From sequence record NZ_CP031419.1: a DNA stretch of 64,000 bases. One strand, 5' to 3'. A program made the translations under genes and the position numbers. The notes beneath the pieces were generated by a model that made no database searches, was not told the origin of the DNA, and saw only the letters and a list, made by a program, of their open reading frames with translations. Positions within the stretch are counted from its first letter, which is position 1; every line of letters begins with the position of its first letter. Source of the DNA: a plasmid. Positions 1 through 64,000 of the stretch are shown here, in pieces.

Positions 1-1
1 G

Positions 2-153
2 CCCACCGCGAGCGCGTTGATAGACGACCTGCTGACCCGATACGGGCGCGAGACCGTGGACGCGGTGCGTTGGCGGCAGGCCCGTGACCAACTCGACGCA
101 GATCTCAACCTGTACAGCATGTTCGGGACCGCCGGATTGATCGGCGACGACTA
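2..153 (+). CDS. 3' end of a gene starting left of the window (hypothetical)
   Basis: Frame 2 reads as protein (…LLTRYGRETVDAVRWRQARDQLDADLNLYSMFGTAGLIGDD*) with high GC3; stop TAG at 151-153. Confidence 0.3.
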
Positions 154-582
154 GCCCCGCAGCCGCTCGACACCGATCCGGATCGTGGTGACGAACACCG
201 CCGTCGCGGTGCGCGCGGCCGCACGCCGGTCCGCGACCGTCAGGGCCTCGCTCTGCGCGGCCAGCGTCGCCGCGTCGCCGCGTTCGGCGACGGTCAGCGC
301 CAACCGCCGGAACCCGATCGGCACCGGGCTATCAACGCTGTCGAGATCGGCCAAGTCCACCGGAAGCCCGCCCAAGGTGTCGATGACACCGACACAAGCC
401 AGCTCAACGAGCTGCGCCGTAGTCGGCGCGCTCTCGCCGACCAGCACCAAGAGCGGCTCCGGGCACGAGGGGCACTCGTCGTACGCGGCGCCGACGAGCT
501 GGGCAAGTAAATCCGTGTCCACGCCCCATCCGGCCAGCTTGCCGGGTGGGACCTCGAACCCGCTGTGTCCGTGGTCAATCAC
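151..582 (-). CDS. hypothetical protein
   Basis: 143-aa ORF converging on the previous gene; GTG start; no recognisable domain; weak RBS. Confidence 0.35.
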   Translation of the reverse strand: MIDHGHSGFEVPPGKLAGWGVDTDLLAQLVGAAYDECPSCPEPLLVLVGESAPTTAQLVELACVGVIDTLGGLPVDLADLDSVDSPVPIGFRRLALTVAERGDAATLAAQSEALTVADRRAAARTATAVFVTTIRIGVERLRG

Positions 583-707
583 ACGTAGATGGTGTCACCG
601 ATCAGCCCGGAAGTTCGGCCGAACGAGCACGAGAGCCCCAGGGCAGATGGCGCCGGGCTCCCACCCCGACCAATGCCGGGCGTGCCGGTGAGCCTTCCAC
701 GCCAGGA

Positions 708-1376
708 TCAGCGTCGCGGTTTCCTCGCGGTGAACAACGTGACATCTCCTACCTCGCTGAGATTCACCTCGGCGAAGGCGCTTCTCAGCGCCGTCTCCAG
801 TCCGGCGTGGTCGTCCGCTGCGTTGTTGAACGCCCCGACCTCGGTGTAGATCGCAGTCAACACCCGGCCGAACAGCGTGCTGGACTTCCGGTTGAGGATG
901 GTCGATCCGAACAGCACGCCGTCGTCGGCGAGCACCTGGGCGAGATGAGCGAACGCCACACCTTTCTCACCGAAATCGCCCGGTAGGCAGTGAAGAACGA
1001 AGTTGATCCCGATCGAGTCGAACCCAACCCCAGCGCTTTCGGGCACGGGGTCTAGAACGCTTGCTGCGACGGTACGAACGTCGCAGCTCCTACCCTCCAG
1101 CCGACGGCGAGTATGCGCCAGCGGCTCCGGGTTCAGATCCATCAGCGTGACGGCGGACTCCGGGGGCAGCTCGGCGTTGGCCAGGTACCACCCGGAACCC
1201 GGGCCCACCTCGAGGTGCTTCCGGCCGATGAACCGGTTGTACTGGTCCAGCATGACCTCTGCCGGGCATTGCCAGGCGAACCGGTCCGACAGCTTGATGA
1301 CCCACAAGTCGTAGACCGCCAAGAACGCGGGCGTATACGGCTCTGCGGCGATGCGGGCGGCATCCTTGCCTGCCAT
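708..1376 (-). CDS. class I SAM-dependent methyltransferase
   Basis: VGPGSGW glycine-rich SAM motif; start ATG at 1376 chosen because GGGAGGA RBS sits 5 nt upstream (track ORF extends to 1481). Confidence 0.75.
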   Translation of the reverse strand: MAGKDAARIAAEPYTPAFLAVYDLWVIKLSDRFAWQCPAEVMLDQYNRFIGRKHLEVGPGSGWYLANAELPPESAVTLMDLNPEPLAHTRRRLEGRSCDVRTVAASVLDPVPESAGVGFDSIGINFVLHCLPGDFGEKGVAFAHLAQVLADDGVLFGSTILNRKSSTLFGRVLTAIYTEVGAFNNAADDHAGLETALRSAFAEVNLSEVGDVTLFTARKPRR

Positions 1377-1528
1377 GGGTCCTCCCAGCTCAAGGAACGG
1401 GTCCGTCCGTCTGGAACCCTCACAACGCCAGCTGACCATGCTGGCGCAGTCCGGGCCCAGGATCTCACACACCCTGGCCACTCGGCGCAGATCGCATTGC
1501 CTCGCACCCGGAAGAGATCATTGTGCGT

Positions 1529-1543
1529 TAATGTATCTAAAGA
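1529..1543 (-). promoter_or_regulatory. TTTAGATACATTA motif copy 1 (upstream of 708..1376)
   Basis: plus strand taATGTATCTAAAga; same orientation relative to the downstream gene as all other copies. Confidence 0.5.
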
Positions 1544-1627
1544 GTCTATAGACACCAACGAGGAAGGAGGCCGCTATCGAAGTGGACGCTGTGGCACACC
1601 CACGACCGTGGCCAGCAGCGATTCATC

Positions 1628-1951
1628 TTGGTTAACCGAAATCAGCGTGTCGCGTGCTCCGGCGCGACTCTCCATGCAAGGATGTCGCACATGGCTGGAG
1701 TAAAGCGCCTGTCTTACTCACGAAAGACGTACGGCTTCAAGCTGCATCAGAACGTCGACAAACTGATCGACGAGTTGGCCGCCGCCGAAACTGGAGGCGA
1801 CCGGAGCAGGTTGCTGACGTTGCTGGTGTGCGAGAGGCGCGGCGTCCCGGTCGACGAGATCCTCGTTCCCGATGAGAACGGCCAGGAGTCACTACTCGAC
1901 GGCACCACGAAAAAGGAGGTCACAAGGAAGCACCGACAATCGGTCGCATAG
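1628..1951 (+). CDS. hypothetical protein
   Basis: 107-aa ORF (TTG start; alternative internal ATG at 1681); no domain recognised. Confidence 0.35.
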   Translation: MVNRNQRVACSGATLHARMSHMAGVKRLSYSRKTYGFKLHQNVDKLIDELAAAETGGDRSRLLTLLVCERRGVPVDEILVPDENGQESLLDGTTKKEVTRKHRQSVA

Positions 1952-2148
1952 TCCGGGGCTAGCTCACGCCAGCACGCCCTGAAGACCAGCGGAGACCAAA
2001 GACCACAAACTGAACAATCGACCGGGTTAACCACATGGACGGAAGCCCTCAGCCACGCCTAGCCGAGAGCTCCCGGTTCGTCCATGGGGGATGAGCATTC
2101 GCCTTCTCATCTCCACGGTGTACCCCCTCAGCAACGAAAGGCCATCCC

Positions 2149-4026
2149 TTGCTGAAGGAACCCAGGGTCGAGGATACCGCACGCCCGAAATCCGGTTCAA
2201 CCGAAACCGCAGAGTGTGTCGAAAACTCACCCTCCTCAAACCGAAGCGGCAGCCCACCAGGGCCACCATCACAGCTCAGATTGCGCGAGTTGGACCATGT
2301 CCTCTACTCCGGTCCCTACGTTCTCATCGACGCCGACAACCATTCGCCGCGCCGGACCCGGTCTCTCGACAGGGCGTACGCCGCGATCGACGCCGGCGAG
2401 GTTGCTACGGCTGGTGGGACTCTCCGGCCTGGCAACGTCGGCGCAGACATCGACCCCCTCCCAGAGCACGCTGTGCTCGGTGACGCGGTCGCCGAGGTAC
2501 TCGTCGGGTGGCTCCACGATCAGGGCATCTTCTACCTGGCGCGTGAGTCCGGTCGGCCCGGAGGTCGGCACGTTGTAGGCGTCGGCGCATCGCCGGACCA
2601 GATGGAGGAATGGAACCGCCTGTGCGCCGATACCGCGCAAGCGTTCGGCGTTCCGGTCGACGACCGCTCTGGCGGCGTGCTGAGACTGCTCGCCGCCCCG
2701 CACCGCAAGGGATACTCCGCACCTGTTCTCGGCGGAACGCTGACGCTGAACGCCCCCACCGTGAGGACGCGAGCCAGCCGGGTCCGCGGTGCGCGGCCGG
2801 CGCGTCGACGGCCTTCGCCTAGCTCTCGCCCGGCGCCCGCTGGTCCCGACACCTCCCGCTCTGCGCGGGAGTACGGGCAAGTCTGCGCCATGATCCGCCG
2901 TGGATGCACCCCTGCCGAGGCGTGGCGGGCCCAGAACCGCCCCGGATCGAAAGCTTCCGAGCGTGGAGAGCACCGGTGGCGGCGCTTCGTCTGGCTCGAT
3001 GCCCACACCACCGTGTGCGCCGAGGAAGGGCTTACGCCGGAGCAAGCATGGCAGCGGGTCAGCGCAGCAAGTCCGGCCGTGTGCCGCAAGATCGGACGGC
3101 GAGCATGGCAGCGCCTCTGGGAGCGTGCGGTCGAGCAGGCGGCCATTCAGCGGCCGCGCCGGCGGCGCCTGCCGTCCGACACTGTGAATAGGTCGACGGG
3201 AGCGGACAACGCGCGGATCGCCGCTGTCGCAGCGGGCCTCAAAACAGCACTCGATGCGACAGATCTGGGCGTGCGCCCCCAACGACGGAGGAACTGCGAG
3301 ATTCTGCTGCTGAACCTCGCGCCGGTCTTCGTCAGGCGGGAGGGTTCAATCTCGGTGCGGGATATCGCTCTTCGTGCGGGCATCGACGTGAAAACGGTCC
3401 GGGTGTGCCGCGACCTACTCATCGCCCACGGACTTCTCGCGACGACGCACCACTACGCAGGCGGCGCGTCGGACAGCCACGCTTACGCGATGGGACCAGC
3501 GGCCCGTCCTTACGTCGACGACGCAGTTTCGAAAATTTCCCCCACTTGTCCGAAGGACACCCCCCTCCCCCCAACGCCCTCCGGCCGCGCCGACCGCTCC
3601 CTCCTCCGCTCCCGCTTCCGCCGTGAACGCCACCACTGGCGCATCCGCTGCGCAGCCCTAGCCGACCTACCCCCTGGTGAATCCCTGGCCAGCAGCTCGT
3701 CACCCGCGGTGAAGGCGTACCGCTCGCTGCGCTACCAGCAGCGCTGGTGGCGCAGCCTGTCGTGCGACGACCAGGAGGCGCGTCGGGCTGCCAGGCGCGC
3801 GACACTCGAGGCGCTGACCCCCAGCGCCCGCTCGGCCTGGTTCAACTGGCTGGACCGGCGGAACAGCCTGGTGGCCGTGGTTGATCGGGCTGCCGCCGGA
3901 ACCTTCACTTCGACCGACCGATCTGTCCTGGCTGCTGCGCCTCGAACTGTGCACACGGGGCTGCAAGACCCCAGCTGGCAGCCCTGCCGCCCTCGGAGCA
4001 GACAGCTCGTCTTGGCGGCGGCTTAG
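2149..4026 (+). CDS. plasmid-type replication protein, Prim-Pol (primase-polymerase)-like N-terminal domain with C-terminal wHTH
   Basis: hhhDhD motif 'YVLIDADNH' and sGxH-like 'GGRHVVGV' as in Prim-Pol/RepB' proteins; C-terminal 'ISVRDIALRAGIDVKTVRVCRDLL' HTH; lies immediately upstream of the iteron array; TTG start with GAAAGG RBS. Confidence 0.5.
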   Translation: MLKEPRVEDTARPKSGSTETAECVENSPSSNRSGSPPGPPSQLRLRELDHVLYSGPYVLIDADNHSPRRTRSLDRAYAAIDAGEVATAGGTLRPGNVGADIDPLPEHAVLGDAVAEVLVGWLHDQGIFYLARESGRPGGRHVVGVGASPDQMEEWNRLCADTAQAFGVPVDDRSGGVLRLLAAPHRKGYSAPVLGGTLTLNAPTVRTRASRVRGARPARRRPSPSSRPAPAGPDTSRSAREYGQVCAMIRRGCTPAEAWRAQNRPGSKASERGEHRWRRFVWLDAHTTVCAEEGLTPEQAWQRVSAASPAVCRKIGRRAWQRLWERAVEQAAIQRPRRRRLPSDTVNRSTGADNARIAAVAAGLKTALDATDLGVRPQRRRNCEILLLNLAPVFVRREGSISVRDIALRAGIDVKTVRVCRDLLIAHGLLATTHHYAGGASDSHAYAMGPAARPYVDDAVSKISPTCPKDTPLPPTPSGRADRSLLRSRFRRERHHWRIRCAALADLPPGESLASSSSPAVKAYRSLRYQQRWWRSLSCDDQEARRAARRATLEALTPSARSAWFNWLDRRNSLVAVVDRAAAGTFTSTDRSVLAAAPRTVHTGLQDPSWQPCRPRSRQLVLAAA

Positions 4027-4348
4027 GCTAGACGGGGGTACTGAGCGCGCGGCGGATCGTAACCGGCAGGTGGAGGTCCGATAGCTTTGGAAGAGCCGTG
4101 AGCCCCGGCACTATTGGGGCTCTGCGGGCTTGTGGCGGACACGGACGCGGCGAGGGTAACGACTGAACTCTGACACGGTCCAGCGGGTTGAGCAGTGCCG
4201 GTGTCGGGCTCCGTCGGCTGGGCCGTACGGCATACACACCGCGTGAGCAGGGAGGCCAGGCGACCGGACTGGGCCCAGCAGTGCGAGCCGCCTCGCGCCT
4301 CGAACCTGATGTGGCGGGTCGAACGGTTCGAGCTGCGTGCTCAAGAGC

Positions 4349-4539
4349 GAAACTTCCCACACAACTTCGGAGTTGGGCCGGTTAAGGAGTGTTCGGTGCC
4401 AGCGGAAACTTCCCACACCGCGAATATCGGGTAAACCACGGTTTACCCGAGCCCGGGTTGAATCCGGCGCTGACGTCAGCAGGTCGAAGAACTTCACTAC
4501 GTGCGTGAGGTCGCAGGCCAGAGTGGAAACTTCCCACAC
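4349..4539. repeat. iteron array: GAAACTTCCCACAC x3 (4349-4362, 4405-4418, 4526-4539) plus variant GAAGAACTTCAC; nested TCGAAC palindromes at 4300-4340
   Basis: exact 14-bp direct repeats in a non-coding stretch between rep and parA; 2 more copies at 7007-7020 and 7086-7100. Confidence 0.7.
4429..4448. promoter_or_regulatory. parS-like palindrome GGGTAAACCaCGGTTTACCC
   Basis: one-mismatch copy of the 16-bp palindrome GTAAACCGCGGTTTAC found 3 more times downstream of parB. Confidence 0.55.
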
Positions 4540-4713
4540 TGACCACAATCTCAAAACGTCCGTTTTGGAAGCGTGGCAGGGCCGCGTGAACGGCAAGGAT
4601 TCCGCCGAGCCCTTCCGGGTCGACCGGCGACCGAGGGCCTCAGCGCGTCGTCACAGTGACGAAATGGTTTGGGGGAAGGCAGTGGTTGGTAAACGCAGTC
4701 TCTCGGCCCAACT

Positions 4714-4980
4714 TCAGGTTTGGTTCGAGGGGACCTCGGGCATGCGTCCGTGTTCGTCGGGTCGCGGCACGCCGGCCGAATCGAGCCAGGCGTTGACGGC
4801 ATCGTCTACGGTCTTAGAGATGACGTAGCCGCGCTTCTTGATCCAGTCGAGACGAGCGATCGTCGAAGCATGGAGTTGCGTCCCAAACTGCTTCTTGCCG
4901 ACGCCTTTTCGAACCGGCAGCTCCACGGCCGCGGCTACTGAGGAATCTCCGCTGGTAGGTGTACTGCGCGAAGCATTCAC
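4714..4980 (-). CDS. small basic protein, possible RHH/ParG-like DNA-binding protein divergent from parA
   Basis: 88 aa from GTG with GGAGGAG RBS 5 nt upstream; KKQFGTQLHASTIARLDWIKKRGY segment; position typical of a partition-operon regulator. Confidence 0.45.
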   Translation of the reverse strand: MNASRSTPTSGDSSVAAAVELPVRKGVGKKQFGTQLHASTIARLDWIKKRGYVISKTVDDAVNAWLDSAGVPRPDEHGRMPEVPSNQT

Positions 4981-5168
4981 GGTAACTCCTCCAATGAAGA
5001 TGGACATCCGGTTCTTCAGTGCGGTTTCGGCGAATCGCCGCCGTAGCCGTTGACACTAGAAAACTATCTTATATCCTCTCTTACAGTCGCAGTTACCACC
5101 GCGGCGATTCTCAAACCCAAATCCGAAGTAGCCCACACGATGTGGGCGAAGTACACGGAGGTAGAACC

Positions 5169-5882
5169 ATGGCATACGTCGAGGTTGTTCTGAATCAGAA
5201 GGGTGGCGTCGGCAAGTCCACGCTCACCGTCAACCTGGCGGCCACCACCGCGGATGCGCTGTCGAGCTCGGAGCCGGGCACCATCTCTCCCGTTGCGGCG
5301 GTCAGCATCGACCCCCAGGGGTCGGCAGTCTGGTGGGCAGACCGAGTTGCGGATCTGCCGTTTCATATCGTCCAGGCGCACAATGACATTGAAGGACTGC
5401 GCGCTCTCCGGAACAGCAGCAGCATCGACCACTTCTACGTCGACACCCCAGGCTGGATCGGCCACGACGAAGATGACGAAGCAGCTGCCGACCCTCTCGG
5501 CAAGGGGCCCGCGGCCGAGGCGCTGCGCGCTGTGCTCGAATCCGCTGACCACGTGATCGTGCCGATCGAGCCCGAGCCGCTCGCGTTCGATCCGACGGCT
5601 CGGACAATCGAGAAGGTCATCAAGCCGCGTGGGTTGGATTTCCTTGTCGTAGTCAACAACTGGGACCCACGAGACGGTATGGCGGACTTGGAGCAGACCA
5701 AGGACTACGTCAAGGCCAACGGGTGGCCTCTCGCGAATACCGTGATCCGCCACTACAAGGTTCACGCACGTGCCGCAGCCGAAGGCACCGTGGTGACGGA
5801 GTACCCGCGCAACCGAGTTAGCTTGGAAGCGCGTGCCGATTTCAGCAAGCTCGCTCTTGAGCTCAAGGCCGGGGCTCGCTGA
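5169..5882 (+). CDS. parA: ParA partition ATPase
   Basis: deviant Walker A 'NQKGGVGKST'; GGAGG RBS; ATGA overlap with parB. Confidence 0.9.
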   Translation: MAYVEVVLNQKGGVGKSTLTVNLAATTADALSSSEPGTISPVAAVSIDPQGSAVWWADRVADLPFHIVQAHNDIEGLRALRNSSSIDHFYVDTPGWIGHDEDDEAAADPLGKGPAAEALRAVLESADHVIVPIEPEPLAFDPTARTIEKVIKPRGLDFLVVVNNWDPRDGMADLEQTKDYVKANGWPLANTVIRHYKVHARAAAEGTVVTEYPRNRVSLEARADFSKLALELKAGAR

Positions 5883-6799
5883 TGGCCGGCCGGGGCGGTC
5901 GTGCGAACCTCGCCGACCTGGTTGGTTCCACTGGGAAGAACTCCACGGTCGACGGTGTGAACGCACGAGCCAGTTCGCCTGCAAAAGGGTCGACACCCGA
6001 GGTGGTGGTCAATGGGGCGCCACTGGAGATCAAGCTGGAAGATCTCGTGGCGAATCCGTTGAACCCGCGCGAGATCATGGATGTGGACGATCTCGCTTCT
6101 ATCATCGAGATTCAGCTGCAACCGGCATTGATCATCGGCCGAGAGGCGTACCTGAAGCTCTGGCCCGAGCTGGAGTCGGAGCTGGGTGATGCCAAGTATG
6201 TCGTCATCAACGGTTGCCGACGTCTGGAGGCTGCCCGAAAGTTCGGCCGGACGACCCTTGAGTGCGTTCGCAAAGACGAAGTCGCTGACTCGAGAGCGAG
6301 TCTGCGAGCGGCGTCCATCCGAGAGAACGTCGAACGGGAGAACCTCGACGTAATCGAAGAGGCGAAGGCCGTCGAGGCGTTGGTTTCGGACTGCGAGGGC
6401 AACGGAGCGCGGGCCGGGCAGATCCTCGGCAAGACGAAAATGTGGGTGTCTCAACGCCGGGCGCTTCTAAAGCTCACACCGGAGCTTCAGGCGAAGCTTC
6501 GGGCGGGCGAGCTTGCTATCCGAGAAGCCCGAGAACTCGGCCGAGTTCCCGCTGAGGAACAGGTCGCCCGCTGGAAGGCTCAGCTGGAGAAGAAGGAGAG
6601 GGAGCAAGAGGGCGAGACGTCGGAGTCGAATACGTCGAGGCGCGATGTCGACACCGTGAAGATCGTCAAGACGCTCAAGAAGTGGGACGCGGACACTGCG
6701 GTTCTCGCCTCCGCGCTCTTCGTGCATCTCGATCGAGGTGGTGTGCACGAGTTGATCGAGCAGCTAAATCAGATGGCTACGTCGAAGGAAGGCGAGTAG
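5882..6799 (+). CDS. parB: ParB partition protein (ParB/Srx N-terminal domain)
   Basis: 'LANPLNPRE' and 'INGCRRLEAA' ParB boxes; coupled to parA. Confidence 0.85.
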   Translation: MAGRGGRANLADLVGSTGKNSTVDGVNARASSPAKGSTPEVVVNGAPLEIKLEDLVANPLNPREIMDVDDLASIIEIQLQPALIIGREAYLKLWPELESELGDAKYVVINGCRRLEAARKFGRTTLECVRKDEVADSRASLRAASIRENVERENLDVIEEAKAVEALVSDCEGNGARAGQILGKTKMWVSQRRALLKLTPELQAKLRAGELAIREARELGRVPAEEQVARWKAQLEKKEREQEGETSESNTSRRDVDTVKIVKTLKKWDADTAVLASALFVHLDRGGVHELIEQLNQMATSKEGE

Positions 6800-6906
6800 T
6801 TCCTCGTCCTCTGTGTGGGAAGTTTCGGGGCCGGTAGACCAATGGTCTACCGGCCCCGACTCAATTCACGTGATCAATTCGTCTAGTCGCGCGATGCGCT
6901 CCATGC

Positions 6907-7134
6907 GGTAAACCGCGGTTTACCCGGAGTGTCCGTGACTGCTGCCGGTGGCCCGCCGTCTCTGGACCTTCCGTCGGGTCCGACGCATGGAATGCGAGCT
7001 GTTGGCGAAACTTCCCACACAACCTCTTCGGCGAGTAAACCGCGGTTTACCGTATGGCCCCACACCCGGCCATCGGCCACAGGGCGAGAACTTCCCACAC
7101 AAACTTCAATGGGGGTAAACCGCGGTTTACCCCC
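6907..7134. repeat. centromere/res-like cluster: palindrome GTAAACCGCGGTTTAC x3 (6907-6924, 7035-7050, 7111-7134) interleaved with iterons GAAACTTCCCACAC (7007-7020, 7086-7100)
   Basis: perfect 16-bp palindromes, each ~10-18 bp after an iteron; sits between the parB stop and the recombinase gene end. Confidence 0.7.
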
Positions 7135-8077
7135 ACATCGCCAGCACTCGGTCGGCTTCCGCTTCTGCCGCATCGAGCAGGGCTTCGACGTCAGCCATGG
7201 ATTCCACTGCGCGCCGCCGGGCTGCGAGACCATGGTCAAAGTGGTCGTTACCGAGGGGTGGGCACTGGCTCTCGAAGGTGGGGTCATGGACGAGGTCGAC
7301 GCCGTCGTCTCGACGGCGTTTCCGTGGGCGATGGGTTGGCACTCTGCCGAGAATGTGCGCGGCGGTGATTACCCCGATCGAGCCGGGGGTGAGTGGCGAG
7401 GGATCGAGAGCCGGGCTACCGTCCCGGTCGAGGGCAAAGAGCAGCGGGCCTGTGGTGTGGGCCGCAGCGGATATGCGCTCAGGGAGCGTCTCGCGCTCGA
7501 GGTGCTGCTCCAGGAGATAGGTCGCGGTCGGCCGGTGCACGACAGCGAGGACTGCCGCCCAACGTCGGAAAGCGGCGACGGGGCAGATCGCGCGGTCGTC
7601 AGCGGCACGAAGGACTACGAGGGGCCCGGCGCCGATCTCGATGCGGTCCGAGCGGATCGCGACCTCGGATCGGTCAAGTCCTGCGATGAGCGGAAAGGAG
7701 AGGCCGGAGCGGGCTAGGTGGAGCAAGACCGCGTCGCGGCGGCCGAATAGCCCCGCAGGCCAGCCCCAGGTAGGAAGGTTCGGCAGGGCCGCTTCGATTA
7801 GTCCGTGAAGCCGCTCGGTCCTGGCGGCGCGGGCAGGATTCATCAAGTTGCGGACGTATGGTGATCGGCCGGGTGCGGGAAATCCAGCATTGCGGTGCGC
7901 CCAGTTGATGGCACTGAGGCGGCCTCGTTGGGTTGACGGTGCCGCCGGCGCGGACGCCAGGTACTCGCCGACCGCGCTCGGGTCGGCGGGCATCGGCGTA
8001 TGGCCATGCACGGCGCACCAGTCAGCGAAGCGGGAGTAGTCATAGCGGTAGCGCGCGGTGAGGGCATCGCTCACCAT
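7127..8077 (-). CDS. tyrosine-recombinase-like protein (SAM-like N-domain; catalytic motifs not clearly conserved)
   Basis: N-terminus 'YDYSRFADWCAVHGHTPMPADPSAVGEYL' resembles integrase core-binding domain; overlaps the upstream integrase stop by 7 nt. Confidence 0.55.
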   Translation of the reverse strand: MVSDALTARYRYDYSRFADWCAVHGHTPMPADPSAVGEYLASAPAAPSTQRGRLSAINWAHRNAGFPAPGRSPYVRNLMNPARAARTERLHGLIEAALPNLPTWGWPAGLFGRRDAVLLHLARSGLSFPLIAGLDRSEVAIRSDRIEIGAGPLVVLRAADDRAICPVAAFRRWAAVLAVVHRPTATYLLEQHLERETLPERISAAAHTTGPLLFALDRDGSPALDPSPLTPGSIGVITAAHILGRVPTHRPRKRRRDDGVDLVHDPTFESQCPPLGNDHFDHGLAARRRAVESMADVEALLDAAEAEADRVLAMWG

Positions 8078-9321
8078 GGCAGCCGGGTGGCGGCGTTGCC
8101 GACCAGAGGAGCGTGTTCACGGGCATACACCCGGAGCATGGAGACTGACTTGTGTCGGGTTTGGCGCTGGATCTCGTAGTCGCTGGCGCCGAGTCGGTAG
8201 CCCTGCGTAACGAAGCCGCTGCGAAGGGAATGGCCCGCGAATAAGGCTGCGGTCTCTTTGTCGTACCCGACTGCCATTAATCGGCGGCGCAGCATATCGC
8301 CGACGGCTTCGGCCGTCAGCGCGGTAGATGCGATGTTCCCGTGGCGGTCGACCGCACGGAAGGCGGGGTTTCGCGAATTGGTGAGTTCGGGCCAGCGGCC
8401 GCGGCATACGTGCCGCTCGCAGTAGTCGTCGGTCTTGTTCAGCAGCTCCTGCACAGCAATGCGACCGCCGGCGTCGCGCGCTGCCACGAGGTCGAGCCAG
8501 CGCCGCCACGCGCACGGCGGGCATGTTGCGGGCTCGCTGCCCCGTGGGAGTGCGACCACCACTTCCTCTTCCTGCGATCCCTTCGAGATTCGCAGCCGGA
8601 CGTGGAGGCCGTCGAGCCTGTGCGGAGTGATGTCCTCAAGCCAGCGCTCGGTCATCTCCGAGGCACGGAACGCGCCAGTGAACCCCATCAGCAGCAGTGC
8701 GGCGTCGCGGTGGGCGGCGATGCGCTGAGCGTCGTTCACCGCCTGGCGGCGGGCCTGGGTGACGAGCTCGCGCACGTCGTCGACGAGTACCGGTTCGGCG
8801 CGTTTGGGGCGGCGCTCGCCCTTCTCTCGGCAGGCCCTCCGGATGCCGGTCAGTACCTCGGCGACGATCCGTGCCGAGCCCGGATGCGGGTAGCCGGCCG
8901 CCCGGTGGCGGTCCCCGATCGCGGCAACCCATCGGGTGAGGGTCGGCGGAGCGTAGCGGCGTCGTCCTTTGCTATCGCGCAGTACGGCGGCTTCGCTGAT
9001 GTAGAGGGCCACGGTGAGTGGATGGGCGGGCAGCGCCTGGTGCCCCTGCGTAGCGTTCACCGCGCACCAGCGCTCGAACCGCCGCCAGTCCGTCGCGTAG
9101 GAGCGAATCGTGTTGCGGGCCTGGGCGGTGGCGGTGGACTCCCCGATGAGCCGGAGATCCTCGCTTGACAGCGACGGCAGCGGCGCCAATGCCAATTCCG
9201 CGTCGGAGTCCACATCGGCAATTCCAAGAGGCGTCAGCACCTCCCGAATGCGGTCGATCTCCGCGTCGGCCAGCGCCGGTGCTGCCGCCTGGCGGTAGAC
9301 CTCGATCTCCTTGCCGGTCAT
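8071..9321 (-). CDS. tyrosine recombinase / integrase (XerC/D-phage integrase family)
   Basis: box I 'LLLMGFTGAFRASEM', box II 'HSLRSGFVTQ', catalytic Tyr region 'LRVYAREH'; start at ATG 9321 (MTGKEIEVY) or 9363. Confidence 0.85.
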   Translation of the reverse strand: MTGKEIEVYRQAAAPALADAEIDRIREVLTPLGIADVDSDAELALAPLPSLSSEDLRLIGESTATAQARNTIRSYATDWRRFERWCAVNATQGHQALPAHPLTVALYISEAAVLRDSKGRRRYAPPTLTRWVAAIGDRHRAAGYPHPGSARIVAEVLTGIRRACREKGERRPKRAEPVLVDDVRELVTQARRQAVNDAQRIAAHRDAALLLMGFTGAFRASEMTERWLEDITPHRLDGLHVRLRISKGSQEEEVVVALPRGSEPATCPPCAWRRWLDLVAARDAGGRIAVQELLNKTDDYCERHVCRGRWPELTNSRNPAFRAVDRHGNIASTALTAEAVGDMLRRRLMAVGYDKETAALFAGHSLRSGFVTQGYRLGASDYEIQRQTRHKSVSMLRVYAREHAPLVGNAATRLPW

Positions 9322-9410
9322 GTGGAGGAGCTTAGCCGTGTGGGCCGACATCCTCACTGGCACAAAACGTTCTGTGTCGGCGGATTGGAAGAGGCCCCGA
9401 AGTGTCGAGG

Positions 9411-10807
9411 TCAGTCGGTCTGCGCCGTCGTGTTATCCAGGCCAGCGGGCAGCGCGCGTTCGAAGAACCCGTCGTAGACCTCAGCCGGGAGCGTGCCCGA
9501 CACGCGAAGGCATTCGCGGAGCGTGCGTGCGATAGTGCCCCGGCTGAGTTGCAACTCGGGCGAGCGGTCGGCTTCGCCGACGACCTCACCGACCAAGCTT
9601 CGTGCGCGCGCCGGGTTGTGCGCGATGAGCCAGTCCAGGTTCCTGGCGACAGGGCCCGCGATCATGATCCAGTCGCTGGAGGGGCGTAGCCGCTCTCCCC
9701 GCCGCAACTGGTCGCGCAGCGCGTAGAACAGGGTGTCGCGCTGGTTGTCCATGCCCGCGATCCGGTCGAGGTCGTTGACCACGAAGAGCGCGAGATCTCG
9801 GGCGACCGCGGTGACTTGCTCCTTGTTGCGCTGTCCGATGACCCACCAACGCCGTCGTTTCGGGACGCCCCAGAAGTAGTGGGTGTACTCCTCCGTGAGC
9901 CGGTCGAACAGCGCGGCGATTCCGCGTGGCATCGGATTGTCGGGGCTGGTGGCGAGTACCTCCCCGATCCCGGCGGCTGACCGCTCACGGGCTTCGACCC
10001 AGTCGGCGGCGACAGGCCGGGACCACAATGCCCTGCCCCCGAGGACCAATTGAGGGTCGGGCAACAGCCCCTCCCCGCGAGCGCGATATCCGCGCACAGT
10101 GCCCGGCGCCAGTCCCGCCATGGCCGCGAGTTGGGTGGCGTTGATGAGCTGGTCCGCGCGGCCAGTTCGGGGGCATGCAGACTGACCACGCAGTCTTCGA
10201 GAGGGCGGCCGTCGCTGGTCCGCAAGTGCTCCCAGAGCGCGAGATCGTCGAGCCAGTGCGGTGATCCCTCGCTGTCGAGTTGGACATCCTCGACTGAAAG
10301 CAGGCGGCCGCGTCCGGGATCGGCTGGGGCGGACGCCAATTGCTGTGCTGCTGTGACAGTTTCGGCGTTGGCGACTTGCCGAAGGGCGTAGCCGCCGGCG
10401 ACGGTGTCGACCACTTGCCGCGGGCGGTACCAAGATGTGCCGTCCCACCAGTAGCCCCCGGACCGGAACAGCAGCGGCGAGGGTCGGCCTGCGTCCCAGG
10501 CGGCCCAGAGTTCATGGAGGCCCGCAGCGTCCTCATCGCGCACCAGCAAGACGGTGCGCCCGTGGTCGGGATGGTAGTGGATCGACCATGCGAACTCGGG
10601 ACGGCGTGGATCGGTGGTGAACGCCCACCAACGCTGGCCGCCGGTGCTGTAATCGAAGCGGCCCCAGGTCTTTTCGTCACGTCCCCGGCCTACCCCCTCG
10701 ATGTCCTCCGGGTCGTCTACGGGTATGTGAAGGTCGTCTACGAACGGCAACGACGGAACTGGATGATCGGTGCTGAGCCCGTTCGCGAGCGGCACAACTC
10801 CCAACAT
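9411..10807 (-). pseudogene. hypothetical protein with apparent frameshift (frames 9662..10807 and 9411..10448 join near 10145-10155); C-terminal HTH-like segment
   Basis: N-terminal 215 aa of frame A and C-terminal ~245 aa of frame B both look protein-like while the remainder of each frame is low-complexity; junction '…LHAPELAAR|DQLINATQLAAMAGLAPGTVRGY'. Confidence 0.4.
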
Positions 10808-10827
10808 GCTGACCCTCTTTCCTGAGC

Positions 10828-10865
10828 GTTGTAATGGTGCAGCGTAGGCGCTGCACCATTACAAC
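10828..10865. promoter_or_regulatory. perfect 17-bp inverted repeat GTTGTAATGGTGCAGCG-TAGG-CGCTGCACCATTACAAC in divergent intergenic region
   Basis: read directly; lies between the divergent starts at 10807 and 10962, next to motif copy at 10907. Confidence 0.4.
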
Positions 10866-10906
10866 GCAACCACCGCGCTCGGAGCTGCGGACGCCGCCGG
10901 ATTCAG

Positions 10907-10924
10907 ATGTTTTCGATACACTCG
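10907..10924 (+). promoter_or_regulatory. TAGATACA-family motif variant (ATGTTTTcGATACACTCG) ~40 nt upstream of 10962 gene
   Basis: one mismatch to copy at 37071-37088. Confidence 0.4.
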
Positions 10925-10961
10925 AATAACTAGAACTTTCGACAGGAGGAGGTCTGAACCG

Positions 10962-11420
10962 ATGGAACTGGCGACGTATCCCCAGGTGCCGGGGCAGCTG
11001 GCCCTGTGGGAGCCCGAAGTCGAGCAGCCGCCCGCACGGCCGTCACATCCCCACCGGCCGGCCGGACTGCACACCTGCCCCAACCCGGAGTGCGGCTACC
11101 CCGCGAAGGGGGAAAGCGCACGCGGGCGCCTGCGAGAGGACGTGAAGGTCGTCTGGCTCGTACCCGACCCCGACCAGCCGGACACCCCAGCCGAGCGCCG
11201 CTACTGCAACCGCTGTCGCCCGCGGCCACCGCAGCAAATCGCCGATGTCGAGTGCGCGGCCTGCGACCATGGCGGGCCGCTCCTTGTCGGGGCACTCGCG
11301 ATCACGCTGCGCGCCAAGGGGAAAGTCCCCACCGCCGTCCTCACATGGTTGATGGACCAGGGGTGGCGCGAGCAGGAGGGCGGGGGGCTCCTCTGTCCCG
11401 ACCATCCCGCCCACCGATAA
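10962..11420 (+). CDS. Cys-rich hypothetical protein (putative zinc-binding)
   Basis: GGAGGAGG RBS; CPNPECGY…CNRCRP…CAACDHG…CPDHP cysteine clusters. Confidence 0.65.
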   Translation: MELATYPQVPGQLALWEPEVEQPPARPSHPHRPAGLHTCPNPECGYPAKGESARGRLREDVKVVWLVPDPDQPDTPAERRYCNRCRPRPPQQIADVECAACDHGGPLLVGALAITLRAKGKVPTAVLTWLMDQGWREQEGGGLLCPDHPAHR

Positions 11421-11625
11421 ACATCTAGTTATACAGCTATTGCGACTTGAGCATTGATTCTGGCCAGCGCCGAATGCCCCACCGAGCGTGGCGCACGGCT
11501 CGCGGCCCAGATACAGCCGTGCCCCGGGCGGCATGCTCAGCAGAGGCGGACCCGGGGCGTACGGGAACACGGTAGGCGGCCCGAGAACTTCCGGTCAACC
11601 TAATTTTCTAGCTGCGGCCCCGCAA

Positions 11626-11647
11626 TTCAAAACGGCCGTTTTGGAAT
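11626..11647. terminator. palindrome TTCAAAACGGCCGTTTTGGAA between convergent genes (possible bidirectional terminator)
   Basis: perfect 8-bp stem CAAAACGG/CCGTTTTG; related palindromes at 4548-4566 and 21008-21025. Confidence 0.35.
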
Positions 11648-11689
11648 GCCGGGCGACCCGCTGGCCCGCGGCCGGGCGGGACCCCGGGG

Positions 11690-12193
11690 CTATTCGGCGG
11701 ACTGACGCAGGTGCGGGCGGGTCAGGCCCTTCCCGCGCCGCTCATTGAGTATCTCGACGACTCCGCGTGTGCGGTACACGGTGCGGGCCCCGCGGTCCTC
11801 GTGCTCGACCTTCTCGTCGAAGGTCTCGCGATATTGGGTCACGGTCTTGCCGTCGACGCCGAGCAGGCGGGCGATGGCGCCGAGGGTACGGAACTCGTCG
11901 GGCCCGTCGGGCATGAGGAAGGGAGCCGGCCGGTTGGCGGCTTCCCAGCGCTCGGCGAAGGCGTCGAGTTCGTCGGAGTCGTACTCCGGGGCGGGGGTGC
12001 CTTTGCCGGTGCGCGGGCGGGGTTGCTTCGGGGCCGGGAAGTCGTCGCGACCGGTCCAGTTGTTGCGGATCGAGCCATAGCTGCGGCCGCGCTGTTCGGC
12101 CCATTCCTTCAACGTGATCAGGGTTCCCACGCCCTCATTGTGGTCGGAGGCAGCTCCGGCGTGGTGGTCGGCTGTCGGCGCGGTGGGGATCAT
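11690..12193 (-). CDS. hypothetical protein, HTH-like segment
   Basis: 167-aa ORF; 'FRTLGAIARLLGVDGKTVTQYR' HTH-like; leader box copy G 90 nt upstream. Confidence 0.55.
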   Translation of the reverse strand: MIPTAPTADHHAGAASDHNEGVGTLITLKEWAEQRGRSYGSIRNNWTGRDDFPAPKQPRPRTGKGTPAPEYDSDELDAFAERWEAANRPAPFLMPDGPDEFRTLGAIARLLGVDGKTVTQYRETFDEKVEHEDRGARTVYRTRGVVEILNERRGKGLTRPHLRQSAE

Positions 12194-12289
12194 CGTCGCT
12201 TCTTCTCTCTCGCGGTGGCGGGGTGTCGAAGTGTCGAATCAGGGCGATTCGCTTGCTAAGCTTGGCGATGCCCTTCTTTTGCGAGTGGG

Positions 12290-12330
12290 GCACTTTCGGG
12301 CGGCCTGGCGTGTCCGAGCTGCGGTCTTCG
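12290..12330 (-). promoter_or_regulatory. leader box copy G (TGCGAGTGGG + GTGTCCG loop region)
   Basis: shares CCCCACTCGCA box (coding orientation) with copies A-F. Confidence 0.4.
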
Positions 12331-12364
12331 CGACCGAGGCTTCGCCGGCCGCCCGAGCCATGTC

Positions 12365-13096
12365 CTAGGAGCCCTCCAGGAACGCCGTGAGCGCCGCTGC
12401 GGCGGCGATGCTGGGTTCGGGCTCCCCGGCGTGCGGCCAGTCCTCCACGTGCAAGCTCAGGTCATCCCAGAGCTTTCGGGCTTCGGCGATCAGCACGGCC
12501 CGGTCGATACCGGTGCGGCCGTTCACCCACTCGGCCAAGTTCGGGCAATAGTGCTCCCCGGCCCAACCCTCGGCGATGGCCCTGGCCTCGTACGCGGTGA
12601 TCACGGTGTCGAAGCTGCCGTCGGTGTAGATGCGCTGGGCGACCGCTTCGTAGACGCTGGGCACCGTTTCAGTGGTTTGCCAGACACGCACCTCGGTGGT
12701 GAAGGTCAGCACGTCACCGGGCATCTCCTCGTCGCGACGGTCGAGCCAGAACGGTGCCACCTCGGCTCTGGGGACACTGGTCAGGCTTTCGCGGTCGATG
12801 CACTTGTTGCCGTACATGCCGGAGGTGCCGGTGTAGTCGATGCTCCCATCGGGATCGAGAATGAAGCCGTAATCGGGGTCGTCCCCGCAGGCGAACAACT
12901 CGCCGCTGTAGGCAGTGACCCACAAACGGGAGCGGTACCCGCCGGGGTGAACGAGGATATCGCCGGTCCAGGGGCTGGTGGGCCCGGCCGCACGGGCCAC
13001 GACGCCGCGGCGAGCGCGGGCCTCATCGGCGGTGGTCCAGCGGGAGCGGTCGAACATCGTGAATGGCATCGGAGGAAGTCCTTCCGGAGAAGTCAT
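12365..13096 (-). CDS. hypothetical protein downstream of the Dcm methyltransferase
   Basis: C-terminal ~240 aa of track ORF 12365..14440 is protein-like; starts at 13096 or 13069 (in-frame ATGs); N-terminal remainder of the track ORF is antisense artefact. Confidence 0.5.
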   Translation of the reverse strand: MTSPEGLPPMPFTMFDRSRWTTADEARARRGVVARAAGPTSPWTGDILVHPGGYRSRLWVTAYSGELFACGDDPDYGFILDPDGSIDYTGTSGMYGNKCIDRESLTSVPRAEVAPFWLDRRDEEMPGDVLTFTTEVRVWQTTETVPSVYEAVAQRIYTDGSFDTVITAYEARAIAEGWAGEHYCPNLAEWVNGRTGIDRAVLIAEARKLWDDLSLHVEDWPHAGEPEPSIAAAAALTAFLEGS

Positions 13097-13194
13097 GGGG
13101 GCCAGGGGTTTCAATCGCGGATGGGGTTGCGGGAGTGGACGAGAAAGGAAGGGCCAGGGAGGGGGCCCGGTGTGCGGGCCCCCTCCCTGGTGGA

Positions 13195-14874
13195 TCACGC
13201 CGCCGGGGTGTAGCGGTCGAGCTCTTCGCCGGTGATGGCCTCCACCAGCGCAGAGATCAAAATCTCGGCAGCGGGCGGGGTGACGGCGTTGCCGAGCTGG
13301 CGCACCCGTTGGCGCTTGTTGCCGAGCACGATGTAGTCCTTGCGGAACGCCATCGCGTCCTGGATCTCGTGCGGCTCCAACATGCGGAACCGAGTGTTCT
13401 CGATGTCGCGCTCGGTGATCATGTCGACCAGAGCGAACCGGTCGCGGGTGCTGACCGTGCCCAGCGGTTCGGTGGCGGGCCGGGCGGTGCCGGTGCTGTA
13501 GTAGGGCAGCAGCAGCGTGTTCCACAGCTCGGGCGACATCCCGGCGGGCGGCGTGACCAGGCCGTGGTGATTGCCGCTGGCGGTGACGGTGGCCAGGGCC
13601 TCGGTCACCGGACGCGCGTCCGAGGAACCGCCGCGCAGCTCGGCGACGAAGGGGAGGAACGCCACCGCCGTCTCGTTGCGGGTGGTCTGGGTGCGCAGCG
13701 GCATCGAGGCCAGCTGGGCTTCCTTGCCGTCGCGACCCTCCATCGGAATCATCAGCGGCGGCGGCACGACCAGGCCGTGGTTGGAGCCGTCGGCAACGAC
13801 CGTGGCGAGGGGTTCGTTCAGCCCGATCGTGCGGGGGCGGTCCGAGCGCAGCAGCGCCAGGAACGGCTGCGGGATCGCGAGCCCGTCGTTCTCCCGGGTG
13901 GTGCGGGCGGCCATGGGCCCTGTGACCTGGGTGGCGTCGTCGCGCCAGGTTCCCCCGGCGGGGACCATCATCGGCATCATCGAGGCGTAGCGGCGCATCC
14001 CGACGCGAATGCGTTCCATGGTCTTGGGAGCCAGAGGCTTGTCCCGGTCGCCGATGCGGGTGCCCGGCAGGGTCCAGTCGATCGCGGCGGCCGCCGGGAG
14101 CGCGGGCGGCTCCACGATCGAGTTGCGGCAGCTGACGCGAGGGCAGCGGTACACGTACTGGGTGCGGTAGCGCCCCATGTCGGCATTGGGCTTCTTGAAG
14201 ACCTGGAGGGCGCTCACCCACTCGTCGCAGGCCAGGCAGTACGACAACGGGCGGAGCCACTTGTTCCAGTCGGGCTCGCGGCCGAGCTTGAGATCCCAGT
14301 AGGCGACGTAGAGCCGGTCCCGGGACTGCGGGGCCGCCGGAGTGCGAACCGGCTGGGCATGGCTGGAGTTGAGGGCGATGACCTTGACCCCGTAGCCCAG
14401 GGCCCGGATCTCGCCGATCCAGCGGTTCCACTGGTCCCACTGACGGACCTCGACCACGTTCTCCACGACCCCGGCGCGGACCCGGCCACCGCGCTCGATC
14501 ACGCCGCGCAGGTACATCGGGACCTCTTCCATCAGCGCCCTGCTGCGGTCGGCTTCCTCATCGCGCTGAAGGTCGAGGAGGTCACCTTGGAGGGTGTTGT
14601 CGTAGTCGCGCTTCTTGCCGCGCGCCGAGGACCACTGCGGGCACTCCGGCGAGGCCCAGAAGATATCGGCCACAGGCCATTTCACGATCTGTTCTTTGGC
14701 CTCTTCGGTGCTCAGGTCTCCGAGGAAGTGATCGGCCTCGGGGTAGTTGGTGGCATGGGTCTCGATGGCCTTCGACCAGTGGTTCGCCGCGCGGGTGACG
14801 CGCACACCGGGCACCTTCGATGCGCCCTGAGTGGAGCCGCCAGCGCCGCAGAACCAATCCATCAATTCGAGCAT
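13195..14874 (-). CDS. DNA (cytosine-5)-methyltransferase with enlarged, internally repeated target-recognition region (multispecific-type)
   Basis: motif I 'FCGAGG', PC-like 'SPECPQWS', ENV 'VVENVVEV', motif IX/X 'RMLEPHEIQDAMAFRKDY…QLGNAV'; three repeats 'EPLATVVADGSNHGLVVPP / EALATVTASGNHHGLVTPP / EPLGTVSTRDRFALV'. Confidence 0.85.
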   Translation of the reverse strand: MLELMDWFCGAGGSTQGASKVPGVRVTRAANHWSKAIETHATNYPEADHFLGDLSTEEAKEQIVKWPVADIFWASPECPQWSSARGKKRDYDNTLQGDLLDLQRDEEADRSRALMEEVPMYLRGVIERGGRVRAGVVENVVEVRQWDQWNRWIGEIRALGYGVKVIALNSSHAQPVRTPAAPQSRDRLYVAYWDLKLGREPDWNKWLRPLSYCLACDEWVSALQVFKKPNADMGRYRTQYVYRCPRVSCRNSIVEPPALPAAAAIDWTLPGTRIGDRDKPLAPKTMERIRVGMRRYASMMPMMVPAGGTWRDDATQVTGPMAARTTRENDGLAIPQPFLALLRSDRPRTIGLNEPLATVVADGSNHGLVVPPPLMIPMEGRDGKEAQLASMPLRTQTTRNETAVAFLPFVAELRGGSSDARPVTEALATVTASGNHHGLVTPPAGMSPELWNTLLLPYYSTGTARPATEPLGTVSTRDRFALVDMITERDIENTRFRMLEPHEIQDAMAFRKDYIVLGNKRQRVRQLGNAVTPPAAEILISALVEAITGEELDRYTPAA

Positions 14875-14895
14875 GGGAATCGTCCCTTCGTGATT

Positions 14896-14978
14896 TGCGA
14901 GTGGGTCGAAGAAGGCGGGGTGTCCGGTCCCGCTTCCTTCTATGTCATATATTACCCGTTAAAGTTGATCGAGGTCAA
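14896..14978 (-). promoter_or_regulatory. promoter-leader cassette A: -35 TTGACC, 18 nt, -10 TAATAT, stem-loop (loop GTGTCCGGT), box CCCACTCGCA, RBS, start of Dcm gene
   Basis: read on minus strand; near-identical cassettes at 21807-21888 and 26524-26606. Confidence 0.6.
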
Positions 14979-15082
14979 GAACTTTCTTGACGTGTCTTTT
15001 ATCGAAATTATCTGTGCGGCAACAGCTTTCGATTCTCCTGCCGACCTGGGGATCGGGGCCGCAAACGCTACCGATACAATGG

Positions 15083-15097
15083 ATGTTTTAGATACAC
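15083..15097 (+). promoter_or_regulatory. TTTAGATACA motif copy 2 (ATGTTTTAGATACAC)
   Basis: identical 16-mer GGATGTTTTAGATACA also at 38979-38994; upstream of 15311 gene. Confidence 0.5.
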
Positions 15098-15310
15098 TGG
15101 AAGTGTTCGAAAAGTGCCCGCTCCCCGCGTTCGCCCACGTCAACGGAGCCGGAAGGGCTCGACAACGGCGTCGGGCCCAGCGGCGAACCCGCGAGCAGAC
15201 ACCGATCACACGAGAACCGCTGAGCGCTCGCGCGTCTCGGACCGGCCGCATACGTCGGAACGAGGTGGAAGACTTGCGGGCGAACGAGGCGTGGCCGACG
15301 CAACCGAACG

Positions 15311-16255
15311 ATGGAGCAGCCGATGACCGATGCCAGATCCGACCCCGCCGCACCCGAGGCGAGCCTCGGGGACCTCCAGGCCGAGGCGATCACCCTGCTC
15401 ACCCGCGTCTCGAGGATGCAGCGCTCCCGTCCGGCGGCGAACGGCGCTGCGGCCGCCCGCGCGACCGATCCGATCGACTTCGCCGAATTCGTCACCCAGG
15501 TGATGGCCGGAGTGGCCGCCAACCGGGGCGGCGTCGCCGTGCTGGCCGGTCGGCCCGGCAGCTGGGAGGCCGACAAACTGCGCGACATGCTCTACAGCAC
15601 CGTCGGCGAGGACGAATGGGCGCTGGCCGAGCACCGCACCGAACCCGTGGTGATCCCGCTCGCGATCGAGGAAGTCCTGATCGACGCCGGGGAGCCCGAG
15701 GAATACGAACCCGAGGACCGCGCCCAGGAGATCGTCCGGCGCGCCCAGACCGCCGGCCTCAGCGTGGACGAATGGCTGACCCGCTGGAACGGCCGCGAAC
15801 CGGTCTTCACCCGATGGCGGCCGTTGATGAAGCCCGAGGACCACTACGACGAGCAGGTCAACGCGGTCGAGAACCGCCACGACGATGCCTACACCGCCCT
15901 CGAGGCCCGCTACCCCGAGGACACCGACTACAGCGTCTACGCCGCCGAGGCCGAGCAGCTCGACGCGCAGCGTGACGCCGAACTCGCCGCGCTGCGGGAG
16001 CGGTGGCGTCGGCGCTACCAGCGCTACGCCACCGCATTCGAGGCGGCCGTGCGGGCCAAGGCCGACGAGCTCGGGGTGCGGGTACCGCTCGAAGTCCAGG
16101 TCGAGACGGACCCGGACCGAACCTGGGACGCCCGCCAGAACATCGCTCCCGGCTGGGCCGACGCCGACCGGCTCGCCGTCCGCCTGTACGAGCACGCCCG
16201 CGAAGTCACCCCCACCGCCCTTCTGACCACCGACGAGCCCGACACCGAAGGCTGA
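15311..16255 (+). CDS. hypothetical acidic protein
   Basis: 314-aa ORF, protein-like composition; start may be second ATG at 15323. Confidence 0.55.
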   Translation: MEQPMTDARSDPAAPEASLGDLQAEAITLLTRVSRMQRSRPAANGAAAARATDPIDFAEFVTQVMAGVAANRGGVAVLAGRPGSWEADKLRDMLYSTVGEDEWALAEHRTEPVVIPLAIEEVLIDAGEPEEYEPEDRAQEIVRRAQTAGLSVDEWLTRWNGREPVFTRWRPLMKPEDHYDEQVNAVENRHDDAYTALEARYPEDTDYSVYAAEAEQLDAQRDAELAALRERWRRRYQRYATAFEAAVRAKADELGVRVPLEVQVETDPDRTWDARQNIAPGWADADRLAVRLYEHAREVTPTALLTTDEPDTEG

Positions 16256-16261
16256 GGCCCC

Positions 16262-16579
16262 ATGACCGCCGAGAGCGCCCCCAAAACCCCACCGGCACAG
16301 CGGGTTCTGACCGTCGGGCAGATCCGCGAAGCCCTTGCACAGTTCCCCGACGATCTCCCGCTGATGGTGTGCGTTCCCGTCGACGACGACACCTACGAAA
16401 GCTACGGAGTCACGATGGGCCCCTACCACCAGCGGGCTGACTGGGGCGACGGGCTCGGCCCGGTCGCTGACGAACGCTACGTCGCCATCGACGCCATGGC
16501 GTACTTCCTTGCTCTGCGAGAGGAGCTGGAGATCACCTCCGCCGACTCGGTCGCATCCGAGCAGGAGGCCGGACTGTGA
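16262..16579 (+). CDS. hypothetical protein
   Basis: 105-aa ORF 7 nt after previous stop. Confidence 0.45.
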   Translation: MTAESAPKTPPAQRVLTVGQIREALAQFPDDLPLMVCVPVDDDTYESYGVTMGPYHQRADWGDGLGPVADERYVAIDAMAYFLALREELEITSADSVASEQEAGL

Positions 16580-17019
16580 GCACACCCCGGAACCCGTCGA
16601 GTCGCGAAACCGCCACCACCGGAAGGGAACTCGTCAAGTACGAGCCCTACCTTGAGCTCGTCTCGCGGCTGTGGTTCGCGGCGGCCGTGAACCCGAACCG
16701 CCTCGCCGAGAAGATCGCGAGAACGACCCGCTTGAGCCGCAGCAGCTCGGTCATTTTCGTCGACGAACCGGTGACCTGGGAGACGCTGCCGCAGCGGCTC
16801 GCCGAGCGCCGACGCGACTACGCCGGGTACTTCGCGTCCCTGCCCCCGGTGGAGGCCGCCGCCTCTCGGCGGGGCTTGCTCCAGCGGCCCACGCCGGAGA
16901 TGGAGGCTACCGTCGCGGAGGCCGCCGCGCGGGTCTTCGCGCGGAGACAACAACCCGGCCCGGCTCAAAAATCCCAGCGCGCCAACGACACCCACGCATC
17001 CGAGGGGGAACACCGATGA
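16576..17019 (+). CDS. hypothetical protein
   Basis: GTGA/ATGA-type overlap with neighbours. Confidence 0.45.
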   Translation: MSTPRNPSSRETATTGRELVKYEPYLELVSRLWFAAAVNPNRLAEKIARTTRLSRSSSVIFVDEPVTWETLPQRLAERRRDYAGYFASLPPVEAAASRRGLLQRPTPEMEATVAEAAARVFARRQQPGPAQKSQRANDTHASEGEHR

Positions 17020-17267
17020 AGGATCTCACCGCGACCGACCGACGCTTGGGCGAGGCCCTGGCCCAGCGTGACGAGGCGGCCCTGTCCAAGGTGGCCGACG
17101 AATTCGCCGCCGCCGGGCTGCCCGCCATGGCGCAGCTGTTGCGCGACCGCGGGACCGCAGGCGCAGCAGGGTTGCTGTCGGGGTTGACCGGGTGGTCGGT
17201 TCCGTCGGCGCACGGAGTCCGCCATCACCGTCACGGTGACGTAACTCCCGAGGGTCGTAGGTCGTGA
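17016..17267 (+). CDS. hypothetical protein
   Basis: ATGA overlap with upstream gene; 83 aa. Confidence 0.35.
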   Translation: MKDLTATDRRLGEALAQRDEAALSKVADEFAAAGLPAMAQLLRDRGTAGAAGLLSGLTGWSVPSAHGVRHHRHGDVTPEGRRS

Positions 17268-17527
17268 CGGAGTCATGGCACTGTGAAGCGTACGGACCCG
17301 AAGGTGTCGAAGTCGGGGCCCGGTGTTTCGTCGCGGGCGAGCTGCACGAGCGGGTCTGCACCGATCCGGGCGTGTGTCACCGGACGATGGTGGCAGAACG
17401 CCAGAGGGTTTTCCGGCGGATGAACGAGTTGGCCGCCGGTGGGTCGCCGTGGGCGGCCGACTTGGCGCAGGAGTTCGCCAGCCCCGAGCGGATTCTCGGC
17501 GGCACGGACGAAGACCCCAGTTCCTGA
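17264..17527 (+). CDS. hypothetical Cys-containing small protein
   Basis: GTGA overlap; 87 aa. Confidence 0.35.
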   Translation: MTESWHCEAYGPEGVEVGARCFVAGELHERVCTDPGVCHRTMVAERQRVFRRMNELAAGGSPWAADLAQEFASPERILGGTDEDPSS

Positions 17528-17786
17528 TTCGGCCGTGGCCACGCGTGTGGGATGCCGCGTCTTTGGCATACTGGCTGCGGGCCGTGGCGGGCGGCCCTAC
17601 GGCCTGCTGATGCAGCGGGAGACCCCGTTGAAGAAGCGTATCGCTCCACCCGCCCACTAACATTGATGCCCTGCTGACGCTGATATGGAGCTGAACTGGG
17701 CAAATGCGGTTCTGGCTCCGGATAACTGCCATTATCCGGAGTGACACCAAAAAACACTACGGTGAGATACCCCCGCGCGGAGCACC

Positions 17787-17800
17787 TTTAGATACATTAG
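17787..17800 (+). promoter_or_regulatory. TTTAGATACATTAG motif copy 3
   Basis: ~100 nt upstream of 17897 start. Confidence 0.5.
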
Positions 17801-17896
17801 AATAAATGGGCATGGCGGGAGCGCGATACCCGCGTCCACCAGCGGCGAACGCCGCCGGAGGAGATGACCCAGAGCGACGGGGGAGAGGGGAAACCG

Positions 17897-18796
17897 ATGA
17901 CCAAGGCAAACGACCCGGCGGTAGCGGCGGACGCGGAAGGCTGGCGGCTCGATCCGGTGCGCCTGGACTGGGATACGGTCCTCCTCCGCGATCCCGCATA
18001 CCGTGATCCTGCCGAACTGCTGTTCGCGGGCAAAACGATGGGGATCGGCGGAATTGCCGCTCTGGTCGGCGTACCCGTCACCGCCTTCCTGGCCCTGCTG
18101 ACGGACTGGGCCTCGTGGTGGTGGTGCATTCTCGCCGCAGGCATCCTTATCGTATCCGGGCTGTCGACCGCAGCGATCGGAGCGGCCTTGGATCAGCGGC
18201 AGATGGAGAAGGCCACGCTGACCGGGGCAAGGCTGAAGGTATTGCCGCCGGCCCTCTGCCGTCCGCTGGCCCGCGCGATTCTTGCCATCGAGGACATCAA
18301 GTCCGGCCGGGCATTTCGCGAGAAGTATCTGGGCGAGCTGGAGCTGAGCGCAACGGCCTGGCAGATGGCGCAAACAGCGCTGCGCGGAGGAGAACTGGTG
18401 GCGGCGCGGACCGAGCTGCTCGACGCCGAAGAAGGAGTCATCTCGCCCGCCGACCGTGTTGCGGCCGAAGCCGCGCAGCGGACGGTCGACGAGCTGGTCG
18501 AGGGCCTGGAGCGTGACGCCGAAGCCCTGGCCACCGCAGCGGCATCGGCCCGGACGCTGTCAACGGCGCTGGAGGACACGGAGGCGCGCGCACTGGCGGA
18601 AACCGAGCGGGAACGAATCTCCCGCCAGCAGCTCGCGCGCCGACACCGGCTCGACGCGGCGCTCGCTGCGGTCCGCACCGCCGACGAGGCCAATTCCCCT
18701 GACACCGCAGATCTCGCGGTCGCCCGCGCCGCCGCCTACGCCGAAGTCATGCAGCTCGGTGGGACACCTACCCCCGGCCTGGTACAGCCGGACTGA
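17897..18796 (+). CDS. membrane protein (two predicted TM helices) with long coiled-coil-like tail
   Basis: hydrophobic segments 'GIGGIAALVGVPVTAFLALL' and 'WWWCILAAGILIVSGLSTAAIGAAL'; RBS GGGGAGAGGGG before ATG 17897 (track start 17864). Confidence 0.55.
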   Translation: MTKANDPAVAADAEGWRLDPVRLDWDTVLLRDPAYRDPAELLFAGKTMGIGGIAALVGVPVTAFLALLTDWASWWWCILAAGILIVSGLSTAAIGAALDQRQMEKATLTGARLKVLPPALCRPLARAILAIEDIKSGRAFREKYLGELELSATAWQMAQTALRGGELVAARTELLDAEEGVISPADRVAAEAAQRTVDELVEGLERDAEALATAAASARTLSTALEDTEARALAETERERISRQQLARRHRLDAALAAVRTADEANSPDTADLAVARAAAYAEVMQLGGTPTPGLVQPD

Positions 18797-18816
18797 CGCT
18801 CAGGAACCCCACCGGT

Positions 18817-19011
18817 TCAGGCCGCGGTAATCTCGAACAGGGTCAGCGCCGCGCTGTTAGCGTGTTGTTCGGCACGCTCCTTCACAGCACAGGTTGGGCC
18901 GATCCCCGCGCTCACCGAAGCCGCCGAAAGCAGCCAGCCGTGGCAGCGGCGGCAGTGCACGACGAGCCGCACCGTCGGCTGTTCCTGGTCATCGGTCTCG
19001 GTCGCGGCCAT
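18817..19011 (-). CDS. small zinc-ribbon protein (CxxC…C)
   Basis: GGAGGAGAG RBS 7 nt before ATG 19011; 'VHCRRCHGW…GIGPTCAV'. Confidence 0.45.
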   Translation of the reverse strand: MAATETDDQEQPTVRLVVHCRRCHGWLLSAASVSAGIGPTCAVKERAEQHANSAALTLFEITAA

Positions 19012-19150
19012 GTTCGATCTCTCCTCCGGCCGGGTGGGTCTCTCCCAGGGTGACACAAGTGACCGACAACTCCGGCACGGTAGGGACGGCAAGGTTTTGG
19101 GTCGTTCCGTCCCGCAGAGCATGGGGCAGCCGGGCCCGACTTAAGGGAGG

Positions 19151-19747
19151 TCAGACCGGCAGGGGGTCGATGCGGTCGGCGGCGTAGTGGTAGAGCCGCC
19201 AGACCGATTTCGAGAGCAGCTCCCGGTCGGCGCAGCACACGGTCGCCAGGGCCGGACGGCCGTCCTTGGTGGTGGGGTAGCGGCCCTGGTCGCCGTTGCG
19301 GTCGTGGCGTTCGAGGTCGCGGACGAAGGCAACGATGTCGCGCTCGGTCTCCCCAGTGCCGAGCAGCGGATCACCGGCCGCGGCGAGGGCGTCGAGGAAT
19401 GCGGTGAGAACGTGGCTCGACCTCAGCGCGGGGATGCCGGAGTAGGCCGGATACAGCGCCTTGAGCGACAACTCGGCGAGCTGACGCGACAGGAAGAACG
19501 CCGGCTGCGCGGCCCCGGCGTCGATGGCGGCTTGGGCGGCCGAGGCGAATTCGAACAGCGTCGTCGAGGGCGCGTTGATCGGATGCTCGCGGGACATGCA
19601 GAGCACGTCGTCTCGGCTGTCGTGGTCGACCGTGGGGTCGCCGAACGGACTGATGTAGGCCACGGACGGGAATTCTGCTCCCCGATCCGGGGCGGGGGAA
19701 GCGGTTTTCGCGGCCCGTGCTGAGGCGGTCCGCGCCGTCTCCGGCAC
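19151..19747 (-). CDS. hypothetical protein
   Basis: 198-aa ORF with protein-like composition. Confidence 0.5.
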   Translation of the reverse strand: MPETARTASARAAKTASPAPDRGAEFPSVAYISPFGDPTVDHDSRDDVLCMSREHPINAPSTTLFEFASAAQAAIDAGAAQPAFFLSRQLAELSLKALYPAYSGIPALRSSHVLTAFLDALAAAGDPLLGTGETERDIVAFVRDLERHDRNGDQGRYPTTKDGRPALATVCCADRELLSKSVWRLYHYAADRIDPLPV

Positions 19748-19760
19748 GCGGCCGTGCTTG

Positions 19761-20075
19761 TCAGAGATCGAACCGGACGGCGAGCACCATCTTGATGAAG
19801 TCGAGCATCTCGGTAGTCACCGTCCCGTCGTAGGTTCCGGCCTCGAGTACCGCTCGCACGCAGGGAATGAACCGGTGTACGGCGAGCACGCGGCCCTCGT
19901 CCCAGCCCACCGAGAAGATTCGCAGGTCTTGCGGCATCTCCCGGGCGTCGACGACCGGCACCGCCAGCGCCACATCACGATGGCGCAGCAACGCCTGGCC
20001 GTCGACGATCACCACGGTCAGATAGCCGTCACCGGCGGCGATGGTGTAGATGTCGCCCTGGTGCAGTTCCCTCAC
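19761..20075 (-). CDS. MazF/PemK-family-like type II toxin
   Basis: 104 aa; 'GDIYTI…', 'VALAVPVV' and C-terminal 'DGTVTTEMLDFIKMVLAV' align with MazF/PemK blocks; 4-nt overlap with upstream antitoxin. Confidence 0.55.
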   Translation of the reverse strand: MRELHQGDIYTIAAGDGYLTVVIVDGQALLRHRDVALAVPVVDAREMPQDLRIFSVGWDEGRVLAVHRFIPCVRAVLEAGTYDGTVTTEMLDFIKMVLAVRFDL

Positions 20076-20281
20076 AGGGACATGCCCATGCCGATGCGCA
20101 GCAAGTCGGCATCGCTGTACTTCGGCGGGTTCTGTTGCTCGTGCGCGGCGATGCGCCGCAACTCCTTGTCCGCGAGCCGCTGGAGCACGGCCCGGTTGAT
20201 CTCGGCACTGACGTTGCCCTCCGCGCTCTCGCGCAGAGCCTGGGCCGTCGCGTCCGGGAGGCTGATGTTCAGTTTCGCCAT
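20072..20281 (-). CDS. ribbon-helix-helix (CopG/ParD-type) antitoxin
   Basis: 69 aa, 'MAKLNISLPDATAQALRE…' typical RHH N-terminus. Confidence 0.55.
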   Translation of the reverse strand: MAKLNISLPDATAQALRESAEGNVSAEINRAVLQRLADKELRRIAAHEQQNPPKYSDADLLRIGMGMSL

Positions 20282-20285
20282 GCCA

Positions 20286-20314
20286 CCACGGTAAAGCGTG
20301 TCGCTTTACCGTGG
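20286..20314. promoter_or_regulatory. 13-bp perfect inverted repeat CCACGGTAAAGCG-TGT-CGCTTTACCGTGG abutting the antitoxin start (candidate TA operator)
   Basis: IR ends 5 nt before the antitoxin ATG and overlaps its RBS. Confidence 0.45.
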
Positions 20315-20333
20315 CAAGCGGGCGGGCCGTCGA

Positions 20334-21038
20334 TCAGAGCGGGAACAGCGACGGTTGGGCGTTGGCATTGCCAGTCCAGGACAAAACGTTGGGGAGGTTC
20401 GCGTCCGGGGCGAAGGTGAGGTAGGTCCCATCGACACTGTCGCAGCCGATCGCAGTCGCGTAGTCATAGCGGCGGCGCGAGTTCACCCGGCCCATATGGA
20501 CCCACTTGCCGAGGCTCGAGGCGACCGCGGCGAGGTTCGCCGCCGCCGGGCCGAGCTTCCAGGCGGTGTCCCCGGCGAGGAACAGACAGTCAATCTCGTC
20601 CCACGGGTCCCAGGTGTCGAACTCCATGAAATTCTGGGCCGCGAAGGCGACGGGAAACCCGAGATCGCGGATGCGCCGCAGCATCGGCAGAGAGCGGGCG
20701 AGCGTGGCGAAGTGGTCGCCGACAACGTCGGGCGCCACCACGAACAGACAGCGGTCGGCGTGCGGGCGCAGCCGGCCGAGCCAGTTCAGGTAGGCGTCGT
20801 CACCGGGATAGGCCCCGCCGAACACCCCGTTGTCGGCACACCACAGCGGGTAGTCAGCGCTCAGGCGGTTGCCTTGAGCGGGAGTCATGATCGCGCCCAG
20901 TTCCTCGGCGCGGATTCGGTCGCGGATCGCGGGTGTGCTGGGTGGGGTGAGGTAGAGCGGAGCGCCAGGAGTGCAGTCGTGCCAGCGCTCGGCCGCCCAG
21001 CTCTCATTAAAACGTTCGTTTTGGTTATCGGCAGGCAT
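20334..21038 (-). CDS. hypothetical protein
   Basis: 234-aa ORF, 'LWCADNGVFGGAYPGDDAYLNWL' core; no family assigned. Confidence 0.55.
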   Translation of the reverse strand: MPADNQNERFNESWAAERWHDCTPGAPLYLTPPSTPAIRDRIRAEELGAIMTPAQGNRLSADYPLWCADNGVFGGAYPGDDAYLNWLGRLRPHADRCLFVVAPDVVGDHFATLARSLPMLRRIRDLGFPVAFAAQNFMEFDTWDPWDEIDCLFLAGDTAWKLGPAAANLAAVASSLGKWVHMGRVNSRRRYDYATAIGCDSVDGTYLTFAPDANLPNVLSWTGNANAQPSLFPL

Positions 21039-21137
21039 GGATGCTTCCCTCCCACTGTGGCGGGGTGCGGTCGGAGACGGGAGAAGAAGGGCGGCGGACG
21101 AAGACCCCGGACCGCCGCCCCGCTCCCGATGGGAGGA

Positions 21138-21785
21138 CTAGAAGGTGAGTGTGAACCGCAGCGCGGCGCGGTACTCCTCGAACTCGACATCGAGGATCTT
21201 GCCGGTGAACTTCTCCCAGTTGCCCACAACGACGAAGTGCCGTTCGGCCAGCTGGCGCGTGGCTTCCTCGGTCGTGTCGACTGGAGTGGCTGGCGGGTCG
21301 AGCGGGACAAAGGTGCCCATCGGGTGGTCCTCGTAGTCGAAGACCTCGACCGTGCCGCCCGGGGACCAGGTCGCGCGCACCGTGATCACGCCCCGGAACT
21401 CGGCCTCCATGGCCCTGACGATTTCGGTCAGCTGATCGGCTGCGGTGAACAGCGCGGTCGCGCGCTCGTGCAGATCCGGGCGGTTACCAGCGAACAAGCG
21501 ATCCATGTACGCGCGGGCGGTATCGGTGTAGGTGTTGACGGTGTCGCCCAGGACAGCGAGCACGCCGTCGCCCTCGGCGCCTCCGTGGAAGTGGCCGACG
21601 GCGGCCGCCGCCGCGAGCGCGCGAACGGTCAGGTCGGCGGCGCAATCGACGAACCCGTCGGCGTCCTGGACCGCCAACTCCTGCGCGACCTCGGTCAGGA
21701 ACCGCACGACCTTGCTGGTCTCGGTCGCGGGCCGGGTGTCCTCGGTGGCGGGGCGCAGCGGGAACGGGTTGCTGATGATCTCCAT
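21138..21785 (-). CDS. hypothetical protein
   Basis: start ATG 21785 (MEIISNPF) with GAAGGGA RBS; preceded by cassette B. Confidence 0.55.
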   Translation of the reverse strand: MEIISNPFPLRPATEDTRPATETSKVVRFLTEVAQELAVQDADGFVDCAADLTVRALAAAAAVGHFHGGAEGDGVLAVLGDTVNTYTDTARAYMDRLFAGNRPDLHERATALFTAADQLTEIVRAMEAEFRGVITVRATWSPGGTVEVFDYEDHPMGTFVPLDPPATPVDTTEEATRQLAERHFVVVGNWEKFTGKILDVEFEEYRAALRFTLTF

Positions 21786-21806
21786 GATCGGGAGTCCCTT
21801 CAAGGT

Positions 21807-21888
21807 GTGCGAGTGGGGGATGAAGGGGCGGGGTGTCCGGTCCCGCCGCCTTCTGTGTCATATATTACCCGTTATCTGGAATGAGTCA
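21807..21888 (-). promoter_or_regulatory. promoter-leader cassette B (-35 TTGACT, 16 nt, -10 TAATAT, stem-loop, CCCCCACTCGCA box)
   Basis: see cassette A. Confidence 0.6.
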
Positions 21889-21922
21889 AGTCTTCCCGCG
21901 TATGTGTGGTGTGTGTCGCCGG

Positions 21923-23197
21923 TCAGGCCGATATTGGGAACAGCGCCAGGTCGGTGCCGGTGGCCTGCGCCCACCAGTCGGCGAATCCTGGCCGTTCCTT
22001 GTCGGCGACGACGGCGGGGGCGACGACGAAGAAGTGCTCCAGCTCGTGCGGGCTCGTGCCGTCCCGGCCGGGGACGACCGCGCGGGCGATGCCGTCGTCC
22101 CCGAGCTCGCGGCGGGTGTCGACGAGCGCCGGGGAGCCGTCGGGCCCGCCGATATCGACCCGCAGCGGAGCGCCGTCGAGCCAGGCGGCCATCTCTTCGC
22201 GAGAACCGACGTCGACCGACCGCACCGATCGCGCGACCATCTTGGCCCCGCCGGTTTGGGTGCGCCGGGCGAGGCGGCGGACCTCGTAGAGGGCGTGAGG
22301 TTGTTCGGCGAGCGCACTCTCGAAGGCGGCCAGGACGCCGGTGAGTCCGGCCGCGCGCACGTAGTCGATGGCGCGCTTGCCGCCGACGAGGCCCTGTTTG
22401 GCGTTGAGCGCGAGTGCGGTGTGCTCCATCAGCAGCATCCGCGCCCCGGCGTCTGGGAACGCCGCGTAGCGCGCCAGGGTGGCGACTCGATTGGCAGCGG
22501 TGACCAGCGCGAAGGGACAGAACACGCACGCCGACTTCTGCCATGCTCGGCCGGTCTTCTCCCGGATGTAGGCCAGCACCTGTTCCCGGTCCCAGCCCCA
22601 GGAGATCAGTGGGTACTCACCACGCCGCAGCGCGGTGTCGTATCCGGCGTCGCGGCGGGCCCGCGTCAGCTCGCCTGCCTCGAATCCGACGACGTGCCGG
22701 TACGGCCGTCCGTGTGTAATCGCGGCGATCACCGGGTCGAGCACTTCGCCCTTGGCCGACATGCTGCACCGACGACTGCCACCGACCTGCGGCTGAGTGC
22801 CGGCCGTGAGCATCTCGGTGCCGAGGGTGTAGGCGCCCTCGATATAGAGGCGGTGCGGCGATCGGGAGTCGTCGAAGACGATGACGCCGGTGCCATCAGC
22901 GCGCACCCGGCGGTCGGCCCGCCCGACCTGGATGAACCGAATCCGGTGCTGGGCCAGTAGCGGGAGCACGACCTCGGCCACGTCCCGTGCGGTGTCTTCC
23001 CATTCGTCGCCCACCATGGCGGTGACGACGGCCAGCTCCGCCAGGTCGAAGTCGCGGCTGTCGGGGTCGAAGATCCAGCGCAGCAGCAGGGCGGTGCTGT
23101 CGGCCCCAAGTCCATAGGACAGCACGACTCGGGGCGCGGGTTCGTGCGCGGCGAGCTGCTCCCGCAGTGCCGCGGGCACAGCGGGCCCGGTCACCGG
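21923..23197 (-). CDS. PAPS-reductase-like (PP-loop ATP-pyrophosphatase fold; DndC/IbrA-like) protein
   Basis: 'VVLSYGLGADSTALLLRW' PP-loop-like motif; GTG start 23197; upstream part of the track ORF is low-complexity. Confidence 0.55.
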   Translation of the reverse strand, partial: PVTGPAVPAALREQLAAHEPAPRVVLSYGLGADSTALLLRWIFDPDSRDFDLAELAVVTAMVGDEWEDTARDVAEVVLPLLAQHRIRFIQVGRADRRVRADGTGVIVFDDSRSPHRLYIEGAYTLGTEMLTAGTQPQVGGSRRCSMSAKGEVLDPVIAAITHGRPYRHVVGFEAGELTRARRDAGYDTALRRGEYPLISWGWDREQVLAYIREKTGRAWQKSACVFCPFALVTAANRVATLARYAAFPDAGARMLLMEHTALALNAKQGLVGGKRAIDYVRAAGLTGVLAAFESALAEQPHALYEVRRLARRTQTGGAKMVARSVRSVDVGSREEMAAWLDGAPLRVDIGGPDGSPALVDTRRELGDDGIARAVVPGRDGTSPHELEHFFVVAPAVVADKERPGFADWWAQATGTDLALFPISA

Positions 23198-23502
23198 TTC
23201 GCCCGATCGCGGACGCGCAGGGCCACCCCGCCCGAGCCCGGCGGGCAGGTGCAGCCCGCCGCGTGCAGCTCGTCGGTGATGCGCCGCCAGGCGCGGTAGT
23301 GCCGTAGTCCGCCCTCGACGGCCACCGCACCGGCGAGGAACATCAGGCTGGAGATGATCGCGGGGAACTCCGACGACACTGCGCCGAGGGCGTACATCGA
23401 GCCCCCGGTCAGCCAGCCGGTGGCCACAACGGCGTGTGCCTGGGCGAGCCAACTCTGGTCGTGCTGTTCGTCATGACGTCGGTCGTGCTGGAAGTTGTTC
23501 AC
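23191..23502 (-). CDS. small membrane protein
   Basis: GTG 23502 with GGAGGAG RBS 7 nt upstream; 'MYALGAVSSEFPAIISSLMFLAGAVAV' TM segment; leader box copy E (23522-23534) just upstream. Confidence 0.5.
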   Translation of the reverse strand: MNNFQHDRRHDEQHDQSWLAQAHAVVATGWLTGGSMYALGAVSSEFPAIISSLMFLAGAVAVEGGLRHYRAWRRITDELHAAGCTCPPGSGGVALRVRDRANR

Positions 23503-23521
23503 GGGAAAACTCCTCCGGGAA

Positions 23522-23534
23522 TGCGCGAGTGGGG
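23522..23534 (-). promoter_or_regulatory. leader box copy E (TGCGCGAGTGGGG)
   Basis: immediately 5' of RBS of 23191..23502. Confidence 0.4.
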
Positions 23535-23549
23535 ATGGGCGGATGGCGG

Positions 23550-24167
23550 TCAGCGCGCCGTGTCCGGTTCGGCGTCGGTGCCGCCCGCGACGAGAGAGCG
23601 CGGGCGAAAGTCGCGCGCGAACCGGTCGGTGAGCTGCGCCAGCAGCGCGAGCAATTGGTCGCGGGGAACGTCGACCGACTGGAAGGACCCGCCGAAGCGC
23701 ACCGCGTCGGCGTCCGGGGCGATGGTGAGCCGTTCCCGGCCGTCGCCGAGGTCGGTGACCTCGAGCCGGTCGCCGTCGGCGTCTTCGAAGACGGTGTGCG
23801 GCATGACGCGGATGCTGTCGGGCAGGCCCGCCGGGCGGACGCCGTGGCGCAGCAGGGCGACGGTCTCGGGCGTCAGCGCGCTCGCGGTGCGCAGCCGGAG
23901 TTCGAGTTCGCCGTCGTCGCTGTAGGCGATCAGCCGCCCGTCGAGGTCGTAGAAGTCGAGCCAGAGCCCGAACTCGTCGGCGCGGTCGGTGGCCGCGCCG
24001 ACGGCCAGCCCGTTGGCCAGCAGCCCGCGAATGATCCAGCCGGTCGGCCCGAGCGGGGTCACCTGGGCGGAGTCGACGCTGTAGCGGTCGATGAGGTCGA
24101 GCTCGTCGCGGAACGGGGTGTCCAGCACCGAGGACCACGCCCGCGCGTCCTGGTCTTTGCGCGACAT
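23550..24167 (-). CDS. hypothetical protein
   Basis: ATG 24167 overlapping stop of upstream gene by 1 nt; 205 aa. Confidence 0.5.
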   Translation of the reverse strand: MSRKDQDARAWSSVLDTPFRDELDLIDRYSVDSAQVTPLGPTGWIIRGLLANGLAVGAATDRADEFGLWLDFYDLDGRLIAYSDDGELELRLRTASALTPETVALLRHGVRPAGLPDSIRVMPHTVFEDADGDRLEVTDLGDGRERLTIAPDADAVRFGGSFQSVDVPRDQLLALLAQLTDRFARDFRPRSLVAGGTDAEPDTAR

Positions 24168-24826
24168 CACGCCCGCCCCTCGTCGGTCAGCGAGGCCCAC
24201 CAGCCGTCGACGAGGCCGTGCGCTGTCCAGTCCGCGAGCTGGGCGTGCGCGCAATCGCGGTGTGCGACCACCGCCGCGGCGCGCTCGATCGGGTAGCAGT
24301 GCGAATGCGTCGAGCAGCCCTGAGTCCAACCGGGTACGTCCTCGTCGAGCACGATGACGTTCGTAGGGACCAAGCCGTCGGAGGTGAGCGGGCCGAGCAG
24401 AGTGGCTTCCCGGTCCGGGTCGCCGAGCGCGGCGGCGGGCAGCATCGCGAAATCCCAGCGCCGGGAAGAGGACAGGACTGCGACGCGGACCGGATCGTGC
24501 AGCAGCGCGGCGGCGGCCTGCACGGCGGCCACGGCGGTGTAGCCGTAGCAGAAGATCTCGAGCGGGGTGCCGTCGAGACGGGAGTAGACCGAGGCGCACC
24601 ACTCGGTGCTAGCGGCGATTTCGTCCGCGCCGAGCGCCAGGCCGTCGCCGTTGCACACGAGCATCTCCAGCGGGATGCCCCGGACTTCGCCGACGGGAAT
24701 GTAGATGTTCACGTGGCCGACGACGCGGACCTGCGCGTCGTAACCGAGTTCGGTCAGCGCGGTCAACTCAGGTGCGTAGCGCACCTGTGCCTCGGCGACG
24801 AGAGCGTCGAATTTGGTGGAGGGCAT
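24167..24826 (-). CDS. hypothetical protein
   Basis: 219-aa ORF preceded by leader copy C. Confidence 0.5.
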   Translation of the reverse strand: MPSTKFDALVAEAQVRYAPELTALTELGYDAQVRVVGHVNIYIPVGEVRGIPLEMLVCNGDGLALGADEIAASTEWCASVYSRLDGTPLEIFCYGYTAVAAVQAAAALLHDPVRVAVLSSSRRWDFAMLPAAALGDPDREATLLGPLTSDGLVPTNVIVLDEDVPGWTQGCSTHSHCYPIERAAAVVAHRDCAHAQLADWTAHGLVDGWWASLTDEGRA

Positions 24827-24849
24827 TGCCCTGCTCCCTTCGGGGGATT

Positions 24850-24895
24850 TGCGAGTGGGGATCGAAGGGGGCGGGGTGTCCGGTCCCGCCCGGCT
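24850..24895 (-). promoter_or_regulatory. leader copy C (TGCGAGTGGGG + stem-loop GGGGGCGGGGTGTCCGGTCCCGCCC; no -10/-35)
   Basis: sequence identity with cassettes A/B/D leader. Confidence 0.5.
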
Positions 24896-24915
24896 TCGGT
24901 GTTGCTCAGGTGGTG

Positions 24916-25572
24916 TCAGTGGCGCTCGCGCGGTTCTGCGGTGGCGAGCAGTTCGAGCAGGGCTTCGATGTCGCTAGAGCCCGCGAGGCGGGCGGCGAGG
25001 GGTGTCCGCATGCGGGTGATTACGGCGTGCAGCGTGCCGCGCGGACCATCGGACACTGGATGCCGGTCGCCGGTGCGCGGGTCCACGAGCTCGCCGGTGA
25101 CCTGGATGTCGATCAACGGGTTCCGGCGGAACACCAGGAAGCAGCGCGTGGTGACGTAGTCGAATTCGATGTCGGCTCCGAACGCAAGGGCCGGTTCGGG
25201 GGCGTCGCGGACGATGACCTCGAAGTAGCGGTAGCCAGAGAAGATCGCGGTGAACGGTGCGGTGCACACGGTGACGCTGAGCCATTGCCGGGTGCCCGCG
25301 TGCCAGGCGGTGTAGGGGCCGGTGCGGGTGAGATCGGTCAGGGTCTCCACGAACGCCGCGTGACGCGCCTCGTAGTCCGGCGTCCGCCACCATGCGCGGC
25401 TGTCGCCCCGATGGAACCGGGCGATACAGAACAACACGGTCCCGCTGACGAGCAAGCCCGCGACGTCGAGCCAAGCGCGCCGTTGCACCGCCGTGTACAG
25501 GCTGGAGCCGATCGCGGCGGCCGCCACGAACATGGTCAGGGGGAACAGCTTGTTGAGAATCTTGCGGATCAC
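24916..25572 (-). CDS. membrane protein (two N-terminal TM helices)
   Basis: 'LTMFVAAAAIGSSLYTAV…LLVSGTVLFCIARF'; GTG 25572 (GAAAGG RBS) or internal ATG. Confidence 0.45.
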   Translation of the reverse strand: MIRKILNKLFPLTMFVAAAAIGSSLYTAVQRRAWLDVAGLLVSGTVLFCIARFHRGDSRAWWRTPDYEARHAAFVETLTDLTRTGPYTAWHAGTRQWLSVTVCTAPFTAIFSGYRYFEVIVRDAPEPALAFGADIEFDYVTTRCFLVFRRNPLIDIQVTGELVDPRTGDRHPVSDGPRGTLHAVITRMRTPLAARLAGSSDIEALLELLATAEPRERH

Positions 25573-25622
25573 GATCGAAACCTTTCGTCGATAGGAAAAG
25601 GAGGGAGGGAGCCGGGCGCGGC

Positions 25623-26006
25623 TCAGCCGTTGACCCACTCGATCGGCACTTCCACGCCCCAGAAGCGGCGGTGGAGCAGCCGCCGGGCGTTCTCGGCGTC
25701 GGTCAGCCGTCCGTCGCGGCGGCGGAAGTGGACGATCGGGCAGCCCTCGATCGAGGGCCAGAAGGTGCCGTCGGCGTGCCGGATTCCGGACTGGATCAGG
25801 GCGTACGCCTCGCGGCCGGAGCCACCCGAGTTGCACGCGGTCACCCGGACGACGGGCACCCCGGCGGCGATCCGCGCGTCGCGCTCGGCGACGGCCTCGG
25901 CGGTGTCGAAGTACTCGGGGTCGTGATTAGAGGCGTAGAGAGCGGCGCGGATCTGCTCGGCGGTGCACTGCACGTTCAGCTGTCCGGCCGCGGCGGTGGA
26001 GGGCAT
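25623..26006 (-). CDS. hypothetical protein
   Basis: ATG 26006 with AAGGAG RBS; leader copy F upstream. Confidence 0.5.
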   Translation of the reverse strand: MPSTAAAGQLNVQCTAEQIRAALYASNHDPEYFDTAEAVAERDARIAAGVPVVRVTACNSGGSGREAYALIQSGIRHADGTFWPSIEGCPIVHFRRRDGRLTDAENARRLLHRRFWGVEVPIEWVNG

Positions 26007-26023
26007 GAGGTGCTCCTTCGGCG

Positions 26024-26068
26024 ATGGCGAGTGGGGGAGCGACGGGCGGAAGTGTCCGGTTTCCGCCC
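26024..26068 (-). promoter_or_regulatory. leader copy F (GGCGAGTGGGGG + stem GGGCGGAA-GTGTCCGGT-TTCCGCCC)
   Basis: same loop GTGTCCGGT as other copies. Confidence 0.5.
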
Positions 26069-26092
26069 CGTCGCTTCGGGTGACGGAAAGGG

Positions 26093-26503
26093 TCAGAAGG
26101 GTGCTTCGTCGTCGCCCCACGGGGCGCTTGAGTCACCGCGCCCGTCGGCGGGCTCGTCGTCCTCGTCGTCGGGGTTCCAGTCGTCGGGGACGCCGTCGGC
26201 CCACACCACTGCCTTGGCGTTGTGGTCCCAGGTGACGTTGGCGAGGGCCTGCACGTTCTCCAGCGAGGCGTCGTCTTCGACGCGAACGCCCGCCGGGATG
26301 TGCCACAGGTCGCCCCGGAAGTCCCAGGCCGACCCGCTGCGCTGGGCCGAGGAGCTGACTTCCTCGGCCGCCCAGGCGCGGGCGTCGGCCTCGGTGACGA
26401 ATTCCTTCTCGTCGAGGGAGCGTCGCTCGGACGCGGGCGGGACGTCGGAGAAGACGACGTAGAAGCGATCGTGGTCCGCGACCACTGCTGCCAGAGGACT
26501 CAT
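26093..26503 (-). CDS. hypothetical acidic protein
   Basis: 136 aa, D/E-rich C-terminus; preceded by cassette D. Confidence 0.5.
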   Translation of the reverse strand: MSPLAAVVADHDRFYVVFSDVPPASERRSLDEKEFVTEADARAWAAEEVSSSAQRSGSAWDFRGDLWHIPAGVRVEDDASLENVQALANVTWDHNAKAVVWADGVPDDWNPDDEDDEPADGRGDSSAPWGDDEAPF

Positions 26504-26523
26504 GGGAATGCCCTTTCGTAGGG

Positions 26524-26606
26524 TGCGAGTGGGGTCGAAGAAGGCGGGGTGTCCGGTCCCGCTTCCTTCTATGTCATATATTACCCGATATATCGGCGAA
26601 GGCCAA
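26524..26606 (-). promoter_or_regulatory. promoter-leader cassette D (-35 TTGGCC, 17 nt, -10 TAATAT, stem-loop, CCCCACTCGCA box)
   Basis: see cassette A. Confidence 0.6.
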
Positions 26607-26663
26607 GCACTTTCCGATGGGTGAGTCGGATTGGTTCCCGCCCGATCGGTCTCGGGCGGGAAG

Positions 26664-27128
26664 TCAGTCGGTGCTGTAGGAGTGCCGGTGCCGGGCCGGG
26701 GCGCATTGCCGACGGCGCAGCACGGCGAGCCGTCGCGTGTCCTGCGATCGGGCGGGGCTCGATGGGCGCGCCGCCGGGCATCCCTCCGGTTCGCCGAGCG
26801 GTGCGGTGGCAGACAGAACAGCGAGGGCCGCCTCCCAGCGATCGGCCCGGTCCGCCGCCCGCAGCTGCACCGCCAGAACGGTCAGGCTCGCCGCGCCGAC
26901 ACCGACGGCGACCACGGCGAGCGGCGCGGACAACGGCATGGTCGCCACCGCCCACAGGAACGACAGCGCCGCGAGGCAGCCGTGCGCCGCCGACAGCGTG
27001 GTCGCGCCGGGTCGCTCGCCGGTGGCGGGGAACCGTTGCGCGTCTCGGCGGTAGGAGAGCGCGAGCGCGGCGAACACGACACCCGGCCCGCCGAGGAGCA
27101 GGGCCGGGACGGCGTACGAGGCGGACAC
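26664..27128 (-). CDS. putative membrane protein
   Basis: hydrophobic segments; weak start (GTG); region has several overlapping GC-rich ORFs. Confidence 0.35.
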   Translation of the reverse strand: MSASYAVPALLLGGPGVVFAALALSYRRDAQRFPATGERPGATTLSAAHGCLAALSFLWAVATMPLSAPLAVVAVGVGAASLTVLAVQLRAADRADRWEAALAVLSATAPLGEPEGCPAARPSSPARSQDTRRLAVLRRRQCAPARHRHSYSTD

Positions 27129-27133
27129 AGCCG

Positions 27134-27670
27134 TCAGCTCCGCACCCGTGCGGCGGCTGGCGCGCCCGCGTCGGCGGCAGCGACCCGAACCGGATCGGCA
27201 GCGGCGGACGGACCGCCGGAACCGGCTGGAGCCGGATCGGGTTGTGGGACGGCGGCGGACGGGGTGACCGGCGTGCCCGGGGAGGTCGACTCAAGTTCGG
27301 AGTCCTCCGCCGGCGGCGGAGTCAGCGGCGCTTCGGCCGCAGCGGTCGACGCACGTGAGGGGCGAGGCCGAGGCTTGGCCTTCGCCCGCTTCGCCACAGC
27401 ACGGATAGCGTCGGTGGGCTTGAGTCCGATCCGTTCCAGCGCGGCCGCCTCGGCTCCGGCATTGGTGGCCGCCTCGTAGGCAGCCACCACGGCATCCTCG
27501 GCAGCTTCCTCATCGGCGATCAACCGCGCTGTCTCGGCCCGGCGCGTCTCGGACGCCTGCTGCCATTCCCCGACCTTCACCGCGAGTTCGCCGATGCGCG
27601 TCTCCATATCGTCGTCGATGACCGCCCGCCGGTACGCGGACAGAGCATCGGTCGCCATCTTCTTCGCCAT
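27134..27670 (-). CDS. hypothetical protein (coiled-coil N-terminus, Pro/Ala-rich tail)
   Basis: 178-aa ORF; upstream region carries two TGTATCTA copies. Confidence 0.5.
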   Translation of the reverse strand: MAKKMATDALSAYRRAVIDDDMETRIGELAVKVGEWQQASETRRAETARLIADEEAAEDAVVAAYEAATNAGAEAAALERIGLKPTDAIRAVAKRAKAKPRPRPSRASTAAAEAPLTPPPAEDSELESTSPGTPVTPSAAVPQPDPAPAGSGGPSAAADPVRVAAADAGAPAAARVRS

Positions 27671-27717
27671 GGGAAACCTCTCGTCGCTCAGCGCTCACTA
27701 ATGGAGCGATCGAACCT

Positions 27718-27738
27718 AGTGTATCTAATGTATCTACA
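27718..27738 (-). promoter_or_regulatory. tandem TGTATCTAATGTATCTACA motif (copy 4)
   Basis: two overlapping motif units upstream of 27134..27670. Confidence 0.5.
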
Positions 27739-27989
27739 GAACGGAGGTGGTCAACCATGCGAACGGGAGTCGGGTGAGTGCGCGCCTTGCTCGCCGGGTG
27801 TCCCGTTCGTTCAGTCTGCGCACCGGGGCGGGCTGGGGTCGGGCGCCCGCAGCCTCGATCCAGCCCCCCTCGTTCACGGCACCGGCCTCGTCGCGTATCG
27901 CGCCCGCCCAGCGAACGAAAGCGTTTTCCACGTGGAGCTCACCGTGAGCCGCAGCGTGGCTGACCAGCCTTTTCCGGTGAGCAAGATAT

Positions 27990-28085
27990 CCCAAAACCCC
28001 GGGGTTTTGGGTTGCGCCCGGGGACGGGCGCGAGACACACTCGAAGTGATTCGAGTGTGTCTAAAGCCTCCAGAGGATCTGGAGG
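27990..28085. promoter_or_regulatory. candidate oriT: palindromes CCCAAAACCCCGGGGTTTTGGG (27990-28011), GACACACTCGAA-GTGA-TTCGAGTGTGTC (28033-28060), CCTCCAGA-GGA-TCTGGAGG (28067-28085)
   Basis: three strong inverted repeats immediately upstream of mobC-relaxase; typical oriT architecture. Confidence 0.45.
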
Positions 28086-28189
28086 CGCCGATGTACCCAG
28101 ACCTGCGGTCCGGCCACATCGGCTGGCCCGGCAGGCGACTGCCGGCCCTGCGAGCGCACCAGTGCGCCCGGTAGGCGAAAGGACGTGAA

Positions 28190-28609
28190 GTGCCCCCGAA
28201 GAGCAGACAGGGCCATCGGCCTCACTCCGTCGAGAAGCGGACGCGCCGCCATGAGGCGCTGTTCGCACCCGCGGAGTGGGCACTAGTGGCCGCCGCGGCG
28301 GCCACTGTCGGGCTGAAGCCTGGCGCCTTCATCGCCAAGGCAGCCGTTGGTGCCGCGCGTGCGTTCGCCGCACAGCGCAATGGCTCAGCCGTCCGCACCA
28401 GCGGCCAGGTGGAGATCCTCATCGCCGAGGTTCGGGAGTTGCGCCGACTGCTGGGCAACGTGGCCGGGAATGTGAACGATGTCGCCAAGCACGCGAACTC
28501 CACCGGCGAACTCGGCCAGAACGCGGACGCGGTGCTCGCCTACACCCGCAAGATCAACGGCCGCATCGACACATGGTTGGTTGAACAGCTTCGGCACGGT
28601 GCGCTGTGA
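28190..28609 (+). CDS. mobC: MobC-like relaxosome accessory protein
   Basis: 'RRHEALFAPAEWALVAAAAATVGLKPGAFIAKAAV' matches MobC-family pattern; GTGA coupling to relaxase. Confidence 0.65.
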   Translation: MPPKSRQGHRPHSVEKRTRRHEALFAPAEWALVAAAAATVGLKPGAFIAKAAVGAARAFAAQRNGSAVRTSGQVEILIAEVRELRRLLGNVAGNVNDVAKHANSTGELGQNADAVLAYTRKINGRIDTWLVEQLRHGAL

Positions 28610-30237
28610 TCGGCAAGGCGATCAGGGGATGGGACGGGCAGCGGCTCGTGCGGTACCTGTTCTCGAAGGGCAAGTACAACGAGCACACCAACCCCACCGT
28701 GATCGCAGCATGGCAATCCGACCCCGACGCCCTTCAACCGGTATGGGTCGGCCCCGACGACTGCGACTTCGCGCCCGGTGAGATCGGCAAACTCGCCAAC
28801 CAGGTAACCGCCCTGTCGGATGCGATCGGGCTGCCCACCGAACAGCCCGAGCCCGGCCAGCCGGGCTACACCAAGCACGGCTACATCTGGCACCTGCCGG
28901 TGGCCATCGGCGCCGAAGACGGGGAACTCGGCCACGACACCTGGCGGCGCATCGCCGAGGACATGCTGCACGAGACCGGGATCGCGAAAGCGGGAGACGC
29001 CGGGGCGTGCCGGTGGATCGCGGTGCACCACGGCAAGTCCGTCGACGGCAACGACCACATTCACATCGCCGCGGTCCTCGTGCGCGCCGACACCGGCAAA
29101 CGCTTCTACCCCGACAACGATTGGAAAGCCGTACGCCGCGTCGCCCGGCGCTGGGAACAAGCTCTCGGTCTGCGAATGACCGCCATCAACGACCCGTCGG
29201 CCGTACCCACCCCGACGCGCGGGGAACAGGAAAAGGCGAAGCGCCGCCACGCCGCCGGCGACGACGGCATGCTGCGAGCGACACCAGGTGCCGCGGCACG
29301 GGTACAGCTGCGGCAGATGATCACCGAGACCGCCGCCGTCGCGACGAGCGCCGACGAATTCGTTGCCCGGCTCCGCGACGCGGGCATGCTCATCGACTTC
29401 AAGTACGACGCCATCGGGCAGATCAAGGGATGGGCGGTCGCCGCTCCCGGGGACGTATCGGCGAGAACCGGCGAGCCCATCTACTTCGCGCCCAGCCGGC
29501 ACTTGGGCGCAGATATGTCTTGGCCGCGGATCACCGCCCGCTGGTCGGCCTCCGTGCCCGGCCGTCCCGGCGCCGCGCGGGAAGCGGCCGCCACCGACAC
29601 AGCACGCGAGCCGCATGCAGTGCTGGCCGACAGCGCTGAGCGGGTCCGGTCGGTCACCACCGCAGTGCGCGGTGGCCGCGCCGACGTGGCGACCGTGGCC
29701 CGCGAGTTGCAGGACGTCATCAGTAGTTGGGCATCCATCGCCGACGGTGCGGCGCGCCAGGGCCCGCTCTCCCGGGCCGCCTGGGTCTACGACCGCGCCG
29801 CCCGCACCCGGCGCGGTCTGGCCGCCGTTCCCGCCGGGCAACTCGCCGCCGAACTGCGTGAGGTCTCGCGCGGACTCGCTGCGGTCCGAATGCTGTCCGG
29901 TCGCGGCCTGCAACGAGATCCGAGCCTGCAACTCGGGCTCGCTATCGCCGAACTGTTGCTGGAGATCGCCGCATGGCACCAGCAGAACCAGCGCATCGCT
30001 GCCGCGCGCAGTGCCCGCGAAGCCGCCGGCCTGGTGCGCGCGCACGGGGAGGCCACCGGTGCCGTCCCGGGCCAGCTCCCGCCGCGGCGCGCCCCGGCGG
30101 GCACCGGGCACACGCCCACCGTCACAGCACACCCCGGTCCGGCCGCGCGGCCGGGCGAAGGCCGCCGCGAACTGCCTGCGGTGCGCGGCGTCCGTGAACT
30201 GCCGTCCGGCCCAACAAGGAAGGAACACCGACGATGA
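28606..30237 (+). CDS. relaxase / mobilisation nuclease (MobA/VirD2-like)
   Basis: 'HHGKSVDGNDHIHIAAV' HxDxxHxH three-His motif; downstream of MobC and oriT-like region. Confidence 0.8.
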   Translation: MIGKAIRGWDGQRLVRYLFSKGKYNEHTNPTVIAAWQSDPDALQPVWVGPDDCDFAPGEIGKLANQVTALSDAIGLPTEQPEPGQPGYTKHGYIWHLPVAIGAEDGELGHDTWRRIAEDMLHETGIAKAGDAGACRWIAVHHGKSVDGNDHIHIAAVLVRADTGKRFYPDNDWKAVRRVARRWEQALGLRMTAINDPSAVPTPTRGEQEKAKRRHAAGDDGMLRATPGAAARVQLRQMITETAAVATSADEFVARLRDAGMLIDFKYDAIGQIKGWAVAAPGDVSARTGEPIYFAPSRHLGADMSWPRITARWSASVPGRPGAAREAAATDTAREPHAVLADSAERVRSVTTAVRGGRADVATVARELQDVISSWASIADGAARQGPLSRAAWVYDRAARTRRGLAAVPAGQLAAELREVSRGLAAVRMLSGRGLQRDPSLQLGLAIAELLLEIAAWHQQNQRIAAARSAREAAGLVRAHGEATGAVPGQLPPRRAPAGTGHTPTVTAHPGPAARPGEGRRELPAVRGVRELPSGPTRKEHRR

Positions 30238-31967
30238 ACCAGCCGGTCATTGAAACGCCCGTGATGGGCATCCCTCGCGAGGACACCATGCGCATGGCAC
30301 TGGCAGCACGCACGCTGTCGGGAGTGCTGAGGCAGCTACGGGAACGGCGGGGCCGCTCCGCCTGGGACGACGCCGAGAACGCCGCCCGCAAGAACGCGGT
30401 CCTCGACCGCCACACGGTCAACCGATTCAGCCGTGCCGACGCCGAGGAATGGAACACTGCGGAAAGGGAAGGTCGCATCCGAGCCGAACGGCACCCGGAT
30501 ACCGGCATGACAATTCGTGTGGCCCCACTCTCGCGCGGCCGATTCGGGGTGCAAGCCGGATGGGAGGACAACCACGCCGAGGCAGTGTTCGGCTCCGAGG
30601 ATCTTGCCGCCCGGGTGGCCGACTGGCTGCGAGCCGACGGCTCAGCCGATGCTGTCGACGATCTACGCCGCAATGTCGAGGACATGCACGCCACGTCCCG
30701 GCCACGGCAGCAACGGACTCTCCGAGACATCGAGCTCGCCGAGGCCCGCAAATGGGCACAAGAGAACGATGCCGACTGGTACCGCTGGTGGGAGTTGAGC
30801 TACACCAACGCCGACACCATCGATGGACGCCGCCTCGACGAGGCCGAGATCATCAACAAGTGGGTCGACGCCACCGGCGGCACCACCCGCAGCGCCGTCG
30901 GCGTGGCCCGGCGCTGGCTGGCCGAACACGATCCGGAGTGGACCAAGAACTGGGTGGCCGAATACGACAACTGCGACACACGCGACGGACGCCGCAGCCT
31001 CGAAGCTGAGATCGTTCGCCGATGGCGCGCCCAGTCTCGCGCTGGGCGTGGACGTGGCGGAGCCGGCCAGGACCAGGGCGCTGACGCAGGTGCCGCGGAA
31101 CAGGGCAGCGGTCCGCAGGACCAGCGCACTCCGACCCCACTCGCAGACCGACTGCGGGGGCGAGTGCCTGATCGTGTTCTCGATGATCCGCGTTGGCATG
31201 TCGCCGAGGACCAGTTTGCTGTGCTCACCTCGCAGGGCGCCGACCCGGACACCCTCATCGAATCCGTTGCCGCGATCGACTTCAACAACGGCCAGATCCG
31301 CGCACCCAGCGGCTTCGCCGCCTGGGCAATGCGCGAAGCCGCGAAGAAGGGGAAAGCAGCCAACGCGCACACCCGCAGCGAGGAAGATGCTCGCCGCTCG
31401 GTGGCAGAGGAATGGCTCATGAGTGCGGACCCGGACTCACCGTTCGACCGAGCCCGCGCGGCGCAGTTGGTCGGCGAGATCGACGATGACTTCGACGCCC
31501 TGCTCGCCCGCAAGTACCCGGGCATCCTCGATGGCGATGCCGAGCAGGCGCGAGCCAAGGCCGCACAGCACGAGAGCAACGCCGATACCGCTGACGACCA
31601 GGCTCGCAAGGACAACGCCGCGGCCCAGCAGACCGCGGACGAGGACGAGGCTGAGGACACGGTGTTCGTGGTCGACAGCGACGGCACCGTCATCACCGTG
31701 CCGTTCGTTCCAGCACCGGAACCCCCGCCCGAAGCCGAAGCCGAAGCGGCCAGCCACGCCGCCGACGCCGACCGCGAGCACGAGGCCGCCGACCGCGAGC
31801 ACGACACCGACTCCCAACACCGCGCCACCCGCACCGCCGAAGCCGCAGCGCAGGCTCCGCTCACCCCACCCAAACAAGCCAAAACCAACGCCAAGACCCG
31901 TCGGCGAACCCCACCGCCGGCCAAACCCGCGGCGACGCACACCCGGAACCGGGGCCGCGCGCACTGA
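30234..31967 (+). CDS. hypothetical protein (relaxase-associated, low-complexity C-terminus)
   Basis: ATGA overlap with relaxase; 577 aa. Confidence 0.55.
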   Translation: MNQPVIETPVMGIPREDTMRMALAARTLSGVLRQLRERRGRSAWDDAENAARKNAVLDRHTVNRFSRADAEEWNTAEREGRIRAERHPDTGMTIRVAPLSRGRFGVQAGWEDNHAEAVFGSEDLAARVADWLRADGSADAVDDLRRNVEDMHATSRPRQQRTLRDIELAEARKWAQENDADWYRWWELSYTNADTIDGRRLDEAEIINKWVDATGGTTRSAVGVARRWLAEHDPEWTKNWVAEYDNCDTRDGRRSLEAEIVRRWRAQSRAGRGRGGAGQDQGADAGAAEQGSGPQDQRTPTPLADRLRGRVPDRVLDDPRWHVAEDQFAVLTSQGADPDTLIESVAAIDFNNGQIRAPSGFAAWAMREAAKKGKAANAHTRSEEDARRSVAEEWLMSADPDSPFDRARAAQLVGEIDDDFDALLARKYPGILDGDAEQARAKAAQHESNADTADDQARKDNAAAQQTADEDEAEDTVFVVDSDGTVITVPFVPAPEPPPEAEAEAASHAADADREHEAADREHDTDSQHRATRTAEAAAQAPLTPPKQAKTNAKTRRRTPPPAKPAATHTRNRGRAH

Positions 31968-32150
31968 GGCGGCCTCTTCATCGTCGGGTGGCCTGCGCGG
32001 GCGAGATCCTGCGCGGGCCACCCGGGATCGGCGTCGCCAGACAGAATCGCCCGCCCATCGTCTGCGGTGCTTATGCTGGGCCCTGAGCAGTGGAACGCGA
32101 ATCACTGGCTGCTCTGGGACATGGCCCTCCCCTCCGGCCATGTACACGAA

Positions 32151-32190
32151 GATGCCCATCGGTTGAATCCGATGGGCATCTCTTTCCTCG
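32151..32190 (+). terminator. intrinsic terminator GATGCCCATCGG-TTGAAT-CCGATGGGCATC followed by TCTCTTTCC
   Basis: 12-bp perfect stem with T-rich tail downstream of 30234..31967. Confidence 0.55.
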
Positions 32191-32234
32191 TCCAGTCCCG
32201 GCGATCCGGGGGTAAGCCGCCGGGGCGGCTGCGG

Positions 32235-32510
32235 TCACAGGATCGCGCGGAACTCGATGGTCACCACCACGCTGACCAGATACTCGATCGGTGCGGCGAG
32301 CAGCGGCACGATCGTGTGGTCGATGCCGACGACGGTCGGCGCGTAGGTCTCACCGGTCAGGGTGGTCTCTTCGGCCGCCGCAGTGCGAGCACGCTCCTGA
32401 CACTGTTCGACAAGAGCCTCGACGCTATCGGGAATCTCGGCGGATGAGGAGACGGTCCGGGTGGCCGCATACGCGACCACATCGTCGTGCAGGGAAGTCG
32501 GGCTGCTCAT
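32235..32510 (-). CDS. hypothetical protein
   Basis: 91-aa ORF. Confidence 0.4.
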   Translation of the reverse strand: MSSPTSLHDDVVAYAATRTVSSSAEIPDSVEALVEQCQERARTAAAEETTLTGETYAPTVVGIDHTIVPLLAAPIEYLVSVVVTIEFRAIL

Positions 32511-32588
32511 GATCTCGTGTCCTTATATCGGAGGGAATGGGGTCCTCGGCCCATGCCCAACTAGCGGGCATGCACCGGAGTCGGTGGT

Positions 32589-33299
32589 TCAGCGGTCAGC
32601 GCTGGTGACAGTGTCGATGAACGTGCGCCCGTCGCGGTCGACGGTGGTCACGTTCTGGCGGTAGGTCTTGGTCTCGCCGGATGGCCTGCGCTCGAATACC
32701 TCGACGAGGTGCCGCGCAGGTTCCAGCTCGGTGATTGTCAGGCAGTAGCTCGTCTTGTCGGGGATGGTGTTGATTCCCTTCTGGATCGTGTCCGCAGAGG
32801 AGACGGGGGCCTCCGGCAGCACCAGGGCACGCACTTGCTCCCCTGACCGGGCGACATAGTAGGCGTGCTGGAAGGCGAAGATGACGGGCACGCTCCCGAC
32901 CAGACCGCCCTGGTTGTCGCCGCGATGTACCTTGCCCTCCGCGGTGTTCGGGCACTTCCCGCCAGCGAGAAAGCCCACCGTTGTGGTCACCGCTGGCGGT
33001 GGTGGTGGGGCCACAGACAGAGCGGGTTGCGGCGGCGGGGTGGGCTCCAAGCTGTTGAGCCCCACAGCGAGCGCACCCAGTCCCAGCGCACTGACGGCGG
33101 CTGCAATGCCGAGCGCCTTGTACCGAGGTCGGCGACTGGGCACGGGCGCCGGCTCGGGGGCTCTCTCAACGGCGTCCGCCGGTTGGAACTCGAGGTCCTG
33201 TTCGTCGGGCTCCGGCAGGACCTCTGGAATTTTCAGGGGCGATAGAACCGGGGTCCACCGGCCAGAAGCCGGGACGGGTCGATCGGTGTTTGCGTTCAT
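32589..33299 (-). CDS. membrane-anchored Pro-rich protein
   Basis: single TM 'ALGIAAAVSALGLGALAVGL' then 'PPPQPALSVAPPPPPAV'. Confidence 0.5.
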   Translation of the reverse strand: MNANTDRPVPASGRWTPVLSPLKIPEVLPEPDEQDLEFQPADAVERAPEPAPVPSRRPRYKALGIAAAVSALGLGALAVGLNSLEPTPPPQPALSVAPPPPPAVTTTVGFLAGGKCPNTAEGKVHRGDNQGGLVGSVPVIFAFQHAYYVARSGEQVRALVLPEAPVSSADTIQKGINTIPDKTSYCLTITELEPARHLVEVFERRPSGETKTYRQNVTTVDRDGRTFIDTVTSADR

Positions 33300-33312
33300 C
33301 CTCGTTCCCCTT

Positions 33313-35184
33313 TCAACGTCCGCGTCCGGGAGTCCGCTGCGGGGCAGCGCTGGTATTTGCTCTACTGGCCGGGGTCATCGACGTACCGGCGGCCGCGGGC
33401 GCTCCGGCAGACGGGGTCAGCGGTCCGTTCGCCGCCCGCAGCGCCTGTTCCCCGCGCCGGGCCTCTTGCAGCTGGGCGAAGGTTGGGCGCCCACTGCCGT
33501 TGCGGGCGGTAGCCGTCACCGTCGAGGTCTGGCTGCGTGCTACGGGGGCGGTAGCTTCGGCGGCGCTGGCCTGCTGCACGTAGCGCAGGGCGGCCTCCAC
33601 CACCGCGCCAGTCTTGCGAGGGTCACCGTTGGGAAGTGCGGCCCACTGCGGTGAGCCAACCTCTGGGATCTCCCCCCGCCGCATGGCAGCGCGCAGATAC
33701 GGGCCTGCCCACGCCTGTACCGCGTCGACGCTCAGGCGATCCGCCGTGGATGGAAACCCAGGCTGCACAGCAGCCGCCTCCTGTTCTGCCAGCACATCAG
33801 CGCGCATAACACCGGGCAGGGTCTTGAGCTTGTCGGGACGGAATCCGGAGAACCGAACGTCTCCCGCCTCCACCACCGGCGCGCCCTGGAACCCCATGTC
33901 CAGCAATCGCTGGCGTGCGGCCGAGTCCTGGGTGACATCGACGATCCGATAGTCGAACCCGAGATTGTCGAGGGTGCGCTTGGTGGCATCGCACTGCGGG
34001 CACTGCGGTTTGGTGTAGACGGTTATCTGGACGCCTTCGCCCGGCGCGATTGCGGTCTGTGCCATGGTCGTCTCCGGATTCTGTTGGTTCTGCACTGATT
34101 TCGCGGGCGCACTCTCGATCCCGAGTTCGGTCTCTGCTTCCGGGGCCCACTGCCACCGCCAGCCTGTCTCGGGGTCGAACGACCGCCGGAACACGCCCTC
34201 CATGGCCTTCTCGGCCGCCGCGATGGCCTCGTCCGCACCGGGGAATCCGCGCTCGAGTTGCTCATCGGTGACGGGCACAAACTCGTCGAAGTCGTGCCCG
34301 AGATCGAAGTGGTTGCTGGCGTCCTTGCCGGTCGCCGCTTCCACGACGAGCACTTCCCCCACACGCCCGACCAGCATCCGCTTGACCTGGAGGGCGTGCT
34401 GGTAGCCCGCTGAATCGCGATCAGCGATGATGATTACTCGCCGTGCGCCGGTGAGCTGGCGGGCGTGCTCGAGCCGAAACGAACCGGCACCCATTGCATT
34501 GCAGGTGGCGAACCGCCCGGCAGCCCGAATTCGGTCGACGTCCTTCTCTCCTTCGGGGAGGTGGATGTCTTCGCCGTCAGCGATTGCCTGTACCACCTCG
34601 GGAAGGTGATACAGCACCGGTTCGAACCCGCCTTTGCTCCACCGCCCGCCGGCATCCATCTTGCGCTGGAAGAACATCTTGTCGGTGCCGCGCTCGTGCG
34701 GAACGTGCATTCGCACGACCTCACCGAGGGGGCGTCCTCGGTGGTCGGTGTAGTGGTAGATCGCCGCCTGGTAGCGGGGACCAACCACCTTGCCGAGGCG
34801 TTCCTTCTTTGAGGGCTTCGGCGGAACCTGTGCGTCACGTCGCGCTTCCGGACCTTCCGGTCGCGGCGCTCGCGGCCGCGACGGCGAGCCGGGCGCGCGG
34901 ACCCACTGCCGGTCCCAAATCGCTGATTCAGGCAGGCCGACCGTGGCCAGCACCTCGGTGTCGGAGCATCCGGTAAAGCATCTGACCACGGTCTTGTGCT
35001 TGTCCGCGTTGTAGATCAGGCCCAAGCTCGGATCATCGTCCTGATGCGCCGGGCAGTGGTACATCGTCCACTGCCCGCGCTTCGATGCTGGTCCTGCCGG
35101 GCGACTGTTCTCGAATGCCCACTCGTCGAGTGCCCGGGTGATCCGGGCAAACGACGGAGGTGAGCCGGGCTTATCAGTTCTCAC
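33313..35184 (-). CDS. DnaG-type primase (CHC2 zinc finger + TOPRIM) fused to NrdH/glutaredoxin-like domain
   Basis: 'YHCPAHQDDDPSLG…CFTGCSDTEV' CHC2 finger; 'VIIIADRDSAGYQHA' TOPRIM DxD; 'ITVYTKPQCPQCDATKRTLDNLGFDYRIVDV' CPQC redox motif; GTG start with GGAGGTGG RBS. Confidence 0.8.
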   Translation of the reverse strand: MRTDKPGSPPSFARITRALDEWAFENSRPAGPASKRGQWTMYHCPAHQDDDPSLGLIYNADKHKTVVRCFTGCSDTEVLATVGLPESAIWDRQWVRAPGSPSRPRAPRPEGPEARRDAQVPPKPSKKERLGKVVGPRYQAAIYHYTDHRGRPLGEVVRMHVPHERGTDKMFFQRKMDAGGRWSKGGFEPVLYHLPEVVQAIADGEDIHLPEGEKDVDRIRAAGRFATCNAMGAGSFRLEHARQLTGARRVIIIADRDSAGYQHALQVKRMLVGRVGEVLVVEAATGKDASNHFDLGHDFDEFVPVTDEQLERGFPGADEAIAAAEKAMEGVFRRSFDPETGWRWQWAPEAETELGIESAPAKSVQNQQNPETTMAQTAIAPGEGVQITVYTKPQCPQCDATKRTLDNLGFDYRIVDVTQDSAARQRLLDMGFQGAPVVEAGDVRFSGFRPDKLKTLPGVMRADVLAEQEAAAVQPGFPSTADRLSVDAVQAWAGPYLRAAMRRGEIPEVGSPQWAALPNGDPRKTGAVVEAALRYVQQASAAEATAPVARSQTSTVTATARNGSGRPTFAQLQEARRGEQALRAANGPLTPSAGAPAAAGTSMTPASRANTSAAPQRTPGRGR

Positions 35185-35223
35185 GGCGCACCACCTCCAC
35201 GGGTGCTTATGAATCTGATGGAG

Positions 35224-35238
35224 CTAATGTATCTAAAA
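35224..35238 (-). promoter_or_regulatory. TTTTAGATACATTAG motif copy 6 (~45 nt upstream of primase start)
   Basis: plus strand ctaATGTATCTAAAA. Confidence 0.5.
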
Positions 35239-35276
35239 TGGAGCCCGCGCCAGCGCTGCGAGTCCGCCGGGACTGC

Positions 35277-35522
35277 TTACCTGCGCTTTGCGACTCCGGC
35301 CAGACCGGCCAGCGTCATGCCCACGGCCGCGCCGAGGACACCACCCACTGCTCCCAGAGCCTTCCGCCCCGTCCGCTTACGGCCTCGCGTGGGGGCCGGG
35401 TTCGGGTGCGCCATGTTGACGGCGACCACCACGACCACGATCAGCACAGCAACGACCGGGTACACCAGCAGAAGCGACATTTCTGATGACCTCCTCTTTC
35501 GTCGTCGATGGCCAACCTGCAC
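35277..35522 (-). CDS. small membrane protein
   Basis: GAAAGAGGAGG RBS before ATG (MSLLLVYPVVAVLIVVVVVAV…); motif copy 7 upstream. Confidence 0.45.
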   Translation of the reverse strand: MQVGHRRRKRRSSEMSLLLVYPVVAVLIVVVVVAVNMAHPNPAPTRGRKRTGRKALGAVGGVLGAAVGMTLAGLAGVAKRR

Positions 35523-35530
35523 GTGGTGCG

Positions 35531-35544
35531 AATGTATCTAAAAG
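35531..35544 (-). promoter_or_regulatory. TTTTAGATACATT motif copy 7
   Basis: plus strand AATGTATCTAAAAG. Confidence 0.5.
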
Positions 35545-35574
35545 CAGTGTCGCAGTTTCGCCGGCCGGCCGCAA

Positions 35575-35994
35575 TCATGCCGCCGACCGCTGCTCGGCAG
35601 TGGCTGCGACCTCGGCCCACTCTCGGCAGTAATCCAGGGCCGTGCCCGGAGAGAATCCCGGGACGGTTTCTTCCCAGCTCAGCGACGGATTCACGGTTGC
35701 GCTGAGGCTGGGACCACACACGTACCACGCCCAGCGATTGCCTTCGGGCAGGCGGTCAAGGGTGCGCGGGTCCTGCGGACCGATGAGGAACCAGTGTTCG
35801 CCGACTCGCACGGTGGAGACGTCGTAGGTCGCCATCAGCGTATGCAGCACACGCCGCCAGTCGGCGCCATCGGCCTTGACCAGCAGAGCCAGTCGCAACG
35901 CGCGGCAATACCGCAGTTCAGCGCAGAGATTTCGGACCCGGTAGCGGACGGCATAGACGAGATCCGCAGCGATGGTCGTGGCCCGCGCGTTCAT
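35575..35994 (-). CDS. hypothetical protein
   Basis: 139-aa ORF overlapping next gene stop by 4 nt. Confidence 0.45.
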   Translation of the reverse strand: MNARATTIAADLVYAVRYRVRNLCAELRYCRALRLALLVKADGADWRRVLHTLMATYDVSTVRVGEHWFLIGPQDPRTLDRLPEGNRWAWYVCGPSLSATVNPSLSWEETVPGFSPGTALDYCREWAEVAATAEQRSAA

Positions 35995-36977
35995 CGCGCT
36001 GCCCTCCTCGCCGCAGCGGCCACCGGTGCGGCCTGAGCTGCCGGTGCGGCGCCGAAGGTGAATTCCCGTCTACCGGTGGCTGCTGCTGCGGGTGGCGTCA
36101 GCGGACCGCGGGCGGCCGCCTGGATTTTCGACCACATCCCCTGCCGTTGCGGTTCGGTCTGGCTCGCTTGATGCGCGGCACGCAGTTCCTGGTTGATTCG
36201 GTCGGAGGTGATGCCGAGTTGTTGTGTGCGGGTGAGGGCTTCGTGGAACTCGGTCACCACCGCCGCGAGATCGGTCTCAGCCTCCTTGGCTTCGCGTGCC
36301 TGTGTCGACGCCTTGTCGAAGCGCTGCGCCGCCGCCGTCAGATCGGCCAGGGCAGCGGCTTGGCCGGGCGTGAGCCACGACGAGGGGCCTTCCGGCTGTC
36401 GCGCCTGGTTGTGCATCGCGTCTGCCTGCCACTGAGCCAGCCGGAAGGGAGCTGAACGCAACTGCTGCGTCACGGCGGTGATGCCGAGACGGATCGCGGA
36501 GACCTTCTCCGCGACACGAGCTTTGAGCGCTTCCATGGCACTGTTGACCTCCCACTTCACTCGCACCGCGGCCCCCGGCACAGCGTGCGCCTGCGCCAGC
36601 GCCTCCACGGCCCTACCCCGGTCGGTCGCGCTTAGGTGGGGTAATTCGTGAATCCGTCGCTCAAGTCGGGTAGCGGCGTCACTCAGCTCTGCCTGCTTGC
36701 GGGCCCACGTCTCGTGCTGCTCCTCCTTCTCGGGTTTGAATCCCGCCGCGACGACCGCCTTCTGATGGTGCAGGATGTCCAGTTCGAGCTGCGTGCGCGT
36801 GATCGAGACATCCAGCTGGCGGGAGCGGGTGTCGTTGCGTACGGCGCGCGAGATTTCCCGGCGCACGTGCCGCGGGATCGCCTGGGCGGTCGGGTCCTGC
36901 GCCCGCCACGCGGCGATCGTCTCCGCCACCGCTGCGGCGAGAGTGTTGGGCTCGGGCCCAGCTTTCGCGTCGGCCAT
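35991..36977 (-). CDS. coiled-coil hypothetical protein
   Basis: ATG 36977 with AGGAAGGAG RBS; motif copy 8 ~95 nt upstream. Confidence 0.55.
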   Translation of the reverse strand: MADAKAGPEPNTLAAAVAETIAAWRAQDPTAQAIPRHVRREISRAVRNDTRSRQLDVSITRTQLELDILHHQKAVVAAGFKPEKEEQHETWARKQAELSDAATRLERRIHELPHLSATDRGRAVEALAQAHAVPGAAVRVKWEVNSAMEALKARVAEKVSAIRLGITAVTQQLRSAPFRLAQWQADAMHNQARQPEGPSSWLTPGQAAALADLTAAAQRFDKASTQAREAKEAETDLAAVVTEFHEALTRTQQLGITSDRINQELRAAHQASQTEPQRQGMWSKIQAAARGPLTPPAAAATGRREFTFGAAPAAQAAPVAAAARRAAR

Positions 36978-37070
36978 CGTCGACTCCTTCCTCTCGGTGA
37001 TCGGTCGCTGGCAGTGGGTGCCGGCCACGAATGGGCACAGCACCCAGAGCCGCTAGTTATGTTAATGGTT

Positions 37071-37088
37071 CGAGTGTATCTAAAACAT
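37071..37088 (-). promoter_or_regulatory. ATGTTTTAGATACACTCG motif copy 8
   Basis: plus strand CGAGTGTATCTAAAACAT. Confidence 0.5.
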
Positions 37089-37121
37089 GGTTGGTGTCAT
37101 CCCTGTTGACCAGATCGTTCG

Positions 37122-38309
37122 CTAGCGTCCGGGCCGCACCAGCCCGGAAGTGGGCGAGTACTTCATCGGGAACAGGCCCGCCAGGGTCGCCGCAAGCTCT
37201 CGATAGGCCAGCACCGTGCGCGGGTGCAGCAACTGCGGATCGATGACGCCGCCCTCGTCGAGGTGACGGTCATAGGGGATCTCGTGCACGGCGTGGACCA
37301 AGTGGTTGAACCACCTCGTTGCCGCGCTCGCGTCGAACATTCGCCGGCCGGGCTGCTGATGGGAGATCACGACGACGGTCCGGGACAGCAAGCCCCGGTA
37401 CAGCCAACGGCGCTCGCCCCGTTCGTCCAGCAATGGGTCCCCGGTCACGGGGTCCTTCGCGAAGGCGGTGTGCAGGTACTCGACCGCCGCCACCGCCTCG
37501 TCGGCGGAATCCTTCTTGGCGTCGAGGGGGATCACCAGCGCATCGGCCTCGTCGAGAACGGCCTGGGTGGCTGGGTGGGTGATCCCGGTTCCGCAATCGG
37601 CCAGCATCAGCGGGAAGTAGTCGCTCGCCAGGTCGACCAGCTGGCGGTAGTCGTGGGCGGAGAAGCTGTCGGCCGTCGCCGGATCGGCTGCCGAGGCCAA
37701 GATGTCCAGGCCCGCCGGTGTCAGTTGCGTGTGAGTGCGCACGTCCTGCACCCGCCGCGGCCGCGGTCCGGCCAGCAGGGTCAACGCCGAGGACTCGGTG
37801 CGCGCCGTTGTCCGGCGTGCCAGGTTGCCCCTATCGGGATTGACGTCGAACGCGATTACGCCATCGGTCCGGCAGGCTGCGAAGGCGTTGCCGATCCCCA
37901 TGGCGGTCGTTGTCTTCCCTGATCCGCCCTTGAGCTGTACCACTCCGATGCGGAAATCGGACTCGATCGCGGTGCGGATTCGCCGGTCGAGCTCCCTGGC
38001 GCGCACTTCGGCGGGGCTCTCTCCGAGGTTCAGCGTTTTGCCCGACATCAGATAAAGCGCACGCCGCCAACCCGATCCCGGAGCTGGGCGAACCGGGTCT
38101 CGGCGCCAGTCCCGCGACTCTGGGGTAACCGCCGCTGACCGATCAGACGACGTGTGCCGCCACTCGCCGGCATGCGCCCGCTGGAGCGGGCTGACGCCCT
38201 GTGCGGGAACGCCGTCTGTCCATAGCCCGCTGTCGGCGCGCCCTCCGTAGGCCGCGGTGTCCGTACTCCACGGCGCCACCACGGGCGGGGGCGAGTACTG
38301 CTTGGCCAT
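37122..38309 (-). CDS. ParA/MinD-family ATPase with ~110-aa low-complexity N-terminal extension
   Basis: 'VVQLKGGSGKTTTAMGIGNA' deviant Walker A; second ParA-like gene in the element. Confidence 0.7.
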   Translation of the reverse strand: MAKQYSPPPVVAPWSTDTAAYGGRADSGLWTDGVPAQGVSPLQRAHAGEWRHTSSDRSAAVTPESRDWRRDPVRPAPGSGWRRALYLMSGKTLNLGESPAEVRARELDRRIRTAIESDFRIGVVQLKGGSGKTTTAMGIGNAFAACRTDGVIAFDVNPDRGNLARRTTARTESSALTLLAGPRPRRVQDVRTHTQLTPAGLDILASAADPATADSFSAHDYRQLVDLASDYFPLMLADCGTGITHPATQAVLDEADALVIPLDAKKDSADEAVAAVEYLHTAFAKDPVTGDPLLDERGERRWLYRGLLSRTVVVISHQQPGRRMFDASAATRWFNHLVHAVHEIPYDRHLDEGGVIDPQLLHPRTVLAYRELAATLAGLFPMKYSPTSGLVRPGR

Positions 38310-38326
38310 CCTCTATTCCCTTCTGC

Positions 38327-38779
38327 TCATGAGGTTTTCGATGAGATCTTGTCCTCGGTCGACTCCGATTGGGTGATCCGCTTGTCGCCCTCGGCCTTCT
38401 CGGCGACGGCCTCTTCGGCCCAGTCCGACCACGCCGGGTAGGACTCCGCTTCGGCCCACCATGCGTTGCGCGCGTCCTGCCACACCTCGACAGAGCAGCT
38501 GAACGAGCGCCGAGGCCGAGTGCCGGCCTGATCCGGGGGTGTGCGCCGACCAGGCGGCAATCGGTCCGGGGCGGGCTCGAACGTGGAGATACCGAGGTTC
38601 TGGCGCGTGCGCGCGGTCTTCTCGGCGAGCGCCGCCTCGAGCCATCCGGTCCAGGTCGGGTACTGGCGGAGTTGCTGGCCCCACTTCTTCTTGGCGGCTC
38701 CCCACACCTCGTCACTGCACGAAAAGTTCTCTCGGCTCCATCGACGTCCCCCCGCCGCGTCGGACTGTGTGTCGGCCAC
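38327..38779 (-). CDS. small protein with two ~37-aa internal tandem repeats
   Basis: 'FSCSDEVWGAAKKKWGQQLRQYPTWTGWLEAALAEKTA' / 'FSCSVEVWQDARNAWWAEAESYPAWSDWAEEAVAEKAE'; GTG start with GAGAGGAAGGAAGAG RBS. Confidence 0.5.
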   Translation of the reverse strand: MADTQSDAAGGRRWSRENFSCSDEVWGAAKKKWGQQLRQYPTWTGWLEAALAEKTARTRQNLGISTFEPAPDRLPPGRRTPPDQAGTRPRRSFSCSVEVWQDARNAWWAEAESYPAWSDWAEEAVAEKAEGDKRITQSESTEDKISSKTS

Positions 38780-38844
38780 AGGCTCTTCCTTCCTCTCGAC
38801 GGCGTCGCAGGCTGGGTCGCACCTGACCGCAGCCGCAGGGTTCC

Positions 38845-38996
38845 ACTGTATCTAAAGGTGCGTCCACACCTAATGGTCCGAGTACCCCCGCCGAGCCTTT
38901 CGGATCTATCGCACCATTAGATACATTAGAGGCATACCAAGTTTACCTGCGGCAACCGTCGCAGGTGAAACCGCAAAACGGATGTTTTAGATACAT
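38845..38996. promoter_or_regulatory. three TAGATACA motif copies in the divergent region (38845-38857 minus-oriented; 38916-38928 and 38981-38996 plus-oriented)
   Basis: CTGTATCTAAAGG / TTAGATACATTAG / ATGTTTTAGATACATC. Confidence 0.55.
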
Positions 38997-39061
38997 CAGC
39001 TACAACGGAACCATTGGGGCTGGTGACCATCGCCGCCCCGCCGCCGAACAAGGAGGCGAAC

Positions 39062-42000
39062 ATGGCGCGGCGAATGCGAAGAATGCAGAGCGAAGGCCAG
39101 CTCAGCCTGGAGGCTCTATGGGGTGACCCGGACCCGGCCCCCTCGACCGTCGACAACCGAAAGGACAATGAGCGCGATGATCATCGATCAGGTCAGGACG
39201 TACTACTCGACGTACCTGCCACAGACGACCGCAGCACTGGACGACTCGGAGGAGTTCTTCCAGGAGCTGAGCGACCAGATCAGCCAGCGGGTCGAGCAGA
39301 TCACGGCGCAGCTCGAAACGAACGCGATCGTGCCGGGGCAGGACTACCTGGAGCGAGTGGGAACGCTGAACACCCTGCGAGCGCAGGCACTGGAATCGGC
39401 GCTGGCGGAGCTGCTGTACTCGACACCCCCGGAAGTCGACGAGGACCCGGAACCCAGCCAGACCGAACGCGACCTGCTGGTGATGCAGCAGGAGGAACGC
39501 GCGGTGGATCAGCGGCTGGAGATGGCACCGGGCAGCCCGGAGGCGATCGAGTGGGATCGCCGGTATCCGCATCTGGTCGAGGAAGTGAACTGGATGCTGA
39601 CCGATCACGGGGAGCTGACGGTCGAGCAGAAGCGCGAGCAACTGGCGCAGATCATGCACCGGCAGGACGAAGCGAGGGCCCGGCTCCGTCCGTAGAGCCC
39701 CGCACCGGCGAAGGTGGGGACGTCCTTCCCGCCGGGGAACGGCATTACCTGATCGACGGGCTAGAAGTCTGGGAAGCAACCGCCAGCGACTCCCAGGAGG
39801 GCCGATGGGAACGTGCCCGCAGCATCGGTACGGCCACCAGCGCTGAGGAAGCCATCCGCTTGGCGCAGGCCGACGCAATGTTCACCCCGGCCGAGCTGGC
39901 AACGCTGCGCTGCAAGGTCGAGGACGAGGCGTACTCCTACGGCGGGTACAACCGCCCACTGGAGATCTTCAACCCCGGCACCGCCCCTCGCTACTTGACC
40001 GAGGGGCCGCTCAAGTCGTTGTCCACCGGGGAGCGGTTCGGCCCGACCTGGCTTCTGGTGGAGTCCTACCTGCGCGCGCACCCGGACCTCTACGACGAGA
40101 CACCCACTTCGGTGGAAGCCCGCCAGGCGCAACGCAGTGCGGCCGTCAAATCGCTGACCACCGAGGCCGCCGAGCACTTCCGGGCCGGCCGACTCGCCCG
40201 CGCGCGAGAACTCGTCGATCAGGCCGAACTCGCCAACCCCTACGAGACCGGGACATACGACGGCATCCGCGCCCGCATCGACCGGCTCGCAGGGATCGTC
40301 GACGAACTCGGGCTCTCGCGACCGCAGGAACGGTTCGACGGGCTGCCCGGGGGCAAGCAGGCACAGGTCAGCGTCGGCGACCACAGCTTCTCCCTCGAGC
40401 CCCGAGGGGGCGGCCGTTGGGTCGTCTACCCGAAAACCGGCGGCGTCGAGGACCAATCCACACTGGCGGAACCCATGCCGACCAGCGAGGTAATGCCGCG
40501 CATTCGGACCTACCTGGCAACTCTCTCCGCCCCGCAGAACCCCGAGCCAGCAGCTCACGCTCCCAGCGCTGCGACGACTGCCGCAGAACCGCGCAATCCC
40601 GCGACCCCAGGGGCTGCCCCGGAGGAACCGCTTCTGATCGTCATCGAGCACACCGCGGAGGGCACGCTCGTCCGCAACACCGACAAGAACAACCTCGAGC
40701 TCCGGCAGGCCCTGCATGACGCCAAGTTCAATTGGTCACGCCCGCAAAAGTTCTGGTACCAGCGGCGGGCAACAGATTTCGCGGTGCGTACCCGTCGAGT
40801 CGGTTACCTCCGGGCCTCGCTGACCAGGCTCGGGTTGCCCTTCACGGAGACGAATCCGGCGAGTGCCTTGTCCGCCACCGCGGCCGCGGACGCCGTTGAG
40901 GTCGCGGCTCCGGAGAGAGCGCACGAGCAGCGAACACCCACTGAAACCCAACGTGATCCGGCAGCGGAGTCGGTGGCCTCCGCCGAGGTTTCACCGACGG
41001 CTTCGAGCACGCCGACGCCGCCTTCACTGTCACCTGAAGGCACTGCTAACACCACGACGGCGACATCGACGGCGGTTCCTACCTCCCGAACCGAACCGCC
41101 CGCCGACCAGCCGGACAGCGCCGCCGGAATTGCCGAAGTCCCGGCACCCGAACAATCGCCGGCTCCGAAGGTCGAGGTGCCACGCTCGACCCAGCGCCGC
41201 ATCGAGGCGAACCTGGCAGCGATCAGGACTCTCCAGCTGGTCGAGGCCGAGAGCCGTCAGCCGACCGACGCCGAGCGGGAAGTGCTGGCGAAGTGGACCT
41301 CGTGGGGTGCTGCTCCCCAGATCTTTGACGCTGAGCGCGAAGAGTTCCGTTCGGACGCCGAGTCGCTGCGGGCCCTGATCGGCGAGGAAGGCTGGAAACA
41401 AGCCAATCGCACCGTCCTCAATGCCCACTACACCGATCCGATGATTGTTCGGGCGATGTGGGACCACCTTCGGGCACTCGGGTTCACCGGCGGTCAGGTA
41501 CTCGAGCCAGGTTGCGGGGCGGGGGCCTTTATCGGGCACGCTCCGCAGGCGGCATCGATGACCGGCATCGAGCTGGACTCCACCACAGCGCGCATCGCGC
41601 AAACGCTGTACCCGCGCGCCAACATTCGCGTCGAGTCCTTCGCGGACACCCGGCTCCCGGAGGGGCACTTCGACGCCGCGATCGGAAACGTGCCGTTCTC
41701 CTCGGCCCGCCTCCACGACCCGGTCCACAACGCCGGCGAGCACACCATGCACAACCACTTCATTCTCAAGTCGCTCGCGCTGACCAAGCCCGGCGGCGTG
41801 GTGGCGGTGGTGACCAGCTCGTTCACGATGGACAACAAGAACCCCGCTGCTCGCCGCGAAATCGCCGCGCAAGCGGACTTTCTGGGCGCAATCCGACTTC
41901 CCAACGGTACGCACCGACGGGTCGCGGGCACCGACGTGCTCACCGACATCCTGATCCTGCGCCGCCGCGACGGTGAAGCCCGCCGACCCGGCGGGCCCTT

Positions 42001-45000
42001 CGAGCTAGCCGTCACCGCCGAGCTCCCGCTGACCCGGGGACAAGGGGAGACAGAATCGGTACTGGTCAACGAGTACTTCCTCAACAATCCGGAGATGGTG
42101 CTCGGTGACCTGCGGGCGGGCACCAGCGTTTACGGTGGGCTCGCGGTCGAAGTGCTCGGCCGCGGCGACCTGGAGCAGCACCTGCGCGACGCGCTGGCTC
42201 GAATCGCCGAACGCGCCCTGTCCGAGGGCATCGCCCATCAGCCCAGGGAGCTGGCCAGTGGCGAGCGTCGGGCAGCCGCAGCCGCTCCCGGTGATCCGAA
42301 CGAATTCCCTGGCCATCTGCGCACCACGGCGAGCGGATTCGAAGTGCTGCACACCGATGGCACCTACAGCGAGCTGAAGGTGCCCAGCACCCAAGCCGAG
42401 GAGCTGCGGGCACTGCTCGGCTTGCGAGACACCGCGGTTGACCTCTTGGAAAACGAGGCCGCCAACGCCGAGGACTCCGACGAGATCGAGGCCCTGCGCA
42501 CGCGCCTCAACCAGCGCTACGACCGCTACGTCGAGCGCTATGGAGCGATCAACCGATGCTCCTGGCATCCGACCGGCCGTGTCGACGACGCCGGGGAACC
42601 GGTGATGTCCGTACGCCGGCCGCCGGTGATGCGGGTGTTCCGCGACGATCCGCACGCGCCGGTTGTGCTGGCCCTCGAGGACTACGACGCCACCACCGAC
42701 AGCGCGGTGAAGATGGCCATCATGCGTCAGCGCGTCGTCGCGCCGCGCAGTCCGCGCCTGGGTGCGGATACTGCCGAGGACGCGGTGGCGATCTGCCTCG
42801 ACACCCACGGCAAGATCGATCTCCCGGTCATCGCGGGCCTGCTCGGCGTAGACGACGACGAAGCCCGCGTCCAATGCCGAGGTCTCATCTACCCCGACCC
42901 CGCCGACAACGGCCGGTACGTTCCAGCGGCGGAATACCTCTCGGGGAACGTGCGGGTCAAACTCGATCAGGCCCGCGAGGCGGCTGCGGCGAACCCGGAG
43001 ACCTACAGCGACAACGTCACCGCGCTCACCGCGGTCATCCCGCCCGACCTCGGACCGGCCGAGATCGACGCCCGCCTGGGCGCGGTGTGGATCGAAGCGC
43101 CCGACGTGCAGGCGTTCCTCAACGAGATCCTCAACGATGACACGATCACCGTCGAGCACACCAAGGCGGGGGAGTGGAAGGTCACCGGCGGCCGTCGCGG
43201 CATTCTGTCGACCCAGGAATTCGGCACTTCCCGCGTCCCGGCGCCCAAACTCGCCCAGGCCCTGCTGCGGCAGGCCCCGATCCGCGTCTACGACCCGGAC
43301 GAGAACGGTGAGGCTCGCATCCCCAACCCCACCGAAACCGAAGCCGCCAACGAGAAGGCCGAGCAGCTCAACGAGCGGTTCTCCGAATGGGTGTGGGAGA
43401 ACCCGGTCCGGGCCGCACGCCTGAGCGAGGAATACAACCGGCGCTTCAACAACCTGGTGCTGCGCAACTACGAGGCCGACGGCAAGATGCTCAGTCTGCC
43501 CGGCCTGTCCAAGGTCTACACCCCGCGTCCGCACCAGCGCGCCGCGGTGGCTCGCATGATCGCCGAACCGAACGTGGGCCTCTTCCACGCGGTCGGCGCT
43601 GGCAAGACCCTCGAAATGGCGATGGGCGTCATGGAGCTCAAACGCCTGGGCCTGGTGAACAAGCCTGCCATCATGGTGCCCAACTCCATGCTCGACCAGT
43701 TCGCCCGCGAATTCCTCCAGGCATACCCGCAGGCGCGCATCCTTGCCGCCGGCACCGAGGATCTGGCCGGGGAGAAGCGGCGGCAGTTCGTCGCTCGCGC
43801 GGCCACCGGGGACTGGGACGCGATCATCCTGACCCGCGGGTCATTCCAGCGCCTCGAGGTCTCCCGCGAGACCGCGCACTGGTACTTCGATCGTGAGATC
43901 GAGCCCCGGCGCCAGTACCTGGCGGAACTGATGTCCGGCAGCGCGAAACGCAGCGTCGTCAAGCGTATCGAAGACGCGATCCTCAAGTCCGAGGAGAAGC
44001 TGAAGAAGAAGCTCGGCGGTCCCACCGATCCGGGCATCACCTTCGAGCAGTCCGGCATCGACTACATCGTGGTCGACGAGCTGCACGACTTCAAGAATCT
44101 GGCTACCGACACCCAGATCGAGTCCGCCGCCATTGCGGGCAGCCAGCGGGCGCAGAAGCTGCACATGGTCGTGGAGTACCTGCGCGACAAGCACAACGGT
44201 CGCGCCATCACCGGCGCCACGGCCACCCCGCTGGCGAACTCGATCACCGAGGCGTACGTCGTGCAGCGCTACCTGCGCCCGGACCTGCTCGAAGAGGCCG
44301 GAATCCGCAACTTCGACGAGTGGGCGGCCACCTTCGGCAAGACCAAAACCGAGCTGGAGATGTCGGTCGACGGCAACTCCTGGAACCTCAAGACCCGGCT
44401 CGTGGGCTTCCGCAACGTTCCTGAGCTGCAACGCATGTTCCATGTCGCCGCCGACGTGAAACTGCCCGAGGATCTGAACCTCCCGGTGCCCAAGCTCGCC
44501 CGCCGTGCCGACGGGCAGCGTGCGCCGGAGGTCATCTCGGTGCCAGCCACCGAGACCCAGCTCGAGTACGTCCGCGACCTCGGGCACCGCGCCCAGATGG
44601 TGAAATCGCGGGCGGTCGACCCGACCCGCGACAACATGCTCAAGATCTCCTCCGACGGCCGCGCCGCAGCGCTGGATCTCCGGCTGGTCAAGTCGCTCGG
44701 CCTCACCCCTGGCGCCGCAGAAGAACAGGGGAGCCCGACGCTGGACACCGCAGAGGGAGCCGCCATTGCCGGATATCTCCACTCGAAATCCCCGAGTCCG
44801 TCTACAGCGAGGTATGTCGCACTGTACGCAGCGCGATCACGCCACGAACCGCAGCGCCAGGAACCGCAGGAGATTGCCGAGGAAGAGTTCGGTCTCAAGC
44901 TCGAGGCGGCGGCGGACTGGATGTTCCAGAAGTGGCAGGCCGCCAAGGATCAGGTCTACCTCGGCCGGGATGGGCAACCCCACGCCCGCCGAGGCGGGCT

Positions 45001-46348
45001 CGTCGTCGCGTTCTGCGATCTGGGCACCCCCGGTGAGGACTGGAACGCCTACGACGAGCTCAAGACGAAGCTCATCGCGCGGGGCGCTCCGCCGGAGCTG
45101 TTCGCCTACATCCACGACGCGAAGAACGACAAGGGCAAAGCGGCGCTGTTCACCAAGGCCCGAAACGGCAGCATCCAGTTCTTGTTCGGTTCCACGTCCA
45201 AGATGGGCGTCGGCGTGAACATCCAAGACCGCATGGTCGCCATGCTGCACGTCGACTGCCCTTGGCGGCCCGCCGATATCGAGCAGCGCGACGGCCGCGG
45301 CATCCGCCAGGGCAATCAGAACGAGGAGATCGCGGTTGGCCGAGTCGTCACCGAAGGCACCTTCGACGCCCGAATGTGGGCGGCCCAGGCGCGCAAGGCG
45401 GCCATGGTCAATCAGTTCATGAAGGGCTCTCTGACCGCCCGCGAGATCGACGACATCGGCGACGCGGCCCTCAACGCCAACGAGGCCCTCGCTATCGCCA
45501 GCGGCAACCCCCTGGTGCTGGAGAAGGCCGAGATCGACATCGAGGTCACCAAACTCGAACGTCTGCGGCGCGCGCACCAGCGCAGCCAGTCCATGCTGCA
45601 AATCCGCATCCGTGATGCCAACGACGCGATCCCCAAACTGGAGGCCGAGATCGACGCCTACACCCGGGCGATCGAGCACCGCAGGCCAACCAAGGGCGAT
45701 GCCTTCGCCGCCAAGGTCAGCGGACGCTTCTACGACCACCGCGGCGACGCCGGCGACGCCTTGGCCGCCCGGCTGCTCAAGCTGATCGAAGACCCCCGGG
45801 CGGTGTGGAAGGAGTTCGAGGACCACGGAGTGGCCGAGATCGCTGGCTTCACCTTGGACGCCCGCAACGTCCCGACGGGCCGCGAAGCCAGGGTGTCGGT
45901 GGTGTTCTCCGACATCGGCGACGATGTCTACGTCACGCTCGACAAGGCGACGCTCCAGAAGGGCGGGACCGCCGTGATGCTCCGCCTGGAGAACGCCGTC
46001 AACGGCTTGGACAAGCGGCTTGAGGTTGCCACCGGGCGGCTCGAAACCGAGCGCACGGAACGAGAGCGCTCCGAACTCCGCCTCGGCAAACCGTTCGAGC
46101 ACAGCGAACGGCTGGATGCGCTCCGGGAACGACAGAAGGAGATCAACAAAGAGCTGCTCGGCAGCAAGGAAACGGAGACCGAGAACGCCTCGACCGATCC
46201 GGCGACGGCGCCCGACGAGGCCGAATCCATCCGGTCGGCCGCAATGCACGACGCCGCAGCAATGGTTCACCAGATGGGAGGTGCCGCAGTGGTCAACAGC
46301 CCCAGTGGGATCACGATCATCAGCGATCGGGGCGGGCGGGCTCGGTGA
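39062..46348 (+). CDS. giant N6-adenine DNA methyltransferase / SNF2-family helicase (DarB-like antirestriction-type protein); 5' end uncertain
   Basis: MTase motif I 'VLEPGCGAGAF' and motif IV 'GNVPFS'; helicase motif I 'AVGAGKTLE', II 'VVDELHDF', VI 'QRDGRGIRQG'; AAGGAGG RBS before ATG 39062, but 39170-39695 of this frame is low-complexity while the +1 frame is protein-like. Confidence 0.8.
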   Translation: MARRMRRMQSEGQLSLEALWGDPDPAPSTVDNRKDNERDDHRSGQDVLLDVPATDDRSTGRLGGVLPGAERPDQPAGRADHGAARNERDRAGAGLPGASGNAEHPASAGTGIGAGGAAVLDTPGSRRGPGTQPDRTRPAGDAAGGTRGGSAAGDGTGQPGGDRVGSPVSASGRGSELDADRSRGADGRAEARATGADHAPAGRSEGPAPSVEPRTGEGGDVLPAGERHYLIDGLEVWEATASDSQEGRWERARSIGTATSAEEAIRLAQADAMFTPAELATLRCKVEDEAYSYGGYNRPLEIFNPGTAPRYLTEGPLKSLSTGERFGPTWLLVESYLRAHPDLYDETPTSVEARQAQRSAAVKSLTTEAAEHFRAGRLARARELVDQAELANPYETGTYDGIRARIDRLAGIVDELGLSRPQERFDGLPGGKQAQVSVGDHSFSLEPRGGGRWVVYPKTGGVEDQSTLAEPMPTSEVMPRIRTYLATLSAPQNPEPAAHAPSAATTAAEPRNPATPGAAPEEPLLIVIEHTAEGTLVRNTDKNNLELRQALHDAKFNWSRPQKFWYQRRATDFAVRTRRVGYLRASLTRLGLPFTETNPASALSATAAADAVEVAAPERAHEQRTPTETQRDPAAESVASAEVSPTASSTPTPPSLSPEGTANTTTATSTAVPTSRTEPPADQPDSAAGIAEVPAPEQSPAPKVEVPRSTQRRIEANLAAIRTLQLVEAESRQPTDAEREVLAKWTSWGAAPQIFDAEREEFRSDAESLRALIGEEGWKQANRTVLNAHYTDPMIVRAMWDHLRALGFTGGQVLEPGCGAGAFIGHAPQAASMTGIELDSTTARIAQTLYPRANIRVESFADTRLPEGHFDAAIGNVPFSSARLHDPVHNAGEHTMHNHFILKSLALTKPGGVVAVVTSSFTMDNKNPAARREIAAQADFLGAIRLPNGTHRRVAGTDVLTDILILRRRDGEARRPGGPFELAVTAELPLTRGQGETESVLVNEYFLNNPEMVLGDLRAGTSVYGGLAVEVLGRGDLEQHLRDALARIAERALSEGIAHQPRELASGERRAAAAAPGDPNEFPGHLRTTASGFEVLHTDGTYSELKVPSTQAEELRALLGLRDTAVDLLENEAANAEDSDEIEALRTRLNQRYDRYVERYGAINRCSWHPTGRVDDAGEPVMSVRRPPVMRVFRDDPHAPVVLALEDYDATTDSAVKMAIMRQRVVAPRSPRLGADTAEDAVAICLDTHGKIDLPVIAGLLGVDDDEARVQCRGLIYPDPADNGRYVPAAEYLSGNVRVKLDQAREAAAANPETYSDNVTALTAVIPPDLGPAEIDARLGAVWIEAPDVQAFLNEILNDDTITVEHTKAGEWKVTGGRRGILSTQEFGTSRVPAPKLAQALLRQAPIRVYDPDENGEARIPNPTETEAANEKAEQLNERFSEWVWENPVRAARLSEEYNRRFNNLVLRNYEADGKMLSLPGLSKVYTPRPHQRAAVARMIAEPNVGLFHAVGAGKTLEMAMGVMELKRLGLVNKPAIMVPNSMLDQFAREFLQAYPQARILAAGTEDLAGEKRRQFVARAATGDWDAIILTRGSFQRLEVSRETAHWYFDREIEPRRQYLAELMSGSAKRSVVKRIEDAILKSEEKLKKKLGGPTDPGITFEQSGIDYIVVDELHDFKNLATDTQIESAAIAGSQRAQKLHMVVEYLRDKHNGRAITGATATPLANSITEAYVVQRYLRPDLLEEAGIRNFDEWAATFGKTKTELEMSVDGNSWNLKTRLVGFRNVPELQRMFHVAADVKLPEDLNLPVPKLARRADGQRAPEVISVPATETQLEYVRDLGHRAQMVKSRAVDPTRDNMLKISSDGRAAALDLRLVKSLGLTPGAAEEQGSPTLDTAEGAAIAGYLHSKSPSPSTARYVALYAARSRHEPQRQEPQEIAEEEFGLKLEAAADWMFQKWQAAKDQVYLGRDGQPHARRGGLVVAFCDLGTPGEDWNAYDELKTKLIARGAPPELFAYIHDAKNDKGKAALFTKARNGSIQFLFGSTSKMGVGVNIQDRMVAMLHVDCPWRPADIEQRDGRGIRQGNQNEEIAVGRVVTEGTFDARMWAAQARKAAMVNQFMKGSLTAREIDDIGDAALNANEALAIASGNPLVLEKAEIDIEVTKLERLRRAHQRSQSMLQIRIRDANDAIPKLEAEIDAYTRAIEHRRPTKGDAFAAKVSGRFYDHRGDAGDALAARLLKLIEDPRAVWKEFEDHGVAEIAGFTLDARNVPTGREARVSVVFSDIGDDVYVTLDKATLQKGGTAVMLRLENAVNGLDKRLEVATGRLETERTERERSELRLGKPFEHSERLDALRERQKEINKELLGSKETETENASTDPATAPDEAESIRSAAMHDAAAMVHQMGGAAVVNSPSGITIISDRGGRAR
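39177..39695 (+). CDS. hypothetical protein encoded in +1 frame inside the annotated 5' end of the giant ORF
   Basis: 'MIIDQVRTYYSTYLPQTTAALDDSEEFFQELSDQISQRVEQ…' has normal protein composition, unlike the overlapping frame; ends TAG 39693-39695. Confidence 0.45.
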   Translation: MIIDQVRTYYSTYLPQTTAALDDSEEFFQELSDQISQRVEQITAQLETNAIVPGQDYLERVGTLNTLRAQALESALAELLYSTPPEVDEDPEPSQTERDLLVMQQEERAVDQRLEMAPGSPEAIEWDRRYPHLVEEVNWMLTDHGELTVEQKREQLAQIMHRQDEARARLRP

Positions 46349-46367
46349 CCTTGACGATCACCTATCC

Positions 46368-46405
46368 GCATACGGTGCGGCGGCCTGCGCGGCCGCACCG
46401 TATGC
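46368..46405. other. 14-bp perfect inverted repeat GCATACGGTGCGGC-N10-GCCGCACCGTATGC just after giant gene (terminator or element-end structure)
   Basis: read directly; no U-tract. Confidence 0.35.
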
Positions 46406-46463
46406 CACGTTGTTGCTGGTGGGAGTGGGAAATGTGGTTGCGGGGTGTGTGAGGATTGTCGGT

Positions 46464-47330
46464 ATGCCATTGCTGCGCGTCGCTGTCCCGAACAAAGGTT
46501 CTCTGAGCGAATCGGCTCTGACGTTGCTCACCGAGGCCGGGTATCGCCTACCGCGGGTGCGGAACAAGGAGTTGAACTGCTTCGATCCCGAGAACGAGAT
46601 CGAGTTCTTCTTCCAGCGGCCCCGCGATATCGCGGTGTACGTGGGCGCGGGAACCCTGGATCTGGGGATCACGGGCAAGGATCTGCTCGACGACGCCGCC
46701 GCGCCGGCGGAGTCGGTTCTCGACCTCGGGTTCGCCCGGTCGACGTTCTATTTCGCGGCGCGTCCGGACGGGCCGAAGTCGGTGGCGGACCTGGCGGGCC
46801 GGTCGGTGGCGACGTCGTATCCGGAACTGGTGCGCAAGCACTTGGCCCAGGCGGGGGTGTCGGCCAACGTCGTGGTGTTGCAAGGCGCGGTGGAGAACGC
46901 GGTCGCCCTCGGCTTGGCGGATGCGATCGCCGATGTGGTGGAGACCGGGACGTCGTTGGAGAACGCGGGCCTGGTCACCTTCGGTGAGCCCCTGATGAGG
47001 TCGGAGGCGGTGCTGATCCGCAGTACCACGGCGGAGTGGACCGATGAGCGGGCCGAGGCGGTGACGGTGATGCTGGACCGCCTCAACGGGGTGTTGACCG
47101 CGCGCCGGTACGTGATGGTCGATTACGACTGCCCGCGGGCGGTGCTCGATGCGGCGTGTGCGTTGACGCCGGGGATCGAGTCGCCGACGGTGTCGCCACT
47201 GGCGGACCCGGATTGGGTGGCGGTGCGGTCGTTGGTGGAGCGCAAGAGCATCAACCGCACCATGGACGACCTCAAGAAGCTCGGGGCCTCCGCGATCCTG
47301 GCGACCGAACTGGCTGCCTGCCGCCTATGA
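46464..47330 (+). CDS. hisG: ATP phosphoribosyltransferase
   Basis: 'MPLLRVAVPNKGSLSESALTLLTEAGY…' full-length HisG-like sequence; GAGGA RBS. Confidence 0.9.
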   Translation: MPLLRVAVPNKGSLSESALTLLTEAGYRLPRVRNKELNCFDPENEIEFFFQRPRDIAVYVGAGTLDLGITGKDLLDDAAAPAESVLDLGFARSTFYFAARPDGPKSVADLAGRSVATSYPELVRKHLAQAGVSANVVVLQGAVENAVALGLADAIADVVETGTSLENAGLVTFGEPLMRSEAVLIRSTTAEWTDERAEAVTVMLDRLNGVLTARRYVMVDYDCPRAVLDAACALTPGIESPTVSPLADPDWVAVRSLVERKSINRTMDDLKKLGASAILATELAACRL

Positions 47331-47344
47331 CCCACGCACCCGTG

Positions 47345-47608
47345 TCATCGCTGGTGTTGGCCGCCGTCGGCGCGGCGCTGGACGGCGGTGGCGATGAGTC
47401 GTATATCCCGCCCGGCGCCGTGTGCGGCAGCAACGGCTTCGCGTAGCGCGGCGATTTCCTCTGGCCGCAGCGCGGCGAGCGGCACATCCTCGCCGATCAC
47501 CTGGAGCGCCTGTTGGGAGGCGGTTTCCAGCTCGTCGGCGCACTTGACCAGCTGGGCAGTGAGCGGAAATCTCGCCTTGTCTGCGGTCAGCAGAAAGTCG
47601 TCAGCCAC
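47345..47608 (-). CDS. hypothetical protein
   Basis: 87 aa, GTG start, weak RBS. Confidence 0.35.
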   Translation of the reverse strand: MADDFLLTADKARFPLTAQLVKCADELETASQQALQVIGEDVPLAALRPEEIAALREAVAAAHGAGRDIRLIATAVQRRADGGQHQR

Positions 47609-47617
47609 GGCGCAAAC

Positions 47618-48976
47618 CTAGCGCCCCCGACCGCCCATGGAGTTCACTTCCGCGGTATCGGGGGCCCGGATCGGCCACAGTGCTGGTACACAGCTTGATT
47701 CGTCGCGCTTACGCCGGATCTCCGGAATCTGGGCCCCCACGGGCCCGGATTCACGATCGGTGGTCAGCGTGTCGAACACCTCGACCGCGCACCGGTCGGT
47801 GTAGGCCGCGACCTGATCAACGACCACCCGGACCCGGGCGGCGTCGGTGTCGGCGCGCAACCACGCCGCGGCGAAGCGGGGTTCGAGCAGGTCGGGGGCG
47901 GCGGTGAGGAGGGCGTCGAAGACGGTGTCGATGACGTGGCGCTGCCACGCCCGGCGGGCCCGCAAAGCGGGTGCACGGAGCACGAAGTGCAGGTGCACGG
48001 CTTTGAGTACCGCGATTTCGGCGCGGACGTGGGCGGGCACGACCAGATCGGCGGTGAACCGGTGGTGCGGGCCGAGTCCGGTGCCGGCTTTTGTCGCCTC
48101 TGTGATCGCGGTGGTGAACCGGGCGGTGAGCGCGTGCTCCAGCGCGGAGATCGCGGCCAGGTCGCCGGGCCCGGGGCGGGTGAGGGCAGCGACGGCGGGC
48201 AGGCCCAGCAGGTCGTTGGTGTGGGCGTCGATGTCGTCGACGGCCACGGTGGTGAAGTGGCCGTGGGCGAGCTTGGCGAACTCGGCGCGCTCGGACGCAG
48301 ACGTGAGCGGGGACAGGGTGATCGCACCGGTGCGCAGCCCGGCGGTCAGGTCGGTGACAGCGTTGGCGATGTCGTCCGCTGTGTCCATGATCTGCGCCTC
48401 CACGCACAGCCGCCGATCCGGTGCGCCGTGGCGGACCCAGGCCAGGGTGTCGGCGTCGTCGGGGTAAGCGCCGAACTTGCGGGCCGGGCCCGGGGTCCAC
48501 GGGTATTTGCAGGTCGCGTCCAGGCTGGCGCGCGTCAGGTTCAACCCGCCACCGGTAGCGGTGCTGGGTTCGAGTCGGGTGAGGATGCGCAGGGTCTGGG
48601 CGTTGGCCTCGAACCCGAGCCCGTGGGCGCGGGCCTTGGTGCGCAACGCCATCTCGCCGTTGTGCCCGAACGGTGGATGTCCGAGATCGTGTGCCAGGCA
48701 ACCGGTTTCGACCAGCGTGGGGTCGGCGCCGACGCCGAGGGCGATGCGGCGGCCGAGGGTGGCCACGGTCAGGGAGTGGGTGAGCCGGTTGTGGGGTACC
48801 GGCCCGGCGTCGGGTTCGTCGACCTGGGTGATGTTCGACAGTCGGTGCAGCGCGCCGCTGGCGAGCAGCCGGCCGCGGTCGTGGTCGAACACGGTGGCCG
48901 GATCGCGGTAGGGGTGGCCGTGTTCGGGGATGCGGCGAGCCCGGTCGTGGTGGCTGTAGCCGGTCGGGGTCGTCAT
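47618..48976 (-). CDS. dgt: dGTPase-like triphosphohydrolase (HD domain)
   Basis: 'LAHDLGHPPFGH' HD motif; GAGAGGA RBS before ATG 48976. Confidence 0.85.
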   Translation of the reverse strand: MTTPTGYSHHDRARRIPEHGHPYRDPATVFDHDRGRLLASGALHRLSNITQVDEPDAGPVPHNRLTHSLTVATLGRRIALGVGADPTLVETGCLAHDLGHPPFGHNGEMALRTKARAHGLGFEANAQTLRILTRLEPSTATGGGLNLTRASLDATCKYPWTPGPARKFGAYPDDADTLAWVRHGAPDRRLCVEAQIMDTADDIANAVTDLTAGLRTGAITLSPLTSASERAEFAKLAHGHFTTVAVDDIDAHTNDLLGLPAVAALTRPGPGDLAAISALEHALTARFTTAITEATKAGTGLGPHHRFTADLVVPAHVRAEIAVLKAVHLHFVLRAPALRARRAWQRHVIDTVFDALLTAAPDLLEPRFAAAWLRADTDAARVRVVVDQVAAYTDRCAVEVFDTLTTDRESGPVGAQIPEIRRKRDESSCVPALWPIRAPDTAEVNSMGGRGR

Positions 48977-48995
48977 CGGCGTGGTCCTCTCGTCG

Positions 48996-49745
48996 CTATG
49001 GGGTGATCGGCTCGTCGACGGTGGTCGACGCGGCGAACAGGGCCTCGATCTGGGCGGGGTGCAGGTAGCGGGTGATCAGTGGATCGGTCCGGAACCGGGC
49101 GGCCGGGACGCCGAGGAACCGGTGCTCGAGGTACATCAACCGCCGAAACACCAGCCGGTAGATGTGTGCGGGGACGCCGTGGCAGGAGACGGTCAGCAGC
49201 TGCCCGGCGTGGTGGTGGCGGCGGAGTTCGAGGGTGCTGATCAGCCGGTTGGTGTCGAGCAGCCGCAACTGCCCGGCGACGTCGACGACGAGGTTGTCCA
49301 TCGGCGGATCGATGAAGTCCGGGATCAGCGACGCTTCGGCATCGAGGGCGGGCACCGGCGCGGTGTCGGCCAGCAGCCCGCGCACCACGCCGGTGAACAC
49401 GGCGAGCTGGTCGAGGGTTTGCCGCGGGAGCCGGTGGCGCGCGGCGATGCGCAGCGACCAGGCGGGCGCCACCGGCACGAAGTCCTTGACCACCACCGCC
49501 TCGCACAACCGCGCGGACGGGGCGGGCAGCAGCAGGCGCTCGTTCGGGATCAGGCCGGGCAGGACCGGATCGAAGATCGCCCGCAGGTATCGGTACTCGC
49601 GGCGCACCTTGGCCACGGTGAGTTCGGGGGCGTCGGGCCGGAACACCTGCATCACCACCGGGCTGCCGGGCCGGTGGTAGACCGTGGAATGGTTGCCCTG
49701 CCCGATCGCCCGATGCCGCCGGGCCGTCCCGATCACCGCGGTCAT
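48996..49745 (-). CDS. kinase-like protein (glycine-rich loop IGQGNHSTVY, VAKV motif)
   Basis: real part of track ORF 48996..50285 starts at ATG 49745 (MTAVIG…), overlapping GT stop by 4 nt. Confidence 0.5.
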   Translation of the reverse strand: MTAVIGTARRHRAIGQGNHSTVYHRPGSPVVMQVFRPDAPELTVAKVRREYRYLRAIFDPVLPGLIPNERLLLPAPSARLCEAVVVKDFVPVAPAWSLRIAARHRLPRQTLDQLAVFTGVVRGLLADTAPVPALDAEASLIPDFIDPPMDNLVVDVAGQLRLLDTNRLISTLELRRHHHAGQLLTVSCHGVPAHIYRLVFRRLMYLEHRFLGVPAARFRTDPLITRYLHPAQIEALFAASTTVDEPITP

Positions 49746-51076
49746 GCCCGCACCGCCTCGTGGGAGCCGATGACCTGGGCGTAGCCGGTGGCCATCTGCT
49801 CCACCCCGAACCGGGTGGCACTGGCCCGCCCGTTGCGCGCCAGGCGCCGGTGCAGTGCGGTGTCGGTGAGCACGCGTGCCAGGGCGTCGGCGAGCGCGCC
49901 GGGATCGCTCGGTGGCACCAGCAGCCCGGAGCGGCCGTGGTCGATGTAGTCGCGTGGTCCGCCGTGGTCGGTGGTGATCACCGGGGTGCCGGCGAGCATC
50001 GCTTCGATGTTGGCGTAGCCGAACGCTTCCGGGCAGCGCGACGGCAGTACCGCGACCGTCGCGGCCCGGTAGCAGGCCGCGACCTCGACCGGGGAGAGCT
50101 CGTCGAGCAGGAACACCCGCCCGGCCAGGTCGCTGGCGTTGATCAGATCGGTCAGCTCCCGGGTGTAGTCCAGGGCGCGGGTGTCGTGCATGTCGTGGCC
50201 GTTGAACACCGCGAACGCCTCCCCGGCGACACCGCGGGCGGACAGGATGCGCAGGGCGGCGATCAGATCGGCGTGGCCCTTCCACGCCACCCGCCGCGCC
50301 GAGAGCAACACCATCGGCCCGTCCGGAAGCTGGTTGCGGCGCGCGAGGGCGGCGAAGGCGTTCTCGGCGGCGGCCGCGCGCATCCGGGACTCGAACTCGG
50401 CGATGTCCATGCCGTTGGGCACCGTGTGGACCCGCTCGCCGGTGATTCCGGCCTTGGCCAGGTGTTCGGCCACCGCGGTCGACACCGCGACGATCCGCAC
50501 CGAGTGCTCGGTGACCTCGAGACGGCGGCGCAGGTAGTCGAACCGCCGCTCGGCGCCGGCGAGATCGTGCACCACCCCGGTCACGTTCAGGCGGCCGACG
50601 CCGGCCGCGGCCAGCCGACCGGACTGTTCGGCTTTGAGCACCGACACGATCGGATTGATGTTCTGCGCCAGCAGATCCGGTGTATCGGCGGTGGCGATGA
50701 CGTAGGCGTACTGCCGCGCCAAACCCGCATACACCGGATTTGCCGGGTCGTCGATGGCGTCCTCGTAGAAGTGGCGCACCCGCGCGGGGTCCTTGCCGCC
50801 GTCCGCACCGCCGAGGTACTGGCCGAACCCGCTCCGAATCCCTTGGGCCAGCACCACGGTGCCGTCCGGGGTGCGCAACTGGTAGGCGCCGGGGCGGGTG
50901 GCGCCGGTCTGGGTGATCGCCCAGCGCGTCCCAGGATGCCGGGCGGCCAGCGCGGCGAGCAGATGGTGGGTGTGGGCGACCAGACCGGTGTGGCGACAGG
51001 GTTTTCGCTGTCCCGTGGCCACGACGGTGCCGTGCATGTCGTAGGTGAGGATGTGCATCGCCGACGGGAATTCCAT
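49742..51076 (-). CDS. GT4-family glycosyltransferase
   Basis: 'EAFGYANIEAMLAGTPVI' EX7E motif; GGAGGA RBS before ATG 51076. Confidence 0.8.
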   Translation of the reverse strand: MEFPSAMHILTYDMHGTVVATGQRKPCRHTGLVAHTHHLLAALAARHPGTRWAITQTGATRPGAYQLRTPDGTVVLAQGIRSGFGQYLGGADGGKDPARVRHFYEDAIDDPANPVYAGLARQYAYVIATADTPDLLAQNINPIVSVLKAEQSGRLAAAGVGRLNVTGVVHDLAGAERRFDYLRRRLEVTEHSVRIVAVSTAVAEHLAKAGITGERVHTVPNGMDIAEFESRMRAAAAENAFAALARRNQLPDGPMVLLSARRVAWKGHADLIAALRILSARGVAGEAFAVFNGHDMHDTRALDYTRELTDLINASDLAGRVFLLDELSPVEVAACYRAATVAVLPSRCPEAFGYANIEAMLAGTPVITTDHGGPRDYIDHGRSGLLVPPSDPGALADALARVLTDTALHRRLARNGRASATRFGVEQMATGYAQVIGSHEAVRA

Positions 51077-51281
51077 ACCGTCCTCCACGTTCCGAGACGA
51101 CCGGATCAACAACCCCAGCAACCGGTTTCGGTGAACCAGGTCACATCAGGACACCGCGCGTATGGCCGGTCGCGGCAGTGGTGCGCTTGGTGCGTTTCGG
51201 TGCGTTTCGGTGCCGAGAGCGCACCGCGGTCGGTACCCTCGCCGCATCGACGCCGACGATCCGGTCCAGGGGGCGAGGTGG

Positions 51282-52652
51282 GTGAACGCACAGCTGGCCA
51301 CGTTGTTGTCCGACCTGGGATGGCGGCCGGAAACCTTCGCCCGCAAGCTGAGCGAGCACGCCCAGCTGCACGGACGCCGCGAGCATGTCCACCCGAAAAC
51401 CCCCTACAAATGGCTCGCCGGTGCCCGCCCGCGCTCACCCTGGCCGGACCTGGCAGCAGCGCTGCTCACCGCCGAACTCGCCCGGCCGATCACCCCCGCA
51501 GACCTCGGGTGGAACGCCGCCCCCACCGCTCCGCTACTCCCGGCCGACTCCGGGCTGGACGGGCCATGGACAGCGGAAGGGGCCTTGCGCGCCATAGCGG
51601 CGGTCACAGAGGCTGATCCCATGCAGCGAAGGCTCTTCCTCACCCTGATGGGCACCGCGATCACCGCGCCAGCGCACCAGTGGCTACTCGCCGCCGAAGG
51701 CAGCGACCTCACCCACACCGCCGGCACGCGCATCGGGATCGGCACGGTCGAGGAGATCGACACCATGACCGCCAGCCTGCGCCGCATGGACGACCAGCTC
51801 GGCGGCGGCACCCTGCTAAAAATGGTCCGCGCCCACCTGCGCCACGTCCTGAACCTGCTGCGCCACGGCAGCTACGACGACACCACCGGACGCCGCCTGC
51901 ACGCCTCGGCCGCCGAACTCCTGCGCCTGGCCGGATGGCTGTGCTTCGACACCAGCCAGCACGCCCGCGCCCAGCGCTACTGGGTCGCCGCGCTGCGCAC
52001 CGCCCACACCGCCGGCGACCGCGCCCTCGCCGCCAACGTCCTCGGATTCATGAGCTGCCAGGCCAAGGACATCGGCCAACCCCGCGAGGCCGCGATGCTG
52101 GCCGACACCGCGATCTCGGGCTATCCCGGTGCCAGCGCACGAGTTTCAGCGATCCTGCAACTGCGCGCCGCCGAAGCCCACGCCGTCGACGGATCGCCGA
52201 CCAACACCCGCCGCGCCATCGACGCCGCCTTCACCCACCTCGATACCCCTACCGACGGAGCGCCGGACTGGAGCTACTGGCTCGACGAAACCCACGCCCA
52301 CGGCCAAGCCGGATACTGCTACCTGCGCCTCGGAGAACACAGCGCAGCCCGGCATCACCTTCGGGCCGCGCTACGCAACAGCAGCGGCAACGACTCCCGC
52401 GAAGGCGCTCTTCGCTACGCGCTGCTGGCCACCACCTACGCCCGCCAGCCCGAACCCGACATCGACCACGCCCTGCACCACGCCGAACACGCCGTGGACC
52501 TGCTCACCGCCCAGGTCACCTCGACCCGGGTGACCGGCCACCTCACCACGCTGCTCAGCGACCTCACCCCTTACCGCCACCGACCCGGCGTCCGCCAACT
52601 ATCCGACCGCGTCCGCGCACTCCAGGCAGCCACCAGCAGCAGAAGCGCCTGA
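51282..52652 (+). CDS. XRE-like HTH regulator with C-terminal TPR-like domain
   Basis: N-terminal 'LATLLSDLGWRPETFARKLSEHAQL' HTH; C-terminal helical repeats; GTG start. Confidence 0.55.
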   Translation: MNAQLATLLSDLGWRPETFARKLSEHAQLHGRREHVHPKTPYKWLAGARPRSPWPDLAAALLTAELARPITPADLGWNAAPTAPLLPADSGLDGPWTAEGALRAIAAVTEADPMQRRLFLTLMGTAITAPAHQWLLAAEGSDLTHTAGTRIGIGTVEEIDTMTASLRRMDDQLGGGTLLKMVRAHLRHVLNLLRHGSYDDTTGRRLHASAAELLRLAGWLCFDTSQHARAQRYWVAALRTAHTAGDRALAANVLGFMSCQAKDIGQPREAAMLADTAISGYPGASARVSAILQLRAAEAHAVDGSPTNTRRAIDAAFTHLDTPTDGAPDWSYWLDETHAHGQAGYCYLRLGEHSAARHHLRAALRNSSGNDSREGALRYALLATTYARQPEPDIDHALHHAEHAVDLLTAQVTSTRVTGHLTTLLSDLTPYRHRPGVRQLSDRVRALQAATSSRSA

Positions 52653-52687
52653 CACATTCGCGCGGGGGTGGGGAATCCCGGGCAGGT

Positions 52688-53026
52688 TCAGAGGTCGTGG
52701 ACGTCGTCGACGCGCGCCTCGGGGTCCACGTATACCAGGATTCCCAGGGCAGCACCCACGCGCAGGGCGAGGCTCCGAGCCTTGGCTTCAGGCAGGTCGG
52801 CGAAGCCTCGGCAGATCGCCGACAACGGCTGATCGAGAGTCGAGTGGCAGGTGATATGTCCCTCGTCGTGGAGCGCATCCCGCACCATCTGCGACCGGCG
52901 GCCCGGCCGCAGCCTCATGAGGTTTCCGGGGCGGAAGATGCAGGTACTGCACTTGTCCTCACAGACGCGAACCTCGTTGTGCGAGTACACAATAGCGGTT
53001 CGCGCATCGTCCTCCGCGGTGTCCAA
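52688..53026 (-). CDS. hypothetical Cys-containing protein
   Basis: 112-aa ORF 'CEDKCSTC…CHSTLD'. Confidence 0.4.
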   Translation of the reverse strand: MDTAEDDARTAIVYSHNEVRVCEDKCSTCIFRPGNLMRLRPGRRSQMVRDALHDEGHITCHSTLDQPLSAICRGFADLPEAKARSLALRVGAALGILVYVDPEARVDDVHDL

Positions 53027-53130
53027 ATGCCCGCATACCTCCTGTTGCGATGGCCGGTCCGGTTCCGGGAGGCCACGATGGCAATCCAGCGTGCCAGCTT
53101 CCTGGTGCGACCGGTACCGGGAGGCCGGGA

Positions 53131-54198
53131 TCAGTCGTCACAAATGCTGCCTGGTGTTCGGCCGCGTGTCGCCCGGAGACGGGAGTCGTCGTGGCGGAAG
53201 TCGGAGGGGCTGCCGGAGTTGCTGTCGGGTTCGGGGGTGTCGTAGGCGGCGGCTGCGTCGGCGTGGTGTTGTCGTAGCGCAGCGCGGAGTTCGGGGGGTT
53301 GTTCGATGATCACGTCGCTGCCGAAGCTGGCGACGAGTGGGATGAGCCATTTCCAGCGGTCGACGTAGAGGACGATGCGGGTGGTGCCGTCGGGGTCGTG
53401 GTGGACTTCGGAGTCGGGTTTGAGTCCCAGGCGCAGCATTTCCTCGCGGCTGCCGGGGCGCACGCGGATGACGACTCGGGTGGGTCCGCGGCCGAAGTCT
53501 TCGAGTGCTTGGCGCCACCAGTCCTTGAGGTTGAAGGTGGTTTCGGGGTAGACGAACTTCAGGTCGGTGGCGGTGAGCCGGTCGATGTTGTTGAGCTGGT
53601 AGCGCTGGGGTTCTGAGTGTGGTGGTGCGGCGACGAGCCACCATTCCCCACCTTTCCAGACCATGCCGTAGGGCTTGACGATGAGGTGCTGGTGGTCGTC
53701 GCTGTGGTGGACGCGGACGGTGATCTGGATGGCGGTCCCGGTGAGCAGGGCCTCGCGGAGTGTGGCGAGGTGACCGGAGCTTTCGTCGCGCCAGTACCAG
53801 TCGGTGGTGTCGAAGTAGATGCGGTGGGCGAGACGGTGCAGGAACCGGGCGCGTGAGGCGCTGACGTTGTTCCTGCCGGAGTTTGCTTCGCCGCCTGTGG
53901 GTTCGGGGTGGGCGTGTCCTTGTTCGAGGAGGCCGAGGACGTAGAGGCGCAGGGCGTCGTCGCCGTCGACAAGCAGGGAGTCCAGCGGTTGATCGGTGGT
54001 GAGCCGGAATCCGCCGCCGCGGCCGGCCACGGACTCGATCGGGATGCCGAACGCGATCAGTTCCTCGATGTCGCGGTAGATGGTGCGCGCATTGACGCCG
54101 AACCGGGCGGCCAGCGAGGTCGCGGAAACCCATGTGCGGGACCGCAACTGGTGAACGATGGCGGTGTGGCGGGCGTGGCGTGGGTTGGTCGGCGGCAT
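53131..54198 (-). CDS. HTH-WYL domain transcriptional regulator
   Basis: N-terminal HTH 'ATSLAARFGVNARTIYRDIEEL'; WYL-like 'IVKPYGMVWKGGEWWLVA'. Confidence 0.7.
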   Translation of the reverse strand: MPPTNPRHARHTAIVHQLRSRTWVSATSLAARFGVNARTIYRDIEELIAFGIPIESVAGRGGGFRLTTDQPLDSLLVDGDDALRLYVLGLLEQGHAHPEPTGGEANSGRNNVSASRARFLHRLAHRIYFDTTDWYWRDESSGHLATLREALLTGTAIQITVRVHHSDDHQHLIVKPYGMVWKGGEWWLVAAPPHSEPQRYQLNNIDRLTATDLKFVYPETTFNLKDWWRQALEDFGRGPTRVVIRVRPGSREEMLRLGLKPDSEVHHDPDGTTRIVLYVDRWKWLIPLVASFGSDVIIEQPPELRAALRQHHADAAAAYDTPEPDSNSGSPSDFRHDDSRLRATRGRTPGSICDD

Positions 54199-54224
54199 GC
54201 GCGCGAGTCTGCTCGGCGGTGTGG

Positions 54225-55322
54225 TCAGCTCGCTGCGGCGGCCTGCCGGTAGACCTCGATCAGACGGCGGCCGACCGATTCCGCGGTGTAGTTGCTCAGG
54301 TGCGCGGTGACCGCGTCGTGGTCAGCGGGTTCTGCGTCGCAGACGGCGATGATGTTCTTGGCCAGGATCTCCTCGTCGTGCGGGTCGGTGTAGCGGGCGG
54401 CCAGGCCGCCGGTGACTTCGCGGAGGACGGGCAGGTCCGAGCACAGCAGCGGTGTTCCGGCGACGAGGGCTTCCTGGGCGGGGATGCCGAAGCCCTCGAA
54501 CAGGGTGGGGAACACGAACGCGGTCGCGGCCCGGTACAGGGCGGCGAGCTCGGCGTCGCCGATGTGGCCGAGGATCGTGATCTCGGGGTCGCGCATCGGC
54601 AGGCCCCGTTCCCAGCCGCGGCGCCCGGCCAGCAGCAGCCGGGCCGGTACCTGGTCGGGGGCGGCTGCTCGGGCGAGCCGGAAGGCGCGGACGAGGCGGG
54701 GGATGTTCTTCGACGGCATGTACACGCCGACGCCGAACAGGAAGGGCTCGGACGGGGCCAGGGCCGGGTCGGCGGTGCGCAGTTGGTGCGCGAAGTCGGT
54801 GGCCACGTAGTTCGGTACGACCTCAAGGGGTTTGCCGAGATCGCCGAGGGCGCCGACGATATCGGCGCGGGCCGCGTGGGAGACGGTGATGACCGCGCGC
54901 AGGTCCTCACCGGCCAGCAGGGTGTGCAGGCGCGGGTTCTGTACGTCGCGGACTGCGCGGACCATCTGGTCGGGGAACAGGTAGCGGCCGGCGTCGTGCA
55001 GGGTGAACACCGCGGGCCGCGGCAGGGCGGCGGGCAGCGCGAACGGGTAGTGCACGAGGTCGGCGTCGAAGTGCTCGATCTGGCGGTGCAGGTGGTGTTC
55101 GCGCCGGTCCGGCACGGTGAGAACGCGGATACCCGCGCGCTGGGCACGCGGGTATCGGTCGGCATGCTCGGCGGTGAGCACGACGGCGATCTCGACCTTC
55201 TCACCGGTCGCGGCGAGGGCGTCGGTGAGCAGGTGGATGTAGCGTTCGACACCGGTCTGGATGGTGGCGCGCCAGTAGCGGGCGTCGATCGCCACGCGCA
55301 GTGCTCGGTCAGACACGGGCAC
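54225..55322 (-). CDS. GT4-family glycosyltransferase
   Basis: 'FPTLFEGFGIPAQEALVAGTPLL'; last gene of coupled operon. Confidence 0.8.
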   Translation of the reverse strand: MPVSDRALRVAIDARYWRATIQTGVERYIHLLTDALAATGEKVEIAVVLTAEHADRYPRAQRAGIRVLTVPDRREHHLHRQIEHFDADLVHYPFALPAALPRPAVFTLHDAGRYLFPDQMVRAVRDVQNPRLHTLLAGEDLRAVITVSHAARADIVGALGDLGKPLEVVPNYVATDFAHQLRTADPALAPSEPFLFGVGVYMPSKNIPRLVRAFRLARAAAPDQVPARLLLAGRRGWERGLPMRDPEITILGHIGDAELAALYRAATAFVFPTLFEGFGIPAQEALVAGTPLLCSDLPVLREVTGGLAARYTDPHDEEILAKNIIAVCDAEPADHDAVTAHLSNYTAESVGRRLIEVYRQAAAAS

Positions 55323-56262
55323 CGGATTTCACGCCGACCTGCGTGCCCAGCTGCGCTACCCAGGTCTCGGTGTCGGTGGTGAGGAAGTCGAGCACGGTGT
55401 CGCCGAGGTCGCCCCAGCGGTCGGCGATGAACGCGGTGACCGTCTCGGGGGTCGGGTTCGGGTCGTCGAGGTAGAGGCGGCCGATCACGTCGACGACGTA
55501 GGTGTCGACGTGGGCGTGCCCGCCGGTGCCGTAGGACAGGTTCACCGCGAGGTTCGCGGTGTAGGGCCCGACGCCTTTGATCTGGAGCAGGTCGGTGATG
55601 ACCTCGGCGGTGGGGCGGTGGCGCCATTCGTGCCAGCTGTAGCCCGCCTCGGCCAGCGTCGCGGCGGCGGCCGCGAGTCCTTTGGCGCGGAACCCGACCT
55701 TGCAGGCCCGCAGCTGCTCGTCGCTGGCCTGTGCCAGCTGCGCGGGGGTGGGGAAGGCGTAGATCGTGGCGTCGTCGACGGTGGTGTCGGTGGGCACGCC
55801 GAAGGCTTGGGCGAGGTTGCGCATCATCGCGTAGATGCGGGCGAAGTTGGTGCGCTGAGCGCAGATCACCCCGCACAGCGCTTCGAAGATGTCGGGGTAG
55901 AGCTTGCCGCGTCCCAGCCCGCGGTGCGCGACGGCGGCCGCGAGCACCGGGTCGTCGGCGGTGAGGGCGTGCACCTGGTCGTAGGGGTAGTCCAGTTGCA
56001 GGCAGCGGGTCAACGTTTCGGTGACCGCCGCGACGGTGGCGGTGTCGAGGTCGGGGCCGGTCAGGGTGGCGCTCAAGGTGGTCGGCGCGGTCTGACGAAT
56101 CCGGGCGGTGGTGATCGTGGCATCGCCCGGCCCGGTGCGCACGGGCCGCACCAGGTCCTCGCCGTCGCGCACCCACGGGTAGATCAGGTAGGTCTCCAGC
56201 GCGTGGGTGAAGTCGACGTGGCCGTTGACCGGCAGCTCGATCACGGTGGTCTGGTCGGTCAT
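55309..56262 (-). CDS. HhH-GPD superfamily protein (AlkA-like DNA glycosylase fold)
   Basis: 'LQIKGVGPYTANLAV…HAHVDTYV' HhH-GPD with conserved Asp; ATGA overlap with upstream gene. Confidence 0.65.
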   Translation of the reverse strand: MTDQTTVIELPVNGHVDFTHALETYLIYPWVRDGEDLVRPVRTGPGDATITTARIRQTAPTTLSATLTGPDLDTATVAAVTETLTRCLQLDYPYDQVHALTADDPVLAAAVAHRGLGRGKLYPDIFEALCGVICAQRTNFARIYAMMRNLAQAFGVPTDTTVDDATIYAFPTPAQLAQASDEQLRACKVGFRAKGLAAAAATLAEAGYSWHEWRHRPTAEVITDLLQIKGVGPYTANLAVNLSYGTGGHAHVDTYVVDVIGRLYLDDPNPTPETVTAFIADRWGDLGDTVLDFLTTDTETWVAQLGTQVGVKSGARV

Positions 56263-57197
56263 GCGATCACCAGGTCCTCGAGGTAGCGCAGCGTCGGGGT
56301 GCCGGTCAGGTCGACTTCGACGTCGAGGCCGAGCGGCAGCGGGAACTTGGTGGAGGTGTGCCCGAATTCGGCGCCGGTGACGATCGGGAAGTTCCCGCCG
56401 GCGCAGCGCAGGATCAGCTCGTCGTAGGTCTCGTCGGGGGCGTCGTCGCGGGGGCTGTCGACCGGTGCGGCCACGACCAGACCGGCGATGTGGTCGAGCA
56501 CTCCGGCCAGCCGCAGGTGGGTCAGCGCGGCATCGACCTGCACCCACGGCACGAACACCTCCTCGAGGATCAGCACCGCCCCGCGGGTGTCGGGCATCCA
56601 CGGGGTGCCGACGAGGGCGCGGATGGTGCCCAGGTGGCCACCGACGACCGGGCCGGAGAACACCCGCCCGGCCCCGCGCGGCACCCGCCAGTCGCTGCCG
56701 GAGACTGTCTGTCCCTTCACCCGGCCGGACACGATGGACCAGAACCGGTCAGCGGTCGCCGAGTTCACCGGTTCCCGGGTGAAGTCGTAGCCCGTGGGCC
56801 CGTGCACGGTGGCCAGCCCGGTCCGCGCAGTGATCGCATTGGCCACGATCACCGGGTCCGACAAGGCGGTGAACACCGTCGGGTTCTCGGCGATCACCGC
56901 GTAGTCGAGCAGGTCGAGCAGCTGCGCGGCGCCTTTGCCGCCGGTCGCCGGGACGATCAGGCCGATGCCGGGGTCGGCGAAGGCGGCCATGAGGTCGGCG
57001 GCCCGGTCGGCGGGCGGCCCGGCGAGGTAGCCCGTCGCGGCCCGCGCGTGCGCGCCGACGGTGACCGGGTGCCCACGATCAGCGAAATACGCTGTGAGCC
57101 GGTCGAGTTCGTCGCCGGGGACCGGTGAGGAGGTGGAGACGATCGCGACGCCGGTGCCGGGGGTGACGGCGGGAGGCCGGATTACGGGGCGGGTCAT
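56259..57197 (-). CDS. LD-carboxypeptidase (peptidase S66, MccF/LdcA-like)
   Basis: 313-aa real part of track ORF 56259..59222 starting 'MTRPVIRPP'; ATGA overlaps both ends. Confidence 0.6.
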   Translation of the reverse strand: MTRPVIRPPAVTPGTGVAIVSTSSPVPGDELDRLTAYFADRGHPVTVGAHARAATGYLAGPPADRAADLMAAFADPGIGLIVPATGGKGAAQLLDLLDYAVIAENPTVFTALSDPVIVANAITARTGLATVHGPTGYDFTREPVNSATADRFWSIVSGRVKGQTVSGSDWRVPRGAGRVFSGPVVGGHLGTIRALVGTPWMPDTRGAVLILEEVFVPWVQVDAALTHLRLAGVLDHIAGLVVAAPVDSPRDDAPDETYDELILRCAGGNFPIVTGAEFGHTSTKFPLPLGLDVEVDLTGTPTLRYLEDLVIA

Positions 57198-59590
57198 GGT
57201 TGTGGTGCTCCTGCTCGTGTCGTCGGGTCGATGTCGCGCACCACGCGCACGCCGACCAGATGCCCGCACTTCTCGGCGGCTTCCAGCGGGCGCACGGTCG
57301 TGCGCAGGAAGTACGTGTTGGAGGCCACGTCCCCACCCCGGTAGACCGGGTGGCCGCGGTAGGAATCCGAACACCACTGCCAGACATGGCCGGTCAGGTC
57401 GGCGAGACCGAACGGTGATGGCCCGTCGTCTCCGTCGTCGATGGTAGACACGGCCGCACCGCGCTCCAAGCACCGTGGCGGACCGGGCAACGCTGCGCCC
57501 CAAGGGAACCAGCGCCCGTCGCTGCCGCGCGCGGCGTACTCCCATTCGGCCTCGGTCGGCAGCCGGCCACCAGCCCAGCCCGCGTACCGGTCGGCCCAGT
57601 CGAACGGCACGATCACCGGCTCGGCGGGCCGCTCGGCCCGCACCGGGGTCTCGGCGAGGGTGAACCCGCCACCGGCCGCGTGGGCCGCGGCGGCCGCGTC
57701 GTCGGGGGCCAGTGCGGTCAGGAACCGGGCGAACTGGGCGCGGGTGGCCGGGGTGACGCTGAACCACACGCCGGCGATGTCCACCGGCGCCTGCCCGCGT
57801 TCCCCGATGGGCTCGATGCCGAACACCGCCCGCACCACGTCGGCTTCGTCGTCGGTGAGGCCGGGCGCGAACCGGGCGGCGGGCAACCGGATCTCGCGCG
57901 CACCGTCGACCGCGCGCCGCCGTGTCGGCAGACCGGTCGCCGGTTCGGCGGCCGGGCGGGTGGTGAGGTAGTTGGTGAGCACGGTGAGCATGTCGGCGGG
58001 GGCGATGCCGTCGCGGGTCGCGGTCGGGCCGGTGAACCAGGCCCCGCCGTCGCCGATCCCGTCGGGCCCGTGCTCGGCGGCCCACCCGATATCGGCGAAC
58101 CAGGCGGCGTAGGCGTCGTTGCGGCCGTTGGGCCGGAACACCGCGGTCAACGTGGGGATGTCGCGGCGGTGGGCGTCGCGGCGGATGAGATCGAGCATCC
58201 GCTGGTGCGTGCCCGCCCACAGCAGGCGGCAGCTGGCCAGCAGCGAGTCCAGCCGCGCCGTGCCGTCGCGGTAGTCGACCTCGGCGACGCCGACGATTTC
58301 CGGCGCCAGGGCCGTGCCGTGGTAGCGGACCTCGAACGCCAGCACCGCCCAGTCCGGGTCGGCGGCCAGCTTGGCCAGTTCGTCGGCGCTGCGCCGGGGG
58401 GAGGTCATGTTGAACTGGTTGCTGCGCTGGTGCAGCTGCGCGCACCGGTCGAGCACCGCCGGGTCGGTGGGATCGGTCAGGCACACCACTTCCGGGATCA
58501 GCTCGCCGGTGGCCTTGGCCCGATAGAACGCGGTGCGGGCGGTGTCGGAGGCGGTGACCGGCGCCGCACCGGGAGGCGGAAGCTGGGCCAGCAGGTCCGC
58601 GACGAGCAGCGGCGGCCCGGCCACCGACGGCACCCGCAGGTCCGGCCACACCGTGCGGGCCCGTTCCTGCTGCGCCGGGTCGTCGTCGACGAACACCACA
58701 CTGTCGGGGGCGATGCCGTCGAAGAAGCCGAGGATGTCGGTGATCCGGTCGGCCTTGTCGATATCCGGCTGCGCCCACAGCCCGGCCAGCCCGATATCGG
58801 CGGCGTGGGCCTGCACCGCGGCCGCGGCGGCGTCGCGGTCGTTGCGCGACAGGCCCGCCACCAGCGTGCCGTGGGAGCGGCGATCGGCCAGCACCGACCG
58901 CCACACCCGGTGCGGTGCCGCAGCCAGCATGTCGGTGCCGTCGAGACCGGTCGTGCCGTCCTCGGCGACGGTGCCGGGCCACAGGACTCCGTCGAGGTCG
59001 CTGATCACCGCTTTCGGCCCCGGCTGGGTCTGTGCGGCGATCAGCTGCCAGTGCAACCAGGCCGTATCCACCAGCCCCGCCCACAGCGCGGCCGCGCGGA
59101 TGTGTCGCCCCATCGCCCGCAGCGCCGCCGACGTCGCCGGGTAGTCCGCGCCGGCGGACAGCACATCCAGGGACGCGACCCGGTGCAGCGCGGCCACCGT
59201 CACCCCGTGGCGGGCAGCCCACTGCGACAGGGCGCGGTTGGCGTCCTCGATCACCGCATCGATCCGGCCGTCACCGGTGAAGGGCACGGTCTGCACGATC
59301 ACGGCGGGTTCGGCGGCCGCGACCTGTTCGACGGCGTCGACCAGGCCGGTGGCCGCGCCCGCGTCGCCGGTGAAGATCGCGGCGGCTTCCGGCAGGGCAG
59401 CGGTGACCAGCACGGTCGCGGTGATCTCGTCGCGGTCGGGGGCCAGGCGGGCGGTGAGCCGTCCCAGCAGCTCGCCCAGCGCGGGCAACGCCACCGGCTC
59501 GGGCAGCAGACGCAGGCACAGCCCGGCCCCGGGGTCGCCGAACCCGGACTCGAGGCTGGTGAGCCAGTGCAGGTAGTTGGTCTTGGTCAT
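57194..59590 (-). CDS. fusion protein: HAD/FkbH-like phosphatase domain + central domain + C-terminal FGE/SUMF1 (EgtB/PvdO-type) domain
   Basis: 'VISDLDGVLWPG…VVFVDDDP' HAD motifs I/III; C-terminal 'GRLPTEAEWEYAARG…GHVWQWCSD…YRGG'; start ATG 59590 (MTKTNYL). Confidence 0.7.
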   Translation of the reverse strand: MTKTNYLHWLTSLESGFGDPGAGLCLRLLPEPVALPALGELLGRLTARLAPDRDEITATVLVTAALPEAAAIFTGDAGAATGLVDAVEQVAAAEPAVIVQTVPFTGDGRIDAVIEDANRALSQWAARHGVTVAALHRVASLDVLSAGADYPATSAALRAMGRHIRAAALWAGLVDTAWLHWQLIAAQTQPGPKAVISDLDGVLWPGTVAEDGTTGLDGTDMLAAAPHRVWRSVLADRRSHGTLVAGLSRNDRDAAAAAVQAHAADIGLAGLWAQPDIDKADRITDILGFFDGIAPDSVVFVDDDPAQQERARTVWPDLRVPSVAGPPLLVADLLAQLPPPGAAPVTASDTARTAFYRAKATGELIPEVVCLTDPTDPAVLDRCAQLHQRSNQFNMTSPRRSADELAKLAADPDWAVLAFEVRYHGTALAPEIVGVAEVDYRDGTARLDSLLASCRLLWAGTHQRMLDLIRRDAHRRDIPTLTAVFRPNGRNDAYAAWFADIGWAAEHGPDGIGDGGAWFTGPTATRDGIAPADMLTVLTNYLTTRPAAEPATGLPTRRRAVDGAREIRLPAARFAPGLTDDEADVVRAVFGIEPIGERGQAPVDIAGVWFSVTPATRAQFARFLTALAPDDAAAAAHAAGGGFTLAETPVRAERPAEPVIVPFDWADRYAGWAGGRLPTEAEWEYAARGSDGRWFPWGAALPGPPRCLERGAAVSTIDDGDDGPSPFGLADLTGHVWQWCSDSYRGHPVYRGGDVASNTYFLRTTVRPLEAAEKCGHLVGVRVVRDIDPTTRAGAPQP

Positions 59591-60354
59591 GGGAGATCCC
59601 CCGGAATATCGGCGTCCAATCGGATGATCTGGCCGCTCACGTACTGCCACGACGGGTCGCACACCACCGCGACCGTCGTCTGCGCGACCTCGTCGATGCT
59701 CAGCGCGCGGCCCCACGGCAACCGCGCGTAGTAGTCGGCCGGGTCGGTGATGCCTTTGCGGGCCAGGATCTGCTCGGCCATGGGCGAGCAGATCAGCGAC
59801 GGCGCAACCACATTCACGCGCACCCCGTGGCCCGCCTCTTCCTTGGCCAGCGTCCACGCCAACGCCTCCAACGCCGCCTTCGACGCGCTGTAGGCGCCGT
59901 TGCCGGGCGTGCAGGTCGCCGCCGCCTGCGAGCTGAGCACCACAACCCGCGCCCGCCCCGACCGCGCGGCCGGATGCACCGCCCGCCACATCTGGTGCAG
60001 CGCACCGGCATTGACCGTGAACAGGTCGGACAATTCGGCGGGGGATGTCGCGTCCAGGCGGGCCTTGCTCGAGGCCGCGCCGGCGGCGAACACCATCACG
60101 CCCAGGTGCTGCCCGACGGCGGCCGCGAGCCCGCCGAGATCATCGCCGGACCGGGCATCGAACCGGGTCCAGGTCAGGTCCGGCGCGGCTGGGCCGGTGC
60201 CGGTGGTCGAGGTCGCCACGACGCGATGCCCCCGCTCGAGCAGAAGCTGCACCACCGCGGCGCCCACCGCGCCGCTGCCACCGATCACCAGCGCAGCACC
60301 CGCACCGTCGCGCGGTGCGTGCCCGCCCGTCTCAGACTCCAGCGCGGCGGCCAC
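59587..60354 (-). CDS. SDR-family oxidoreductase
   Basis: 'ALVIGGSGAVG' Rossmann motif; 'YSASKAA' catalytic YxxxK; GTG 60354 with GGAAGGAGG RBS. Confidence 0.75.
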   Translation of the reverse strand: MAAALESETGGHAPRDGAGAALVIGGSGAVGAAVVQLLLERGHRVVATSTTGTGPAAPDLTWTRFDARSGDDLGGLAAAVGQHLGVMVFAAGAASSKARLDATSPAELSDLFTVNAGALHQMWRAVHPAARSGRARVVVLSSQAAATCTPGNGAYSASKAALEALAWTLAKEEAGHGVRVNVVAPSLICSPMAEQILARKGITDPADYYARLPWGRALSIDEVAQTTVAVVCDPSWQYVSGQIIRLDADIPGDLP

Positions 60355-60748
60355 GGTCGCCTCCTTCCACCGGGTCGGAGTCGGGGTGGTCGGTGACGAA
60401 CATGTCCTGGAAGCGCATCTGCCGGTCCGGGATGCCGAAGAACGCGCCGATGGCACGGGCCCGCTCGGCGGCCGCCTCGTCGCCGCGCCGGACCTGGACC
60501 ACGACACCGGGAAAGATCACGATCATCAGCTCGTCGTCGAGCAGGTGCGCGTACCACCCATCTGGTGCGAGCACCGCGGCCAGCCGAACCGCGACCTCGG
60601 CGGCGCGTCCCGGCGCGACCTGCACCTCGAGCACCTCGACCGGGATGCGCCGGTCCAGCAGGTGCGGATACGAGCCGGTGAGCACCACCGGCATCGGCAG
60701 CGGCAGGCTCCGATCCGGCAAGCTCTCCCGCAACACGATCCCGCGCAT
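60332..60748 (-). CDS. small hypothetical protein (138 aa) between the B12-rSAM and SDR genes
   Basis: C-terminal portion of track ORF 60332..62263 from 'MRGIVLRESL…' is protein-like; remainder is antisense artefact. Confidence 0.45.
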   Translation of the reverse strand: MRGIVLRESLPDRSLPLPMPVVLTGSYPHLLDRRIPVEVLEVQVAPGRAAEVAVRLAAVLAPDGWYAHLLDDELMIVIFPGVVVQVRRGDEAAAERARAIGAFFGIPDRQMRFQDMFVTDHPDSDPVEGGDRGRRAGV

Positions 60749-60750
60749 GC

Positions 60751-62106
60751 TCAGCTCACCCCCGCGCCGGGTGCCTTGACCAGGCGAGTGTGCGCGCGAG
60801 CGCGGGCCACCATCTCGCTGCTGGTCCACGGCGTCTGCGAGTCGTAGTAGTCGAAGTCCGCCCACTGCGCCAGCGTCGTCGGCGCCTGGAACCCTCGTTC
60901 GAGCGCCAGGTCGAACAGCGGAACGCCCGGGAAGGGCCCGAACAGGTGCACGCGGGTCTCCGGACGCGGGTCCAACGTGCTGATCTCCTCGATCAGGCTG
61001 TAGGTCGCCTCGATCTCGGCCTCGGTCTCGTCCGGGAATCCGACGATGAACGTGTACGCGCCGAGAATCCCGTGGTTGGCGATATCGCGGGCGACATCGA
61101 GAACCTGGGCTCGGGTGACCTCCTTGCGCACCACCTCGCGCAGTACCCGGTCGTCGCCGGACTCGATACCCATCAGCAGTCGGCGGCAGCCGGAATCGGC
61201 GATCGAACCGAGCAGGTCGAGCCGCTGCTTGCGGGCGCGCAGCACGTCGTTGGGGTTGATCGAGGCCGCCCACGCCAGGTCGATGCCGCGCTCGGCCTTG
61301 AGCTGGCAGAACTCCACCGCCCGGCGCACGTTGACGAACCAGTCCGCGTCGTAGAACTTCACCCCGTTGATGCCGTAGCGATCGGCGAGGTCGGCCAGGT
61401 CGTCCAGCAGCGAATCCGCCTGCATCGCACTGTATTTGCGCTGATAGGTCAACTCGTAGCAGAACGCGCACTTGTACACGCAGCCCTGGGAGGACACGTA
61501 GTTCAAGGTGCGCGGCGCCACGGTCGGGTCGTCGCGGATGTAGTCGCCGACGGCCAGCAGGTCCCACGGGTAAGCACCCAGGTTCCCCGCCCGCGGCGGG
61601 TTGATCGGTCCCTCGATCCGGTTGCGGCCGTGCACGGCGAGCAGGCCGGGCACCGAGTCCCAGCCGGCCCGGTTGCGCAGGGCCTCGACGAACGCGGGCA
61701 TCGATGCCTGTCCCGGGCCTGCCAGCGTGACGTCGACCAGCTCGTGCTCGGCGGTCTGCTCGGCGAGCACATTGACGTGCGGGCCGCCGAACACCAGCGG
61801 CGGGCAGCCCGGACGGTTCTGCGCCACCTCGGCCATCTCCAGGGCGTGCCGGATCTGCGCGCCGCCGGTCATGATGCTGATCCCGATACACATCGCCCGG
61901 TCGGCGTGCTCGTCGAGGAAGCCCGGCCACTCGGTCTGCGGACGCTGGTTGCCGTCGAAGATCACCACCTCGACGCCGTTGTCCATCAACGGTTTGGCGA
62001 TGGTGAGCAGCGAGAACGGCATCCAGTGGTACAGGTAGTCCTTCTCGTGCTCCACCTGCGGATACACCAGGATCACCAACGGGCGATCCACCAGCAACGC
62101 GGTCAC
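60751..62106 (-). CDS. B12-binding radical SAM enzyme (class B rSAM)
   Basis: N-terminal cobalamin-binding domain; 'CVYKCAFC' CxxxCxxC; GTG start overlapping upstream gene. Confidence 0.85.
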   Translation of the reverse strand: MTALLVDRPLVILVYPQVEHEKDYLYHWMPFSLLTIAKPLMDNGVEVVIFDGNQRPQTEWPGFLDEHADRAMCIGISIMTGGAQIRHALEMAEVAQNRPGCPPLVFGGPHVNVLAEQTAEHELVDVTLAGPGQASMPAFVEALRNRAGWDSVPGLLAVHGRNRIEGPINPPRAGNLGAYPWDLLAVGDYIRDDPTVAPRTLNYVSSQGCVYKCAFCYELTYQRKYSAMQADSLLDDLADLADRYGINGVKFYDADWFVNVRRAVEFCQLKAERGIDLAWAASINPNDVLRARKQRLDLLGSIADSGCRRLLMGIESGDDRVLREVVRKEVTRAQVLDVARDIANHGILGAYTFIVGFPDETEAEIEATYSLIEEISTLDPRPETRVHLFGPFPGVPLFDLALERGFQAPTTLAQWADFDYYDSQTPWTSSEMVARARAHTRLVKAPGAGVS

Positions 62107-63188
62107 GACGACACCCCCACCACGGGCAGCATCCGAACCCCGCTGGACTGGCCGCCACCGGGGTGGAAGCTCGCCCCGGCGTAGGTCGCCAACGCATCGG
62201 CCAGCGCACGCTCCAGCCGCGCCGGATCGTGCAGGATCGGCGCGAGCGGCACCGAGATCTCATCCCGCAGCAGGCAGAACTGCAACCGGCGATCGGCGGT
62301 CAGCCGCAGCGCCATCAACGCATCATGGCACGGGAAGAACCGGCACCCCGAGCACACATCGCCGTACCAGGCCCCGGCGCGGCTGTCCTTCAGCACGACC
62401 TCGAATCCCGAGGCCAGGGTCATCACCGTCATCGGGTGGCCGAGCCCGCCCTGAGACCGGCTCTCCACCACCACCGCGCGGGCCCGCAGCCCTCCCGCCA
62501 CCTCCTCCAGCGGCACATACAGCGACTCGACCGTGGCACCGCCGCGGGTGATGGCCAGCCGCCGGGCGAAGGACTCGGCGCCGGCGTCCAGGTCGCGGAT
62601 GACATCGAGCAGCTTCAGCGTCGCCACGCCCTCGCTCTCGCACCACGCGGCCAGATCGGGCACCTCACCCGCGTTCACCCCGGCCATCACCACCGTGTTG
62701 ATCTTCACCGGCACACCGGTGGCCACGCAGGCGCGCATCGCCGACTGCACCTCGGCCAGGTCGTCGATACCGCAGATCTGGCGGTGCAGGCCCGCGTCCA
62801 AGGTGTCGATGCTCATGTTGAACTGGGTGACCCCGGCCGCGGCGAGCGCACCGGCCCGCTCACCGATTCGCGGGTGCCGCGAGATCACCTCGATCTCCGA
62901 CATCCCCGCATCCCGCAGCCCCGCCACCGCTTCCTCGAGCGGGGCCCACAGTGCCGGATCACCACCGGTCAGCTTGATCGAGGTCAGGCCACGCTCGACC
63001 AAGGGCGCGACGACGGCCAGCAAGTCGGCCACGGTCAGTTCCTCCCCCGCGGTGGTGGCCACCGCCTCCCCCGAGGGGCGGCAGAAGAAGCACGCCCGCC
63101 CGCACCGCGAATTCACCGTCACCCGGAACTGCGGCAGCCGCTCGGGGAAACCTTGACGTTCCGACATTGCTTTCATACCTGTCATCAT
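62103..63188 (-). CDS. radical SAM enzyme, MoaA-like with C-terminal auxiliary Cys cluster
   Basis: 'CGRACFFC' CX3CX2C; 'SIKLTGGDPALW'; C-terminal 'CSGCRFFPC'. Confidence 0.8.
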   Translation of the reverse strand: MMTGMKAMSERQGFPERLPQFRVTVNSRCGRACFFCRPSGEAVATTAGEELTVADLLAVVAPLVERGLTSIKLTGGDPALWAPLEEAVAGLRDAGMSEIEVISRHPRIGERAGALAAAGVTQFNMSIDTLDAGLHRQICGIDDLAEVQSAMRACVATGVPVKINTVVMAGVNAGEVPDLAAWCESEGVATLKLLDVIRDLDAGAESFARRLAITRGGATVESLYVPLEEVAGGLRARAVVVESRSQGGLGHPMTVMTLASGFEVVLKDSRAGAWYGDVCSGCRFFPCHDALMALRLTADRRLQFCLLRDEISVPLAPILHDPARLERALADALATYAGASFHPGGGQSSGVRMLPVVGVSS

Positions 63189-63222
63189 GAGCCCATCTCA
63201 AGCGAAATTGCCGACAGTACAA

Positions 63223-63268
63223 CAGAATTCGATGTCAGTGTTTCTGTGCGCGGCGCGCGAAACCCTGA
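63223..63268. promoter_or_regulatory. inverted repeat GATGTCAG-N30-CTGACATC upstream of the rSAM operon
   Basis: lower-GC leader region between divergent genes 63188 and 63317. Confidence 0.3.
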
Positions 63269-63316
63269 CATCGAGAGTGCTTCCGAACCACACCGAACCG
63301 GCTTAGGCTCGGCGGC

Positions 63317-63709
63317 ATGATCAAAGGTGTGCTCATCGCCGAAAGCCTCGTCGCGGGCGCGAAGATCGAAGCAATCCCGCTCACCCTCACCGGCGTCTAC
63401 CGGGTCGCGGTCACCGATGCGGCGGACTACCAGCCGCCGGTGTGGACGATCATGTATTTCGACGCCGACGACGCGAACGCTGACACGCTCGCCGAGCGAT
63501 TCGCCGACCAACTCGACGCCCCGGGCTGGTACGTCGACATGCACAACGACACCACCGTCTACGTCGTCTTCCCCGGCAAGGTGTTCCGGTACGCGATCGG
63601 CGACCCCGCCGGCCGCGCCGAAGCAGTCGCCTACGCCACCGGAGTGGCCGGAGTCCCCGACACCCAGCTGTGGGGCGAAGGCAACACCCCCGACCCCGCA
63701 CTCACCTGA
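63317..63709 (+). CDS. hypothetical protein
   Basis: 130-aa ORF with protein-like composition, divergent from rSAM operon. Confidence 0.5.
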   Translation: MIKGVLIAESLVAGAKIEAIPLTLTGVYRVAVTDAADYQPPVWTIMYFDADDANADTLAERFADQLDAPGWYVDMHNDTTVYVVFPGKVFRYAIGDPAGRAEAVAYATGVAGVPDTQLWGEGNTPDPALT

Positions 63710-63821
63710 CCAGCACGCCTCCGCCATACCGTTGAGCGGCGCGCCGAGCGGCGGCGCAGTAATCGGGTTGTCGCCCATTGCATTCCCTCCCAGTAGTAGT
63801 GCTGCTCAACGGTTTTGAGGC

Positions 63822-64000
63822 TCACCCCGGCCGCTGGCATCGAGTGGCCAGCCGGATGCCGAAGGCGTCCTGGTGGATGGGAATCGTGTAGACCGTGGGC
63901 ACCGTGCATCTGCCGGTCAGCAGATCCGCGACCAGGTCGTCGAGGCCGCCCGCGAGTTGCGCGGCGTGGACCTCGGCGAAGTGCACCTCGCTCCCGGTGG
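63822..64000 (-). CDS. 3' end of a gene continuing beyond window (hypothetical)
   Basis: frame reads '…TGSEVHFAEVHAAQLAGGLDDLVADLLTGRCTVPTVYTIPIHQDAFGIRLATRCQRPG*'. Confidence 0.3.
   Translation of the reverse strand, partial: TGSEVHFAEVHAAQLAGGLDDLVADLLTGRCTVPTVYTIPIHQDAFGIRLATRCQRPG

Follow-up and report, generated by a model that had tools for sequence, protein, structure and literature searches.

A TnpV-like gene probably nested within the 5' part of a giant methylase-helicase gene on actinobacterial plasmids

Introduction

Where does a giant plasmid gene begin, when a second frame that looks like protein runs across its 5' part? The question arises in a 64,000-nt plasmid stretch from sequence record NZ_CP031419.1 (the window; all coordinates are given on its scale), in which an open frame on the + strand spans 39014-46348 and contains an ATG at 39062. 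The original prediction regarded the 5' end of this giant gene as ambiguous and left three options: a separate upstream gene followed by an unusual start, a programmed -1 shift joining the two frames, or an indel. The doubt was well placed, as conserved coding lies upstream of the annotated start, TTG 39860. From sequence comparisons we propose, with a probability of about 0.7, that the locus holds two real overlapping genes on the + strand, both frames being translated without frameshift, indel or non-canonical start.

Results

Two coding frames at one locus

From ATG 39062 the giant frame has no stop codon until 46348, and the proposed ORF of 2428 aa occupies 39062-46348 (+ strand, stop codon included). 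Its Shine-Dalgarno sequence AAGGAGG (39050-39056, + strand) stands 5 nt ahead of the ATG, in agreement with the good ribosome-binding site predicted there, and is kept as (A/C)(A/G)GGAGG across the Nocardia loci.

Third-position GC passes from one frame to the other. In the giant frame it is coding-like at 39040-39160 (0.82); at 39160-39700 it reaches coding values in the +1 frame (0.80-0.90) against 0.35-0.42 in the giant frame; from about 39820 the giant frame is coding again (0.88-0.93). The +1 frame at 39177-39695, described earlier as a normal-looking sequence of 172 residues ending in TAG, is confirmed by these values. More than 40 related loci, which come from many genera and sequencing projects, show the same switch between giant and +1 frames; because the layout recurs so widely, it is neither chance nor error. 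A promoter scan and an Rfam search over 38300-40000 found no element.

Alignment of both frames with their homologues, proposed from the start as a check, shows that each carries its own coding signature, as detailed below.

The giant frame opens with a conserved leader

The first ~35 residues of the giant frame (MARRMRRMQSEGQLSLEALWGDPDPAPSTVDNRKD; 39062-39166, + strand) form a conserved N-terminal peptide found in all related loci, a basic stretch followed by the core motif QLSLEALW (39098-39121, + strand). Its codon-pair differences are 216 synonymous to 162 non-synonymous in the giant frame, against 42 to 335 and 35 to 333 in the other two. In segments aligned on the motif anchor, 11, 9 and 22 of 24 columns vary at codon positions 1, 2 and 3, respectively. 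An unbiased three-frame scan of 24 loci returned 18 matches to the motif, all of them in the giant frame. Judged by its substitutions, the leader evolves as protein in the giant frame. A word-index look-up in a collection of 5.8 billion protein sequences gave no protein with three 5-residue words in common with it, which shows only that gene callers skip the leader.

The core varies among relatives (QLSLEALW, QLSFEALW, QLAFDLWG, QLALWDL, QQSLDLW), and the Iamia leader, with QLSLFDD, reaches an exact QLSLF. Motifs that bind the beta sliding clamp follow the consensus QL[SD]LF or QLxLxL, as in Hda (QLSLPL) and mycobacterial ImuB (QLPLWG) (PMC10421592). The leaders resemble them in having Q-L-S/A/D-L/F and then an aromatic residue or Leu, apparently in an otherwise unstructured N-terminal peptide as in Hda; a single-sequence model of low confidence predicts no structure for the segment. 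In the window QLSL fits positions 1-4 of the consensus, whereas position 5 is Glu instead of a hydrophobic residue and L-W come at positions 7-8, which puts the aromatic residue three positions later. We take the leader for a putative short binding peptide, with the beta sliding clamp as a possible partner. We also considered its basic N-terminus as a ParA-activating tail, since a ParA gene adjoins many of the loci, and dropped the idea, as the par operon appears complete without the leader.

A TnpV-like gene lies in the +1 frame

The nested gene occupies 39177-39695 (+ strand, +1 frame; TAG at 39693-39695). An alternative ATG exists at 39168; most Nocardia orthologues have no ATG equivalent to it, and for this reason we place the start at 39177. 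The Shine-Dalgarno-like AAAGGA of the gene (39160-39165, + strand) is embedded in the giant frame, where it encodes R-K-D. Such an element stands 3-17 nt (mostly 5-12 nt) 5' of the nested start in 26 of the 26 loci examined, and an own Shine-Dalgarno sequence with ATG or GTG was present in all of them. The nested ORF always begins exactly at the N-terminus of its family, MN.YG or MIID.

The 172-residue product has 11 close homologues and 261 distant ones, most of the latter small proteins that stand alone, and is 33% identical (E=4e-11) to a protein named 'TnpV protein' by PGAP. The suspicion that this ORF is a separate gene is thus borne out by coding signature, homologues and ribosome-binding site together. 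An AlphaFold model (pLDDT 86) predicts an all-helical protein of eight helices, and this confident model found no match in the PDB; nor did Pfam, NCBIfam or PHROGs give a match from which a function could be read.

TnpV (Pfam PF14198) is a small protein known from Tn4451-type elements. Relatives of the nested protein, some bearing the PGAP name, match this family over a helical region of ~80 residues with E between 1e-5 and 5e-3, at 17-25 bits and hence under the gathering threshold of 27 bits; the window protein itself gives no Pfam match. Its kinship is by pairwise and transitive similarity only, and we call it TnpV-like. It differs from TnpV by an extra C-terminal region of ~70 residues, shared only by the relatives from Nocardia and Rhodococcus. 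Scans with the small-protein alignment gave only 8 Nocardia loci in a genome collection and one Rhodococcus-like contig in metagenomes; the wider family of nested genes was reached only through a plasmid collection, queried with a protein to which PGAP gives the name TnpV.

The giant frame is kept open across the nested gene

Between leader and body, the giant frame crosses the nested gene as a putative tether (39167-39697, + strand) with no stop codon. It consists of 21% G, 17% A, 12% R, 10% D and 8.5% P; the 176 overlap codons are 85% G/A/R/D/P/S/T/E and 8.5% hydrophobic, which confirms the Gly/Ala/Arg low complexity noticed at 39170-39695.

No giant-frame stop occurs inside the nested gene in any of 36 nested loci. 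These comprise the window, 16 loci of the Nocardia/Rhodococcus group (L002-L017) and a further 19 plasmid loci from Arthrobacter, Paenarthrobacter, Kocuria, Microbacterium, Dermacoccus, Pimelobacter, Nocardioides, Pseudonocardia, Micromonospora, Streptomyces and others. By synonymous permutation, the chance of such a stop-free frame is 0.004-0.55 per locus. Before AA/AG/GA codons, 0 of 22-53 nested-gene codons per locus end in T; before other codons 1-17 per locus do. As a control, the -1 frame of the giant gene itself contains 0.3-5 stops per equivalent length, and in 1159 aligned 175-codon segments of that gene it was never open in more than 4 of 7 lineages. Three Streptomyces loci provide a natural control: there the giant gene starts from an ATG of its own that overlaps the stop of TnpV, and 4, 9 and 6 stops are found in the corresponding frame. 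If only the Nocardia group is taken, the 5' portion of the overlap has a probability of 0.1-0.6 per locus of being open by chance; the strength of the case comes from the lineages combined, which are not fully independent. By these counts, stops are avoided in the giant frame along the nested gene to a far greater degree than chance would give.

The original prediction had also raised whether the low-complexity segment is conserved as protein. Its openness is; its sequence is not, beyond the constraint imposed by the nested gene, so that only the openness of the frame speaks for translation here. The tether is probably disordered, to which a low-confidence, single-sequence model of the first 371 residues of the giant protein lends weak support. 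Tryptic peptides predicted from the giant frame include MQSEGQLSLEALWGDPDPAPSTVDNR and SGQDVLLDVPATDDR.

Conserved coding precedes the annotated starts

The first conserved block of the giant frame after the nested stop is AGERHYLIDGLEVWEAT (39731-39781, + strand), a predicted beta-hairpin. Its synonymous to non-synonymous differences are 114 to 154 in the giant frame, compared with 28 to 223 and 38 to 212 in the other frames; together with third-position GC, the block confirms that this frame is protein-like again past 39700. Across related loci, protein conservation in the giant frame begins 20-38 nt past the nested stop, upstream of every gene-caller start, and in the window ~130 nt 5' of TTG 39860. 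The first strands predicted in the long protein fall at residues 227-238.

TTG 39860, the start used by PGAP in pNF1 and relatives, and ATG 39878 (39860-39880, + strand) are therefore probably internal codons. They are, as first described, the earliest canonical starts past the nested stop, but the overlap itself contains an in-frame GTG (39551-39553) 7 nt from a GGAGG at 39539-39543 (39539-39553 in all, + strand). The related loci share no conserved start codon in the interval from the nested stop to the block. With giant-frame conservation ahead of TTG 39860 and no conserved start codon in that interval, the locus does not require an unusual downstream start; of the option that coupled such a start to a separate upstream gene, the separate gene stands and the start is not called for.

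A predicted DarB-like methylase-helicase

The predicted enzymatic body extends over 41294-45313 (+ strand), delimited by motifs and by Pfam matches converted to window coordinates. It begins with the LPD36-type motif WTSWGA (residue 745; 41294, + strand), a GxG[GAS]-type motif in the helical region RRIEANLAAIRTLQ...LAKWTSWGAAPQIFD, assigned by motif and by alignment with relatives. A predicted methyltransferase domain follows at 41498-41689 (+ strand), where Methyltransf_25 scores 27.6 bits against a cut-off of 27; its motif I is VLEPGCGAGAF, and its motif IV is NVPF, not NPP(Y/F). The SNF2/ResIII and Helicase_C region lies at 43520-45313 (+ strand): ResIII (23.7 bits, cut-off 22.5) and Helicase_C (26.5 bits, cut-off 23.5) pass, and SNF2-rel_dom remains under its cut-off. 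NCBIfam gives weak matches to DISARM DrmD and other Snf2 helicases, while precomputed family tables assign PF28553-PF28555 and name N-terminal 'WH_1 / DUF8437' regions.

The archetype of the polyvalent methylase-helicase dyad is DarB of phage P1, with an LPD36-type domain, an amino-methylase and a SWI2/SNF2 ATPase (Iyer et al. 2017, PMC5512222). The window protein similarly combines LPD36, a putative EcoKI/TaqI-like amino-methylase and a SWI2/SNF2 ATPase within a single giant chain encoded on a conjugative-type plasmid, and its relatives carry Toprim-primase or UvrD modules, as described there for polyvalent proteins; it departs from the dyad in its methylase motif IV. By domain content, the giant protein is a DarB-like polyvalent methylase-SNF2 helicase with a C-terminal SWI2/SNF2-type superfamily 2 ATPase. 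That survey mentions neither TnpV, overlapping frames and frameshifts nor an N-terminal leader with a tether.

The layout across Actinomycetota

On some Micromonospora and Streptomyces plasmids (L021-L023 and L044) the giant gene runs for 1.2-2.6 kb before the nested gene begins. Third-position GC of the giant frame is 0.8-0.98 on both sides of the nested ORF, and only across it do the values change, to 0.90-0.96 in the nested frame versus 0.38-0.50 in the giant one. The plasmid of Iamia sp. SCSIO 61187 (L024) differs: its TnpV-like domain shares the frame of the giant protein, and the leader frame reaches a stop 600 nt further on, so the leader would be unattached to the giant protein there, unless the record has a 1-nt insertion around 50,850-50,950. 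The three Streptomyces relatives used above as a control are truly tandem and translationally coupled. The nested layout has been kept in at least eight orders of Actinomycetota.

Traces of it can be found in annotations. That of pTC2 from Paenarthrobacter aurescens TC1, dated 2006, already calls the long ORF from the leader, and in Rhodococcus pYLC2 the PGAP start of the helicase is placed inside the nested gene. In the literature on TnpV with helicases, on overlapping genes and on polyvalent proteins, we found no description of the nested arrangement.

Weighing other explanations

The giant gene could instead start at GTG 39551 (TTG in Rhodococcus) and overlap the nested gene only in its final 145 nt, the leader being a separate regulatory or coupling ORF or the beginning of a longer second isoform. 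A GTG or TTG with a good Shine-Dalgarno sequence is present in all Nocardia, Rhodococcus and L016-type loci, it is precisely here, and nowhere else, that Nocardia and Rhodococcus are alike in their DNA (76% over 140 nt), and the pYLC2 annotation also starts within the nested gene. Yet GTG and GGAGG are both dictated by the invariant SPEAIEW of the nested protein (GAG-TGG), and the Shine-Dalgarno sequence decays from GGAGG to GGAAG in two lineages (L013 and L014). Such a start is inapplicable to clades whose nested protein has no such C-terminal region and to loci with 1.2-2.6 kb of giant-frame coding upstream, and it leaves unexplained both the conserved leader, which evolves as protein, and the stop-free giant frame upstream of 39551 (chance in Rhodococcus 0.025). 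We consider it improbable. Less probable again is a tandem pair as drawn by PGAP, 39177-39695 followed by a giant gene from TTG 39860 or ATG 39878, with the upstream open frame a shadow ORF of high-GC DNA. It has the RefSeq annotation of pNF1 and relatives on its side, as well as the coupled tandem layout in Streptomyces, and stop-free alternative frames are common at 68% GC. Against it stand protein-level selection on the block at 39731-39781, ahead of 39860 and with no conserved start codon before it, and the coding of the leader in the giant frame; besides, the shadow frame contains 4-9 stops where the genes are truly tandem and none in any leader-bearing locus.

Programmed frameshifting, known from dnaX and IS elements (reviewed in PMC5009743), would either fuse the TnpV-like and giant proteins by a -1 shift near the end of the nested gene, or thread the TnpV-like domain between leader and body by a +1 and then a -1 shift. 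Two overlapping same-strand frames, the downstream one at -1, do suit a -1 shift, and the in-frame fusion in Iamia indicates that such a protein can be viable. However, no X XXY YYZ heptamer in the nested frame was found in the last 260 nt of the nested gene in 12 of 12 loci, and none is conserved anywhere: the window has no slippery heptamer, and the 12 loci together show only two non-homologous, far-upstream GC heptamers. No Rfam element accompanies the overlap, the nested ORF has its own start at the family N-terminus, and the 0 frame continues upstream; nor would a shift give any reason for a giant frame free of stops along the entire nested gene. Frameshifting, the second option of the original prediction, is in our judgement very unlikely. 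The third option, a single gene broken by compensating indels in sequencing or assembly, has nothing in its favour apart from the frame switch itself. We consider it excluded, because the window at 39000-39900 aligns without gaps to three independent records of ~97% identity (pNF1 of Nocardia farcinica IFM 10152, N. neocaledoniensis and an N. cyriacigeorgica plasmid); the same two-frame layout, moreover, is found in the more than 40 loci and across actinobacterial orders.

Discussion

The nested gene pair remains the best explanation of the locus. Translation of the giant gene would begin at ATG 39062 with the conserved leader, continue in the same frame through the 176 overlap codons as a Gly/Ala/Arg/Asp/Pro-rich, probably disordered tether, and enter at about 39730 a conserved folded protein (RHYLIDGLEVWE...), followed by LPD36, the N6-adenine-type methylase and the SNF2 helicase up to the stop at 46348. 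Ribosomes entering separately at the internal binding site and ATG 39177 would make the TnpV-like protein. The conserved coding signatures suggest that both protein products are made, and the nested protein may work together with the giant one.

It is possible, though rather unlikely, that the leader binds the clamp and that the tether recruits the anti-restriction methylase-helicase to clamps on plasmid DNA during complementary-strand synthesis in a new host, so that the DNA would be methylated before restriction. Bacteria would on this reading have a counterpart of PCNA-tethered maintenance methylation, and the TnpV-like protein would be a partner that the system cannot do without, its linkage and co-expression fixed inside the tether DNA.

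Overprinted genes are known in comS, inside srfAB of Bacillus subtilis, and in B-in-A and E-in-D of phage phiX174. Here too a small gene with its own start lies fully inside a larger same-strand gene but is read in a different frame, neither frame may close, and of the overlapping products one is of low complexity or disordered. Unlike in those examples, the nested gene, of 90-190 codons, is the older-looking, strongly constrained partner and has homologues that stand alone, the host frame contributes nothing but a tether, and the pair is kept on plasmids of several actinomycetotal orders instead of in one genus or phage. Several features of a same-strand nested pair are seen: the inner ORF has an independent coding signature and homologues, and the outer frame is coding on both sides of it and open beyond chance.

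Few long, fully nested bacterial genes on the same strand are well documented for both products, and such cases are disputed. The present pair would be supported unusually well, given the length of its inner gene, its spread over at least eight orders, un-nested relatives as controls and an outer frame reduced to a stop-free tether. PGAP and the gene callers behind large protein collections shorten the giant protein, losing its conserved N-terminal motif, and other records omit the nested gene. As pipelines mis-call both genes, domain surveys of polyvalent anti-restriction proteins have missed both features. Should the leader prove to be a clamp-binding or docking motif, it would offer a testable handle on the post-transfer targeting of giant plasmid proteins.

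Two reading frames at the 5′ end of a methylase-helicase gene

The open reading frame 39014-46348, which we call the giant gene, encodes a DarB-like methylase-SNF2 helicase; over this stretch the window, which is from a Nocardia plasmid, is 97% identical to N. farcinica pNF1 and three other Nocardia plasmids. A strong ribosome-binding site (AAGGAGG, 39050-39056) stands 5 nt ahead of its ATG at 39062. Within its 5′ part lies a nested, TnpV-like gene in the +1 frame, with ATG codons at 39168 and 39177 and a TAG stop at 39693-39695. Third-position GC is coding-like in the giant frame at 39040-39160 (0.82) and again from about 39820 (0.88-0.93); between them, at 39160-39700, it is the +1 frame that is clearly coding (0.80-0.90 vs 0.35-0.42), and the residues G, A, R, D, P, S, T and E make up 85% of the giant-frame translation. 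The first canonical giant-frame starts past the nested stop are TTG 39860 and ATG 39878. ORF, start and third-position GC checks thus bear out the two frames, ribosome-binding site and starts of the original prediction. In RefSeq the small gene (39177-39695) is 'hypothetical', and the TTG corresponding to 39860 is taken as the start of a 'helicase-related protein'.

The best-supported model, to which we give a probability of about 0.7 from the sequence comparisons below, is a nested gene pair. The giant protein would be made from ATG 39062 as a 2428-aa chain: a leader peptide, a tether encoded by the codons overlapping the nested gene, and the enzyme body. The TnpV-like protein would be made independently, with translation beginning at its own +1-frame start.

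The nested protein has 172 residues and is predicted to form eight helices with good confidence (pLDDT 86). Its model has no structural match in the PDB, and searches of Pfam, NCBIfam and further family collections gave no informative match. Over its N-terminal ~100 residues it is a member of a large actinobacterial family of small proteins (261 matches), and this family scores slightly under threshold against Pfam TnpV; to a PGAP-named TnpV the protein is 33% identical (E=4e-11).

Openness of the giant frame across the nested gene

A giant-frame stop requires a T-ending codon of the nested frame followed by a 'risky' codon, one starting with AA, AG or GA. No such stop occurs within the nested gene of the window or of 16 related Nocardia/Rhodococcus-group loci (L002-L017): T-ending codons precede none of the 41-53 risky codons per locus, and precede other codons 5-17 times. 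The chance of an open frame per locus is 0.01-0.35 by synonymous permutation within the gene and 0.006-0.10 when codons are resampled from the usage of the giant gene. In the -1 frame of the giant gene itself there are 1.4-3.4 stops per equivalent length. There, T before risky codons is generally under-used (ratio 0.4-1.0); with this allowed for, eight lineages together would be expected to hold about 15 stops, and 0 are observed. As a phylogeny-matched control, we slid a 175-codon window along the giant gene, aligned across seven deep lineages. In the 1159 windows obtained, the -1 frame is open in at most 4 of 7 lineages, the nested gene in 7 of 7. Judged by these codon statistics, stops are kept out of the giant frame along the nested gene.

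A conserved leader peptide

We compared the leader region with those of Rhodococcus pYLC2 (whose small protein is 49% identical to the window's nested protein), a dozen Nocardia loci and a 63%-GC metagenome contig. In every locus the giant frame begins with a start codon 106-118 nt 5′ of the nested start, in most behind a Shine-Dalgarno-like element, and the peptide follows the pattern [MV]-(A/G)-R-basic ... (S/D)(E/D)x-QLSL(E/D)xLW(G/A)DP.P.PST. Aligned over 24 codons, 8 lineages show 216 synonymous and 162 non-synonymous codon-pair differences in the giant frame, vs 42/335 and 35/333 in the other two; variable columns at codon positions 1, 2 and 3 number 11, 9 and 22. By this substitution pattern, the leader is a conserved and probably translated giant-frame peptide. 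A word-index look-up in a collection of 5.8 billion protein sequences found none sharing three 5-residue words with it, so gene callers evidently never include it.

Start calling in the giant gene family is inconsistent, as illustrated by Rhodococcus sp. YL-1 pYLC2, where the RefSeq helicase-related start is a CTG inside the nested gene (L002 5087, 100-nt overlap). In P. aurescens pTC2 (L020), annotated in 2006, the long ORF was called from the leader and the nested gene left out.

Spread among plasmids and natural controls

Paenarthrobacter pYJN5-3 was reached through a DNA match within the giant gene; there, PGAP places a 'TnpV protein' immediately 5′ of a 'helicase-related protein'. Its leader, MAGRKKQIDGQLSFEALW, lies in the giant frame with a stop codon just ahead of its ATG, and the giant frame is open throughout the TnpV gene. 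A tblastn search with this TnpV matched 57 plasmids, and 24 loci in all were retrieved for frame analysis. The giant frame is stop-free over the whole nested ORF in 15 of these 24, all intact and continuing into a conserved F(R)P.SQ.DLAPSG...AN..AL...W.GWGA module. They come from Paenarthrobacter, Arthrobacter, Kocuria, Microbacterium, Dermacoccus, Pimelobacter, Nocardioides, Micromonospora, Streptomyces and Actinacidiphila, with a per-locus chance of openness of 0.004-0.55. In four more the frame is equally stop-free and the giant gene has decayed farther downstream.

Micromonospora and three Streptomyces plasmids carry the nested gene 1.2-2.6 kb within the annotated giant gene. Giant-frame third-position GC is 0.8-0.98 on both sides and flips only over the nested ORF; the stretch 5′ of it encodes ordinary protein, which is primase-like in Micromonospora and 865 residues long in Streptomyces MBT27. 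In these plasmids the halves of the giant protein can be joined only by reading through.

Three Streptomyces linear or large plasmids (L040, L042, L043) have a conventional tandem layout, in which the stop of a 160-aa TnpV-like gene overlaps the ATG (TGATG or TAATG) of a 26-30 kb UvrD-plus-SNF2 giant gene. The leader is absent there, and the corresponding shadow frame contains 4, 9 and 6 stops. TnpV-like genes are therefore not naturally devoid of such stops; they are missing only in loci whose giant frame reaches farther upstream.

The single case that does not fit the nested model is the Iamia sp. SCSIO 61187 plasmid (L024 2392-3105), where the TnpV-like domain and the giant protein share one frame and an exact QLSLF leader lies in the -1 frame, closing ~600 nt downstream. 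This is either a real fusion via a 1-nt insertion or a sequencing error; one inserted base would explain the closure.

Separately, among L009, L015, L029, L030, L035, L039 and L034, several giant ORFs are interrupted or decayed beside an intact nested gene, being open for just 873 or 901 codons, for example; the Citricoccus locus, one of the 24, has a split nested gene. These are cases of pseudogenisation or assembly errors.

Alternative origins of the giant protein's N-terminus

The annotated downstream start, TTG 39860, is very unlikely. Upstream of that codon, a conserved block AGERHYLIDGLEVWEAT (39731-39781) starts 20-38 nt past the nested stop in eight Nocardia lineages, and its synonymous/non-synonymous differences are 114/154 in the giant frame vs 28/223 and 38/212 in the others. 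Among the Nocardia lineages compared, the interval from the nested stop to the block has no conserved start codon; those present in some loci sit within the conserved motif itself. As the block evolves as protein with no conserved start ahead of it, its translation must come from upstream, and TTG 39860 is too far downstream. The main rival, which we consider improbable, is initiation, alone or in addition to ATG 39062, at a further in-frame GTG (39551) that lies in the overlap and is preceded at 7 nt by GGAGG. For the stretch 5′ of this GTG taken alone, the per-locus chance of openness is 0.025-0.6.

A programmed -1 shift, one of the options originally raised, would also join the two frames, and we give it very little weight: the window's nested frame lacks an X XXY YYZ slippery heptamer, 12 loci show no conserved one, and an Rfam search finds no element. 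An indel or assembly error, another of those options, is excluded, as 39000-39900 aligns without a gap to three independent ~97% identical records and the identical two-frame layout recurs in all relatives examined.

The giant protein, its leader and its surroundings

By its motifs, the giant protein matches the 'polyvalent protein' methylase-helicase dyad as defined in PMC5512222, of which phage P1 DarB is the type. It has an LPD36-type motif, WTSWGA, a putative methylase domain (motifs VLEPGCGAGAF and NVPF), and ResIII and Helicase_C domains. Polyvalent proteins are proposed to travel with DNA and methylate it, evading restriction (PMC5512222); that article makes no mention of TnpV, overlaps or frameshifts.

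In the Streptomyces sp. MBT27 plasmid (L031 856-, record 7355-23422), the giant gene spans 16 kb, has a TnpV-like ORF nested inside it and stands directly 3′ of a 'phage portal protein' gene. Its product begins MPNRRIVNALSAYFETKRARRPWREELHPRDSKGRF and has repeated small domains like the window's RHYLIDGLEVWE hairpin; the context hints at delivery by capsid, not conjugation. Three Nocardia relatives (L014, L010, L011) carry an extra module (PYTHWAYFDDEASARACAADL...) just past the YLIDG hairpin, with a faint RraB (PF06877) signal in precomputed tables, so the N-terminal region past the tether is modular.

An unbiased three-frame scan 5′ of the nested start in 24 loci gave 18 leader-motif matches, all in the giant frame. 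The motif varies as QLSLEALW, QLSFEALW, QLSIDAFLF, QISLDDFLF, QLAFDLWG, QLAFDIFG, QQSLDLW, QLALWDL, ELDLWG and QLSFDDLL, and the Iamia form is QLSLFDD. All are similar to the motifs by which bacterial proteins bind the sliding clamp (QL[SD]LF / QLxLxL, Hda QLSLPL, mycobacterial ImuB QLPLWG), from which the window's leader differs by Glu at the fifth position. By this analogy, a putative clamp-binding leader on a long, flexible, overprinted tether might recruit the methylase-helicase to freshly replicated plasmid DNA, a role we regard as possible and rather doubtful. An upstream DUF6349 gene in the metagenome contig (L016 4218-4793) begins MAPGGGCRMSWEQLDLLDEL, likewise with an N-terminal QL[SD]L-type motif, and in Leifsonia (L018), too, the giant gene has DUF6349 genes nearby; such a motif may be common to several plasmid proteins.

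A ParA/MinD-family gene (37122-38309, minus strand) adjoins the leader/TnpV/giant unit in the window, as it does, divergent or co-directional, in L016, L019, L020, L027, L035, L036 and L039. With this neighbour in many unrelated plasmids, the unit seems to be part of the plasmid maintenance backbone. Intergenically, 5′ of the leader, a motif TTAGATACAT(T/C)AG forms a direct repeat (38917-38929 and 38987-38999) with an inverted copy at 38847-38856, and tandem TAGATACATTAGATACATTAGG occurs 5′ of the leader in L010, L011 and L013. Lying between the giant gene and the divergently oriented ParA operon, the repeats could be an operator or a centromere-like site; a simple scan of this region found no sigma-70-type promoter.

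Out-of-frame nested genes are of a known kind, and this instance appears undescribed. Its conservation is unusually deep and it comes with built-in natural controls. The nested pair also reveals that a prominent class of plasmid proteins is systematically misannotated.

Follow-up and report, generated by a model that had tools for sequence, protein, structure and literature searches.

[quoted passage not shown] Blasticidin S biosynthesis involves a transient aminoacylation that is later removed, as a means of self-protection (PMC12710036). In this pathway and in that of mildiomycin, a MoaA-related radical-SAM enzyme (BlsE) accompanies nucleotide-derived scaffolds, and aminoacylation by BlsK is followed by late deacylation. 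The microcin C system includes MccB, the S66 immunity peptidase MccF and the HIT hydrolase MccH. In the hopanoid (HpnH/HpnG/HpnJ/HpnI) and futalosine (MqnE/MqnB/MqnC) pathways, a radical-SAM enzyme acts on a nucleoside unit, a dedicated N-glycosidase of the PNP/MTAN type next strips off the base, and the sugar is remodelled by another radical-SAM enzyme, of the B12 type, together with a glycosyltransferase. The gene cassette described here shares features with each of these systems but matches no described pathway, and it recurs in ~50 bacterial species across several phyla.

The window, i.e., the whole stretch of 64,000 nucleotides that was analysed, belongs to a plasmid of Nocardia (NZ_CP031419.1). 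A sequence-only reading had described a translationally coupled, nine-gene operon centred on two radical-SAM enzymes with overlaps of 4 nt or less, and the open reading frames, their junctions and the recurrence of the cassette elsewhere all bear out a coherent operon. The limit of 4 nt applies to five of the seven junctions: A and B overlap by 4 nt (GTGA), a 2-nt spacer (TGAGCATG) separates B and C, and ATGA is found at each of the D/E, E/F and F/G junctions. It fails for C/D, where the overlap is 23 nt (D starts at the GTG at 60354, with GGAAGGAGG ahead of it, and PGAP calls the identical start in a 98%-identical plasmid), and for G/H, where it is 14 nt, or 8 nt if H begins where PGAP places it, at 55316; coupling is nonetheless implied by these longer overlaps. 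Nine genes had been announced but eight listed, the ninth being the WYL gene I. GC3 ranges from 0.79 to 0.90 in the eight minus-strand reading frames A–H. Every Pfam domain of the operon proteins scored above its gathering threshold, and no operon protein reached an NCBIfam equivalog.

Table. Features of the cassette and its surroundings in the window
Feature	Position	Strand	Description
Operon	54225-63188	-	Eight genes, A–H; nine with I
K	51162..52652	+	NsdA-family TPR-like regulator, 496 aa; NF053720 346 bits, cut-off 75
I	53131..54198	-	HTH_11-WYL-WCX transcription regulator, 355 aa; ninth operon gene
H	54225..55322	-	GT4 retaining-type glycosyltransferase, 365 aa (363 if start 55316); variant-specific
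G	55309..56262	-	HhH-GPD glycosylase, Ogg/AlkA type, 317 aa; HhH-GPD 47.8 bits
F	56259..57197	-	S66 serine peptidase, LdcA/MccF family, 312 aa; both S66 Pfam domains pass
E	57194..59590	-	Four-domain fusion, 798 aa; signature of the FkbH-FGE variant
D	59587..60354	-	Classical SDR oxidoreductase, 255 aa; adh_short_C2 106 bits
C	60332..60748	-	138-aa protein; family without a model
B	60751..62106	-	B12-binding-domain radical-SAM enzyme, 451 aa (Pfam domains)
A	62103..63188	-	MoaA-clade radical-SAM enzyme (by sequence), 361 aa; first operon gene
Palindrome (probable operator)	63230..63273	.	Between A and J
J	63317..63709	+	130-aa paralogue of C; divergent from A across the shared palindrome

Using two A-specific peptide patterns, we collected 48 cassette loci from as many species-level genomes, often plasmid-borne, in Actinomycetota as well as Cyanobacteria, Acidobacteria, Proteobacteria, Firmicutes and Planctomycetes. 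Since dozens of unrelated genomes share this gene set and its order, the operon is not a chance arrangement, and a metagenome contig has a nine-gene order identical to that of the window. Thirty-five loci extend 8 kb or more downstream of A and were counted as complete: all have B, followed in frequency by the S66 peptidase and C (33 each), the WYL regulator (31), the SDR (30) and the HhH-GPD protein (28). The core consists of two radical-SAM enzymes, the S66 peptidase, the 138-aa protein, the SDR, the WYL regulator and the HhH-GPD protein. Two mutually exclusive variants are built on it: an aaRS-like gene was found in 25 of these loci and E in eight, never both together. In the commoner variant, a LysRS/EpmA-like class-II ligase takes the place of the FkbH-FGE fusion and the GT4. 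That the window holds the minority form of a wider family (core, FkbH-FGE fusion and GT4) had been missed before. Identity between the variants is 60–66% for A and B, 36–39% for the S66 peptidase and ~26% for the HhH-GPD protein, as would be expected if the early steps are shared and the late ones specific to each variant. Genes for HIT, Nudix, PHP and LOG proteins and a phosphotransferase were found with the relatives, and a cassette from a Firmicute MAG is ordered A-B-aaRS-S66-PHP-SDR-HhH. A fused ABC exporter is encoded in 14 of the 35 loci and MFS or ABC-2 exporters in others; none was found in the window's variant or in most loci. The earlier impression that this combination is not a described cluster agrees with our searches, as no NCBIfam equivalog, PADLOC system or open-access paper describes it.

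Judged from its sequence, A is a true MoaA-clade enzyme. It matches Pfam Radical_SAM with 77 bits, and its best match is MoaA in both NCBIfam and PDB, with 115–121 bits against MoaA model cut-offs of 231–325 and 24% identity to the E. coli protein. In the alignment to E. coli MoaA, C29/C33/C36, TGGDP, N124-S126-D128, K162-N164 and H251-P252 are retained, together with the auxiliary-cluster cysteines C279/C282/C305, R295 and the RL(T/S) motif. Among the positions that we take to be triphosphate/ribose (GTP) contacts in MoaA, R22, N124, S126, D128, K162, N164 and R295 are kept in A, K72 and K192 are conservatively changed, and the K69 equivalent is lost. A 9-residue insert (FPCHDALMA) is specific to the family, which also carries a QGGLGHPM motif and is rare: among 1.84 billion representatives, 53 clusters reach E ≤ 1e-30. 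The same alignment shows that A lacks the C-terminal GG, which is described as catalytically essential and present in all MoaA homologues (PMC9026282), so that MoaA-type cyclisation is not assured. The moaC, moaB, moaD and moaE genes of the MoaA system are all absent near A, and on the BlsE model A scored 27 bits against a cut-off of 400.

B carries a B12-binding domain (42.3 bits) and a Radical_SAM domain (72 bits) with conserved C209/C213/C216, and is 60–70% identical across actinomycete genera. Its best PDB match and closest solved structure is AprD4 (6fd2, 61 bits), and an SDR gene accompanies B in 30 of the 35 complete loci, much as AprD3 accompanies AprD4. The SDR, D, has the cofactor motif GGSGAVG in its translation, and N115, S142, Y155 and K159 are conserved in its family. 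By this analogy, it is plausible that B and D form a dehydrate-then-reduce pair. Nevertheless, B scored 68 bits against the AprD4 family cut-off of 500, only its radical-SAM core (residues 146–407) aligns, and the substrate is probably a nucleotide, not an AprD4-type aminoglycoside. Methyl transfer is an equally possible activity of B: in NCBIfam it matches ApyD best (110 bits, cut-off 750), and it also weakly matches HpnJ (66 bits).

The 138-aa protein C had been suspected to be a precursor or RRE. This does not agree with what was seen: C is conserved and well folded, its tail beyond DHPD varies, is predicted to be disordered and can be dispensed with (the Calothrix copy stops at DHPDA), and Firmicutes have a PHP phosphoesterase instead of C. 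No confident structural relative of C was found; it is possibly a metal-dependent phosphate-processing enzyme.

Four domains are fused in E: an N-terminal one, a HAD-IIIC phosphatase, an FkbH module that is GNAT-like, and a domain with the FGE fold. The catalytic residues of E are conserved, and it has the DxD phosphatase motifs of HAD proteins as well as QFN and SCR motifs. The SCR cysteine is presumably the acyl-carrying residue, as in FkbH enzymes. These motifs and a match to the FkbH domain model (residues 192–505; 88, below the cut-off of 146.65) resemble glyceryl-ACP loading by FkbH/OzmB. Unlike known FkbH systems, E has no ACP or PKS partner, and it has an extra N-terminal domain, as does its top structural match, BF1531 from Bacteroides, in addition to the C-terminal FGE-fold domain. 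The latter reads YRGGDVxxNxYFLRTTVR in the region of the FGE Cys pair and is nearest in structure to the accessory proteins ToxD (toxoflavin) and CalU17 (calicheamicin) of small-molecule pathways. The iron ligands of EgtB come from its DinB-type domain. As this domain and the FGE Cys pair are both missing from E, the C-S bond formation proposed earlier is unsupported. H (Glyco_transf_4 45, Glycos_transf_1 60 and GT4-conflict 36 bits in Pfam) co-occurs with E only.

Of 40 family members, at least 90% share the catalytic triad of F, Ser113, Glu212 and His280. The MccF-like label given to it earlier could not be told apart from an LdcA-like one, since its best PDB matches, a muramoyltetrapeptide carboxypeptidase (6uuk, 92 bits) and the MccF-like BA_5613 (90 bits), differ by ~2 bits; the S66 gene is also near-universal in the core of the cassette and not an add-on. 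As in microcin C, an S66 enzyme is encoded with biosynthetic genes, and HIT genes and an exporter occur in Streptomyces relatives; however, the cassette has neither a ThiF-like MccB nor a heptapeptide precursor gene, F is LdcA-sized with a muramoyltetrapeptide carboxypeptidase as best match, and S66 is core even in the ligase-free variant. The ligase and S66 peptidase of the majority variant parallel BlsK aminoacylation and late deacylation, although BlsK is a tRNA-dependent Fe-S enzyme and not a class-II aaRS core, and the blasticidin S and mildiomycin clusters have no B12-radical-SAM enzyme, WYL regulator or HhH-GPD protein.

G matches a 3-methyladenine glycosylase (4ejy, 68 bits) and OGG1 (~50 bits) in PDB and belongs to a distinct, conserved HhH-GPD subfamily. 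Catalytic Asp253 is conserved in both variants and in a Firmicute, and the signature IKGVGPYTA has Tyr at the lyase-Lys position, so G is predicted to be a monofunctional glycosylase. The gene set would parallel the logic of the hopanoid and futalosine pathways, with an HhH-GPD instead of a PNP/MTAN-type enzyme, but the cassette has neither sequence-level membership in them nor genes for a lipid or chorismate substrate.

Regulation appears to be internal. The sequence-only reading had placed the WYL regulator in the flank, where we confirmed it along with a second GT4. That the gene is an operon member had been overlooked: I (WCX 50, HTH_11 49 and WYL 37 bits in Pfam; PADLOC WYL 100 bits) lies 26 nt downstream of H on the same strand, and in Streptomyces relatives the WYL gene is within the operon, abutting or overlapping adjacent genes. 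Also missed was a conserved palindrome upstream of A, CGATGTCAGTGTTT-N16-AAACCCTGACATCG, whose 14-bp arms are complementary at 13 of 14 positions. Arms of the form GTCAG(G/T)GT and AC(A/C)CTGAC, 28–29 nt from start to start, are found ~45–130 bp ahead of A in ~26 loci, which include both variants, and a single arm occurs in ~6 further loci; the DNA flanking the arms is not conserved. The palindrome is probably an operator bound by the cassette's own WYL regulator.

In the reading that we propose, and to which we give an even chance, the operon represents the FkbH-FGE/GT4 form of a biosynthetic cassette that is mobile and regulates itself, and that most likely makes a tailored small molecule from a purine nucleoside triphosphate. 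A, with its second Fe-S cluster, would accept a purine NTP and initiate radical chemistry at the ribose or C8; B would methylate or dehydrate the intermediate, C would process phosphates, a task that the PHP phosphoesterase may take over in Firmicutes, and D would reduce the resulting carbonyl, as AprD3 partners AprD4. E could then use its HAD and Cys454 module to transfer a glyceryl or acyl unit, and H could add a sugar, for which the commoner variant would substitute an amino acid added by the tRNA-independent LysRS/EpmA-like ligase. F, as a serine hydrolase removing an acyl or aminoacyl group, and G, as a monofunctional N-glycosidase stripping the analogue base from DNA or nucleotide, may act on late variant-specific compounds, either in maturation of the product or in self-protection. 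Expression of both transcripts would be set by the WYL regulator through binding to the A–J palindrome. A nucleotide substrate is favoured by the MoaA positions retained in A and the nucleotide-handling genes of the relatives (HIT, Nudix, LOG, PHP), a small-molecule output by the exporters, and active enzymes by the catalytic residues conserved in B, D, E, F and G. Of the nucleoside or peptidyl-sugar metabolite suggested earlier, the nucleotide- or nucleoside-derived part is thus the best-supported reading. Counted against biosynthesis are the lack of GG in A, the scarcity of exporters and the missing ACP partner of E; to our knowledge, WYL regulators and HhH-GPD proteins are also unusual in classical biosynthetic clusters and commoner in DNA-damage or defence contexts.

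Those two genes suit an inducible conflict system (anti-phage or abortive infection), in which the radical-SAM enzymes would make a toxic nucleotide analogue in the cell, as with viperins and ddh-nucleotides, the WYL regulator would sense a DNA-damage or infection signal, and S66 and HhH-GPD would limit self-damage. The regulator inside the operon with its conserved operator, the mobile, plasmid-borne and patchy distribution across phyla, a DNA glycosylase in the core, weak matches of A to pVip models (34 bits in PADLOC, 27.6 bits in NCBIfam), and the neighbouring dGTPase (PADLOC dGTPase model, 289 bits) and giant methylase-helicase all fit this account. We still consider it unlikely: the cassette matched no defence system in PADLOC, viral contigs yielded no relatives, the nearby dGTPase and HisG genes are not conserved alongside it, its frequent neighbours are NsdA-type antibiotic regulators, and nine enzyme genes with a B12-domain radical-SAM enzyme, tailoring ligase/GT variants and exporters resemble secondary metabolism more. 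The cassette also adjoins DNA methylases on the plasmid, which, with a purine-directed first enzyme and an HhH-GPD subfamily that has kept its Asp and lost the lyase Lys, would suit DNA or RNA base hypermodification, the radical-SAM enzymes, SDR and tailoring enzymes building a modified purine that the HhH-GPD protein inserts or exchanges, by analogy with TGT-like enzymes and 7-deazaguanines. We know of no HhH-GPD enzyme that exchanges bases, seven of the 35 complete loci lack the gene while S66 is nearly always there, a conserved restriction or nuclease partner is absent, and the exporters and peptidase have no role, which makes this account very improbable.

Still less probable is a scaffold-protein (pearlin/RiPP-like) pathway, in which the aaRS-like ligase would add an amino acid to C, the radical-SAM enzymes and SDR would modify it and S66 would release the product. 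S66 enzymes are carboxypeptidases, the ligase is similar to EpmA, which aminoacylates a protein, B's best NCBIfam match, ApyD, is a RiPP enzyme, and A weakly matches SPASM peptide maturases in NCBIfam; yet all RiPP-model scores are far under their cut-offs, A keeps the MoaA nucleotide-contact positions, and C has no invariant Lys, carries a tail that is variable and missing in Calothrix, gives way to the PHP protein in Firmicutes and occurs in the window's variant with no ligase. Modification of the cell envelope (peptidoglycan or glycolipid) by the LD-carboxypeptidase, GT4 and FkbH-like enzymes, also raised by the sequence-only reading, found no specific support and is the least probable of all. 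F's top PDB and NCBIfam matches are indeed murein tetrapeptide carboxypeptidases, and surface-polysaccharide loci do contain GT4 and FkbH-like proteins, with BF1531 as E's top structural match. Against this, no signal-peptide-like N-terminus was seen in F, no flippase or lipid-carrier gene is among the recurring families, the majority variant has neither GT4 nor E, and the MoaA-clade enzyme, HhH-GPD glycosylase and WYL regulator would have no evident role.

The divergent gene J had also been missed by the sequence-only reading. Its product is 27% identical to C, with the common motifs ESL, (W/Y)Y..H, FP, RGD and P..Q, and it is restricted to the FkbH-FGE variant, lying upstream of A in loci L004-L006, L009-L011, L013 and L019. 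It belongs to a wider family of ~121-aa proteins (367 matches, some of them stand-alone genes) for which Pfam has no model. In the flank, no kinase-like protein of the kind noted earlier was found, and the supposed XRE/TPR regulator, K, is TPR-like but of the NsdA family. With tblastn, 10 of the 35 loci have a weak K homologue no more than 10 kb from the cassette, and with clustering 14 do, so that K is a frequent but loosely linked neighbour.

GC3-filtered open reading frames and reading of the gene junctions revealed eight minus-strand genes, A to H, in a high-GC region. A and B meet at GTGA, a 2-nt spacer separates B from C, C and D overlap by 23 nt, ATGA overlaps join D/E, E/F and F/G, and G and H overlap by 8 or 14 nt. 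The translationally coupled nine-gene operon described in the sequence-only reading was confirmed with small corrections, as eight coupled genes with a WYL regulator as the ninth. Its domain assignments also held, including those of the FGE and HhH-GPD domains, as all Pfam assignments lie above gathering scores, while an NCBIfam equivalog cut-off was reached by none of the nine proteins. An Rfam scan of 44000-64000 detected no riboswitch, and a consensus scan for promoters and terminators was uninformative in this high-GC DNA.

Genes of the operon and its flank in the window, with their frequency among 35 related loci
Gene	Coordinates	Strand	Product	Loci carrying it
A	62103-63188	minus	MoaA-like rSAM, 361 aa	
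B	60751-62106	minus	B12-domain rSAM, 451 aa	35/35
C	60332-60748	minus	protein without family, 138 aa	33/35
D	59587-60354	minus	SDR, 255 aa	30/35
E	57194-59590	minus	FkbH-FGE fusion, 798 aa	8/35
F	56259-57197	minus	S66 peptidase, 312 aa	33/35
G	55309-56262	minus	HhH-GPD glycosylase, 317 aa	28/35
H	54225-55322	minus	GT4, 365 aa	7/35
WYL regulator	53131-54198	minus	ninth gene, 26 nt past H	31/35
J	63317-63709	+	130-aa paralogue of C, divergent from A	6/35

Two peptide patterns specific for A, applied to 185,579 species-representative genomes, identified 48 loci with related genes, hereafter the cassette. The Actinomycetota carriers are Nocardia, Micromonospora, Frankia, Prauserella, Actinomadura, Streptomyces and Streptacidiphilus; others are a Calothrix plasmid, Bryobacterales, Brevundimonas, a Rhodobacteraceae MAG, a Zixibacteria MAG, three Firmicute MAGs and two Planctomycete MAGs. 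The window's nine-gene order is repeated exactly on one metagenome contig, and the operon is also intact in N. neocaledoniensis (L005). The cassette of Streptomyces sp. F12 pFRL6 encodes the proteins WP_024127593-WP_024127599 and WP_181412035. The A family is rare, with only 53 clusters (50% identity) at E <= 1e-30 among 1.84 billion representatives, and PLSDB holds it on seven plasmids. No relatives were found in phages by DNA search or in viral contigs by protein patterns.

The core of the cassette was defined by a tblastn co-occurrence table and all-against-all ORF clustering, and gene counts were taken over the 35 loci whose sequence extends 8 kb or more downstream of A. The loci that encode E also carry the GT4 and J, like the window, while 25 of the 35 have, in place of E, a ~335-aa class-II aminoacyl-tRNA synthetase (aaRS) catalytic core, closest to LysRS and EpmA and far under their cut-offs. 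E and the aaRS core never occur together (0/35), so the two variants are mutually exclusive. A and B are 60–66% identical across the variants, and the most diverged shared genes are those of the S66 peptidase (36–39%) and the HhH-GPD protein (~26%). A fused ABC exporter is present in 14 of the 35 loci, with MFS and ABC-2 exporters in other relatives, and genes for nucleotide-handling proteins (HIT, phosphotransferase, Nudix, PHP and LOG) accompany relatives. The gene order of a Syntrophomonadaceae MAG is A-B-aaRS-S66-PHP-SDR-HhH-GPD. A rearranged locus in Streptomyces sp. NPDC102381 (L056) keeps the SDR, FkbH-FGE, HhH-GPD, GT4 and WYL genes; both of its rSAMs are divergent and lie beside an RmlD-like reductase, a LOG-family protein and another glycosyltransferase, it also encodes an ABC-2 exporter, and at the place expected for S66 there is a beta-lactamase-family hydrolase. 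On a plasmid of Streptomyces sp. NBC_00239, a second nucleoside-antibiotic-like set adjoins the cassette (L002, 17445-26777), encoding an aaRS-related protein, a GT4, WbqC, a PIG-L deacetylase, a dCTP deaminase, a deoxycytidine deaminase, TauD, a phosphodiesterase and an Erm-type rRNA methyltransferase.

Alignment of A with E. coli MoaA matched its C29, C33 and C36, invariant in the family, to the N-terminal CX3CX2C motif. C279, C282, C305 and R295 matched the CxxC...C and LRVS of MoaA, where three Cys of a C-terminal auxiliary [4Fe-4S] cluster precede an R-L-(T/S) motif; A has a 9-residue insert here. A also retains TGGDP, N124-S126-D128, K162-N164 and H251-P252; most of the retained positions correspond to GTP contacts in the MoaA-GTP structure. 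The C-terminal Gly-Gly of MoaA is described as catalytically essential and conserved in all its homologues (PMC9026282), whereas A ends in ...VVGVSS in the window and its relatives have variable C-termini, likewise without a terminal Gly-Gly. MoaA works with MoaC; A, in contrast, has no MoaC partner, and no association with moaC, moaB, moaD or moaE was encountered. The MoaA equivalog models score A below their cut-offs (TIGR02666, 121.2/284; TIGR02668, 120.5/325; NF001199, 115.4/231). From these features we read A as a purine-NTP-directed relative of MoaA and not as a bona fide GTP 3',8-cyclase. It is also distant from the prokaryotic viperins (pVip), with 27.6 against a cut-off of 180 for NF038283 and a 34-bit PADLOC match confined to the radical-SAM core.

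B is a class-B-type rSAM with a predicted B12-binding domain (PF02310, 42.3 bits; cut-off 32.1) and a CX3CX2C core (PF04055, 72 bits; C209, C213 and C216 conserved). Unlike the characterised class-B subfamilies (ApyD, PhpK, AprD4, HpnJ, BchE, BzaD and others), it reaches none of their cut-offs: its top model match is the RiPP enzyme ApyD (110 bits vs 750), with AprD4 at 68 vs 500 and HpnJ at 66 vs 578. Among solved structures the diol dehydratase AprD4 is closest, and B could catalyse either a methylation or a dehydration.

Between A and J lies a palindrome, CGATGTCAGTGTTT-N16-AAACCCTGACATCG (63230-63273), whose arms, GTCAG(G/T)GT and AC(A/C)CTGAC, recur 28–29 nt apart in ~26 loci of both variants (among L003-L036), ~45–130 bp upstream of A. 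The carriers of this putative operator include Nocardia, Micromonospora, a Pseudonocardiales MAG, Streptomyces and Streptacidiphilus, and the DNA around it is not conserved. An extra half-site is present at the start of A in Micromonospora and in L010. No transcription factor other than the WYL regulator accompanies the cassette, so this regulator is the likely binder of the palindrome. The regulator has the predicted wHTH, WYL and WCX architecture of the PafBC/BrxR/CapW type, with HTH_11 at 49, WYL at 36.7 and WCX at 49.9 bits, all above cut-off. Past the WCX domain, its family has a conserved C-terminal tail, DDSRLRxTxGR (residues 337–347 of the protein encoded at 53131-54198).

RiPP clusters contain a short precursor peptide with a variable core, and an RRE or leader-recognition element. 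Among the genes identified in the cassette, in contrast, C alone encodes a small protein, and this is a conserved, folded domain whose tail is dispensable. In addition, a PHP-domain phosphoesterase stands at C's position in the Firmicute cassettes (L044, 6658-7416; L049), which looks like non-orthologous replacement. The suggestion that the 138-aa protein is a precursor or RRE was therefore rejected. A PHP phosphoesterase is also found downstream of A-B in Frankia (L007). J belongs to a much larger family of ~121-aa proteins that has no Pfam model (367 database hits); its homologues stand alone in unrelated contexts in many actinomycetes, and this variable context is uninformative.

D has the complete SDR catalytic tetrad. 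In E, HAD and GNAT-like domains precede a domain with the FGE-sulfatase fold, which had been taken as a possible C-S bond former. FGE catalysis depends on a cysteine pair close to the C-terminus; in E, the consensus there is YRGGDVxxNxYFLRTTVR, with no Cys, and alignments with FGEs in the PDB end at residues 744–749. Nor was the N-terminal DinB-type iron-ligand domain of EgtB and OvoA detected in E, which scores 50 vs 360 on TIGR03440. Lacking both features, E is not a plausible C-S bond-forming enzyme. D198/D200, K279, D302/D303, Q392-F393-N394 and S453-C454-R455 are invariant among 34 sequences. E shares the HAD-IIIC DxD motifs and the SCR Cys with FkbH glyceryl-transfer enzymes, in which we take this Cys to be the acyl-carrying residue, but misses the FkbH family cut-off (TIGR01686, 88 vs 146.65). 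Genes for an ACP acceptor or a PKS were not found in the cassette, and a ToxD literature search returned nothing on mechanism.

F contains both S66 domains (PF02016, 97 bits; PF17676, 88 bits), and at least 90% of 40 homologues share its Ser113, Glu212 and His280 triad. MccF, the microcin C immunity peptidase, has a nucleotide-binding loop and acts on an aminoacyl-nucleotide. F is LdcA-sized, its alignments with E. coli MccF consist of two stretches that skip the central region, and the LdcA and MccF-like matches are nearly equal (92 vs 90 bits); the specific MccF label given earlier is thus not sustained, and on sequence the two assignments fit about equally well. G (PF00730, 47.8 bits; cut-off 26.2) carries a near-invariant signature, IKGVGPYTA...VD253, conserved in 33 homologues, and forms a distinct subfamily. 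The helix-hairpin-helix, the Gly/Pro-rich loop and the catalytic Asp of HhH-GPD glycosylases are all recognisable in G. Bifunctional HhH-GPD enzymes have a lyase lysine (Ogg1 K249, EndoIII K120). Alignment with OGG1 places Tyr234 of G at this position (GVGPYTA vs GVGAKVA), and since the catalytic Asp253 is kept, G is predicted to be a monofunctional glycosylase.

Given the pattern of divergence between variants, the nucleotide-handling genes and the exporters, we favor a WYL-controlled pathway that converts a purine NTP into a tailored small molecule, a reading to which we give about an even chance. The similarity of A and B and the divergence of the S66 and HhH-GPD proteins fit early steps common to both variants and late ones adapted to the products of each. 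F and G would then serve in late maturation or self-protection. Blasticidin S, which is leucylated only transiently, is a precedent for adding a group and removing it again as self-protection (PMC12710036). A more specific version seems quite doubtful to us: MoaA-type chemistry would have a second fate outside molybdenum-cofactor synthesis, the HhH-GPD protein would be biosynthetic, and a weapon or defence would be induced through WYL. A would cyclise or C8-functionalise a purine NTP, the HhH-GPD protein would cut the N-glycosidic bond of a free nucleotide intermediate, and the resulting C-C-linked, C-nucleoside-like purine-sugar scaffold would be reduced by D and decorated according to variant, with glyceryl and sugar here and an amino acid elsewhere. 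The WYL sensor would turn on the whole pathway as an inducible chemical weapon or defence. To our knowledge, the HhH-GPD fold is known only from DNA repair.

Four rivals rank below the purine-NTP pathway. An intracellular nucleotide-analogue conflict system is unlikely, if a reasonable candidate; a catalogued defence system was dismissed after PADLOC returned only generic WYL and weak pVip matches for the nine proteins. Nucleic-acid hypermodification we regard as improbable and biosynthesis on a scaffold protein as more improbable still. Cell-envelope modification, raised in the sequence-only reading, is the most improbable of these. That reading's claim of novelty and its nucleoside-type idea stand, whereas its C-S chemistry, RiPP precursor, MccF label and kinase-like flank were not borne out. 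Neither NCBIfam, PADLOC and Rfam nor the searchable literature describes the gene set, and searches on combinations of its components found no paper describing the cassette. We do not rate it as a categorically new system, since its parts come from known superfamilies and its logic resembles known radical-SAM nucleoside pathways.

If the purine-NTP pathway is right, the cassette represents an unmined radical-SAM pathway family in ~50 known species, with carriers that include clinical Nocardia plasmids and Streptomyces linear plasmids, and it could yield a new nucleoside-type antibiotic or an antiviral nucleotide analogue. It would also provide a MoaA-clade enzyme outside cofactor biosynthesis, a new B12-domain rSAM subfamily and a distinct HhH-GPD subfamily that may process a small molecule or give protection from one. 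The cassette includes two protein families that lack a model, its putative WYL regulator-operator pair would offer a clean case for studying what WYL domains sense, and the mutually exclusive tailoring variants constitute a natural experiment for linking genes to structures.

A 142-kb mobilizable plasmid of the clinical isolate Nocardia cyriacigeorgica MDA3349 (NZ_CP026745.1) shares 98% identity with the stretch. Outside the cassette, the window encodes ParA, ParB, an integrase, a C5-methylase, a MobA/VirD2 relaxase and a 2444-aa methylase-helicase, which marks the cassette as cargo of a plasmid. On the plasmid of MDA3349, B is split (L001 and L057) by a ~40-kb insertion with Tn3, IS elements, an integrase and chromate-resistance genes: its 3' part lies with C through WYL beside the Tn3 transposase, and the 5' part is ~40 kb off with A and J, beside the integrase. 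The split B12-rSAM gene inactivates the operon there; the other cassette proteins are 96–100% identical to those of the window. Just upstream of J in this related plasmid, past the window's right end, are an annotated nucleoside hydrolase and a DUF4254 gene (L057, 2612-3688), a pair not seen conserved in other loci of the window's variant. The 2444-aa ORF (39014-46348, plus strand) combines SAM-methyltransferase, ResIII and Helicase_C domains, as is typical of large plasmid and ICE methylase-helicases. At 46470-51121, a full-length plasmid-borne hisG (174 bits, above cut-off) adjoins a co-directional GT4/hypothetical/dGTPase trio, whose dGTPase matches the dGTPase defence model of PADLOC with 289 bits. 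These four genes were rejected as parts of the system, since their conservation is limited to the near-identical Nocardia plasmid and does not extend to the cassette elsewhere, and may form a separate nucleotide-related module.
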